From Gordius albopunctatus (Eukaryota): a stretch of DNA of 64,000 bases. Shown here piece by piece: positions 1-64,000 of this stretch (position 1 is its first letter; every line of letters starts with the position of its first letter). Below the pieces are notes generated by a model. That model saw nothing but the letters and a program-made list of their open reading frames with translations. It had not been told where the DNA came from and ran no database searches. The position numbers and the translations under genes are program-made. Where the stretch lies: contig OZ193909.1 of assembly GCA_964276515.1 (NCBI GenBank), forward strand, positions 5,022,001 to 5,086,000, read 5' to 3'.

Positions 1-321
1 AATTGAGGAAATGTAATGTGTCAACGAAAAGGGGGACAAATGTAGTAAATGTAGTATCATCATTGTAATGTATTGTACCGCGATATATAGAAGAACGTGT
101 GATATAATTTGAATAATAAACAATTACTACAATGATCAACCAGTATAAAATTTGCGCAAGAACACCACGGTTCCCTTCAAATCAGAGTCACGTCTTTCAT
201 GGTGCCCGTGCCTTCAACATGGTTTTGAAAATGAAATAGGATATTCGAAATACTTTTTGTCGGTTAAAATTTAAATGCAACCCCAAAATTATAGTTAAGC
301 AATTTATACATCTATATATAT

Positions 322-455
322 AAAAAAGCTGGCGCCAATAACTTGGTGGATGGACGACGGACGGACGACGGACGGACGACGGACGGACGACGGACGGACG
401 ACGGACGGACGACGGACGGACAACCAAAAACGAGCCCATAAATTGCATAGCAATT
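322..455 (-). mobile_element. End fragment of DINE-1/Helentron-like (HINE) non-autonomous element with GACG/GGAC microsatellite
   Basis: (GACGGACGGAC)n tract followed by AACCAAAAACGAGCCCATAAATTGCATAGCAATT, matching the terminus of the longer copies at 23383 and 63321. Confidence 0.7.
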
Positions 456-465
456 AAAAGTAAAG

Positions 466-760
466 TCTATGTATATATGTATGTATATATGTGTGTATGT
501 AAGGGCTAAATTTTGAAACTACCGGCCCGATTCGCGCGAAAATTTAACCGTAGATGCCCAGTGGTAAAATAGCCTTTTCAGAATCCTAAAATTCTTTTTA
601 GTTTTAAAAATATGGGCCTTTTAGTTTTAAAAACTGGCTTAATTCTAAAACTACCGGCCCGATTTGCGCGAAAATTTAGCCGTAGATGCCCAGGGATGCC
701 AGGGATAAAATAGCTTTTTCAGATTCCTAAAATACCTTTTCGTTTTAAAAATATCGGACA
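466..760 (+). mobile_element. Helitron-like non-autonomous 5' fragment with ~130-bp tandem duplication
   Basis: TC start, TATG/TGTG microsatellite, then AAACTACCGGCCCGATT..GAAAATTT occurring twice (~517 and ~648). No 3' CTAG end found. Confidence 0.35.
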
Positions 761-2161
761 TTTCCCGACCAGTTTCATTTATAGCATCACATACAATGAC
801 GTCATACAAGGCTGAAGTTTTCTCGAATTAGATATTTAAAAGTATAATAAAAATGTTACAGTATACGGTCAAAAATATTGAGGTTTAATCAACTATTTAA
901 ATTAAATAAATAAAATTTAAATTAATAGCTTTTGCAGAATCCTAAATTATTGGGGTTTAACAAACTATTTAAATTAAATAAATAATATTTAAATTATTAT
1001 CACGTGGTCGATCATAGAAGCATATTTATAATATTTATCCATCCTTCAATTAATTATTTTATTTTATTAAAGAAAATTGTATTTCAAATAAATCAGCTAA
1101 CTAGAAAAATAAAATAATGGTATTATTGTATAATAAGTAACAGCATTGATCAGCAATTTTTCCAAAAACATTTAATTTTAGTCGGATTTGATGACTAAAA
1201 CAGAATTCGCATTTGGTTTGTCTTATTATATATATACTAAAAATAGTGGGTTCATAAAATCCATGACGTGATAAAATTCTTGCTCTAAATAAATATTATG
1301 GATATTTTATTTATTTGAATTATTATTCCATGTCGATTCGTCAAAAAAAGACGATTTTCGACCGACCATCTCAGATAGGGCTAATTTTTTGTGAGGATTT
1401 AGACCTCATATGAAATAACATTTTCTGAAAATTTGAGCCATTTTGGGCTAATACTTTTTGAGTTATGGACGCTGAAATGGCCAAAATCACGCTTGGGCGT
1501 GTTTTACAAATTTAACTATTTTCGCCATATCTTCAAAAGTATTGCCGCTAGCTTCGTAAATTTTGCTGTATTTTAATCCTAATAAAATTCTCTATCAGAA
1601 AAATGTAACAAAACCGCAAACTTTTGTGGTTAGTGTTTTGTGGTCAAATTTGTGGAAAACTAAAAAAACCACCTTCTCTGTTATATATTATCACCAAATT
1701 TGCTATGGGGACTCCTTTATGCTTAGTTATCAAATTTCAAATTTAAAAAGTTTGGGCACGGCTATGAGTTGGTTGATAAATAGAAAATTCACAAATAAAT
1801 TAAAAATATTTCTAGATGGCGGTATAATCAAATATTAAGGAATATAATTTTTAACCATGGCACAAAGCAATTGATCGGATTGTAATTTATACCTAAATAA
1901 TAAAGGTTTAAGGTATCTCTTACTTCAAACATAGATGAATTCATTCATTAATGAATGGCAAATGCCATGCTTTTTATTGCCTATGAAATAGCATATGGCA
2001 AGTCATCCAGCTTACTATAATTTAATAATTAATTACCACATGTGCAACAGCGTTATTGATTTAAAAACAAGATCGGTTTCATATCAATTTAATGTTTTCC
2101 ACTCTCTAACATTGATTTAAAAACTTAGTTTTTATTAATATAATTTTCTGTGCCTAAAAAC

Positions 2162-4012
2162 TACTATTGCTGTAATCCATTGAAGACACATAAGTAGTGG
2201 TGATCAAAACCTAGGTTGGGTTTTCCCGAGGTCAAACCCGAGGTGGGTTTTGGGTTAAGGTTGGAAAAAGACCTTTAAGGTCTTTCAGATTCCCTAACCC
2301 AAAACTGGGGTGGAACCCCAAAAAGACCTTAAAAACCTTAAGGTCTTTTATACACCCAAACCTTAACCCGGGGTTTGGGTTAGGTTGACCTGGGGCTAAT
2401 GTTTTGAAGTATAGGCGTGAAATAAGAGTATATTATTTTTTAGGTATTAATATATTTATTTTTTAATGAAGAAATGAATTTTTTTTAAATATTTTAATTT
2501 ATAATAAATAGAAAATGATTTTTTTATTATTATTCATTTAATTTCATAATATAATCTTGGGGTAAATTAATTAAAAAATAATATTGGGTTTTTGTTTTAG
2601 CACCATCTAGCTTAAATTCGCCATGCCATCCCTGTCTCGTTCTCGTGGCGAATTTAATTACAAGCTAGATGGTGCTAAAACAATAACCCAATATTATTTT
2701 TTAAATAATTTACCCCAAGATTATATTATGAAATTAAATGAATAATAATAAAAAAATCATTTTCTATTTATTATATATTAAAATATTTAAAAAAAATTCA
2801 TTTCTTCATTAAAAAATAAATATATTAATATCTAAAAAATAATATACTCTTATTTCACGCCTATACTTCAAAACATTAGCCCCAGGTCAACCTAACCCCA
2901 ACCCCGGGTTAAGGTTTGGGTGTATAAAAGACCTTAAGGTTTTTAAGGTCTTTTTGGGGTTCCACCCCAGTTTTGGGTTAGGGAATTTGAAAGACCTTAA
3001 AGGTCTTTTTCCAACCTTAACCCAAACCTTAGGTTTGGGTTGTACAAACCTAGGTTTTGATCATCACTACACATAAGGATGAAGTCATAGGAATAAGAAA
3101 AGTTGCCAAATTGATCAATTTTTTAGATCCCAATGCAAAATTATGTGATGTATGTCGCAAAAAACTTTATCAAGGTCGGGATAATCCCAATATGAACCCT
3201 TCTTTTGATCCTTCTTATTCACCAAAAAAAATAAGATTTTAGAAATAGCAGGACCATCTATTCAAGCCCTTAATACATTATTACCAATGATTGCCGAATC
3301 GCCCATCAAAATAAAGAGACTAGGGGAAATAAATTATCCGTTGAAAAAATTAGCCAAACTTAAGAAAAGCCTTGACACAACCTTTAATATCACCCATGAA
3401 AACGCTCAATCTTCGATCGATTCCGAACTTCTAGATAGTTTAACATCTGGTTTTCCTTTATTAAACAAAAGTAATAAATATCGTATTCTGACACTACTCC
3501 CTGATAGTTGGACGGCCCAAAAAATTAAGACCGTTTTCAATGTTTCATACTATATGGCAAGACGGGCAAAAAAAATCAAAATGGAAAAAGGAATTTTATC
3601 CACTCCAAATCTACAGCCAGGTAAAACATTAAGTAATTATGAGATCGAATTAGTCGATAATATAAGTTTTGGTTATATGACGAATGAGGAGTTTAAACAA
3701 GAGGAATTGAAACTTACCTCTCGATTCAATCGAGCAATTTCTGGGATGCAAAAGCTACATGCTTCAATACCTATTGACAGAAAGATAATTAAAACAAAGA
3801 CGTATTCTAATTCAAGTGAATATTTTGAGGAAGAAATTCAAATAGCGAATGAAATTGATTTTGAAAATCTAAATGGTTACGTGGCATGTAGATACCAGAA
3901 TAAATGGTGGTTAGCCTTAATTGTAGACAAGGATCTAATAAACGAATATATTGTCGCTCATCTTTTACATCCTAATGGTCCGGCAAAATCTTTTTTTTCC
4001 CGTCTAAATTAA
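2162..4012 (+). pseudogene. Disrupted transposase of the long-TIR element (N-terminal Cys/His finger, C-terminal part; catalytic core apparently deleted)
   Basis: Removing the MITE at 2195-3069 and one TSD copy restores YYCCNPLKTHKDEVIGIRK...LCDVCRKKL. ORF 3287-4012 has ILTLLPDSWT..KGILSTPN fused directly to C-terminal GYVACRYQNKWWLALI..HPNGP motifs. Confidence 0.6.
2195..3069. mobile_element. Palindromic hAT-type MITE (875 bp)
   Basis: TAGTG(G/A)TGATCAAAACCTAGG termini; perfect 8-bp TSD CACATAAG (2187-2194 and 3070-3077); the two halves are near-perfect reverse complements around ~2625-2645. Confidence 0.9.
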
Positions 4013-4984
4013 ATAAAGTTAACCTCAAAAAATCAGATTTTATACTCAAAGTGTCTCCATACACAATCACCGGACGCAGTTATACGCTTAACACGGAAGA
4101 AATGAATTTGGTTACAGCACAACACAAAATAATTTAGTGAAAATCGAAATTAATTTAATTATTGCGCATTATCATTATTTAAATAAAATCTATATAATAA
4201 AAGAATATTTATTGATTCATTATTGCGTCATCTTATATTTAGTCAAAGGAAACTCTTTTTCATATCTCTAAACGTTAAACAATATTTGAAGAAAGAGATA
4301 CTTTTAACCTTTATTATTTAAGGTATAAATTACAATCCGATCAATTGCTTTGTGCTAAGTAGGTGTTTTAAAAATTTTCCTTTAATTATATCCCAAAATG
4401 ATTTATTTATCAAACAATTCTTTATATGGCCCTTTAGTAATAAAATATGGTTAAAATTTATATTCCTTAATATTTGATTATACCGCCATCTATAAATATT
4501 TTTAATTTATTTGTGAATTTTCTATTTATCAACCAACTCATAGCCGTGCCCAAACTTTTTAAATTTGATAACTAAGCATAAAGGAGTCCCCATAGCAAAT
4601 TTGGTGATAATATATAACAGAGAAGGTGGTTTTTTTAGTTTTCCACAAATTTGACCACAAAACACTAACCACAAAAGTTTGCGGTTTTGTTACATTTTTC
4701 TGATAGAGAATTTTATTAGGATTAAAATACAGCAAAATTTACGAAGCTAGCGGCAATACTTTTGAAGATATGTGGAAAATAGTTAAATTTGTAAAACACG
4801 CCCAAGCGTGATTTTGGCCATTTGAGCGTCCATAACTCAAAAAGTATTAGCCCAAAATGGCTCAAATTTTCAGAAAATGTTATTTCATATGAGGTCTAAA
4901 TCCTTACAAAAAATTAGCCCTATCTGAGATGGTCGGTCGAAAACGTTTTGATTTGTCATGGAATGGCCCATAAGTCTTATTAAT

Positions 4985-5347
4985 AGGCTAAATATTCTCC
5001 ACTTTTTAGTGACATTTTTCCTATCGTAAAAACCCGTTGCTTAAACGTTTTCATATTCTCTCTTTGCAAGGGGCTATTTATCAAAAGATTCCTTCTCTAG
5101 AATTTTATGTTAAAATCTTGATTATACATATAATAGTTCATACCAATGCGCAAAATAGCAATGAATAGATGAGTAGGAATTAATATATCAATGAGAATAA
5201 AATTAAAAAATGGCGCATTTTTGTTTGCTTATTTGAAAAATTTACGAACGCGGATGCGTTGTTTATTTTCGTTCGGTAGGAGAACGTTTAAGCAACGCGT
5301 TTTTAGGATAGAAAGGATGTGACCCAAATGTGGAGAATGTTTAGCCT
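4985..5347. mobile_element. MITE with ~65-bp imperfect terminal inverted repeats
   Basis: AGGCTAAATATTCTCCAC...GTTGCTTAAACGTT versus AACGTTTAAGCAAC...GTGGAGAATGTTTAGCCT. Confidence 0.6.
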
Positions 5348-5629
5348 GATTCGGCTCCTTTGTATAACACTCGTTTTTTGCTTATCGTTTCAATTGACAA
5401 GAGCATAGACTAATAATAACATAGACTGCCGAATAGCTATTTTTTTACATTAATATCACGAAGTCATCTAGGAAGTTGCCATGTCATAAGTGGAAATTCT
5501 TGAAATTAAGGTAAAATTGATATATCCTAAAATATATGCTAAATTTCATCCAAAATGAAATTTTTAATTTTTTTTTGAAATAAATTAATAACATAAATTA
5601 ATTTTTAAAAAAAATTTATAAATGAATTT

Positions 5630-5815
5630 ATGTATATTTTTAGATTTCCAAAAGATCCAGGGTTAATGTCTAAATGGATTAAATTTATGGGCCCTAAATT
5701 TAAAATACATTTAAGTACATGCAGTAAGCACTTTGACCCCAGGATTTTAATAAAAATAGAAGTTCAAATTATCTTAAAAAAAATACCGTGCCATCTCTGT
5801 ATTTATTTCAGGTAA
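5630..5815 (+). pseudogene. THAP-domain fragment (probably transposon-derived)
   Basis: FRFPKDP...KW...CSKHF matches the C-terminal half of the THAP zinc finger; the rest of the gene is not recoverable. Confidence 0.5.
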
Positions 5816-6121
5816 TCTTTAAATTTGAATCAAATTGAACAGGATCAGTCATCAGGATTAATAGATGTAACAAAATTTCCCTCATATCAAGATTAGAAAG
5901 GCAACAGTTATAGGAGATGCTGAACTTAGTTCCTATTTTTATGTTGGCCTCTGTGACTAGTGCTTAAAAGATTAATTTCAGTAGACAATTTTATTCTATT
6001 TGTTATAGATTTTCGTTTCCATAATAGCGGTGTATATTCTTTAATAAGTTCAATTACTAAGTTATAATGCACCAAAATTTTTGTTAAATTTTATCACGAA
6101 TTTTACTAATATAATTATTAT

Positions 6122-6303
6122 TATGGAGGTACCGGGGTAGAGAGGAAGAGGACGACCCCGTGTCACGTGGAAAGGGCAAGTCGATAAAGTTATGGAAACT
6201 AAAGAGATTAGTCAAAACATGGCACTCACCCGGTAAAGATGGAAGAAACTTATCAAAACAAACCCCACCAATGTGGGACCAAATAACTGATAAAGAAGAA
6301 GAG
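6122..6303 (+). mobile_element. RTE-clade LINE, 3' fragment
   Basis: RGRGRPRVTW coding end plus AACTGATAAAGAAGAAGAG tail matching the copy ending at 17185. Confidence 0.85.
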
Positions 6304-7794
6304 ACAAAGAGCTCCTTGAAATGAATGTTGAAAAGGAGATGTTGCAAATGACTACAAGATTATTTGTACTCATATTTTACTATGTTTTAATGTATTAAAT
6401 CATGTAATAAATTTTACAATCTATGCATATATTTTATAAAATGAAACTAATGACTCATTTTATTTTAATCTAAGTGATTTTAAATATTTTATATTTGATT
6501 TTTTACATTTTGCAGTTTGCTTCTTGTTTGTTTATGAATTTTCTTTTTAATTAGTCCAATCTTAAAAATATTTAATCCACTACAATGGAATAATCATGGT
6601 TGTGATATAAAACCATATAAAAATAGGTAAGAATTTTAAAAATCAAACATAAAAAATTCACCAAAGCAAATTTAGGGGAGAAAGCGTTTGAAACTTTTCA
6701 TTAATTAATTGTCAACCCTTTTTATCTTTAGGCTATTTAGTAATTCATTTAAAAAACAAATGTGGGCTAGTGTCCAGTCCACTAATGCTATAAAGATTTG
6801 CAAAAATAACTATATTTTAAGCCATAAAAATAAAATTATTTCTAAAAGCATATTATCTATAATTATAATAAAGGTTTTTCATTCATCTATTGGATCTAAT
6901 ATTTTTTGATCTTTAATTATATTTTTGATCAGGACTAAATTAGGCTCTCTAAATCATTTACAATTATTTGTTAAATTAATAATTAATATTTATAGCAAAA
7001 TTTTACTTCATAATTTTTACAATATTTCAATCAAGAATTTAAAACTAACATTAGGCAAAAATTTAATACTTTAAATGAAACATATTATAGATGGCGCTAT
7101 ATTTATATTTCTCTTTATCATTCTAAATCGTAAAATATTCATTTTTTCTTTACTAAATGTTTTTTTTATAATTTAGCAACTTAATTTATAAATTTAAAAA
7201 AAATGTAGTAAAATATACCGAAATAAATTACGTTGAGTAGAATTTTCTAACCATAAATTCAACAAATTTCATAAAATCAGAAATATACATGTTATATTTT
7301 CCAAAACAAAATTTTTATAATGTGTATCTAACTTAAAATTCTATATGATAATAATTATAAGCGCCCTTTGTTAAGTTAAATATCTTTATATAATTCCCAT
7401 ACACCTATTCTCACTTATATTATGACTTGTAAAATATTAAAAAATGATCGTTATATTACCATTATATAATATTTTTATATTCAAAATATGTATCTAGATG
7501 CGGTTTTATTTATATTTTAAATATGTATCCAAATGCGGTCTTTTAAAACATCTGCCTTCTTGTCAATTGAACCAGATTTATTTTTGATTTGTTTTGGCTA
7601 TAAATTGGTGGAAAATAAGAAAGGGCGGGATAAGTAGCGCTATTCATAGCAAAATAACAACGATATATTATTTTGTGATCATTTTATCGCCAAAAGGAAG
7701 AAATAAGGTAGATATTTTGCCTTTTTGACCATTTTCTGATGTTCCATTTGTATGGATGGTAATAAACATTTGTTTTAAATTTTATATGAATTTT

Positions 7795-8078
7795 GGCCAT
7801 TATCAGATGACTAATCAAAAAAAGACAATTTTTACCTGTCACTACAGCAAGCTTTTATAATATGGGAATAAATAATTTTCGAAATATAGCATCATGTCCT
7901 GATGTTGTAAAAAACATTCTTTGATCTTTAAGTCCCCATAACTTTAAAAGTAGTGGTCCAAGTAAGTTAAAACTTTGAGAATTTCTTTATTAATAGTTTT
8001 TACATTTTTACCAAATTTAATGAAAGTGAGGGAGTCGGCCAAAAAAAGGCTTAAATGATCAATCTGACATGGAATGCC
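7795..8078. mobile_element. Degenerate short derivative of the Sola2-like family
   Basis: Ends GGCCATT... and TGACATGGAATGCC, with TCAAAAAAAGAC and CCATAACT..AAAAGTA motifs shared with the TIRs at 1321/4969. Confidence 0.4.
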
Positions 8079-8572
8079 AGAAGTTTAATATAAAAAGACA
8101 AGTTCAGTTATTTCATATAAAAATTATTTTGCCTGAATTGGGCAAATTAAGCAAACTGGCATGTCAAGGAAAACTTTACATTTTAAGGTGGGTCGAGTTT
8201 GAACCTATTATAAAATGCCAATTTTAATTGAAGAAGACTTAAATTTATATAATATTGATATCAAAGATCATATTTCACATATTATAAAACCTTACTAATT
8301 GCGTCTTTTAATGCAAATTCACCATGTTTAATCCAGAAATTTTCATACTTAAAAACTTGATATTATCAAATACAGATTATTAAAGCTAGGTTGTGATTAA
8401 CCTTGTGAATCATTTTTTTATTTGCATATTAAATTGCTTCCTTCTTATAAAAGAAGGGACTTTCAAAACAAGTATCCAGTCTCAATGGGTTAAATAAAAA
8501 TATAAACAAGTTTTAAATAATTTATTAAATCTTCATAACAGGATATTATATTCAAAGATTGAACAAAACTTA

Positions 8573-9476
8573 TCAAGTCATTCTCTGTCTTAAGATTTCA
8601 ACAATATCTTGATTAATACCAAAAACAATGCCATCAATACTTTGTGTCCCATCAATATAGTCTAAAATTAAACTTGTAATTAACAAACTTAAGTGTGTAA
8701 AATGATATAAACACCACAAAACAATTATTTTAAATAAAAAAAGATTATCAATATAATTGGTATTCTACTAAAATGTGTAAAATTACTTATATTAGAATGA
8801 TTAGTTGGGTCCCTAACCATTTTTTCCAATAATTGTTTATAAAGCTCATATAAAGGCCAACAATAATTTTCAAAATAACTAGGTGGTTCTGGTGGATCAT
8901 ATGTTCTCAACCTAAAATATGAAGATTCATTCATATTATTGTACCTTCTTCGCTCCCAGCATTGTTGCTTTGTTAGTGTTATAAAGTATCTCAAATCAAA
9001 TAACTTGTTAATACTACTAATATTGAATAACAAAAGACCTTCCACCACAATAATTGGAGTATTCTAAAATTATAATTTATCAAATAATACACTTATTTAC
9101 GATTGAATCATAATTATCTGGGTCATTTTTTGTAGAATTTAAACTTTTTATATCTCTAATTAACTTTAGCCAATCAAATGAATTTATTTCTAGTCAAAAA
9201 TTTAAAAATAGATGCATATTAATTAATTTCCATACCATCCCAATTGTGGTAATCAATTTCTGAGTAGTATTTTAAATCTTTTTGAGACTAACTATATTGA
9301 ATCAGCATGTTTTTATGTACTTTATAATAGTCATCACAATGAATTATCTTGGCAGATGGCCACAGATCTACAAGTTTTGACGCCAAAGTACTTTTCCCAC
9401 CGTTTGTAACTCTATAATTAAATAAAATTATCGCAAAAATTATATACCCACTTATTCCTATAATTAAGCTAGACAT
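8573..9476 (-). CDS. NMRK1: Nicotinamide riboside kinase (NRK/NMRK family), 7 exons, 197 aa
   Basis: Exons 9476-9448, 9411-9321, 9287-9236, 9189-9101, 9063-8945, 8911-8787, 8661-8573, all GT-AG and in frame. Product MSSLIIGISGVTNGGKSTLA (P-loop)...HCDDYYK...IIVVEGLLLFN...CWERRRLRTYDPPEPPSYFENYCWPLY...YIDGT, the NRK signature series. Confidence 0.93.
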
Positions 9477-9846
9477 AATTTTAGCTGCCAATATAGGACA
9501 ATCTACTAAGATCCATTGGCAAAATCAATTAACTAGATGGACTATCAAAGGTTAAAGAATCAATAACATCCAACTCATCAACTTTAGTCTAGTATTTTTT
9601 TAAATTTTATTCCTTGAGTTAAGGAAAGAAATTGGAATTTGTCCATAATATGTAATTATAATATAAAGCATATCTATAATCGCATACATATATTTTGAAT
9701 AAATACTTATTTTATATTGAATAAAAAATAGCAAATAAATCTATCTATGGCCTCGATTTTGGTTATTTAAAAGTTAATGTATTTTGAATGTGGCATCATA
9801 CTTTGTGATGGTACTAAGTCTGCTATAAGTCAAAAAATAAAGAATA

Positions 9847-10176
9847 CAGTCAAAACCGTTTAATTGCAAAGCCTTGGGCTTTAAAAAATTCGCGATTAAC
9901 CGATATTTGGCGATTAAACGATGGAAATAAAAGTATATGTACATTATATTAAATATTCATTTCTTACGCTTCGCAATAAAACGATATTTTATATAATTAT
10001 CTGGTTGATTTAAGGACTCGAAAATATTTGTGAATATCCGATATTGTACTATTAAGCGATTTGTCAATGAACGATGTTTTTGTCAATATTATCGTTAAAA
10101 AAAAGAAAATTGCGGTTAACTTCGCGATTAAACGATTTTTACGATAATCCGATTTGCGGTTAAGAAGTTTCGACTG
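9847..10176. mobile_element. Tc1/mariner-pogo type MITE
   Basis: TA|CAGTCAAAAC ... GTTTCGACTG|TA termini, with internal repeated CGATTAA(A/C)CGAT motifs. Confidence 0.7.
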
Positions 10177-10334
10177 TATATAGGTTTTTGACCCACAGCT
10201 AGAGCCCTGCAAAATGAAATTTATTCGGCCCGAGCCCGACCCGATTTTTCAAATAAAATTTTTGAAAAATTAAATTTTGAAAATTATTTCACCATCTAAA
10301 TATGAGTCCATTTGATTTTCTGTACTCGTAATTT

Positions 10335-10825
10335 ACAATTAGGCACTCTTTATTCAGCTGATAACACAGATCTACAAAAAACATCCTGCAATCAGACCCA
10401 TACGAGAATTTTGCGCTTAAAAAGTTTTTTTCCCACAATTACCTGTTTTTTTAAAAAAAACGAGATTGAAGGTGCCAAAAATGCCCATTCTAAACATTTT
10501 TGAGGCTATATTGCCATGTAAAATAGGAATATATTCATAAGGGTGATATAAAAAAAAATTAGTGGGCCTATAGATGAAATTTTAATCTACATGAAATTAC
10601 TATTTTCACTAAATATTAAAAATGCCGTGGCAATATAGCCTCAAAAGGGCTTAAAATGATAATTTTTGGCACCTTCAACCTCGTTTATCTAAAAAACTGG
10701 AAGTTGTGGGAAAAACCAAATGCAGATTATTTTTCAGCTTAAAATTCTCTATCATATTTATTGGTCTGATTGTGGGATGGAATCCCAAAGTCAATATTTG
10801 TAGAGCTGTGTAATTACTAGCTTAA
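10335..10825. repeat. Degenerate long inverted repeat (MITE-like)
   Basis: AACGAGATTGAAGGTGCCAAAAAT..GAGGCTATATTGCCA (~10459-10516) is mirrored by TGGCAATATAGCCTC..TTTTGGCACCTTCAACCTCGTT (~10628-10685); the flanking arms also mirror. Confidence 0.5.
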
Positions 10826-11088
10826 CATTAAAAAATATTGTTAGGGCAAATACTAGCAACTAATCGCAACTTATACGTTACATTGACAATGCATAAGTGG
10901 AAAAAGGATTTTTTTAGAGTGTCAAAAATAATTTAAAATTTACCAATTAATACCAGAATTTAGCAATGCAAAAAGTTATCATTAAAATTTTATAATGAGA
11001 ATCCCACCATATTAAGCTTTAAAATGTATACTAAGTCATTGATAATTTGCAGAAAATTCCTTTAAAATTAAATAAGACTCTATATGGT

Positions 11089-11965
11089 GAGGGAGACTCT
11101 AAACCTTTTCGGGTTAATATTGGATTACATCAAGGCTCTGCTTTAAGTCCCTTTTTATTTAATATAATTATAGACACGATAACGAGGGACTTTCAAAAGC
11201 CATCGCCATGGTGTATGCTATATGCCGATGATATAGTACTATGCGAGGAAACAAGGGAGAAGGTATTCGAAGAAGCAGAAAAGTGGTCAAAGCGCTTAGC
11301 TGGATATGGTTTAAAGGTTAACGATCGAAAAACGGTATACATGGAAATGAACGGTACAAGCACCCCATCGCTGGATGACCACATAAAGTACCCAAAAGTA
11401 GACAGGTTTAATTACCTCGGCTCTATGCTACATCAAGAGGGAGGTTGCGCAACTGAAATCAATGCCCGGATTCAAAAAGTATGGCTTAAATTGCGAAGTA
11501 TATCCGGTGTAATGTGCGACAAGAAAATGCCAATATGGTTAAAGAGCAAAGCTTACAAATCCATCGTAAGACCGGTGTTACTCTATGGAAGTGAAACATG
11601 GGCATTAAACACCACGGAAGGAAAGCTATTACAAGCCACGGAGATGAGAATGATACGGTGGAGCTTGGGGTATACTAAGCTCGACCATATGACGAATGAC
11701 TTTCTCATGACAAAAATGGGTATTCAACCTATGGCGGACATGATTAACGAAAATCGGCTAAGGTGGTATGGGCATATACTAAGAAGGGACCCGGATGACG
11801 TAAATCGAAAAGTGCTAGACATGAAAATACCGGGGAAGAGAGGAAGAGGACGACCCCGTGTCACGTGGAAAAGGCAAGTCGATAAATTTATGGAAACTAA
11901 AGAGATTCTTCAAGACATGGCACTAACCCGGTCAAGATGGAAGAGACTCATCAAAACAAACCCCA
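11089..11965 (+). mobile_element. RTE-clade LINE, 5'-truncated, open RT/C-terminal frame
   Basis: GLHQGSALSP, YADDIVL, YLGS, LLYGSETW, RLRWYGHILRR, RGRGRPR motifs. Confidence 0.92.
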
Positions 11966-12169
11966 GTCGGCCGGCCCGTAATAAAAATTTAAAAGCCCGG
12001 CCCGGGCCCGTCAAAATCTTAAATTATAAACCCGGGCCCAGCCCGCTAACTTTATACAAAGCCCGGGCCGGGCCCGTAAAATATTTTTATTTTTATTATC
12101 GATATGGCAAACAATATGTTTGTGTTAAAAATGTTAATAAAAATAGTTTAAAAAGAAAAAATTGGTAAT

Positions 12170-12608
12170 TCCCGGTCACTCGAGTTTTTCTATCTTTTAA
12201 GAAACGACCTACATGGAAAATTTTTTTTTAAAGTGGCACTTCAAGATATTACATAAAACCATATAAGCCAAATAAACTTTTAAAACCCTTATTTAAGGTT
12301 ATAATGTTTTATTGAAACTACTTAGCTTTTTTCATCCGTTATAAATTAAAAACCTAGACAAATTGCCAAAATAAGTTTATTAATAAGGGTAATCTGTCAG
12401 GCACAAAAACAATAATGGAATTTGAGCTTAGGCGAGGTCGAAAAAAGTAAAGCCCATCAGGGGTCAGCTAAATAAAAGTCTTTCACAGAAGCAAAGTCCA
12501 CAGCCATTAAAAACCCCTATAAGTTTCCACGGCAATTTTTGAAAAATTACAAGTTGGACAGGACGGGACAGAACGGACAACCAAAAGACCATAAATTGCA
12601 TAGCAATT
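12170..12608 (-). mobile_element. HINE-like element fragment
   Basis: Ends GGACAGGACGG..ACAACCAAAA..CCATAAATTGCATAGCAATT; body similar to 20330-20580. Confidence 0.5.
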
Positions 12609-15439
12609 TAAATAAAAAATAACTTGAAAAAATATTAAATTAATTCACTCAATATTGCTAGAGGGTATAAATGGGGAGGCAAATATGGGCAGCTGCACCC
12701 CTCCAAATTCAAAAATTCCTGATGAAAAAGACATTTTTTGCCCTATTTAAAATGCCCCCCTCCAGTTTAAATTGGCTGCGCTCATGGGATCACGTGTATA
12801 AATTATCTTTAACATTTAGAATGCGGGTTGAGCTATTGATGAATTAATGAAATAGGGAAACAAAATTTAACTTTACCTTGTTAATTTAATATACATAAAA
12901 TAATTACAAATTAGAACATTATCTAAATCTAATTAATTTTTTAACGGGATTTTAACGGGCCTTAAGTATAACTAGGCATGGCCCGAGCCCGTTACGTTAT
13001 ATATCGTTTTATTTTTAAGCAGAAGCCCGTCCAAGCCCGGTGTAGGGTGTCAGCTGCCAGCGTGGTAACTTCAAACACCCCTTTTGATTGGGTAAAGGGA
13101 TGATTAATGGCTTTTTCACACTCTCTCCCTCTAATGGGATTGGGTAGAAGAGGCGTGATTGATACGATTTTTTTGAGAATTTTAGCTCGTGTTAACATCC
13201 AGCGTTCATCGTGTTACTACTGAGACATTGTTCTTAAGTAGGCAATAAATCATTCCCTCCTTATACTAAACTTTAACTACCCGAAAAACACATTATTAAT
13301 TTTTTCATACTAAAATTTGTATTGTTCTCTTTATAACTTATAATAATTTGTCTGTTTTTACAAATATTTATTTATTTTTTAAGGGGGGGGGGAGGTAGAA
13401 ATCACCCTAAGTTAGACCCAGCTTTATAAAAGTTTATAAATATATATCAAAAATAAAATCAAATAAATAATTAATTTGTCTTTTTTTTCTATATTTAATT
13501 ATATAAAAATTTATAAACTCCACAATTTCAAAAATTTAATTAAATAACCAAAATGCTAGTCTAAACTTAATTTATTAAAAACAATAAACATAGCGCCCTA
13601 AAATAGCAAAAATTGACCTTTGATTGATTCACAGCTCATATTTAACACGGCTGTTCTCTGTTATACTACACCGGCCCGCGGGCCGGGCCGTGCAGGTCTC
13701 TAGAAAGTAACACGCACGTAAGTAAAATTAATTGTAAAGGAAGAGATGTATATTCCAGTGTACCCCATATGAAATAGTAGGGCCTGGGAGGGGCGATTGT
13801 ATAGACATAAATAAATTTACATTCTAACGAACAAACGAGCCTTTAATTAAAATCAGTAGAGGAAATAGAGCAGATAAACGAACTTGCAATTAATGTACAA
13901 AGAAAAAAGGGGGGAATCGAATAAGTATTTATGAGATACGCAGGAACCAGGGGTAGGGATATATGTAGACAAAAATTTATTTGATATAATTAAAATTAAA
14001 TGGTTTTACAAACTCGCTTGTGGCATACAATATTAAAAAATATTATACTAATAAAAGGTATACAAAATTAACCTGGGTATTATTATATACGACATACGAA
14101 TGATTTTGTTTTTGGACATTCTCCTGTGCTCCATCAACCATGTGTAATATTAAATAAAATCATGTGGTCTTCTCATTTGAAGGATTGATGTATTTATAAA
14201 TACCTCATTTATGGCTTGTGGGAATAATCCTGGAATAATCCCATCCTCCCCGCACTGTAAATAGGCAAAAGAAACGAGTTGGAATATCCCTGCACTGTGA
14301 ACTACCTTTTCTTCCTAAGAATTTTCCTTTTGTATTGTTTAAAAGAATGGCTGACGCTCGAGTATGATTCAGTTTTCCCTTAGGTTTTGAAGCAATCAGG
14401 TGATAATTAACACATTGTTCCTCCTCCATGTTAAGATTTTTATCTCTACGCAACGTAATGTATCGAGAGTTGTTTGATTTTTCGATCATTAAATTTGTTT
14501 CTTAGTTTTAACTGAATAAAATATGTAGAGGAAAAACAATTAAGGTTTATTGTCGTGTACGCGGTGGAGTCTTGTAATCTTTTGTCCACTGCCCGGCCGT
14601 CTCCCAATATATCCCCCTATCCTCCACAATTCACACGATATATTCCTAACCTTAAATCATCATGTTCCCGCGGACTTTTTTACCTTATTCCGCGCCGCTG
14701 GAACGAGAAATATATAAAGTGGTACTTTATAAGTTGTTGCTGTCGTTGACTGTATAAATATTCATATAATATTTTAATAGACAAGGGATCGCGGTGTTTC
14801 GCCGCACAGAGTTTTTAAGTGTAAATTAAAATTAAGCGACATACATCCTTATTTATGCAACACCTTTATTTATTTATTAATTTTTTGTTTATTTTAACTT
14901 GTTTTAATATTAGCATAAATTTGTAGACAATAATAACGTCGCGAGTAATTTAATAAATTATATTATTTAAAACCGATAAAATTTAATGCTAGAGTCAATT
15001 AAATATGTTAAAAATATTCAAGTGATTATTATTTTTTAAAACTTAGAATGATGATCGAAAGGGAAGATAATGAATTATTCAAAGCTACCGCGATCAACTT
15101 AAAAACCTCTAAAACAAACCCTTCCAAAAAATGTTGCGAATAATATTAATGATAATGCAATCAAAGTTATTTATAATTTTTAAACGCAATACTTGTTATT
15201 ATCTTTAAAAAATATTGAAAATAAATCGTTAAATTATACTATACTTTTTATGAGTATTAGATAAATTCTAGATATTACACATCGAGCGTGGGATTAAGTT
15301 AAAATTTGCACTTTAATCAAGCAATTATAGCGGGCCTCATCTGGTACCTAGGGGCTTCCTTTTTAAAATGTAAAATTTGAGGAGTAAAAAAACCGAAAAA
15401 CCTTAATTCTCGTTTCAACTACCCCTATTAAAAAATATT

Positions 15440-17185
15440 TGTCAAAAGCGAATAATGGCGCGTACACCGAGATGGCAAACAAACTGGATCATAAAGGGGG
15501 CGATAGGCTTATGTACAAATTGGCCAAGATAAAGGAGAAGAAAGGTCGCGATGTCGGAGTTCTTAAAAAAAGTCAAAAGCGAGAAGGGTCAAACCTTATT
15601 CAAGCCGAAAAAGTGATGGAAAGGATATTTTAAGAAACTTATGAATATTGCAAATTACAAGGATTCCCTTTCCTAAATTGAGTTATATATAAGTATGGTC
15701 GAACTCTTTCAGGAGGATGAAGTTAGGACACAAATGAACTAGATGAAAAAAGGAAAAGCAAATGGCCCAGATGGAATACCTATGGAAGCATTGCTCGGAT
15801 ATCGTGAAGAAGGAGTCACCATCATGACGATCCTCCTTAACAAGATATTGGTAGAAGAGAGAATCCCTAATCAATGGAGAGCAATCACGATTATACCCTT
15901 ATTTTAAGGCAAAGGAGACCCTCAGGACTGTGGCAATTACATAGGTATCAAGCTAACTTGCCACTCCTTGAAGCTTATGGAAAGGATCTTAGTAACAAGG
16001 CTGAAAAACGAGGTGGAAATATCGGCTAATCAATTCGGATTCGTGGCCGGCAAATCCACAATCGACCCAATCTTCGCCCTAAGACAAATGATAGATAAGC
16101 ATGGTGAAAAGAGGAAAGACCTACATATGGTTTTTATCGCCTTGGAGAAAGCTTATGATACGGTCACCCGCGATTTAATATGGTGGTGCCCGAGGAAACA
16201 AAATATCCCTGACGCATATATACGACTTATGAAAAATATTTATGAAGCCTCAAACTCCGTTAGGACGACAGTTGGAGACTTTAAACCTTTTCGGGTTAAT
16301 ATTGGATTACATCAAGGCTCTGCTTTAAGTCCCTTTTAATTTAATATACTTATAGACATGATAACGAGGGGCATTCAAAAGCGATCGCCATGGTGTATGC
16401 TATATGCCGATGATATAGTACTATGCGAGGAAACAAGAGAGAAAGTATTCGAAGAAGCCGAAAAGTGGTCAAAGCGCTTAGCTGGATATGGTTTAAAGGT
16501 CAACGATCGAAAAATGGTATACAAGGAAATGAACGGTACAGGCACCCCATTGCTGGATGACCATATAAAGTACCCAAAAGTAGACAGGTTTACTTACCTA
16601 GGCTCGATGCTACATCAAGAGGGAGGTTGCGCAACGGAAGTCAATTCCCGGATCCAAAAAGGATGGCTTATATGGCGAAGTAAATCCGGTGTAATGTGCG
16701 ACAAGAAAATGCCAATATGGTTGAAGAGCAAAGGTTACAAATCCATCGTAAGACGGGTGTTACTCTATGGAAGTGAAACATGGGCATTAAACACCACGGA
16801 AGGAAAGCTATTACAAGCCACGGAGATGAGAATGATACGGTGGAGCTTGGGGTATACTAAGCTCGACCATATGACGAATGACTTTCTCATGACAAAAATG
16901 GGTATTCAACCTATGGCGGACATGATTAACGAAAATCGGCTAAGGTGGTAGGTGCATATACTAAGAAGGGACCCGGATGACGTAAATCGAAAAGTGCTAG
17001 ACATGAAAATACCGGGGAAGAGAGGAAGAGGACGACCCCGTGTCACGTGGAAAAGGCAAGTCGATAAATTTATGGAAACTAAAGAGATTCTTCAAGACAT
17101 GGCACTAACCCGGTCAAGATGGAAGAGACTCATCAAAACAAACCCCACCAATGTGGGACCAAATAACTGATAAAGAAGAAGAAGA
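15440..17185 (+). mobile_element. RTE-clade LINE, RT region to 3' end, with stops/frameshifts
   Basis: GPDGIP, NQFGF, GLHQGSALSP, YADD, RGRGRPR motifs; (GAA)n tail after TGA at 17170. Confidence 0.93.
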
Positions 17186-19600
17186 GGCATATTACGCAGG
17201 TGCAATTACATTTTCAATTTTAATCGTATCTTAAATGTAAGCGAGAAGGATGCTTCCTACGATTTAATGCCTTTTTCATATTTTCCAACAGTTTTATTCT
17301 CTTATTAAATTAGTTCTAAGCCTGAAAAATTTAGCAAAATTCTCTTAATAAAGCAATCTGTCTAATCTATGAGTCTAACAACATATATAAAATGAGATGT
17401 TTTTGGAAGCGGCGTTAACTTGTATTTTTTTGGATGCGTCGCGGTCGAAAACGCACGAAACTATGTTTAAGGAAAAGATTCATATTTTTATTGTATGTAA
17501 GGTTAACTGTTATTTATCGCTTGGAATTTGTTTTAAACTGATATAGTATGTTACAGAAATATCTATGGGGAAATGAGTTTTCTAAGGTAAATGATGCTCC
17601 TTCTTATTCTTATTACTAAAAAATTTATTATATTGTTAAACATTACAATGACTTGCTTGATTCTATGAAAAATTCAGTCAAGAAATAAAAGAAGAGAGGC
17701 AATAATGGTGTTTTTCAATGACAATGGCTTGTAATAAGATTTAGGTTTTGGTGATGACCGCTACGTATAGCAAGTGTCGCAAATGCTAAGGAGCAAATTT
17801 CTTTACTCTTTTCGACTTAGGCTTTTTACATGAAGGCAGAATAGAGAGATATCAAAGGGTATAATAATCGGAAGGGATGGTAACCATCTAAATTGCTATT
17901 TATCATTTTAAACTCATTTCAAAAACGCCTTAATCGTCGATCACAATGGGAAATCGATTCCAATAAATTTAAAAATTGATGTTTTTTACCTGAATAAATG
18001 AAACAATTATACAAGTAAGCATATTATATTTTGAGGTTTTGCGAATTGGGCATTGCCCCTTTTGTTCTTAACGTATTTTTAAAGCCTGACCATGAACCTC
18101 ACTCTAGGAATCTGACTTAAATTTTCTTATAAATGAATGTTTATAAGTTATAAACCTATATTAGATAGAATATAAATTTCTATGATAGCATTTACTAATT
18201 ATTTTAAAAAAAATTATTTGTTGAGTTTAAATAATTTTTTATATTTTAAGATTCATTAAATATGTTTCTTTACTCAACGTTGACTATTCTTTCTTATAAA
18301 CTGATTGCACGAGGCTGGGTGCCAATTCTTAGCGACAATATGTCAAGGCTAGAACTATTAGAATACAAGACTTTATTACTCTTCATTATAATTATTTATT
18401 ACGTATAAAGAACATGTTTTTTTGCCCTTCCCCCTCAAACACTAAAAATCATTCTAATTGCTATGAACAAATACAAAGGTGAGTAGTAATTAACGCTTCC
18501 GTAACCACTCGAGGCATTTCAAAGAAACTTTTAAGTCTTCACATTTCGCTTAGATATTATATTAGTGCCTCGTTATAGGAATACATTGAGCATTTATTTA
18601 TGTGACATGCTTACCTAACTGCTTCTCTCGTACACAATTATTTCTCAAGTATTTTTCCTTTGACACCGGTGACACGCTAGATTTAGATACTGACGACTAG
18701 AGCACAACTTACTGACTTTGTGTTTTAATTAATATTCTACCATCGACTACCGTACATTTGTTTACGTCTAATAATATTGAGTTGACATTAAAAACTAAAT
18801 AATATTTGGAAAATTTTGTCATCTTTATTCCATATTCTAAAACTTCTCGCCCATCTCATCAAGTAATTATATATGTTAACGGGTTTTGAAATTTAAAACA
18901 TAAAAACAATGTAGTAAATGATAAAATTTAAAATTGTATTTGATAGATTTCTAAAAAGTTTAGTTTGATCTAGTACTTTCATCGAAAGAAAAGAATAACC
19001 ATAAATTGCATAGAAATTAATTTAAGTTTATACATTAATTGAACATGACAAATGCTTGATATAATAAACCTGCTTACATTAACTGAAATTGTAAATATAT
19101 AAATTTACTTTTTGTTCGCTTTTTTACAGTTAAAGTTACATTCTCTGATAGAACCTCATCTTCGGTGCTTCAGAGCTGTTTTTCATAGGGAGGAAATAAC
19201 AAGCGCAAATTATCTGTATAATCGACAAAAATAATGCATTTAATCTAGTTTTATGACCCCCTTCCACCAAAAATTAGAAAATTTATCCCAGGCTCAATTT
19301 TTTAATGAAACGCCGCGAGACCTGAGCGGACTATAGGTTTATTTTCCTTAATATAGTTTGAATTAAAGTCTTTATATAAACAATTTATTTAATGGTTAAA
19401 ATGCTTTATTGTGAAAAAGTATTATATAATAACATTATAAAAGTATATACGAACAAAAATAATTATAAATAATGTTTGGTAAGGATGTCAAATATAGTGT
19501 TCCCTCCTTTACCGAATTCCCATTACCTTTTACAAAGTAATAAAAATATGGCATTATATCTTCGTATGCCGTGCGTCATCACTTATCGCCAGAGGCCTGC

Positions 19601-19838
19601 TGAGGGGTGGGGAAACTAGGGGGCAAACTTGGGGGGGGGAGGGAGTCAAAAAGGGGGGTGGGTAAGGAAGTAAAAAGGGGAGGAGCAAGGGGCCCAAAAG
19701 GGGGTCAGAAATGGGGCGGGGGGGGGGAAGGGATAAAATAAGAAAACAGAGGGGGGAGCAAGGGGAAAAATTGGAGAACAAGGGGGGGGGGTAAAGAGGG
19801 CGGATGGGGCAATGGTCAACCTCTAAGCAGGGGGTCAT
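19601..19838 (+). repeat. G-rich polypurine tract
   Basis: About 240 bp with many runs of 4-9 G separated by A-rich spacers, in an otherwise very AT-rich region. Confidence 0.7.
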
Positions 19839-19859
19839 AGATATATATATGTATTTCTG

Positions 19860-20816
19860 GCCTAAAAGTTAGCCGCCCACACCAACAAAAATGCACGAAA
19901 AAGGAAGACAAAAAAATGAAGAATCAAGTGAGGCCCGGAAAAAGAACAAAAGCGTTGATCTTTGGCCGAAAAACGGTCATCATTCATTTTCAGCCAAAAA
20001 AATTTAAGTTTTGCAGGGAAAATGTATATTTGAAGCTAAGATAACATAAATCTCAAAACCTGCAATAAAAATGGATTTTGGCCTTTGGCTGGCTGGGGTG
20101 AGAAAAGTAGAAGAAAGCAACGGACATCATTAATTTGAAAGGAATTATTTAGCTAGTTTCGCAAACATCCGTTATAAAGCAACAACCTATACAAATTGCC
20201 AAAATAAATTTATACAGCAGCAAATATAAATAGCAATTAACAAGGAGTTTGGCCCTGGCCGGGGACAGACAAATTAGAAGAAAGCAACGGTTAGTATTAA
20301 TTTAAAGGGGATTATTTAGCCAGTTTCGCCATTATCCGTTAGAAAGAAACAACCTAGACAAGTTGCCAAAAGAAATTCATAAAAAAAGGTAATCAGGGGC
20401 ACAAAAACAATAATGCAATTTGGGCTCGGGATAGGTCGAAAAAATTAAAGCCAACCAGCGGTCATTAGCTAGTGTATTTTCGAAAGCAAAATAAAAGCCT
20501 TTTACAGAAGCATAAATCCACAACCATTAAAAACCGTATAAGTTCCCACAGCAATTTTTGAAAAATTACAAGTTGAGCAGGACAGACAGGCATGAGGGTA
20601 GCCAAGGGGGGGGGGGCAGGGACGGGCGGTTGCCCCCTTCTAAATCCAAAAAATTGTCGAAATTTATAAAAATGATGGCTAAAATTTCAAAAAATGTCAC
20701 TTAGCCCCCCCCCTAAATCATTATTGCCCCCTTCTAATTCCAATGCTGGCTACGCCCATGCGGACAGGACTGACAGATAGACAGCCAAAAACGAGCCCAT
20801 AAATTGCATAACAATT
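19860..20816 (-). mobile_element. HINE-like element (diverged) with internal repeats and a MITE in its microsatellite
   Basis: Terminates GACAGCCAAAAACGAGCCCATAAATTGCATAACAATT; internal duplication ~20105-20210 versus ~20275-20380. Left boundary uncertain. Confidence 0.5.
20591..20760. mobile_element. Short hAT-type MITE (CATGGGCGTAGCCA family)
   Basis: CATGAGGGTAGCCA...TGGCTACGCCCATG; near-perfect 8-bp TSD CAGACAGG/CGGACAGG. Relatives at ~12660, 37557, 40285, 42205, 47655 and 51117. Confidence 0.75.
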
Positions 20817-21222
20817 AATTAAATAATTAAAAGGCATTATCCGTTTCTTTTTCATCTTTAAGAATGTGCATTGAATCCATCAGGGAATAAAAATTAGTTT
20901 TAGCGATGGCTTGATTATGAAGAAACGATGAGAAAAAAATATAGGATGCTTATAAATTTCAATATTTTAAGCATTTACGATGCTCGCCGATCCTAGGGGA
21001 TCGTAAGTATCGTTAGGAAAAAAATGAGTAAACATTAAGGCAATTTGAAATCGATTCAATTTATATAGTCATGCCGCCAAACGATAAAGACCGTGAAAGT
21101 TCTTAAGAAATACACTATATCTCATAACCCCTTTTTACCACTTTTATCGTTTCTCTTACGTCATAATTAACCCTCGACACTCGTTGGTGTGAAAATTTTT
21201 GTATTACCCTTTCCCCATATTT

Positions 21223-21966
21223 ATGCCAAGGAAGGTTTCGTCTAGAGTCGCTAATTATAATACCCCCCTTAACAAATATTTCTCCAAGTCCACCTCCCTG
21301 AACCAAATAAATACAGCACCCAACGTACCAATGATTTCTCCTAGCAACAAAGATTCGGTTGCCGCAAAAATTGACAGTAACGCCAGCGAATCAGATCCAA
21401 CGATGACGTTAATCTTGAATCGGCTAGCTGAAATGGATGCAAAAATCGACAGGTACATGCTCGGTAGAAGCGAAGAAACGATCAATGTGGTAAAGAATCG
21501 GCCACATTGGGCGCCGTCCCTGCCGGCGGAGTCTGTGACCATGACCCGCATTAAGTTAGAGACCTTACTGGCCAGCGAAAGAGCAGGAGCATCGAACACT
21601 CCCAGCTCCAATATTGATATTTTGAAACTACGACTTAAAGGCTTAAGTGAGGCATTAGAGACAAACTACTCGATGCCCGCCCATCAGAAACATGAGACGG
21701 AGTTCCTCCTCAGCTTAGGAGATTCCATTAGTGACTACGATAAAACTATCGACAAATTCTCCGAAAGAGTAAAGACGATAGCCATGGCATCATACTATGG
21801 GTGGCAAGCGGTTACGGGGAAATCCAAAGACTGGACCGAAAAAATGGTAATGGGGCAATATACCGAACCGATACAGCTTTTTCGGCCGCCTAATAGATTC
21901 AATGCTCAAAGGAAGAAAGGCGCTTATACAAAAGAGGCGCCTCCGCCTCGGGCGGAACGAACGTAG
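21223..21966 (+). CDS. Gag-like ORF1 of a DIRS-like retroelement (intact, ~247 aa from ATG)
   Basis: Uninterrupted, GC-richer ORF upstream of an RT. ERVKTIAMASYYGWQAV resembles the R-K-I-A...GW-V motif recalled from DIRS/PAT-type Gag ORFs; basic C-terminus. Confidence 0.6.
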   Translation: MPRKVSSRVANYNTPLNKYFSKSTSLNQINTAPNVPMISPSNKDSVAAKIDSNASESDPTMTLILNRLAEMDAKIDRYMLGRSEETINVVKNRPHWAPSLPAESVTMTRIKLETLLASERAGASNTPSSNIDILKLRLKGLSEALETNYSMPAHQKHETEFLLSLGDSISDYDKTIDKFSERVKTIAMASYYGWQAVTGKSKDWTEKMVMGQYTEPIQLFRPPNRFNAQRKKGAYTKEAPPPRAERT

Positions 21967-23043
21967 ATACGTAAGGACGGTAGCGGCGACCCTCGGCTGT
22001 GGTGTTACCCGCCGAGGTCGGCAAGGGATGGTACTATTCCAGCATGGCTTAATAACTACAGAGCCATTGCTAGGAGTATCGCTTTAAACACCTACTCTCC
22101 CGACGATTGCCCGGAGTTGGAGGAACCGATTTATCCTCACGACGCGCCGCTACTCGAACGTACAAATGTGCCGGGAAATCTCCATGACCAATGGACGGAG
22201 GTGGGTATGGATAGCGACGGCGCACCTATCTCATCAGCGAACCGTCCAATATTTTCTCAATCCCCTCTCACCCCTTATCCTCTTTTACACGATTTGATCT
22301 ACCCTTATCAATACGAACGACGATTTTGAAACCCCATCACACGCAATCCCACTTCACTCACAGGATTGCGACCCACAGCTTTAAGCCAAAGATTTCGCGA
22401 AAGGCTATTGCAGACAACAAGGGAAGATATTATGTCCCCCGTTACATAAAGGCTATCCCCCGCGAACACAAATCTTTGGTGGACGAAATTATTCTCAGCA
22501 ATGTTGTCCGTAGCAATTCGGAGGCTATTCCGTCACCCATGTACTTTATCCATAAGAGTGACGGGTCCCCACGGCTGATAGCTGATTTATCCCAAATATC
22601 AAAGAACTTCATTAAATACCCTTTTACATTGAAATCCATTCCCCTAATCGCTTCTTCTTTATCGGATGCACTATTCATGACCAAAATTGATATGAAGGCC
22701 GCCTTTTTCTCTATTCCCCTGGCGGTGGAATTCTCCAAATTCTTTAGCTTCCGGTACAGACGACAGAAGTATTCCTACAAAGTGCTGCCTATGGGGGCCA
22801 GTTTTTCACCCTTCGTACTACAACAAGTTATGATGGACCTATGTAACAAGGCGGTTACAAAGTCTTGATGATATCCTAATATATGGGCGATCCAAAACGC
22901 TAGTCAAGACAGACACTCGGCGATTTTTATACCTGGCCAAATGCTGGAACTTAACTATCAACCACAATAAATCCTCGCTGGAACCACGAACAATTATGGA
23001 CTACCTAGGCATCAATGTTAACCTGGAAACACACACTCTGAAG

Positions 23044-26000
23044 CAGAAACCAGAAATGCCCGGCCCGGCCCGGCCCGTGCCTTAAATTTTAATTTTTGGG
23101 CGAGCCCGGGCGGGCACGCTGATAAGATTCGGGCAATTCGGGCATGCCCAGAATTTTATCAAATTAATTTTCCTTGAAAAAAGAAAAATTCGCTTATAAA
23201 CAATTTTGGGCCATAATAAATTTGACTAGATTTTTTTTCATCGCTTAAATCTTCATTGTACGTTTATATAATGTCCTAATTTCAATTTCTTAAAAATTAA
23301 TTTTTATTTCAAATAAATTAGTTTAACTGGTTTGTCTCAAGATCAAAAATTTTTAATTTTCAGATTATATTATAAAAGAATTAATTGCTATGCAATTTAT
23401 GGGCTCGTTTTTGGTTGTCCGTCGTCCGTCCGTCCGTCGTCCATCCACCAAGTTATTGGCGCCAGCTTTTTTTAAATTAAATTAATATATTGTTTTAACA
23501 CCATTGATAATATGACTTTTTGACCGTCCGAAGGCTACTGACCATTGAAAAAAATTACCATTGGCCAAATAAATCGAAATTTTTTGTTCGTTTTTGAATA
23601 AGTTAACATTGATAATTACCCTATACTTTTTAATAATTTCTATGCAATTTATCTAGTTTTTGGGTTAGAATCCCGGAGTTTTTTTTGACTCTTATGATTG
23701 TTCTTGTTACTATCATTGATAATAAGACTTTTTGGCCGTCCGCTGGCTGCTGACCAATGAAAAAAATGACCATTGGCCAAAATGTGTATCCGAGTTTATT
23801 TTTTCGTTTTTTTTGACTATTATGATTGTTCCTGTTCCTACCATTGCTATTATGACTTTTTGGCCGTCCGCTGGCTCCTGACCGATGGAAAAAATGACCA
23901 TTGGCCAAAATGTGAATCGAAAATATTTTTTTCGTTTTTTTTGACTATTATGATTGTTCCTGTTCCTACCATTGCTATTATGACTTTTTGGCCGTCCGCT
24001 GGCTGCTGACCAATGGAATAAAATGACCATTGGCCAAAATGTGAATCGAAATTATTTTTTCCGTTTTTTTTGACTCTTATGATTGTTCCTGTTCCTACCA
24101 TTGCTATTATGACTTTTTGGCCGTCCGCTGGCTGCTGACCAATGGAATAAAATAACCATTGGCCAAAATGTGATTCGAAAACTTTTTTTTCGTTTTTTTT
24201 GACTATTATGAATTTATATCCACTTTTACCGTGTCCTGGCTGCTGACCAATGGAAAAAAATGACCTTTGGCCAAAATGTGATTCGAAAATTTTTTTTTCG
24301 TTTTTTTTTACTCTTATGAATTTATATCCACTTTTACCGTGTGCTGGCTGCTGACCAATGGGAAAAAATGACCATTGGCCAAAGTGAGCATCAAAATTTT
24401 TTTTCCGTTTTTTTGGCTATCATTGACTTATAGAGTATCTGTTGGTACTGACCAATGCAGAAGAAATGACCATTGGCCAAATTTTTGATTTTTTTAATTA
24501 AAAATTGTTCAAATTCAACCAAAAATTTCTCCCAACAATTCTGCAAATTCTTAAAATTGTGGTGTTTTATAATATAATGTTTGTTAGACCCATAATCACT
24601 AGAGGCCATAAAAACTAATGTAATATTTTTATTTATTCTCAAATGTGATATTTTGTTCATGATTGTTTTTTGCATGTGCTAGTGTTTAGGTTTTCAACAT
24701 TAATATTCTTTCATATACATTTTTACACATTGAATTATTTATTTTAAAGATTACTATATTTTGTTTTTTTGTGTTCTTGCATAAAATTAGGTTTTGTCTT
24801 TCATTTATCTACATTATTAATTGTTTATTAAAATAGGGGTCGGGGCTAGTCGGAGAGGGGCTATTGCTAGCCATTTTTCATTGTGTTTTACAAATGGCAT
24901 GATAAAAAGAAAAAATAATCATATTACATTTGCATTTTCTACATTTTTTATAAAGAAACAATCTTTTTATTGATATGAGTTAGCCTACACTAAAAAAAGT
25001 GAAAACGTCAGAGTTAATTTATGGGCTATGACTAACCCCGGGCACTTTTAAAAAATTTAGGATTTCCATTTTTTTTGAATTTATTTTGTGAAAAAATTAT
25101 TGCTTATTTCCCTCCAAATTTTCTTCCTATATTAAAAATAGTCTTTAAAAATAGACAAGTAAAAATTTGTCTACCTAAATATAAATTAATACAACTGTTT
25201 CCCGTAGAATTTAACTAACCATAAAGCTTCCCCTTCGCTCCCTCTCTCCCCCTTTATGATATTTGGCATATACACTTATTTAGTGCTTCCAACCTTCGTT
25301 TTGCAATATTCACGTAAGTATTTAAAATAGAGAAGGCAATTTTTTTTAATTAAATCGAAAATTTGTATTAATAATTAACTAATTATTTTACATTTAATAC
25401 CCCCCCCCCGCCTATAGGCATTCTCACCCCTTCCCACCTTTCTCGCCCATAAATTGCATAGCAAATATGATACATTTATACGGAGTGTAGATGAGTTCCC
25501 CCTTCCCTCCCCTCCTCCCCTTCCCCCTTCCCACGAGGGCCGAAGGCCCGAGTTTTCTTATTACATTTTTATCGCGTTTAGTTAAATCTTTGCCCTACTC
25601 CATTATGGAAAGGATTGGAGTATTTAAATTTATGTAGTAGCCAAAGCCATTTCGTGCCGTCTAGACTTAAAACAAAGGCTCATGCCATTTTCTAACAATG
25701 CGCATAATTGTAATTCATTTAATTTCTTAACAACTAAAAAAACACGGTGGAAAAATAAAGCAAACAAGTCACATTAAAGTTATTAAAAATTATAACTATT
25801 TTAGGTATACTAAATTAGCAAGGTTTAAAAAAATACTCTTTGCCACCCTGGCGACGAGTGCTGCTAGTGAAAGAAGTTTTTCTATCGGAGGAAGATTAAT
25901 AGAGGAAAGACGCACAAGATTATCCCCGGAAATTATCGACGATATGAATAATAAAATATTGTCGTCTTTGTTTGGATCAATATGCCATTGCTTATTTTGT

Positions 26001-26352
26001 AATAGTGGCTAAAGATTTTGGGATTGGATAATTTCGGGTCTACCGGGAAAATTTTATTAATCAGGCCGGGCAGCTCTAATGGTTTGGGCATGGCTGAGCC
26101 GACACTTAGAAGGGTTCAGGCGGGCAATTTAGTTAAAATTGGACCGGGCCGGGTTCGGGCAGAAAAATTTAAACTACTCCGACCTCTTTTTGGGATCTCA
26201 TAAATTCGGGACTGACGGGCAAATTTAATATTTCGCGCCGGGCAATTCGGCGGACACTTAGATGGGTTCGGGCGGGCCTGGGCGGGCAATGAAGGTAAAA
26301 AATTTAGTCGGGCCGGGTTCGGGCAGAAAATTCCCAACAAATCTGACCTCTG
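23044..26352 (+). mobile_element. Non-autonomous hAT transposon with transposase dimerization-domain remnant
   Basis: Perfect 8-bp TSD CTCTGAAG (23036-23043 and 26353-26360); CAGA..CAGA / TCTGACCTCTG termini; ~25803-25945 encodes YTKLAR..ATSAASERSFSIGGRLIEERRTRLSPEIIDD. Confidence 0.9.
23383..25554 (+). mobile_element. DINE-1/Helentron-like non-autonomous element (HINE) with central satellite array
   Basis: 5' subTIR TGCTATGCAATTTATGGG, (GTCC)n microsatellite, tandem ~129/~108-bp monomers (~23700-24480), 3' inverted subTIR CCCATAAATTGCATAGCA (~25427), terminal stem-loop GGGCC-GAA-GGCCC then GAGTT. Confidence 0.8.
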
Positions 26353-28931
26353 CTCTGAAGTTCAACCAGAAATTCATCACGAAAATTGACTCTGCTATTC
26401 AAATTATAACGCATTTTATGGTGAACAACAAAAGGCCTCATCCGCTAGTGGCTCAGATGTGTTTAGAGATCCTTACCCATCTTACGTACATGTTAACAGG
26501 ATGGTCGAAATTTCTTTCCCCAGCTTACAACCTGTGCCTATCTGCGGACCCGATACAATTCGATATCAACTGGCTTTCCAAGAATCATGCCCCTTAATAT
26601 ACAAACATTTGATATCGATAGACCATTATATGGGTCCTTTTCTATCATCGCCCAGTTTAATATATTTAATTAAAAGGAGGATGAAAGCTATAAATTGCAG
26701 TTAAAATTATAGCAAAAGAGTTTTAATTGATGTTTTTCTGTAAAATTACAAAGCTATTAAAAACTTCGTGGTTTACAAAAAAGGATAACTTTTAAATTTT
26801 CTTCGTTTACACATTGAATTATCTTAAGAGACATTTTGCCTTATGTTATGACCTGCATTTTAAAATAAATTTATTTAAGAAATCGCTCATTTTAATTCAA
26901 AATTCTGTTTGAGGGGGACCCTAATTTACGTAAATTTGTATCTAACCATACGTTTCTGAGCAGGCTAGGGCGAGCATACGCTAAAAAGGCCTAGTAAAAT
27001 TTATAAAAATGCTTATGGATTACATATCACATCAATTGAGTGAAAAATAGAGATTGCGACGTTAACCTTTTGGCGCTTAAACCTGACCCCGATTTTTAGA
27101 ATTTGGCTACATATTTATTTTATTTTGTAATAAATTAATGATTATATGAAATAGAGATAATAATTTCGATCGATGTGAACTTTTTTACATGACAGAATCG
27201 AGGATTTTATCAGGCTCTTGCGTCATACAGTGTTTATAATACATATATATTACCTGTCAAATTTTTTTGTCGATTGATGGCTAAAATAAATGCCTTGCCC
27301 AAAGAGAGTAGCCTGTGATTGGCCTTTGAATTATTAATGAATCTATTAGACTCGTAGCACAATTAAGGTACCCCTTAAATCTATTTTTCTCGTATCTAGG
27401 TTACTAGCAATTAAAGAACCTAATGCTTGACGTTTGACTCTCTGTAAAATCCTTGATTTGCAATCTAATGTATGTTCAACTTTTTGAATTTGAAAATAGT
27501 AATTATAAAAAAACACATGATTTTCACTAGCAAAATGTAAAAAGTCCGTAGTCTATGCGTATCCAAATAGAATTAAATAAGAATTAAGTTTGCTCGGTTT
27601 TTGATTTGCAATAAACCATTTCAAATGACGTCAGGGAAGGTGGGTGAGGTGGGTACTTCAGGCACTTAGTATTTTTTTTCACGAGTTTAAGTTTTTAGCC
27701 TTCATTAATAAAATTAATATTGCCCTCTTTTTTAAGCATCATTTGTTACAAACAAAATAGATATAACGTAATTTATATAACGAATGTTCCTTAATATCTA
27801 CCTTAACTTGAACTATATATAATGGGTATATAAGGATTACAAAGTATACCAAAAATTTATTTTTTAAGACCCCTTAAATTTTCAACATTTTCGCTGCGCT
27901 AGTGGTCCAATCGTCAACTTTAATTTACTAATTCCTAGAGGTATTACAAAATCATCATTATTTGCTTTGTTTATTATACTTTTTGCCAGAAATTTTACCA
28001 ATAAAGTCATTTAATATTTCTAAAGCGTGGTAATCATGATGTGTTCAAACACAGAAATTCATTTTTCGTAGGCCGTTTCATTTTTCCTATTTGAAGTTTA
28101 TGTTATTTTTTCGAAGTTTTAATCTCTCTCAATATTTCTTTTAAATAATTATCTAAAACTCTTAAAACGTAACAAAATGAATGGTGGTGGCCTATGGCTA
28201 CATAAGGCATCAATATTCATTAGCAAGTAAAGTTATGTCAAGAATTTGAGCTCAGACAAAGATATGATCAGCGTAATAATTAAATATGACACCGAGTCCG
28301 AAATCGTTGATTCTTGACGTCAAACTTGCTAAAATTCCCCTAAATAACTGCCTAAATTAGGCTCTTTTGATTTCATAATTCTTATGTTAAACATGTAATT
28401 GTTGATAAATCTCAATTTTCAATAAATGTTGAAACAAAGAACGGAAATAATTTAATTTTCATTTTTGAGAATCAAGTCATAAATATTCAAATTTGCGTCA
28501 TATAAGGAAAGCACAAAGGTAATTTTCAATACAACACTTTTGTATAATCACAAACGCATTATCACCTATGTGTTCTCCAATAACCATATTTAGAAAAAAA
28601 CAGATTTTGGTAATATGAGAAGTATTCTCTTTCGGGTAAAGGGTTATAAATACAATACATAATATTAGTAGGCATAATAGTATACATTAATTATTAAAAA
28701 CATTTTGAAGCCCTGTTCATAATAGATTTGTAACTTTTTAGGCCATTTTTAGGAGTTTTTTAATATTTATTTTTTACCTGAATTTTTTTATCAAACCGAA
28801 AAGCATCCAGACGTGCGACAACTATATAACAGGCATTGCATCCTCTACAAAGCAATAATCATACCATATGAAATCAGTTGGAAAATTTATATGCTGCATT
28901 TGCGTGCAAATAATATCGGCCCATTTCTTAG

Positions 28932-31781
28932 ATTACGACGCTCAAGATGATCAAGTATGAATCCAAAACAATTAATTGCTATTTGATTTAAGTTAATGAT
29001 TTAAGTTTTTCTACCTTTATTTAACTTAAAATAACACGTTAACGAAACATTTTATGGTTTATCGAGTTCAATTAAAACTTATTTGCCTTTATGTTAAATA
29101 TTTTTATTTATTTAAATTTATAGCCCGAGCCCTTAATTGGCAAAAGGAACGGACTAATACCCAATCTCACTGATCTCGGTAAGAATCTCAATAACCTACC
29201 TAAATATTATTTTTTTTTCGCATTCATATATTAGATCAAATCACGCCTTTTTTAAAGTTTGACAGCAATCTCAAGTCACACGTTGAAGCCACTAAAAATG
29301 GCAAAGTCATTTTACAGTGCCGCGTGTCCGCCTCACCGCCGGCCATTATTTATTGGCAGTTTTATAAGAGCCAAACGCCCCTCGACGAAAGAAATAGGAT
29401 CACTCGTGGCCGATTAGAAACCTGGAACGATAACGGCTTCCCAAGGATAGGCAATAGCGTGGAGTCTTATGTTGGACAAGGGGACGAAAATCACGTGTTT
29501 GACGTCGAATCGGGTATTCATCGTGGCTACAGGAAGAGGAGGGAAACTTTTAAAGACAGCGAAGACTATAACGACAATAGCCCACTTCCCGAAGATGACA
29601 GGAGAGGGTATTCTCCTCGTAAGCTTGGTTTGAGCGTTACAAAATCTAGACTGGAAATTGATTGCTTAGACTACGATGATGCAGGAACCTATATCTGTGT
29701 GGCTGAAAACGCTGCTAAAATTATCAAACAAAGCAGCACCTTAAAAGTTAAAGGTAATATTCATCGCGCGCTTTAATTTACCATATTCCATATATAATCC
29801 GACAATAACTTAATGCTGGTTATGTTTTTAAACGTTTATAGACAATGGAAAACCCAAGTGTGAGCCAACCACTGGTGTTAAGAGTATGCAAAATATAATA
29901 TATTGCCCTGTATCATACATTTTGCATTTAATCAATGCCTATTGTATAATAGCCCAATAATAAATTTGTCCTTTTGTCTAAGCAAACTGGATAAACTATT
30001 ATATATTTTTACATTACAGTTCGTCCAAACTTCTATCTTTCAAATCTAAAAAATGTGCCCAAAGTTGATATCATACCAGCTAATGGCAAAAGGGAGAGGC
30101 CTAAAATAAGTATAAACAATTTTACCTGAAATATGATATCGTAGATTGTACTATCGAATAAATGCTATCAATCGCAACATTTTAAACAAAATTATATTAA
30201 AAATCATAGTTCACAGTGTTACGCTAATGTGTCTTATGTAATGTAATATATGTTAAAGAATATTTATTATTTAAAAAAGCGCCAGCCAGAATTTACATGT
30301 GGACCGAAAACCGAATCGATAATCAAGGTACAAATGTTCGCATCTTTTGTAGATCATCTGGTGTGCCAAAACCTACGATTGCTTGGCTTTCACCATTGGG
30401 CACAACATTACATAACAATAATAAATACAAGGTAAGGGATTTTACATCAGTCTGATCATGTGAATTCATATAAATTAAGTAGGGAAGAGCGGGGCTAGTC
30501 GTAGCCCGGGGTTACTCTTATCTTTGTAATTATTTTTAAAAATAATAATGATATATTATTAAAATTTAAACCATATGTGTGTATGTTTTCATAAGGTATA
30601 AGTAAAAAATTTTTGTTTAGAAAAAAATAAAATTAAAAATTTTTATGGATGAAAAACGATTTTTCGGGGCTATTAGTAGCCTTGACAAAGTTTTGTATTT
30701 TGCACATAAAAATTTTTTGGCTCTATATTTTGGAATATTTTAAGTTTTATCTTATAAAGGGATATTTTTATATAAAAACCGCCTAATGATTAAATTTTTA
30801 TTCGCAATATAACATGTTCAATTATTAATTGTTCATAAAAATAGGGGTCGGGGCTAGTCAGAGAGGGGCTAGTTATAGCCATTTTTCATTGGGCCTTACA
30901 AATGAAAAAATTTAAAAAACAAAAATCTTGTTTATAATTCAACTTAGTGTAATTAGGAATAGAAATAGACTATGATTATACTTTAAAAAACGATTAGAAG
31001 TTTTTTACATAGCAGAATATGTCTTTTAGGTGTACAAGTCAGATTGCCATCTTGACCCTTTTTTTATTTTTATTATATAAAATACAATAATATTACATTT
31101 AAATTTTCTATGTTTTATATAATGTAACAATATTTTTATTGATTTAAGTTAACATACACTATTAAGATGTTAAAACTTCAGGGTTAATCTATCCCCTGAA
31201 CAGAGCTATAACTAACCCCGGGCACTATTTAAATTTTTAGGATTTTTGATTTTTTGAACTCAATTTATAAAAAAACTATACGCTCTTTTTTCTCAATATT
31301 CTTTCCTATAATAGAAAGAGACTATAAAAATGTATTCCAATAAAAAAATTATAAAAATCTTCATTAGTTTTTTTAAAGCGGTTTAATTTTTTATGGCTAT
31401 TTAGGCCCCGTATATGGTATTACCTAAATTATAGCTTCTTAAGACAGTTTCATTGACTTTTATGTCTTAAATTCTTACAGTAATATCCTTTTGTTTGGTA
31501 TAAAGTAGACTCTTTGCATTAGAAAGAAGGTTAAATAATCAAAAAACAAACTTCAAAAATATCTATGATTTGAGACATATAATAAATTTATAAACGTATG
31601 CACTATGATTTTATTTTAGCTGCTGAAAAATGGTGATCTATATATTAAAAATATCAGCTGGGAAGATGATATGGGATTGTACATTTGCCTCGTGAAGAAC
31701 AAATACGGCTCAGATCATAAAGAAGCATTTTTATATCCATTAAATAAAAATGGAGATGATGAGGAATTGGAACTTCTTTGA
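28932..31781 (+). CDS. ImpL2: ImpL2/ZIG-like secreted two-Ig-domain insulin-binding protein (5' signal-peptide exons uncertain)
   Basis: Phase-compatible GT-AG exons 28932-28954, 29124-29178, 29235-29753, 29842-29883, 30280-30431, 31620-31781. Ig1 LQCRVSASPPAIIYW...LGLSVTKSRLEIDC..DAGTYICVA; Ig2 PARIYMW..GTNVRIFCRSSGVPKPTIAW..LLKNGDLYIKNISWEDDMGLYIC..N.YGSD..EAFLYP, matching the ImpL2 C-terminal pattern (GDL.I..I.WEDMG.Y.C...N..G.D...F.YP). Confidence 0.88.
30480..31426 (+). mobile_element. TA-flanked MITE (TAGGGGAGACCGGGGC family, pogo/Tc1-like) in the last ImpL2 intron
   Basis: Highly similar in inverted orientation to 59344-60288; repeated GGGGCTAGT motifs. Confidence 0.8.
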
Positions 31782-32048
31782 AAAATCCACTACGTCTCGA
31801 ACTCTCCTATACTTGTCAACCCTCTATTAAATGTTTGATAGTCTATAAATTTATTTATATTAAATATATATTGTGTAATAGTAATGTCAAATGGAATATG
31901 TTTATCGTGAAGTTGATATACAATGTAATGCTGTATTTGTTACCATATTTGGCATATAAATAAAATATGTATAGATTATCTAAAACCCATAAAAATTATA
32001 AAATATAACTAAGTAAGATTGTTAAACTTCTCATTCCGCCATTCCGAT

Positions 32049-33589
32049 CAGAGGTCAGATTTGTTTGGGATTTTCTGCCCGAACCTGGCCCGACTCAATT
32101 TTTTAACTTTATTGCCCGCCCGGGCCCGCCCAAACCCATCTAAATGTCCGCCCGCGCCCACTCGAATCGTTAAAGCTGTCCGAATTGTCCGGCCCGAAAT
32201 ATTAAATTTGCCCGTAAGTCCCGAATTTATGCGATCCCAAACAGAGGTCATATTTGTTTAAATCCGAACACAGCTCGGTCCAAATTTTTAACTAAATTGC
32301 CCGCATGAATCATTCTAAGTGTCCGCTCGGCCATGCACAAATCATTAGAGTTGCCCGGCCCGATTAATTAAATTTGCCCGATAGACCCGAATTGCGATCC
32401 CAAAATCTTTCAACCAATATTAAAAAATGATCACACAATTTTAATAGATTAATTAATGCATTTAGGTTAATAAAGAATTATTTAAATTAGTAATACTTAC
32501 TTTGTTATAGAATATAATAGAGAAAATTTTTATTTGAAGCAAAAAAAGAATGGTTGTGAATTAATGATTCTTATTCAAAAAAAAATCTCTTCAAAAAAAG
32601 CTGATCAGAAAAAAGCTAATAAAAAATTTAGACCATAAAATGTGTTCAAAAATAACTTCAAAAAAAAGCTGATCAGAAAAAAAAACTATAAAAAATTTAG
32701 ACCCTAAAATGTACTTGATGTCTTATGAGGTGTATGTCGTATAGCAAATTTAAAAATAAAATTTAAATATTGAATATATAAAAATGGGTTAGATATTCAA
32801 AAATAGGATTTTTAAAAATACGATCTAATAATTAGATTTATTAATAAGATATCTAAAAATATTATATATATTCAAAAATGGGATATTCAAAAAATGATTT
32901 ATTTTTTTTTTCTGATCAGCTTTTTTTGAAGAGCTTTATTTTTGAACACATTTTAGGGTCTAAATTTTTTATTAGCTTTTTTTCTGATCAGCTTTTTTTT
33001 GAAGAGCTTTATTTTTGAACAGAAACGGAATTAATTATGTATTATTAAAATAAGTAATAGACTAGATAAGGGAATATAAAGGGCGAATGAAAGGAAACAA
33101 AAAAAAGAATGATGTGGAAATTAATTATTATAGAAATCATAAATAAGTAATAGCGTAGATTAGGGATTAAATAAGGCGAATTGAACCAAATTTTATTTGT
33201 TAAAAAAATTAAATGAATTAGAACTAAACACTTATATGCATACCTTGTGTGAAAATGGCATGACGCCTTTGTTTTAAGCCTAGATGGCACACATGTGTAT
33301 TGCGAACAATGAAATAGCTTAATAAATATAAATATTTAATCCATAAACGTAGCAAAAAATGTAGTCGGGCAAAGGTTTAACTTGGGGGTGGCACCATTCG
33401 CGATATACAATCTAATATAAAAGTAACAAGATAATATATACTATGATTTTAATTTAATTATGCCCGAATTGCCCTAATCTTATCACCGTGCCCGCCCGGG
33501 CCCGCCCAAAAATTAAAATGTAAGATTTGACCGGACCGGCCTGGTTCATGGGCCGGGCCGGACAGTGGGCCGGACATTTCTGGCCTCTG
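32049..33589 (-). mobile_element. Non-autonomous hAT element, same family as 23044-26352
   Basis: CAGAGGTCAGA...TCTGGCCTCTG termini; 6/8 TSD (ATTCCGAT/ATGCCGAA); GCCCG-rich subterminal blocks; internal direct and inverted GCTGATCAG repeats at 32590-33020. Confidence 0.8.
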
Positions 33590-34589
33590 ATGCCGAAATT
33601 GAATAATACTCGATAAAAGTCACCTAACCGTATTAGGAAATATCCCACAGAGCGATCGAGAAGAGAAAGGACGATAAAATCCTTGAAAAGCTATAAATTA
33701 GGAATTGTCTTTGAAAAGAAGACTGAAATAAATGTGATATCGAAAATCCAGAATCCTCCAAAGGAAAAGGTGATAAATAAAGGAATAATAATGTCATCAA
33801 AGGAAGCTATAATCCTTCGAAGTGATGGGCTTTAAATTAAAAATCGGCTTGGAAAAATAGGTGAAAAAACAAAGATAGATTCGGAAATTAAAGCCGAGTC
33901 AGAGGATGAGGGTTATAAAAGGCCCGGATATATGGGAAATCTGAAGAGCACTTTATATAAGAAACGTGCCCATATCACTTCCCATCCAAACCCCATTTCC
34001 TGTTACACTTAAATCGCTATAAATTGTAAAAGTTACGATTGTGTAATAAATGGAGTCGCAAAAAATAAAGGGGTGATTATTAAGATTGTTCTATCATATT
34101 TCTAAGTATTGGGTCGAAAGAAAATGTCTTAGGAACTCGATCTACCTAAATTTCGGCCCATAATTTAAATCGCGACAACAAATATGCCTCTAATCCCCGA
34201 TTCCCTAAAATAAAGTATTATTCCCTGCTTTTGGACACAACCCTCCTATCACAAACCCCATCCTGCCAATCCAAAAGGTAAAAACCATAAAATACTATAG
34301 CTGGTTTGTTTGAAAGCAGATTCGCATGTGCGATTAATCAGATTTTATAATCTTTATGATACACACCTTTAAAAAATAGTTCTTTTGATAAATAAATCTA
34401 TTGTCTTTTAAGCATGCCAAATTTAAAAACTTTTTATAACTACACAAATAATTTAATGGGTGTGTTTGATGAAAAAGCTTAAAATGTAAATGAAATTAAT
34501 TTATGATGAACTAATAGATTAAAGGATAAAATCGAGCAATTATAATTTTTTTTTAAATTCTAAAAACATTGAAAGACATATTTTTGGAT

Positions 34590-36130
34590 TAATTTGGAAA
34601 GGGAATACAAGGAATAGGACAAGAAGAAAAGCTAATTATTGGGGTGCTTCAAAACGCTAACGTAGGGAAAGATCGCATCAGGTATGAACGCAATCATGGA
34701 AGCTATGGGCATGGCCTAAGAACAAAGAAGGGGAAAATATTCTCCAAGTATCCATCGTTAACACCTATTTTCAAAAACGCCAAGATCATATTGTAATGTA
34801 TAGAGGTGGGAAGCATTTTAGTTAAATTGGCTATCTGCTCATATAGCGAAAGGACTTATGGAGTATCGAAATTGCAAAGAATACCGAGAGAAGAAATCGC
34901 CAGGCAATATCGTCCACTTGTGATGGATCTTGAAAGAAATTTCCCGAAATAAGAAGGGTTTATGAACCTAAAATTCGATGAGAAACTCTAAAGGATACGT
35001 CAACGAACGATAAATTTCATCAAAAAGCCTCCTCACTCCGAGGTGCTAGGAGTTGCAAAGAAATCTAAATGACGATTGGGAGACGCTAATTAAGGACATA
35101 AAGAAAACAGCGATACGAGTTATAGGACAGACCAAAGGAAGTAAAGTTATGAATAGGGAACTATGGTAGTGGCCAGTGGGAAAGGAAGCAAAGTTATGAA
35201 TAGGGAACTATGGTAGTTCGGATTATCAAGAGTGGGGAAGCAAAAAAAGCCATGAAAAAAGCCGTTGCAATAGCGATGAATGGCGCGTACATCGAGATGG
35301 TAAACAAGCTGGACCATAAAGGGGGCGGCAGGCTTATGTACAAATTGGCCAAGGTAAGAAAGAAGAAAAGTCGTGATGTCGGAGTCCTTATAATTGTCAA
35401 GAGAAGGATCAAACCTTATTCAAACCGAAGGAAGAGATGGAAAGGTATAAATGATATTTCAAAAACTTATAAATTTCGCAAATAACAGAGATTCTTTTAT
35501 AGGTATTGAACAAAACTTAAGTATGGTCTAATTCTATCAGGAGGATAAAGTTAAGACAGAAATAAAGAATATGCAAAAAGAAAAAGCTAATGGCCCAGAT
35601 GAAAATTCTATGGAAGCATGGGTTGGATATTGAGGAGAAGGAGTCACGATTATAGCGAAACTCTTTAACAGTATATTAATAGAAGAGCAGATTCCTAATC
35701 AATGGAAAGAAAGCACGATTATAGCTTTATTAAAAGGCAAAGGAGACCCTCAAGTGTTGAAATTCCAAGGTATCATTCTAATATGCTACTTTATGATGTT
35801 TGTAGAAAGGTTCTTAATAACAAGGCTAAAAAGCTGGGGGGAGGTATCTGCTAACCAATTCTGATGTGTGGTCGGCAAATCCACAATCGACCCAATCCTC
35901 GCGCTAAGACAAATGATGGATAAATATGAGAAAAAGAGAAGAGGCCTAGATATGGTCTTTATCTACTAGGACAACGACCTCGTGTCACTTAGAAAGGGCA
36001 AGTCGACAAAGTTATGAAATCTAAGAAAATTAATCAAGACATGGAACTTACCAGATCAAGATTGGAGAAATTCATCAAAAAAACCAAACCCCACGACTAT
36101 GGGATCAAATACTTGATAAAGAAGAGAAGA
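34590..36130 (+). mobile_element. Degenerate RTE LINE (endonuclease end, RT N-terminal part, internal deletion, 3' tail)
   Basis: LIIG..NANVG..HGSYGHG and NTYFQKR endonuclease remnants; homology to 15440-16140; jumps to the 3' end with TGATAAAGAAGAGAAG. Confidence 0.8.
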
Positions 36131-37556
36131 TGATTATACTTTATAATTAAGTATATGCTTTTTATTCATTTATTACCAAATCTTTTGGGCAACTTTTTCG
36201 GTCAAAATTTTCTTTGTTTTATTTAAATCTTTTAAAGTTATTATTAATATTAGTTATATTGTTATAAAATTTTGCATACATTCAGCGATACAATGCTGGG
36301 AATATTATTTAAAAAGCTAGATAAAATAATTCCAATTACATTAAGACTTGAATTATTAATGAACAACCTACATTAAACACTGAATAACTCTTGAAGGTTT
36401 TATATTGATGATAAGACTTTCAATTCGAGCTAAAGATTAATTATTCCATTTGCTCTTACTACAATTTATTAAATTATATTAAAGCATGTGCTAGCTTCTC
36501 TATAAATTTATTATTTATAGCTTTTATATAATTTTTTCACTCTTAAACCTTTATATTAATTAAAGTAAAGTCTTACCTCTCTCCCGCTTGGCCGAGATTT
36601 TATAAAGTTTGCAATCTTAAAAGTATATGATTACATGTATTCTATTTAACACATTCAATTTATTGTTATTTCTGAATGTTTTCTTGAAATAATTGTGAAT
36701 ATTACATGTTAAAATATATTAAATTAAGTTATTTAGCTTTAAGGAGGAATTAAATTATTTGTAGTCGCTACTGTAACAATGACGTTTCATTAGCATGTTT
36801 ATATGAATGTGATTTAGTTAGGAGTGATTACTTACATGTTAATTCACATTACCCAACATTGAATTTTATAAAACTAATATGGTAAAATAAATTTAGATTG
36901 GTAATGTAATCCAAATACAAAAACTAAAAACATTTGAATAGTATTGAATGATTTGTCAAAAAACATGATCTTGAATATTTGTTAGACATTATGAATTAGT
37001 TTTATTTAAATATTTTTCAATATCGCTCCGACGCCTAATGTCTTAAATATTGCAAGGATTAATATTATTCTCATTTGATTATGCATAAAATCGGTACAAA
37101 ATGTATATTCAACAATATAATTTTAAATTATAGAAGGTCTAAACATCAAAATCAAAAGCTATTTTCAAGGCTCCACACACATAATGGATGGACTATTGAG
37201 TTTTGTATGTACCGTATTTGATTAAAAAATTACATACAAGATCACGCATTGGCTAAACAATATTTTTTTAATATATGTTTATCAATTTAGCGAGTCAACA
37301 ATTAATGACACATCATTTCATCCTTAACCTATTCTTACAGATTGAGCTCCTTTTAAATGTCGATAAAGATTACAAACCAAAGCCAAGATATATAAATACG
37401 CGATTTTATTTGACAAGGCAATCGCCAATATAGCATAATCACAGATAAGACAGCCTATTATGACGACATTAAATCAAACCTTTTAAGCAAAGATCGATTT
37501 AAAATTTAGAAATAATAATAAAACTTAGTTGACTGATTGTAACAAAATATACTATA

Positions 37557-37715
37557 CATGGGCGTACCCAGGGGGTGGTAGGGGGGGGGCGACTGTCCCC
37601 CTTTAAATCCAGAATTTTCTAATTATTAAATAAAATTGTGGCTTTAAAAAATTATTTTGCTCCTCCCTAAAGCATTATTGGCCCCGTCTAGTTCCCATCC
37701 TGGCTAAGACCTTGA
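37557..37715. mobile_element. Short hAT-type MITE copy
   Basis: CATGGGCGTACCCAGGGG start; body similar to 20591-20760. Confidence 0.55.
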
Positions 37716-39784
37716 TAGTATGTATTAAAATCTTTATTCCATGTCATGAGCACAGCTACTTTAAAAACATATTGAGGCGTTTTTTTTTAATTATGTGTTT
37801 CAATAAGTAAAAATGCAAACGATTTTATTTTATATTAAAATAAATTTATTATAGTTATTTTTAAAAAATAATAAAGGGTGCAATTGTTCATAACTATAAA
37901 AAACTTATTATAAAATTAGGTGGTTTTTAGTCAACATTTAGTAGCAGGCTACTCTGAGTGGGCATGACATTAAAGCGTAATTTCAACTGCAATCCTCGCC
38001 TGCAAATATAAACACAGCACTTTAATATAAAAATCTCGGCTATGTCCATAACACAAGATTCATTAGTCTGGCCAAATTATAAGGTCGTTATTTTGATGTT
38101 GGGGAAGTTTTAATTAATATAATCACAAACTCTTACCACTTATAAGGTAAATACCATCTAAACTTTTTAATGCCCTGGGGATAAGATTTTGCATTAATGT
38201 TTAACGATCTTTCCGCTCCAAAATGCGTATCCAAAAGTTGTCATACACATGTGGAGGGAATTTTTTCAATAATTATTCAAGTTTATGTCGGTAAATTATG
38301 TAATAAAAAAAGACTAAAAATTGATATTTTATTATGCCATCGTCTTCATCAGGACGATTAATTATTCTGTGCGTGTATTATGGGTCAAGCTAACCACATT
38401 TGCATCTTTATCGAAATTTAGTGTTGTTTTCTAAAAGAAGTTTCCACATTGACACCAAACATCTAAATTCTTTGAACATAATTTTTTTATCTTCTCAAAA
38501 CTTGATCCCTTAGCTTTAGAATATCATTTTTGATATGGTTAGCGACCTTTTAATATTAATATTTCCTAAATATACAATATTTTTAACATTTATCATTGCA
38601 ACGAAGTCGGAAATATATAGACTTCTCGTCCTCATTACTCTCTTTGCCCAATGGACTGTTAATAATATTATAATGAAGGATTTGATTTAAGCACACAGGG
38701 CTTTTTTTCAAGGATTAGGTGTTTTTCCAAGGTTTTATTATGGAGTGAATGTGAAATTGGCTATGAAAAATGTTTAAATTTGTCAAAATTTAAAGTTAGA
38801 ACTAAATAATTATATAGATTCGCTTGATAAACTTCACCTTGTGTTTAGGGGATGATTGAAATTGGCCGCGAAGCATTTTAAATTTAATAAGTTTTCGTTT
38901 GCAATATAGTTAGTTATAAGCTATAATTCTGTTCAAAAAAAGCTGTTGATCTTGAGATTAGTAAAAAAAAGTTGAAATTTAATTATATTCAACTTTATAA
39001 TGCAGCATATTAAAACGTTTGATAATAATCTTTTAATTCAATTTCATATCGTTATATTATAATTAAACACAGCACAATTCTCTCTGCTTCTCTCCCTTAA
39101 AGTTATTAGTTTTGGTCAAAGAACCTTATTATATATTATAATAATAAGGGGAATGTTGACTTTCAATTTAAGACACCTCAATACTATGTATTTTTATTAA
39201 TTATATCATAGCATACTAAGTGAAATATTGATAGTGGGACGAATAAATTACTCTTTCCGTTATATTGATCAGTCATTTCTGTAAATATTGGATTAATTTT
39301 TAATAACTTTTTGACTCTTTTCCATTTTTTTCAATTTTATGAGAAATGATTATTACCCGAACCGTAAGAGTTCTTATAAGCTTCCTAAATAACTGTTGTG
39401 CTGCTAACCCTCATGTACCGCTAAAAAGTCATGATCGATCTTAATTGAATTTTGACTATTATTTGACATTTATATAGTACTACGGCAACTTTTGTCCGTG
39501 TATTGTGATATTATGTTGTTAACTTTTTCCCATAAAGTGATCAAAATTCCCCTGGTACACATCACTCTCAACTCAATAAAGAGTAGTGGCGTGAGAACGT
39601 TGGCTTGTTTGAAAGCATTCGCCACGAAGTCTCCCCATTTGTCATAAATTCAATTAGCGGCGTCTACATCCGATATGAATTGCGCTGCCCTTTATCTTCG
39701 CCCTTCCAAAAATAAAACATGAATGAGCATTCGCAAAAAATAAAATAGCACCTTTTGAATTTTTAAAATAGGCTTTATAAGTAA

Positions 39785-40217
39785 CTAGATGAACCGGGCA
39801 AACGTTGTTTTGCCATTTACCCTTTTATTATTAATGCAAAATAGTTGATTATTTTAGCTCAATTATGTTGGAATTTTAGGGGATATATGATGATAAAGCG
39901 GTTATCGAAGTAAAAATAAAGTTTGATGTCTATATGTTCTACTTCTATTGTTCTATTTCCGTATACACTGAAACGCGTACGAATACAACATAACACGTTC
40001 GTTAAACTGTGTTGTTGCTTACAAAAGTTGAGAATCAGGCACTAAACCGTTCTCGAAAACTACTGAACCGATTTGGCTCGAACAAATCTTGAAACATGCT
40101 CCGGAGTGTCAGAAATAAACTGTGGAATTTTGAGACAAATCGGTCTAGGTAGTTTTCCAAAATTGGTGGCGGCATACACACACGCACACACACATAGTTT
40201 CATTTTAATATATAAGA
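39785..40217 (-). mobile_element. Non-autonomous Helitron
   Basis: On the minus strand: A|TC start, TG microsatellite, subterminal hairpin GGCAAA-ACAACG-TTTGCC, CTAG|T end. A second 3'-end fragment is at ~57123-57240. Confidence 0.75.
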
Positions 40218-40284
40218 TTAAAAGGCCGTAAATTATATTATTTTTAGAGATGTATAAATCCGTCATATTCTTATAAATTCTTAT

Positions 40285-40450
40285 CATGGGCATAGCCAAG
40301 GGGGCAGGGAGGGGCAGCTGCCCCCCCCCCTTTAAATCAAAAATTTTGTCCGAATTTATTAGAATTATGGCTAATTCAAAAAATGATCATTATACCCCTC
40401 GGGTAAATCATTATTGCCCCCTTCTAATTCTAATGCTGGCTACGCCCATG
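40285..40450. mobile_element. Short hAT-type MITE copy
   Basis: CATGGGCATAGCCA...TGGCTACGCCCATG termini. Confidence 0.75.
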
Positions 40451-41202
40451 TTTATTATTGATACTTAAACCATTCAATTTTGGGCAAGGAGATTTTATTA
40501 AATACTTGATCAATACTTTTGTTTCAACTATTACGGGCGATTGATTGATGGCTCGAGACTAATTTCATACCAAAGTCGCCTTTTAAATAGGTTTTTACCT
40601 GTTTCGCATGAGTTTTTCAAGTAGTGCATTCAATATAATATGATTTTCAAAAAATCGCAAAATATTGATGTGACTAATTGGCAATGACGTAAATTTAATC
40701 ATAATCATCGATTCAAATGTGGCAATTAAAATTTCGTATAAATGTCAGCATTTGATGTATATATTATTTCGCTAAATTTAATCAATTTTCGATAGAATTA
40801 GGTATTAAGTAATCAATCGAAAACCTGCATCGAGGAATGGGGATACAATGCCTAATACGACGTTATTTAAGTTATAGCCTCATGCGTCAAAGACTTTTTT
40901 AATCCCATTAATTCTCGATCTGTCGCTTTACGCGAGGGACAGGCTTTGGGGTCTATTTCATTATATTAACCTTAAAATTAGATATAAAACATGGCCCAAA
41001 TAACTCCTACCCTTGCCTCCTAATTTTATTCCTTTTTGTCATCCCTATAAAACACACATTAAAATTCTTTATTGTCAAAGCTTTGGCCCAAAAATATTTT
41101 TGCCTTTATTCAAAAACGTCCTTCAAATCATCGCATTTAGGCGCACCTTTTTTTGTCGTCCACGAATTAAGTCGGTCTCTGTTTAGTAATTGAGCATCCG
41201 AC

Positions 41203-41210
41203 TATATAAA
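41203..41210 (+). promoter_or_regulatory. Candidate TATA box of insulin-like gene 1
   Basis: TATATAAA about 65 nt upstream of the ATG; weak evidence in AT-rich DNA. Confidence 0.25.
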
Positions 41211-41272
41211 TCAATTATTGCTGCCATTTAGCCGATAATTTATAATTATTTGTAATATATAACCGTTATAAA

Positions 41273-42752
41273 ATGGCTCGATCCATCAATGCTAAATCAT
41301 CCTCGGGCGCTATAATGCTGGTAATTCTAATGATTTTAGCCCTAAATTTGGGATTGGGCTCGACTTTTACACTGCATAATATGGGTTTCGGCAAGAGAAT
41401 GCAATTTGTAGCTGATTCCAACAGGGTTTGGCAAGAATTCACGGATTGCGTAAACAATATCAACTATGTGCTCCCTATGGTCTGTAAGTACCAAGACGGC
41501 AAGAACTTAGATAAAGGTAAATATCATATAAAAATATTCTCAATATTGCGACTTTGTATTAAAGTTTTATAGAAAAAATGCTCAAATAAAAGGATAAATA
41601 TTTATTTATATTTCAGATTATAAATTATTAAGTGGGTCCAAGGGCCAAAATATAAAACACCTTGCGTGAAATAAAGTTTTGCAGTCATTCGTATAAAATT
41701 CATATAAATATAAATTGTAGTGGAATGAAATCATTTATTCTGTTAAGCTGCTATTAAATGTTTGCAGTAAAAGATTGTCAAGGGGAATACAGAAAAAACT
41801 GACTTTTTTTTAGCCATAAATCAAGTAAGGGGAAATGTGATTGTTTAATTAAGAAGAAAACATAATCCCTCTTCTTAAGCCAATAAGCTTAAAAGGTCAT
41901 ATCACAATTTTTTTTGTGAAATTACATATTTTTTTGAATTGAACATTTCAAATAAAACGCCCTAAAGCATTTTTTATTTTGACCAATGTCAAATTATTGA
42001 CATCTATGTTAAACTTTTTGAAATTTGTTTGATAGTCAATACATTAATATTGATAGAGCTAAGACAATATATTTGTAAACCCTTGCAATTAGTCAACCTA
42101 AATGTGAAAATTAATTTGTGGTGATTTTTTCCTTTCTAAATTCCCATGATTTTAGACATTTACCCAGTTGAGTGGGGTTAATAAACTAATAACTAATAAG
42201 ATAGGCATTGCCGTACCCAGCTTTGTAATTAGAGGGGGGGGCAATAATGATTTAGGGATGGGCAAAATGAACATTTTTTGAAATTTTAGCCATCATTTTA
42301 ATAAATTTACACAAATTTTTCGATTTAGAGGGGGTAGCCGCCCCCCCCCTGCACCCCCCCCCCCTGGCTACGACAATAAAAATGGGAGCTTTTTTGCAGA
42401 TTTTTGTCAACAATTCAGATAAAAATAAAATATACAATGACATTTATATTATGTAAGATCGGGATCATGGTTCTTGACGTCGTCATGGCTTAAAACTTAT
42501 ACTAGTTTGCACAATTTATTAATATTTACGCTCATTTTAGTGGGTCCTAACAATTTGAAGGATTTATTGATATCGGAAAATTCATTGGAAGCTGAGGATA
42601 AAAATGTAAAGGATAGTAATTACATAGCAGCTCCTAGGGCTTCCACTTCGCAGGGTTTGGGGGAAGAACACACATCGGCAACTAAAAATATACTAAAGAA
42701 ATGCTGCATGGACAACTGCGATTTGGATTTTCTAGCCAAACTTTGCAACTAA
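41273..42752 (+). CDS. Insulin-like peptide precursor 1 (151 aa) with N-terminal amidated-peptide module
   Basis: Exons 41273-41516 and 42541-42752 (GT-AG, phase 1). Hydrophobic signal peptide, FTLHNMGF-GKR, B-type C-x11-C (CVNNINYVLPMVC), A-type CC-x3-C-x8-C (CCMDNCDLDFLAKLC); AATAAA at 42782. Confidence 0.92.
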
Positions 42753-43507
42753 CTACGCAACCCCCTTTGTCTAATAACAAAAATAAATTTACAAATTTAT
42801 AAACATTGATCACTGTCATTATATAACTTACTTTATTGCACCATTTTGTCCAATTGTCGTATAAATCGCCGTCTAACCATCGTTTTTGTGTTTTTAATCA
42901 ATCTGGAAATTAATTAAAATGCACATTATCAATAAATTATTTAGGTAATTATGAAAAAGATTTGACGATAATAATGATCTGACGATGAAAGATTGACTTT
43001 GACTATTATATGCACCTCATAAATTATAATTAAAATAAATAATTTCCTTGGTAAGTTTACATTGGTTTGTGTCCAAGTCTCTAGAGACTTTTAGCTCGTA
43101 AAATTAAAACGTGAAAATTTCAAAATTAGTGTATTAATTGTTGTATTGTAGCGACGGTTTATTAAAATAAATGTTAAAACAAGTCATACCGAGCATATAA
43201 TCATCAAGCATTTTAAATTAATTGTTATAGGATTGCAACATATAGAATGGTTAAGAAGACATGTCATGTGAGGGATGGCTTATATTATCGAATTTACAAG
43301 TCAATATGCTATTGACCAAACTTTACCCGATACAAACATTGCGATTAAAGACACATTTTAACATAATAACTATCATTATAGGTGTAGCCAGCACTGGAAT
43401 TAAAGGAGGGCAATTATGATTTAGAAAAGGGCAATTTTATATTTAAATGTTCTATATTTTATAGCATTGTCAAAAATACAAAGTTATGTTTATATAAGTT
43501 CTAAAGT

Positions 43508-44300
43508 TAGGGGGACCGTGGCTACTTTACCCATAAAAATTTAAGTAGCGTTGAAAAAAAACGAAAAAATATTTTTTCAAATTTTTTGTTGGAATATATT
43601 TTTAAGTCCTATTTTAATTTAGGGGGGAAAAAATTTGGAGGTAGTAAATAAGTAATAGTTTTTCCACAAATTAAGTCTAAAAAACATAAATCTTAAAAAT
43701 TTTAAAAATGCCCGGGGCTAGTTCTTATCTTATTAGTGTATGCTAACTAAAATCAATAAAAGGATTGTTTCATTATAAAAAATATAGGAAATGCAAATGT
43801 AATTTGATTGCATTTTATATAAAACAAATAAAAAAGAGTCAAGATGACACTCTGACTTAATTACACTTAAAAGACAGATCCTAGAATGGAAAAAACTTTT
43901 AGTAGGTACTATTTTAACGTATACTCTTAGTCTATTTCTATTCAAAATTATAATATTTTTTGTTTTTTGCCATTTGTAGGACGCAATGAAAAATGGATAG
44001 CAATAACCTCTCTACGACTAGCCCCGACCCCTATTTTTATAAACAATTAATATTTTAACATGTTATAGTGCGGATAAAAATTTAATCGACGGGCTTTGTA
44101 TAAAAAATACCCCTTTATAATATAAAACCTTAATTAGTCAATAGCCCCAAAAAATCGTTTTTCCTCTATAAAATTTTTTACTTATACCTTATAAAAAAAT
44201 ATACGTATGGTTTAAATTTCTATTATATATCATTATAATTTTAAAAATAAATTACAAATATATTAATAACCCCGGGCTACAACTATCCCCGGTCCCCCTA
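43508..44300 (-). mobile_element. TA-flanked MITE (diverged copy) between the two insulin-like genes
   Basis: TAGGGGGACCG...CGGTCCCCCTA termini; body homologous to 59344-60288. Confidence 0.75.
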
Positions 44301-45098
44301 TTAACCAATTTATTATCAGGTATTTTAACGCATAGTTTAAGATGTTCTGATGAGTTATCTTTAACAAAGTTTCTCTTCTCCCCCGTCCCCCCCCTGGTCT
44401 TATATTAGGGGGTTATTTCTTACCTTTTTTAGAATTGACATGCTTTATTAAATAAAAAGTATTAAATATTGAACGGAAGTGTAATCCTTATTATGTGATG
44501 ATTATAATAAAAATTAATTATGTAATGGATCTGACATTAATAACTTTATTATTACAAAAATCATTTTATCAAATATTGACAAATGTAATTTGAAATGCAG
44601 CATTAAGCCTAATTAGGACGTAACTTCGAAATAAGGCAGCACGATTTCGAAATTATTAAAATTTCAGGGCTCTTTCGAAAATTATTTTTCATCAAGACTC
44701 TCTAATAATAATTTGTTATTTCATCGAACAAAATGCGTAGATAATATTTAGTTGTGCGCATGTGAAAAAAAGATCATTAGAAATATTTAATGAATTCGAA
44801 AAAAACATGCTTTTAATGATTCATTCTAATGGTTGTTATTTGTGATTTAAAATCTTTGCGTATGATGATCGATTTAACTTTTTCCAATATATCATCGTTA
44901 GCGTCGAGGTGCAATTATACCTAGCGCGGTAACTATTTGTTTTTCTCACCACGACATAAATACCTAATATTCGGACAAAGATAAAACACTTGAAAGTTTA
45001 GTTTTGGCATTCATTGCTCTAAATCTTTTAAATCCTTTAATAACTTTCGATCCCCCTCTACATAATCTTTTATCAACACTATCCTTTTAAACTTGAGC

Positions 45099-45855
45099 AT
45101 GCACACTAGACAAAACCTAAAATCTCTCCTATGGGTTTTGGCCTTTAGTCTAACTCTGTTTAGTTTTAATCAAGGCTTTACTCTACACAATATGGAATTT
45201 GGAAAGAGGATGATGCTTCAACGCAATTCAATAATGAGTAGGGAATGGGAGGATCTGATTGTATGCGTGAACAAGGTGAATTACTTATTAAAGACCATTT
45301 GCCAACAAGAGCAAAGACCCAATTCCTACGGGCAAGGTAAATTATGCTACGTTACATTTTAATCTCGGCGCAAAATTTATAGCTTCCAAATGTAAAGAAT
45401 ATCTTTTAACAATTCTAAAAAGTTTTTTTGTATTATTTCGTCAAACAAAGCTTTTCCATACTTTTTATATATAAGGCCAAATAGCTATAATTTATAGACT
45501 TTATCTTAATAATAATTTAAATTTTAAATTTTATGTTAATTAGTGCACTTTGATCATCAAATGTGTAAAGCAAATTGAAAAGTCTAATAGCTATAAAATA
45601 TCGTCTATAGTACAAACAATCGAGACACATTCACATAAAACTTTAATTATTTTCAAACTTGCTGTTTGCATAAAAAGTGATATTTGACATAAACTTATTT
45701 TTCGATCAGGAGCTTTTCCGCAGCCAAATTATTCCGTATTAAGCCAAGGACCTATTAGCGACTACCAAGATATGGATAGATCATTGAATTTCCTCAAACA
45801 ATGTTGTAACCGTGATTGTGGATTCGAATCGTTATACAGTGTTTGTAAATATTAA
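45099..45855 (+). CDS. Insulin-like peptide precursor 2 (127 aa) with N-terminal amidated-peptide module
   Basis: Exons 45099-45336 and 45710-45855 (GT-AG, phase 1). Signal peptide, FTLHNMEF-GKR, CVNKVNYLLKTIC (C-x11-C), CCNRDCGFESLYSVC (CC-x3-C-x8-C). Exon 2 is absent from the ORF track. Confidence 0.92.
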
Positions 45856-48037
45856 AATTATCTATAATATTTTTATCTATTTTCACCATGTGTAATCACT
45901 TAAAATTTTTTACTCTATATTAAAGATCAGATTTTATAGAAAAAATAATTGAATCACTTTATACATTATCATCCCATTATTCACCCACCGCTATGATGTC
46001 CCTATCGTTCGTCCATTGTAATTTATTATTAAACTGATGATGACAAAAATCAACAGATCAATTACAATTTGGCAATAAATATTAATCCCTACAAACCAAT
46101 CCTATACAATGTTTTAGTATTATGATAGACTAAAAATGATATAAAAACAGTGTATATTTAAAAACATTCAATTTTGATATGCAATTAAATTATTATTAAT
46201 TCATTTTCAATAAATTTGGGTAGCGCCAGTGATCATATAATTGTTCTACATTATATAAATGACAGAGTAATTTGCTAGGCGCCCTCCTTATCGGAATTCG
46301 TTGAATGATGAAATTTGTAAGTGTTATAATATAATAGGGCACGTAATGATTTAATTATTATTAATGGAGTCGGACGTGCCATTTTCCTAAGTAAATAGCT
46401 GTGGGCTGCATCCATGCGCTTTCCTTATTTTTAAATAGATTTGGGGATGTATAATTAAAACATTTTTATTTTTTCTACTTTAAACAATAAATAGTTTTTA
46501 TACTTAATTAATCATTAACTATAAATTTAAATAAATTCCTAGAATCAAAGTTTATTGTTTATATCTTAACATTAATACTGCTCAAAAGATATTGTAATTT
46601 CAGGTTCTATATATATATTTTGTAAACTTTTTTTATAAGGTAGTGTTTATTATAGTTAAAAACATATTTTGTGAACATGAATGAAGTAAATAAAAAAGGT
46701 TAAATTCAATAAATAATTCTATATATTTAAGATTAAATTCCATATCTATTTAACATTGTGTAATAAAGTTTTATGTATTGATTAAATCTTTATGTCACTT
46801 GAGCTTGGAAGATAATTCTCAGAATCAATAGATTAAAAACCGAAAGTACAAAAATGTTTCGCATCTCATATTTTGTTCCTAAATTTGATTATTTATGGGA
46901 GCAAATCGCAAGCCATATAAAAATGTCACATAAATAAAATTTGTACAAAGCATAGCATATAAATCGTTTTTTGCTCTTTTTTAAATCTAATATATTAGGG
47001 TAGCTTAGCAAGATTAACCTTATTCAACTTTTTTTATTGAATTAAAAAAATATAAAAAATCATTCTACCCATTACCAATAAACAAGTTAAACTCTTTCAA
47101 ATTAGATAAATATGTTAAAAAAGAAGTATTTAATCATGCCGTCATTTATATATTTCGATATAAGAACGTTAAAAAATAAAGTACTTTGAAGTTATAAATA
47201 ATTTTCATCAAAATTCTGAAATTGATGGCTCATCCGCCTTTGCTTAAATTTGATTGCAATATTTTTGAGCCTTTATTTGTAGTATATAAAATAAACAATA
47301 AACCTTAATTAAAATAAGCCAAAAAAATGTCTAAATGCTTTAGAAAATAATTTCATCAAATTTTTGACTTATAGCTCAAATATTAAAATATTTTTTTTCT
47401 TATAATATCTTTATAATATAATAAAAAAAAGGTTAACTTTATCACATATTATAAATAAAAAGGCTATATATTATTAGTAAATTATTTTAGAAAATGAAGT
47501 TTTTAGTTCATTTAATAAAATGTTAGAAATAGACATAATTTACCTAAATTTATTTGTTTTGGTTTCTACGTAGATTTGGTTGAATTTTTCGTTTCTTAAT
47601 GAATTATTTCAATTTATTTATCATGTATTAATTAAAATATTATTTATTTCACGTTGTAACGAAGGAGGGGCAAGCGAGGACAGCTGCCCCACTTTAAATC
47701 TAAAAAATTTGATTTGATGAAATTAAGGTAAAAGTTACAAATTTATTAATTTGTCCTTCTCTAATTTCTTTTTTAAATCCTGACGATGCCCATGTTGCAT
47801 CTTACATCTATCGGTCAAAGTCCTCAGCTAAAGAGATGTCTAAATAGGAAATACTTTCATGATTTTATGCGACGATTAGAAGGCATATTTTTTGTGACAA
47901 TAACAAGTACACGGACTTATTATCAATCTATCAAAATCTATATAGTAGCATTATTCATTTTTTAGAATAAAAATAAAATAAAAATGTGGTGAATTATGTT
48001 TTAAGCATAAAATAAGCATTATTTTATATAATGCTTA

Positions 48038-48630
48038 TTAACCCTCGAGAGTATTCCTGAAAATCCCGAACGCGAGAGTATTCGTGGGGTATAACTTTCC
48101 CCCACTTTTTAACTTCCTATAACTTTCAAAGTTTTGTTTTAAAACCTTTCAAATTTTAAAAATGTGTTTATAAAGGTCTTAAGAGTGATGGTATACATTT
48201 TGATACAAATATAATCAACATTACAAAAGTTATTAACCATTTTCTGGACCCCTATTTTTATCTTGGTTATTTTAGAGCTTCCCCTCATTTTACCTCTTGA
48301 CATCATATACCTTAAAATAAATCAAAACAAACGTGACTTTTTATTAAAAGAATGTTCAAAATGTATTAAAAACACAAATTGTAAAAGATATCATCAAACA
48401 AAAAAAACACATACATTTTCTCCAACAGAAAAAAACTTACGCGATTCGTGGGGTATAATCATACCCCAAGAGGCAGAAAACTTCTATATTTTAAAAAGTA
48501 TTAATCCAAAACCTATGAAATTTTCACCTAATCTAGTTCTTGATAAAATATTAAGCTACTGAATAGACCAAATTAATTAGAGTTAAATTGCTTTCTATAT
48601 TTTAATTTATAATTTTCGTGGGGTATATTC
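48038..48630. mobile_element. Possible piggyBac-like left end
   Basis: TTAA|CCCTCGAGAGTATT start with repeated TCGTGGGGTATA motifs (~48082, 48447, 48616); no matching right end found. Confidence 0.3.
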
Positions 48631-51116
48631 CAAAAATATTTTATCATTGAAATTAAGTCAATTAATCATGTCGCAATTTGTGACATATGCAAATCTGATT
48701 TTAACTTATTTTTATTTATGAGTTTCAATTACAATGAATCTTCATTATCAACAGCCTTGGTTCATTTTAGAATTTTAAGTACACAATTGTTCGCTCTATT
48801 TGCCTGAGAGCAGTTAATAAAATTATAGTTGTAAAATACAAACAATTACAGTGATTATATAGCATAATCTACTTAATATTAGTATTCACAAACTTCAAAA
48901 AACGTTTATTCCTGATCTAAAGATCTTTGATCACGTCAATAGTAATTGCTGCTATTTTCTAGGTAATTTAAAAATCATTTTTGGGTCAGCCACAGTCGAA
49001 TCACTTATTGATGTTGGCTTAAAAATTATTCCCTTCCACTTCAAACACCAATGATAAAAAATATATATTAATAATTAATATTAAACTAATTAAAGAAGAT
49101 CCAAACAATTTTGAAATATGTCATAATTTAAGATATATGCAAATTCAATAAAAGTAAAATATGTAAATTTTTGTTATTTAAGTCCAAAACGCCACAAATT
49201 ATTTTATTATATATAATTGCCATTAAAATGTTCGTTCTTCAAAGGCTAGCTAAGATATCTATGAATAACTGAGGACATCTAAAATATTTTAAATAATATT
49301 TGGAAAAAGGGTTGCAGCTTTAAACACATAGAGATTCATATAACGTTTTAAATTATTTGCCATTTCTAGATTGCTTAACTACTTGCCCGACATTCGGCTC
49401 AAAAATATTTCCTATCACATTTTTTATTATTATAGAAAATTGATTTTTTTTTAATTAATCGATTATAAATTGTAACGGTTTTTTGATAGACAACTCTTAG
49501 TCAATAAAAATATTATGTTTGATTTTGATCCTCCAAAACCTTTCTTTTATAAAGAGGCATAGTATACATAATTAAAATAAAGATTATAAAATAGCAAAAC
49601 AAATCAACTAATCAGACACTTTTTAAATGAACATTTTAACTTTTACAAATTCCCCTAAACGTCTGAAAAATACATAATAAAATTTCAGAAAAATATTACG
49701 CCATTGAGATTTAATATAGTTAATTCGTATTTCTCATCGGTCTGAAACATCTGCCATTACTTCCCCATGACCTGAACATACAAAGGCAGTTTTTTGATTA
49801 AATATTTATGCCTGATTAAATTATATTTTTCCTGAATTATTGATGATAAGGTGTCGCAAAACTTGAAAAGGGACTATTTAAAAATTAATGCCGAATTTAA
49901 TTAATAGATTATTTTATTAGCAGAAAATGGATAATCATATTATTAGTGAAAATCTATTATTGATATACGTGAATATTATGTTTTTTTTACTAACTTTTTG
50001 AGTTTTAAATTAATTCTCAAATTTTAATATAGACAATGATAAGGGACTTTGAAATTATTATTAATTCGATTTTATTAATATTATAACATTATATTTGTTC
50101 AAATATATAAAAACTAAAGCAGTGTACATATAAAATACCGGATGAAAATGTTGTGTGTGATTATTATGATTTCTAAAAATCTAATTAAAAAGCTCCAGAT
50201 TTTAAAGTAAATTAATATCACCTTTAATAACATTTTTCATTAAATTATCCACAAAATTCAAATTCCAATCAAAATGGGTATCCATTTTTTGTTAATTATC
50301 GATTATAATGTGAGTAATTAATTGGAAAATTTACATTAATAAAGAAAATTAAGGCAAAATTTAACGTTAGCTTACCCAAACTTCAAAGCCATCTATTCTG
50401 CAATCACGTTTGCTGATTGATATCAAGTGTATAGTTAAGATTTTCAAGGGCATTTCGAAATGTTATCAAAATTGTGACGGTAATGCCGTTTCAAAATCTT
50501 AACATCACACGATGGCTATACATGCGATTCGTTCTTCATCAAAAATCTTTACCAGGTAAAAAAAAGTTATGGTGCGGAATGAAAATTTGATAAAAATGAC
50601 GTGAGCATATGTGATTTCCCAGCTTAGTTTGAACAACATAAATTATTATTTAAATGAACTATGGTAAAAATCGTTAAATTTTATCTGATAAAATATATCA
50701 GTCTTGACCTGGTGTTGTTGCTTGACTCCATGCTAACTTACCAGTTCACACTTTTGTCGGTATTTTAACTGGTTTACGTAATTGAGCAAAGTTTATCGCC
50801 ATGCAATTTTAAGGTGAGTTGTCAAATTTGAGGCTTAAACAAACAAAAGGGACCCTAGCACGCGCCACTGCGAACAGGTCATCAAGATGTAAATATGACT
50901 CCACCTCAGAGACACATCGTGTAAAGTATAGTTTTAATATGTCAAACAAACTAGGGTACGCAAGTTAAATAGTATTGTAACGCCTTGATCTTTGATAATG
51001 ATGTAAGCCTAAAATCCGGTAGGATATTGACGTAGTGGTCTGAATTAAATGTTTATTTTATCATTTTCTTGGTGGGATTAAAATGGTATGAAATTGTTTT
51101 AGCAATATATATGAAC

Positions 51117-51275
51117 ACATGGGCGTAGCCAAGGAGAGGGGGGTGCGGGGGAAGGCGGCTGCCTCCTATCTAAAAATTTATTAAAATATCGCTAAAATTT
51201 TAAAATATATTAATTTTACCCTTCCCTAAATCATTGTTGCCCCCCCTTCTGATTCTAATGCTGGAAATGCCAATG
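51117..51275. mobile_element. Short hAT-type MITE copy
   Basis: CATGGGCGTAGCCAAGG start and family body. Confidence 0.6.
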
Positions 51276-54200
51276 CATTGACCACAATAAAAAGATCTAA
51301 AATAGCTTTATGGGGGATAAGTATCATTAGGCTGTTACAACATATCATCCATCATATGGTATTTTTCAAAAACGTTGTTTTAGAGTGATCAAATATTACA
51401 AATTTGTTCAGAAAATGCGTTGTTTTTTTGGTATAAGTATGTTTCTGAAAATATTGACAAACTAGTTTTAGTTGAAAACGGTCCTAAATAACAACCATAT
51501 ATGTTGGTTTGAACCTTGGCTATTTTTTTTTATTTATTAAAAAGTTTATTTGTTAAAAATCCGTCGACAGTAATATAATATAAATACATAAAATATAAAA
51601 GACAAAATGCGTCAAATAAAATAATACACTATTCTGATCATATATCATCATCGAGGGGATATTCCAAAATTGGCCAAGAATCCGCGAACGATTTAAAATT
51701 GTACTTGGCTATAAGAATACCAAGTCGTTGTTTAAGTAAAAAGGATACCGAATGTTTAGACGGGGGAGAACGTCTTCCTACCTCTTTAAAAAAGGCTAAG
51801 GCCTATAACACTTACATATTTAACCAACTCGATAAATTTAAAATATTGCTTCTTATACATAAAACATAATTACTTTTATATGAAAACAAAGAGGTGGACA
51901 CTCTCTAACTAAATGTCCGCCTCGACTGTAAAAAATGAAGATCGGACAAATCCGGCGATTAAACTTTTCTACCGAGCCTTGCTTCTAGGAAATATCAAAA
52001 TAAGAGTCAAATTTTGGGGCAAAGTAATTATAGCTCTTATTTTAATCTTATTTCTAACAATGATGTCTTTATTTAGTGGTAATTAAAACGAAATGTAATC
52101 AATTATAATGGGCTATCTAATCTAGTCGAGTGGGGGCCATTCGGCATTTCACCCTCCTCATAGACTTTGATATTTAAATTTTATTTAAAATTTACTGTAT
52201 TCTCATTTATGAATTTAGTTATTATACAAAATCTAATTTACAATTATAACATGTTTTATTGTTATTTTCTCATCACCGTTGTTATCCCCCCTAAACAATA
52301 TTCCTAGACAAATAACTTAGTCCATACGGTGCTAAAAACATGTAGTGGTATTTGTTGAAAATTGAAGTCATGTCAATAAATTAAGAGACAAGATTAAGGG
52401 CTTAAAATTTTCGTCATCTTAAAGCAATTGTTATATTTTCAATTTATATAAAATCCATTTGAACGTTAAATGAGGGTTATTTAACAAAAGCTCGGTTTAA
52501 AAATTATAACATAATAAAGTATTAAACAATAACACTTTTTTAATAGAGGATTTGTTAGATAGTTTTTTGATATCCAAAATGAAAGCTAAATTTTAGAGCA
52601 ATCTATGTTAGGTAAAAGTCAGGAATAATTATGAAAAGGTATATAGTGCGTGCTTTAAAAAATGTTCTTCCTCTTATAATTTAATACTTTTTGCCGATTT
52701 CTACATTTTTATGATGTCTAAGCCGCATTATAAATATATAATTGCTATGCAATTCTTTATATTAATATATATTTCGAATTTTTATGAATTTATTAATGAA
52801 TGTATTAAAGTATTGAGAAATGGTTCAAGGACAAAAATTAAATAAGAAAAATCGGCTTAGATAATAGAGAAAACATGGGAACTGTCATCTTATTTTTCAG
52901 CCAAGGTCACGCACTGATAACCAACCTTACCTCACCCGACATCATTTAACATTTTTGATAATTCAAAATACAGTAGCTAAATACATAATTTTAAAACGCT
53001 GCTGCGTTTAGCAAATTTTACGATCTAAATTTTGGTCATTTCAGGAGAGGTATAAATTTATATATGAGTCGAGTCCATCCAGGTTGAAATTTTAAATTAA
53101 TTTTTTGCTTTGGTTGGGCTCGCGTAAAAATTTTAAAAGGGTTCTTAAGTCGGGGTCGTTTCGGGTTGGGAAAAATTGACATTGAAGAACTGCATCATTA
53201 ACTATAAGTTTGCTCTTATTTCCTCTGGTTGACTTTTAGGCATAGGTGTAGCCTGGATGAATAGAGGAGCAATACACCAGATTTCAAACTAGTTGATTCA
53301 CGCTACAACCTGCCCCTAAACGCCGCGACAACATCGAAATGAGCTGGAAGCATCGGAGCTGTTTAAGGGCAATGCTAATCACTGCATGCACAATTTCCGC
53401 AATCGTCAATTATTTCAAAAACAACTCGATGTTAGAAAAGGAGAAAGAAGTTGCAGGCAAATACCATTCTTGGAGAAACACCGCACTTAGCAATAAGCAT
53501 CGATGTCACAGACTCTATCGAAAATCGGATATCATAAGACGGTAGAAAATAAAGTTATAAAATTGCAGGTATCTGATGTCTACCGCCTGAGGTTTAAAGA
53601 CGCTAATACAGCCAATCGTGAATGCGCCTTTCAAGCATAGTTATTCCTAGCGGAAAATGGATTCCAGCGAATCAACCTAATTTATCGGAGATAACATCCA
53701 CTCGTCAAAACATCTACGTTTACCAAATTTTTGACCTCCCGCAAACGTTATCTTCTGTATATGGCAAAATTTTGAATCATTTTCAATACTTATTGTAAAT
53801 CTACTCTTGGGTATATCACGAAATAACTTAATAAGTAACTTTGAAACATTCGTCATGCATTAATCCGCTTTTGTTAGTTGGATATCTGGTACGCTACTTT
53901 ATAGTGTCTATTAGAATTTTAATCGTGTATTTCGTCAATTTTATATTGCAATATATGGATGCCCTTTAAAACTAAATGATTGATCTAGAGTTTTACGTCA
54001 TAAGGCAAATAAATAAAAAAATTTAAAATTGGGTTGAAATTACAAATGTTAATTATTTTGAACACTAACTCACCATGCATGATCAAGTGACAGTTTATTA
54101 TTTCTTTACAAATTTCTGTCTTCTTCTTACTTGTAAATTTGTGCTTTCGGTTATTTGCTTTGATACGTTTCTTCCATCTTAATAGAGTAAGGGTGTAGGA

Positions 54201-54519
54201 TATTAAAATGCGAGTTGAGAATATAAATGTAGCAGATTGTCAACTCCAGGTGTTTTACCATTGGCATGATTTTCCGGAATCCATCGCTCCATCCAAATAT
54301 TGCGTCATTTTTATTGAATCAATAATCCTTCGCTCTACTAATTATAATCCATCATTATTATTCTGTATTCCGATATTTTAATCATTCGCTCTATCAATTA
54401 TAATCAACCATTATTCTTCAAATCCTTTTTACCAATTATTAACAATCATCGTTCTTTATTATTCCTTATCCGCGTGAATAAAATATAAGTTCTACTTTTC
54501 AGTGTAAACAAGGGCTCTT

Positions 54520-56400
54520 TTCGAATTTATCTTCTTAATTATCATAACATGTCCACTTGCCCCTTCCACCTAACAAAAGTTCGTCCTCTCCTCTCTTTCT
54601 TGGCACACCACCAACCAGTTTGGCCGATTTATTGTTATCAAGTTCGCCATAGGTTGAATTTTTTATCCTGAGACATTCATTCGTAGAGTTGTTAAATCGC
54701 TAACTTTCTTCAAACTCCAGACGCGAGCACGCACACTGAGTTGCTTAATATGCGCGTTAGCACAATATGTGCTCGCTGTTCGGTGCCTTGGGCAGAACAG
54801 CAGCATATAAAAATGCTCGAGGACCGAGCAGAAACTCGAGCAGATTGTGGCTGGAGTTGAAGAAAGTTAGCAATTTAACAACTCTATTCATTCGTCATAT
54901 GGTCGAGCTTAGTTTACCCCAAACTCCACCGTTGCACTCGCATTTCTATGGCTTGTTGTAACACCTTTTATTCCGTAGATTTTAATGAGCGTGTTTTTTT
55001 TCGTAAAGTAACACCGGATTTATAATGGATGCTTTGCTCTCAAACCATGGCATCCTTGTGGCACATTATACCGGGCATACTTTGTCATTTAGTCATACTT
55101 TTTGAATCTGTGCTTTGACTTCTTTATCTCCCTCTTGATGTTGAGCAGAGGTATGTTAAGCAGCCCTTTGGGTACTTTAATTGGTCATCTAGCGATATGG
55201 TGCTTGTAACGTTACTCTTCACGTGTACCGGTTTTCGATTGTTGAATTTTTTGACCACTTTTCGGCTTCTTGGAATACTTTCTTCTTTGCCTCTTCGTAG
55301 TTACTATATCATCGCCATCTAGCTTACACCTTTTGGATGTCTTTCGTTATCGTCATAAATATGTTGAAAAAAGGACTTAGAGCAGATTCTAAATATAATT
55401 CAATTTTAACCTTAAAAGGTTTAGAGTCTCCAACTGTCGTCCTAACGCACGAATTTGAGGCTTCATAAATATTTTTCATAAGCTTTACATATGCGTCAGG
55501 GATATTTTGTTTTCTCGTGTACCACCATATTAAATTGCGAAGGACTTTGCCATCAGCTTTCTCCAAGTCGATAAAGACCATGTGTAGATTTCTTTTCTTT
55601 TCCCCATATTTTTATCCTATCTCTTAGTGCGAAGATAGGGTTGATGGTGGATTAGCCAGCCACATATCCGAATTGATTAGCCGATATTTCCACCTCATTT
55701 TTTAGCCTAGGCATCTTTCCATAAGTTTCAAGAAATGGCAAGTTATTGATACCTCTTAATTGCCACACTTCTGAGGGTATCTTGGCCTTTGAATAACGGT
55801 ATAATTATGCTTGTTCTCAAATGATGGCCCTTCTTCAAAATCTTTGTTAAAGAGGTTCGTCATTGTCGTAACTCCATCTTTTGAGCCTACACATGTTTCC
55901 ATAGGAATTCCATCTGGGTCATTGGCTTTACATTTTTGCATCTTGTTCATTTGTGTCCTAACTTCATCTTATTTAAAGCATGTACAAAACATATTTTGGC
56001 TCATTTTCGGGAAGTGAATCTTTGTAATTTGCACAATTTATAAGTTTCCTAAAATATTCTTTCCATCACTTGTTTCAGGTTGAATAAGATTAATTTTCTG
56101 ACTATTTTAAGGACTTAGACATCGCGATTTCTCCTCTCCCTCATCTGGCTATTTTTATTATAAGCCTGTCGCCCACTTTATGATCCAGTATCTTTGCCTT
56201 CTCGATATACGCAGCATTCTTAACTATTGTAACGACCTTTTTCGCGACTCACCCTATATTCTTGATAACTCTCAGAATTTTTAGATTTTTTCCGCCGTCT
56301 AGGTAGAATTTTTTTAGATGAAATCTCTAACCGTTTGATCCCACCTCCATAATTCCCTAACCAAAGCTTTGCCTCCTTTCATCTGCCCTGACACATGTGT
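54520..56400 (-). mobile_element. Degenerate RTE LINE
   Basis: Minus-strand remnants MVFIDLEKA, DPDGIP, SALSPF homologous to 15440-17185. Confidence 0.8.
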
Positions 56401-57529
56401 CACCGTTTTCTATCAGTAAGCCTCTCTCATTCCTCGTTTGTGTTTCACTTCATTTTATGGTAGGTACAAGTGGAAGTGGAGTCTTTTTGGTGGTATTTAT
56501 CGCCTATCTATGTTTTGTTCAACAATTAATCAAATTCAAGATCAGAGATAATGTAAATCTCAATTTCAAAATTTTATTATTTTTGAGTGGGCCTCTAAAA
56601 CAGACCTGACGCCAGGACTTAGGGCCGTTGCTAGTAGTGTTAAATTTTTTTGTTTTTACAAATTTGGCAACTTTTTTTGGAAAAGTGTGCACTCTTTTCT
56701 GATTATAAAAACTTGTCTTTGCTTAACCACGATGGGTTATCTAATTAACTTGATTTTTGCCTCCCATGTTTACAATTAATCTCCTTTTTCCGCTGTTAAT
56801 TGAGATTTCTTTAAGATCAAAAGTTAAAATTTTTGAACAGAAAACTAATGATAATGATTAAATATAATATTACGAAAAATTTAAAAAAAAACTATATAAG
56901 TTAGGCAATTAGAGAATATTTTAAGCAAATGCAGATGACAAAAGACTTGGAAATTCGCAGTTTTTCTAAAATAAATATTAAAACTAGATGAAAGTGTTCG
57001 GCAAATAATTAAAGAAGTATTTTCTGAAGAGCGACGATTTATAATTTTCAAATTAACATCCCACCCCCTTTTTTTTGTTGTTTTTTTTACTACTAACATA
57101 CTAATCCATTTTTATATATACACTAGATGAACCCGGCAAACGTTGTTTTGCCATTTACCGGGTGTATTAAATTATGTTGGAATTTTAGGGCATATATGAT
57201 GATAAAGCGGTTATTGAAGTAAAAATAAAGTTTGATAATTTTTAAACGGTCCAAGGCCCAGGCCCACCCAAGAGAGAAAACCTGGCCCCATGCCCCCCCC
57301 CCCAAGGGAAAAATCTTTGGCGCCCTGGCCCTTCAAGCAATATTTTTAAATTTTTTGTAATTAAGAAACAATATCATAATTATTTCTTTCTGAATAAAAC
57401 TTTTAATTCTGAACTTAATAATGTCCGAAGAACTGAGATATATCAACATTTATTGGCACTTTGTTAAAAGTATTTGCATTTTTGCGCAAAAAATGACAAA
57501 ATTAGATTTTTCATTTATTTAGCCACCAC

Positions 57530-58812
57530 ACAAATGAGCAAGATGCAAAAAGGAGAAGCGAATAGCCCAGATGGACTACATGAACGCATTGCTCGGATGC
57601 CGTGAATAAGGAGTTACGACCATGACGGACCTCTTTGACAAGATATTGGTAGAAGAGCGAATTCCTAATCAATGGAGAGCAAGCACGATTATACCCTTAT
57701 TTAAGGGCAAAGGAAACCCTCAGGACTGTGTCAGCTACAGAGGTATCAAGCTAATATTCCACTACCTGAAGCTAATATAAAGGATCCTATTAACAACACT
57801 AAAAAATGAGGTGAAAATATCTGCTAACCAAATAGGATTGTGGCCGGCAAATCCACAATCGACCCAATCTTTGAATTATGAAAAATAATGGATAAATATG
57901 GTGAAAAGAGAAGAGACCTGCTGCATTTGGTCTTTATTGACTTGGAGAAAGCATCTGACAGAGTCCCTCGCGATTTAATATGCGGGTGCCTGAGAGGACA
58001 CAATATCCCTGACGCATATATACGGCTTCTCTTCTTCTTTATCAGTTATTTGGTCCCACATTGGTGGGGTTTGTTTTGATGAGTCTCTTCCATCTTGACC
58101 GGGTTAGTGCCATGTCTTGATTAATCTCTTTAGTTTCCATAACTTTATCGACTTGCCTTTTCCACGTGACACGGGGTCGTCCTCTTCCTCTCTTCCCCGG
58201 TATTTTCATGTCTAGCACTTTTCGATATACGGCTTATAAAATATATTTACGAAGCCTCAAATTCTGGCGTTAGGACGACAGTTGAAGACTCTAAACCTTT
58301 TCGGGCGAAAATTGGATTGCCAACAAAGATCAGTTTTGAATCCTTTTTCATTTATAATATAGTTATGGACACGATAACGAAAAACATTCAAAAGCCATCG
58401 CCATGGTGTATGCTGTGTGCCGATAATATAGTACTATGAGAAGAAATAAAGGAGAAAGTATTCGAAGAAGCCGAAAAGTGGTCAAAGCGCTCAGCTGGAT
58501 ATGGTTTAAAGGTCAACGATAGAAAAATGATATGCATGGAAATTAACGGTACAGGCAGCCTATCGCTGGATGACCATCTAAAGTACCCCAAAAGTAGACA
58601 GTTTTACGTACCTCGGCTCGATGCTACATTAAGAGGGGGGTTGCGCAACAGAAGTCAATGCCCGGATCCAAAAATGATGCTTAAATGGCGAAGTATATCC
58701 GGTGTTTTGTGTGACAAGAAATGCCTATGTTTGAAGAGCAAAGCATACAAATCCATCTTAAGACCGGTGTTACTCTATGGAAGCGAAACAAGGACATTAA
58801 ACACAACGGAAG
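57530..58812 (+). mobile_element. Degenerate RTE LINE RT region, 3'-truncated
   Basis: VFIDLEKA, VLLYGSET; homologous to 15730-16800. Confidence 0.85.
58029..58224 (-). mobile_element. Young RTE 3' fragment inserted antisense into an older RTE copy
   Basis: Close match to the reverse complement of ~16988-17185; flanked by direct repeat ATATACGGCTT (58018-58028 and 58225-58235). Confidence 0.88.
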
Positions 58813-59343
58813 AAAATATAAAAAAATTTAATTAGCCATAAAAACGGCAATTATGACAATTGTCACCGAGATAAGTTGACAAATTTAAGTTTTATGTTTT
58901 AAATAATTTTATGACACCTTTACCTGCAAATGCAAGTTAACGTTTAAAATATTTCATTAGCTCTAAAAGTGACAATTATGAATTGTCACCAACCATGGTG
59001 AAAAAAAACAAAAGAAATTATTTTTATTTATTTTATAACCATTAATCGATTAATAAATTATTTAGAAAATATTGATTATCATTTGTGGGTATATTATTGA
59101 AATTGGTATAATTAGCATTCTATACCAGCTGCCTACTTGTAAGCTATGATTAAGTTTGTTAAAAACCATGTTTAGTATCAAACAACCCTGCTCGATACTA
59201 GGTTTGTTTCAAGCCACTCTGCCAAATACCAGGTTAGTTAGTATTTAACCCAACCAGCAACTGAGCTGCTTTAATAGGCCAGTGCTTTTAACCGGGTTAT
59301 TTATAGCATGTGCGTGCTATGCTTGATTGAAATGGGCGAGATG

Positions 59344-60288
59344 TAGGGGAGACCAGGGCCTAAATAGACATAAAAAATTAAGCCACTTTAAAAAAAAATA
59401 ATCAAGATTTTTATAATTTTTTTATTGGAATACATTTTTATAGTCTATTTCTATTATAGGAAAGAAAATTGACAAAAAAGAGCGTATAGTTTTTTTTATA
59501 AATTGAGTTCAAAAAAATCAAAAATCCTAGAAATTTTAAAAGTGCCCGGGGTTAGTTATAGCTCTGTTCAGGGGATAGATTAGCCCTGACGTTTTAACTT
59601 CTTAATAGTCTATGCTAACTTGAATCAATAAAAATATTGTTACATTATATAAAACATAGAAAATTTAAATGTAATATGATTGAATTTTATATAATAAAAA
59701 TAAAAAAAGGGTCAAGATGGCAATCTGACTCAAGTACACCTAAAAGACATATTCTGCTATGTAAAAAAAACTTTTAGTCGTTTTTTTAAGTATAACCATA
59801 GTCTATTTCTATTCCTAATTACACTAAGTTGAATTATAAACAAGATTTTTGTTTTTTAAATTTTTTCATTTGTAAGGCCCAATGAAAAATGGCTATAACT
59901 AGCCCCTCTCTGACTAGCCCCGACCCCTATTTTTATGAACAATTAATAATTCAACATGTTATATTGCGAATAAAAATTTAATCATTAGGCGGTTTTTATA
60001 TAAAAAATATCCCTTTTAAGATAAAACTTAAATTAGTCCAAAATATAGAGCCAAAAAAATTTTATGTGCAAAATACAAAATTTTGTCAAGGCTACTAATA
60101 GCCCCGAAAAATCGTTTTTCATCCATGAAAATTTTAAATTTTATTTTTTCTAAACAAAAAATTTTTACTTATACCTTATGAAAACATACGGATATGGTTT
60201 AAATTTTAATAATATGTCATTATTATTTTTAAAAATAATTACAAAGATAATAGTAAACCCGGGCTACGACTAGCCCCGGTCTCTCCTA
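59344..60288 (-). mobile_element. TA-flanked MITE, full length
   Basis: TAGGGGAGACCAGGGC ... GCCCCGGTCTCTCCTA termini; inverted near-copy of 30480-31426. Confidence 0.85.
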
Positions 60289-60344
60289 TGCTTCCACCAT
60301 AGGTTATGGTTTAGCATTTAAGCATATTAACATCACTAATTACA

Positions 60345-60814
60345 GCTCAACCATATGACGAATGACTTTCTCATGACAATAATAGGTTCTCAACCGATGG
60401 CATGACGAACATGATTAAATAAAATCGGCTAAGGTGGTATGGACATATACTAAGAAGGAAGTCGAATAAATCGAAAAGTACTGACATGGAGGTACATGGG
60501 AAGAGAGGAAGAGGACGACCTCGGGTCAATCATTTTTTTTACAGCCTACTTACACACGTTATCACTAACGTGGCCTGATGCGCCATTTGGCGTTAGAAGG
60601 GGCTCAACCTTAGATTGCACTAACTAAGCTCTTGGGCGTCTTCGCGGCAAACTTACTTACTTACTTACTTACGACCTCGGGTCACGTGGAAAGAGCAAGT
60701 CGATATGAAAACAAAAGAGATTAGTCAAGACATGGCACTTACCCGGTCAAGATACAAGAAACTTATAAAAACAAACCCCACGACTGTGGGACTAAATAAC
60801 TGATAAAGAAGAAG
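60345..60814 (+). mobile_element. RTE LINE 3' fragment interrupted by a 142-bp insertion
   Basis: Homologous to 16860-17185 with TGATAAAGAAGAAG tail. Confidence 0.8.
60529..60670. mobile_element. Short retroposed insertion (SINE-like or other LINE end) with (CTTA)n tract
   Basis: Flanked by 14-bp direct repeat ACGACCTCGGGTCA (60515-60528 and 60671-60684); T-run at one end and (CTTA)n at the other. Confidence 0.6.
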
Positions 60815-60834
60815 TATCATATATATATATATAT

Positions 60835-63321
60835 AACTCGGGCCTTCGGCCCTCGTGGGAAGGGGGAAGGGGAGGAGGGGAGGGAAGGGGGAACTCATCT
60901 ACACTCCGTATAAATTTATCATATCTGCTATGCAATTTATGGGCGAGAAAGGTGGGAAGGGGTGAGAATGCCTATAGGCGGGGGGGGGGGTATTAAATGT
61001 AAAATAATAAGTTAATTATTAATACAAATTTTCGATTTAATTAAAAAAAATTGCCTTCTCCGGGAAGCCCCTCTCCGACTAGCCCCGACCCCTATTTTAA
61101 TAAACAATTAATAATGTAGATAAATGAAAGACAAAACCTAATTTTATGCAAGAACACAAAAAAACAAAATATAGTAATCTTTAAAATAAATAATTGAATG
61201 TGTAAAAATGTATATGAAAGAATATTAATGTTTAAAACCTAAACACTAGCACATGCAAAAAACAATCATGAACAAAATATCACATTTGAGAATAAATAAA
61301 AATATTACATTAGTTTTTATGGCCTCTAGTGATTATGGGTCTAACAAACATTATATTATAAAACACCACAATGTTAAGAATTTGCAGAATTGTTGGGAGA
61401 AATTTTTTGTTGAATTTGAACAATTTTTAATTAAAAAAATCAAAAATTTGGCCAATGGTCATTTCTTCTGCATTGGTCAGTACCAACAGATACTCTATAA
61501 GTCAATGATAGCCAAAAAAACGGAAAAAAAATTTTGATGCTCACTTTGGCCAATGGTTATTTTTTCCCATTGGTCAGCAGCCAGCACACGGTAAAAGTGG
61601 ATATAAATTCATAAGAGTAAAAAAAACGAAAAAAAAATTTTCGAATCACATTTTGGCCAAAGGTCATTTTTTTCCATTGGTCAGCAGCCAGGACACGGTA
61701 AAAGTGGATATAAATTCATAATAGTCAAAAAAACGAAAAAAAAGTTTTCGAATCACATTTTGGCCAATGGTTATTTTATTCCATTGGTCAGCAGCCAGCG
61801 GACGGCCAAAAAGTCATAATAGCAATGGTAGGAACAGGAACAATCATAATAGTCAAAAAAAACGGAAAAAATAATTTCGATTCACATTTTGGCCAATGGT
61901 CATTTTTTTCCATTGGTCAGCAGCCAGGACACGGTAAAAGTGGATATAAATTCATAACAGTCAAAAAAAAACGAAAAAAAAATTTTCGAATCACATTTTG
62001 GCCAATGGTCATTTTATTCCATTGGTCAGCAGCCAGCGGACGGCCAAAAAGTCATAATAGCAATGGTAGGAACAGGAACAATCATAATAGTAAAAAAAAA
62101 CGAAAAAAATATTTTCGATTCACATTTTGGCCAATGGTCATTTTTTCCATCGGTCAGGAGCCAGCGGACGGCCAAAAAGTCATAATAGCAATGGTAGGAA
62201 CAGGAACAATCATAATAGTCAAAAAAAACGAAAAAATAAACTCGGATACACATTTTGGCCAATGGTCATTTTTTTCATTGGTCAGCAGCCAGCGGACGGC
62301 CAAAAAGTCTTATTATCAATGATAGTAACAAGAACAATCATAAGAGTCAAAAAAAACTCCGGGATTCTAACCCAAAAACTAGATAAATTGCATAGCAATT
62401 ATTAAAAAGTATAGAGGCATAGGCCCTTGTAAGGGAGGGCATAGGGTAATTATCAATGTTAACCTATTCAAAAAGGAAAAACGAAAAATTAGGATTTATT
62501 TGGCCAATGTTCATTTTTTCATTGGTCAGTAGCCAGCGGACGGTCAAAAAGTCATATTATCAATGGTATTAACAAGAACAAAATATTAAATTAATTAAAA
62601 AAATAAAAATTTTGCCCTCTCCGGGATTCGAACTTACATTAAATAGAGGCATAAGCCTTTGGAGGGGAACAGGGAACCATATAAATAGAGCCATAGGCCC
62701 TTGTAGGGGAGGGCATAGGGTAATTATCAATGTTAAACTATTCAAAAACGAAAAATTAAAAATTTCGATTTATCTGGCCAGTGGTCATTTTTTCATTGGT
62801 CAGTAGCCTGCGGACGGTCAAAAATTCATATTATCAATGGTATTAACAAGAACAATATATTAATTTAATTTAAAAAAAAATAAAAATTTTTGTCCTCTCC
62901 GGGTCTCGAACCATCAATTTAGAACGTTCGCCGGGATTCAAACCCACATTAAATAGAGGCATAAGCCTTTGGAGGGGAACAGGGAACCATATAAATAGAG
63001 CCATAGGCCCTTGTAGGGGAGGGCATAGGGTAATTATCAATGTTAAACTATTCAAAAACGAAAAATTAAAAATTTCGATTTATCTGGCCAGTGGTCATTT
63101 TTTCATTGGTCAGTAGCCTGCGGACGGTCAAAAATTCATATTATCAATGGTATTAACAAGAACAATATATTAATTTAATTTAAAAAAAATAAAAATTTTT
63201 GTCCTCTCCGGGTCTCGAACCCGCAACCTCCAGGTCGGGAAGCTGGTGTAAATAACTTGGTGGACGACGGACGGACGGACGACGGACAACCAAAAACGAG
63301 CCCATAAATTGCATAGAAATT
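60835..63321 (-). mobile_element. DINE-1/Helentron-like element, second long copy with expanded arrays
   Basis: Inverted near-copy of 23383-25554: stem-loop at ~60840, subTIRs at ~60926 and ~63301, monomer array ~61450-62330, extra ~310-bp duplication at ~62620-63220. Confidence 0.82.
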
Positions 63322-64000
63322 AATATTTACCAACGCCTCTGTGAAATATTCGAGATTCGATTTAAATTCGAATTTACCGAAATTTCGAACCGAATCCAAA
63401 TTATCCTTATGTGGAAGTTTCTTGCTGAAATTTGAAATCCATCGAATCTTTAAAAAAGGATTCGAAAAATTATTTCGAATATAATTAACAGTTTTTATCT
63501 TTCCTTATATTAATTATTTTCCCCAATCATTAATTTTAAATTTTATAAACAGACATAAATATATATTCGAAAATTGTTTTTACATATAATATGGGCCTAA
63601 ACTTCCAAAAAAATTCCATTAAATTTTCTAGCATTTTCGGTCAATCCTAATTTTATGTTTAATATTATTTTTGATAACCATCAAATTTTAACAAATATTA
63701 TTAAACTATAAATAATATATTTTTATATGCATTACCCTTGCATGCCGTGATCTTATTTATGTACATAACATTATAGATTTATATTTAAACAAGATAATAA
63801 CCCGTTGTACGAGCAACTCAAACCATCAATTCAAAAGGATTGGGATGCTTGTTTGGTTTCGCGCTCCGTTGCTCACCTATTTACGAGCAGCGATACCAAA
63901 CAACATTACAACATTCGGTCATTGGTGTTTGATAAATGTGGCCACGAATGGCTTGAGGCTTACCCCAGTAAGTATTCAAACATGATGTTGGAGGACTCCG

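Follow-up and report, generated by a model that had tools for sequence, protein, structure and literature searches.

A conserved front peptide with an amidation signal in two insulin-like precursors of the horsehair worm Gordius albopunctatus

Two insulin-like precursors of the horsehair worm Gordius albopunctatus carry, ahead of their B domain, a short front (F) peptide that is followed by G-K-R, and by our comparison of the sequences no other part of the precursor is as constrained as this motif. We give an even chance to the reading that the precursor gives rise to an amidated front peptide, acting on its own receptor (probably a GPCR), and to a single-chain insulin-fold protein. What appears to be new here is the strong conservation of a front peptide with an amidation signal; that an N-terminal peptide can be cut from an insulin precursor was known already.

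Two tandem genes and their place in the insulin family

The window analysed, 64,000 nucleotides of contig OZ193909.1 (assembly GCA_964276515.1, positions 5,022,001 to 5,086,000 of the forward strand), holds two genes in tandem on the + strand, with products of 151 aa (gene 1) and 127 aa (gene 2; Table 1). Both precursors share the same order of parts: signal peptide, F-T-L-H-N-M-(G/E)-F, G-K-R, a B extension of 16-18 residues, C-x11-C, a C domain of 38-60 residues and CC-x3-C-x8-C. The splice junctions were inferred from the DNA by picking the homologous donor and the strongest-looking acceptor, with seven in-frame choices listed for gene 1 and three for gene 2. A six-frame HMM and tblastn search revealed no third gene copy in the 64-kb window, where only the four known exons scored. 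Contigs from two sequencing runs of one study span genes 1 and 2, with the variants K72R and S127A of gene 1 in one run and an unchanged motif in both; these contigs are possibly the window's own source and hence are no independent support for the genes. In both runs the summed contig depth at 41107-41708 is a little higher than for the main contig, to which a further partly matching sequence, for example a repeat or paralog, may contribute.

Table 1. Predicted features of the two insulin-like genes, in positions of the window
Feature	Position	Strand	Description
Gene 1 putative TATA-like element	41203..41209	+	70 nt 5' of ATG; pattern match only
Gene 1 exon 1 (coding)	41273..41516	+	From signal peptide through front peptide, G-K-R and B domain into C domain; open frame with GT donor at 41517
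Gene 1 signal peptide	41273..41365	+	h-region at about residues 13-25 (hydropathy); predicted cut after residue 29 or 31
Gene 1 front (F) peptide core F-T-L-H-N-M-G-F, predicted amidated	41366..41389	+	6/8 invariant in three sequences
Gene 1 G-K-R, predicted amide donor and convertase site	41390..41398	+	
Gene 1 B domain	41399..41485	+	16-residue N-terminal extension, then C-x11-C
Gene 1 intron	41517..42540	+	Phase-1 GT-AG, within C domain; high-copy repeat near 42234-42334
Gene 1 exon 2	42541..42752	+	C and A domain CC-x3-C-x8-C; first Cys 42702, stop 42750-42752
Gene 1 putative poly-A signal AATAAA	42782..42787	+	30 nt 3' of stop; pattern match only
Gene 2 exon 1 (coding)	45099..45336	+	Signal peptide, front peptide, G-K-R, B domain
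Gene 2 front peptide core (E replacing first G) and G-K-R	45177..45209	+	
Gene 2 intron	45337..45709	+	Phase-1 GT-AG, C domain; frame also kept by acceptors 45713 and 45749
Gene 2 exon 2	45710..45855	+	C and A domain; first Cys 45802, stop 45853-45855

The window is AT-rich (GC 24-41% in 2-kb bins) and gene-poor, with many retroelement fragments. Broken copies of a non-LTR retrotransposon (RVT_1), 70-96% alike and presumably RTE-like, lie at 11092-12168, 15443-17147, 35254-35974, 54888-56243 and 57528-58835. At 21223-22868 a 247-aa ORF without a Pfam family precedes a fragment of a reverse transcriptase (RVT_1, E 1.4e-11); we take this element to be of DIRS or LTR type. Two inverted element copies (23468-24862 and 61066-63221) are 95% alike over 1187 nt and contain internal tandem repeats of ~100-130 nt, and a ~900-nt interspersed repeat is present in three copies (30480-31408, 43528-44155 and 59356-60288), one of which separates the insulin-like genes. 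Short MITE-like repeats with G/C runs, found just 5' of gene 1 (40290-40450) and in its intron (42234-42370), are related on opposite strands and have a very high copy number in the sequencing contigs. A 241-aa ORF at 3287-4012, unmatched in Pfam up to an E of 1, is possibly a transposon remnant.

The six cysteines follow the pattern C-x11-C / CC-x3-C-x8-C in the three sequences available, those of genes 1 and 2 and that of a homologue from Gordionus presented below. A phase-1 intron interrupts the C domain of both genes in the window, a trait described in sections of PMC8286064 as characteristic of all insulin genes. The Pfam family Insulin (PF00049) matched exon 2 of gene 1 (E 6.5e-4, 21.1 bits) and the Gordionus protein (E 9.8e-4), both matches lying at 19-21 bits and under the 23-bit cut-off, and exon 2 of gene 2 gave no Pfam match by itself. 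When an exon-2 profile was compared with the PDB, the top match was an unrelated ribosomal protein, 11 of the 13 matches were insulins, IGFs or insect ILPs (E 0.15-2.2) and one more had an E of 0.86; the weak A-chain matches include IGF, insulin, DILP2 and bombyxin. In the ESM Atlas, the top three clusters for the Gordionus protein (scores 0.90-0.91) have PF00049 in 49-90% of their members. An AlphaFold model from three sequences reached a mean pLDDT of 58.9, with residues 1-31 under 50, and fold searches with this low-confidence model of the full precursor gave no meaningful match in Foldseek and a best Z of 5.8 in VIA-align. The assignment to the insulin family thus draws on the cysteine pattern, the intron, the sub-threshold Pfam matches, the weak A-chain matches and the language-model neighbours, and we regard genes 1 and 2 as two old paralogous insulin-family genes.

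The insulin part retains the hydrophobic core positions. In insulin numbering, B8 is Val, B12 is Asn and A19 lacks a Tyr; given the roles of these residues, the insulin part fits a classical RTK agonist poorly.

Constraint on the front peptide and a homologue in a second horsehair worm

The motif reported in the earlier note, F-T-L-H-N-M-G-F-G-K-R, is indeed encoded at 41366-41398 (+), and its counterpart in the paralog (45177-45209) has E for the first G. The same note had counted six synonymous differences among the 11 codons, and this count is exact (ACA/ACT, CTG/CTA, CAT/CAC, TTC/TTT, GGC/GGA and AGA/AGG); the remaining codons comprise one replacement (GGT/GAA, two bases) and four identical ones. 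Between the paralogs, pN/pS is 0.06 in the motif, 0.31 in the B core, 0.40 in the A core, 0.55 in the signal peptide and 0.85 in the C domain. These ratios are to be read with a pS that is saturated in every region (0.73-1.04); pN itself is 0.06 in the motif versus 0.31-0.63 elsewhere. The amidation Gly is unchanged despite a synonymous change in its codon, synonymous sites being saturated. The flanking DNA of the two loci shows no similarity (best blastn E 0.005, 36 nt), which together with the saturated pS rules out a recent duplication or a gene conversion of the paralogs.

A protein search with a profile built from both first exons (E up to 0.001) returned a sole match among 1,835,955,588 proteins, CAK9300383.1 of the horsehair worm Gordionus sp. 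m RMFG-2023 (E 5.7e-11). Its identity to exon 1 is 48% (gene 1) and 32% (gene 2), and to exon 2 it is 33% and 43%, respectively. F-T-L-H-N-x-x-F-G-K-R is retained in this protein, the two variable positions being T-D, and the motif is thus conserved beyond the window (3/3 sequences, two species). Just 14 residues precede the motif in the Gordionus gene model, whose true N-terminus may be missing. As the search profile contained the motif, orthologues without it could be missed. The protein searches yielded no second paralog from Gordionus. Word-index protein searches confirmed 0/1, 1/41 and 1/168 (92-2000 aa) candidates, the match always being the same Gordionus protein, and they revealed no multi-copy stand-alone precursor of the front peptide, which is weak evidence. 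In a metagenome scan, 0/164 pattern matches were confirmed; the front peptide matches no Pfam family, and a PDB sequence search with exon 1 gave chance matches only.

In the three-way alignment, 9/11 columns of the motif are invariant (6/8 in the peptide and 3/3 in G-K-R), compared with 1/31 in the signal peptide, 2/16 in the B extension, 2/60 in the C domain and, among non-Cys columns, 3/11 in the B core and 2/15 in the A core (together 5/26). The motif differs from the non-Cys B and A core with a Fisher p of 6e-4, or 0.012 once cysteines are counted, and the peptide alone differs from the non-Cys core with a p of 0.007; with three sequences, all of these values are post hoc, because the motif was chosen for looking conserved and a motif-containing profile led to the Gordionus protein. 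The best other non-overlapping run of 11 columns has five invariant ones, against nine in the motif. The boundaries are abrupt, conservation beginning at F and ending after R, an outline that would fit that of a mature peptide. The insulin parts of the paralogs have diverged, with 7/19 residues of the A core and 4/16 of the B extension identical, but the B core, where 7/13 are identical, is not strongly diverged. These conservation figures describe three sequences from two species, and as judged from codons and alignment the motif is under strong purifying selection.

Predicted processing of the precursor

Signal cuts were ranked with a von Heijne matrix whose columns all sum to 161. By this matrix, the top-ranked cut of gene 1 falls after G29, two residues before F (giving a 10-mer), and the cut directly before F is second; that of gene 2 falls after S22, four residues before F (a 12-mer), the cut directly before F being penalised by N at -3; and that of the Gordionus model falls after T16, inside the motif (after F-T). 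The earlier note had the peptide start directly after the signal peptide, and this cut is second-ranked in gene 1 but ranks first in 0/3 sequences, while the (-3,-1) rule would allow cutting after F-T in 3/3. Any of the ranked cuts keeps the C-terminal H-N-x-x-F-G-K-R whole. The front peptide would accordingly be 6 to 12 residues long with an uncertain N-terminus, F being favoured as the functional one by the sharp start of conservation there. The MH+ computed for the amidated 8-mer is 965.466 (gene 1), 1037.487 (gene 2) or 993.479 (Gordionus), and for the 6-mer it is 717.350, 789.371 or 745.363, respectively.

Prohormones are processed by a PC2-type cut after KR, trimming by carboxypeptidase and conversion of Gly to an amide by PAM, so that X-G-K-R gives X-amide. 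The sequence features of an amidated neuropeptide are all found here: signal peptide, X-G-K-R and a conserved C-terminal aromatic residue. The K-R after the motif is the only KR/RR in the precursors of genes 1 and 2, and the basic residues near the A domain are KK right before CC in gene 1 and just an R-x-R in Gordionus. As dibasic pairs are missing around the C domain, the insulin part is likely to remain single-chain, a point that had been missed earlier. A classical two-chain insulin was rejected, its C-peptide dibasic sites being missing (no KR/RR past the front site in genes 1 and 2).

In the reading that we prefer, signal peptidase and the single K-R site would cut the precursor to yield a short front peptide, which would be amidated at its Phe. 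Front peptide and insulin-fold protein would be stored and secreted together; the partner of the former would be a rhodopsin-type GPCR, and the insulin part would use a separate receptor, an insulin RTK or an LGR. As a precedent, EGL-3/PC2 cuts nematode F peptides at KR/RR and an integral B-A chain remains (sections of PMC3978837), and nematomorphs and nematodes are grouped as Nematoida (passages of PMC6454755 and PMC4685585).

Alternative readings and comparison with known precursors

The hybrid neuropeptide-insulin precursor put forward in the earlier note gains from the G-K-R after an aromatic residue, from the purifying selection and from the motif in a second species, but the novelty suggested for its layout is overstated. 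Release of a functional N-terminal peptide is known (sections of PMC3978837 and 10.1101/336750, and for a crab of PMC13329902), and the architecture can no longer pass as possibly undescribed. The closest layout is that of the C. elegans beta-class (INS-3, -4, -6, -7 and -9), which in sections of PMC3978837 and 10.1101/336750 has a signal peptide, an F peptide that is functional once released, KR/RR and an uncleaved insulin chain. In contrast, the horsehair worm precursors have six Cys without the extra disulfide (eight Cys), a C domain of 38-60 residues and an F peptide that is very short, highly conserved and ends in G-K-R. Like the beta-class, genes 1 and 2 and Gordionus have, ahead of the B domain, an N-terminal peptide that ends in KR/RR or RxxR, and Pfam Ins_beta matches the A part of gene 1 only, below cut-off. 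With six Cys and a long C domain they are not beta-class members, despite the nematode F-B-A layout.

It is possible, if somewhat doubtful, that the target of the released peptide is the insulin part or its receptor, the peptide serving as a cofactor for folding, sorting or potentiation and the amide just stabilising it. In the sister phylum, INS-4 activity needs its F peptide in trans; this F peptide, the only one tested, is a cofactor for the insulin it comes with and is inactive by itself (sections of 10.1101/336750), and position and KR processing in C. elegans are identical (sections of PMC3978837). The INS-4 F peptide fails on INS-10, however, which its authors read as sequence specificity (sections of 10.1101/336750), whereas here the peptide is near-constant across diverged insulin parts, and the main text of PMC3978837 and of 10.1101/336750 never mentions amidation. 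A near-constant peptide beside diverging insulin parts would fit one external partner better than docking to a cognate insulin.

We consider it unlikely that the motif stays on the B chain as a conserved N-terminal F-domain binding an LGR, in the manner of dilp7 and arthropod relaxin, since an invariant G-K-R separates motif and B domain in 3/3 sequences. One of the top three ESM Atlas clusters of the Gordionus protein is a 'putative Insulin-like peptide 7' (0.90), the B extension has an S-x-R-(W/Y) element with a loose likeness to the dilp7 F-domain, and B8 is Val rather than the Gly of RTK ligands. Sections of PMC8286064 also give dilp7 and arthropod relaxin a conserved sequence before the B chain, a long B extension and a phase-1 C-domain intron, as found here; the F-domain, thought in dilp7 orthologues to bind an LGR, differs in being proposed to stay on the B chain. 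By eye, against six orthologues and one 'relaxin' row (the first 12 of 37 places in the PMC8286064 supplement), one W was found here (Y in Gordionus) and no W-E-E. The additional phase-2 intron of dilp7 is absent, both genes having a single coding intron, and an intron loss is possible. Orthology to dilp7 was rejected on current evidence, its four hallmarks (W-x3-W, the A-chain W-E-E, KR around the C domain and the phase-2 intron) being missing.

That the segment is a mere conserved pro-piece or protease recognition site, discarded once processed, is highly improbable: insulin-family precursors often have N-terminal pro-segments with dibasic ends (Daphnia, crab, echinoderm multinsulins), but the examples compared vary, whereas here the segment is the most constrained part (pN/pS 0.06), residues 5-9 upstream of KR included.

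The locust IRP copeptide is likewise a short peptide between signal peptide and B chain that is cut at a basic site; it was not found in our literature search. The crab ILP precursor-related peptide has the same position and a basic-site cut, but the sections of PMC13329902 that describe it indicate neither amidation nor a conservation greater than that of the insulin core. Among the first 8 of 23 G-K-R and the first 8 of 24 G-R-R places in supplement 3 of PMC8286064, Amphiura multinsulin-4 has an N-terminal pro-segment ending in G-K-R ahead of the B domain, and Acanthaster multinsulin-4 has G-R-R before the B region, not conserved among the paralogs shown there. The Amphiura segment differs in its ~22 residues, in the lack of G-K-R in paralogs 10 and 11 and in the presence of two-chain sites. 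These two cases imply that the amidation signal found here is not unique, and the Amphiura paralogs illustrate that a G-K-R in this position can be incidental, a counterpoint to a receptor of the peptide's own. F-G-K-R occurs twice in the supplement portions of PMC7357564, neither time preceding a B chain. No parallel to an amidated, strongly conserved F peptide was found in the literature searched, outside which most subscription literature lies, and the motif strings led to no relevant paper there. The main text of two nematomorph genome preprints mentions neither insulin nor neuropeptide, no inventory of neuropeptides for this phylum turned up in the literature searched, and the portions of the nematomorph RFamide staining literature covered (PMC6454755, PMC4685585) contain nothing on amidation.

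Outside the insulin family, other precursors pair an amidated peptide with a second domain, and the front peptide resembles none of the vasopressin-neurophysin, GnRH/AKH and luqin families by eye or by Pfam. In these three single-copy precursors with a Cys-rich tail, signal peptide, short amidated peptide and G-K-R are joined to a disulfide-bonded companion domain; here, by contrast, the companion shows the cysteine pattern and intron of insulin. To our knowledge, and by eye, none of the allatostatin-A-like nematode peptides, MIP (W-x6-W-amide), CCK/sulfakinin, allatotropin and AKH fits well either.

Going further than an amidated peptide co-released with an insulin-fold protein, we advance as tentative and rather doubtful the proposal that in horsehair worms F-T-L-H-N-x-x-F-amide, acting through its own GPCR, has taken over as the main signal of the insulin gene, the insulin fold being largely a carrier or co-hormone, neurophysin-like. 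It builds on the near-invariant peptide and on an insulin part without the classic receptor-contact residues or C-peptide cleavage sites.

Independent signalling has long been suspected for the C, E and F peptides cut from insulin precursors, but most of them are conserved poorly. A front peptide with an amidation signal and under selection stronger than that on the hormone core is an unusually clean test case for such precursor-peptide signalling. A role of the front peptide in host manipulation is speculation. If the reading of an amidated peptide with its own receptor is true, it would show a new neuropeptide arising inside an existing prohormone and coupling fast GPCR to insulin-type signalling; if the insulin fold has become largely a carrier, a neuropeptide family would have been born within an insulin precursor, in a phylum of host-manipulating parasites. 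The front peptide offers a first handle on peptide signalling in Nematomorpha.
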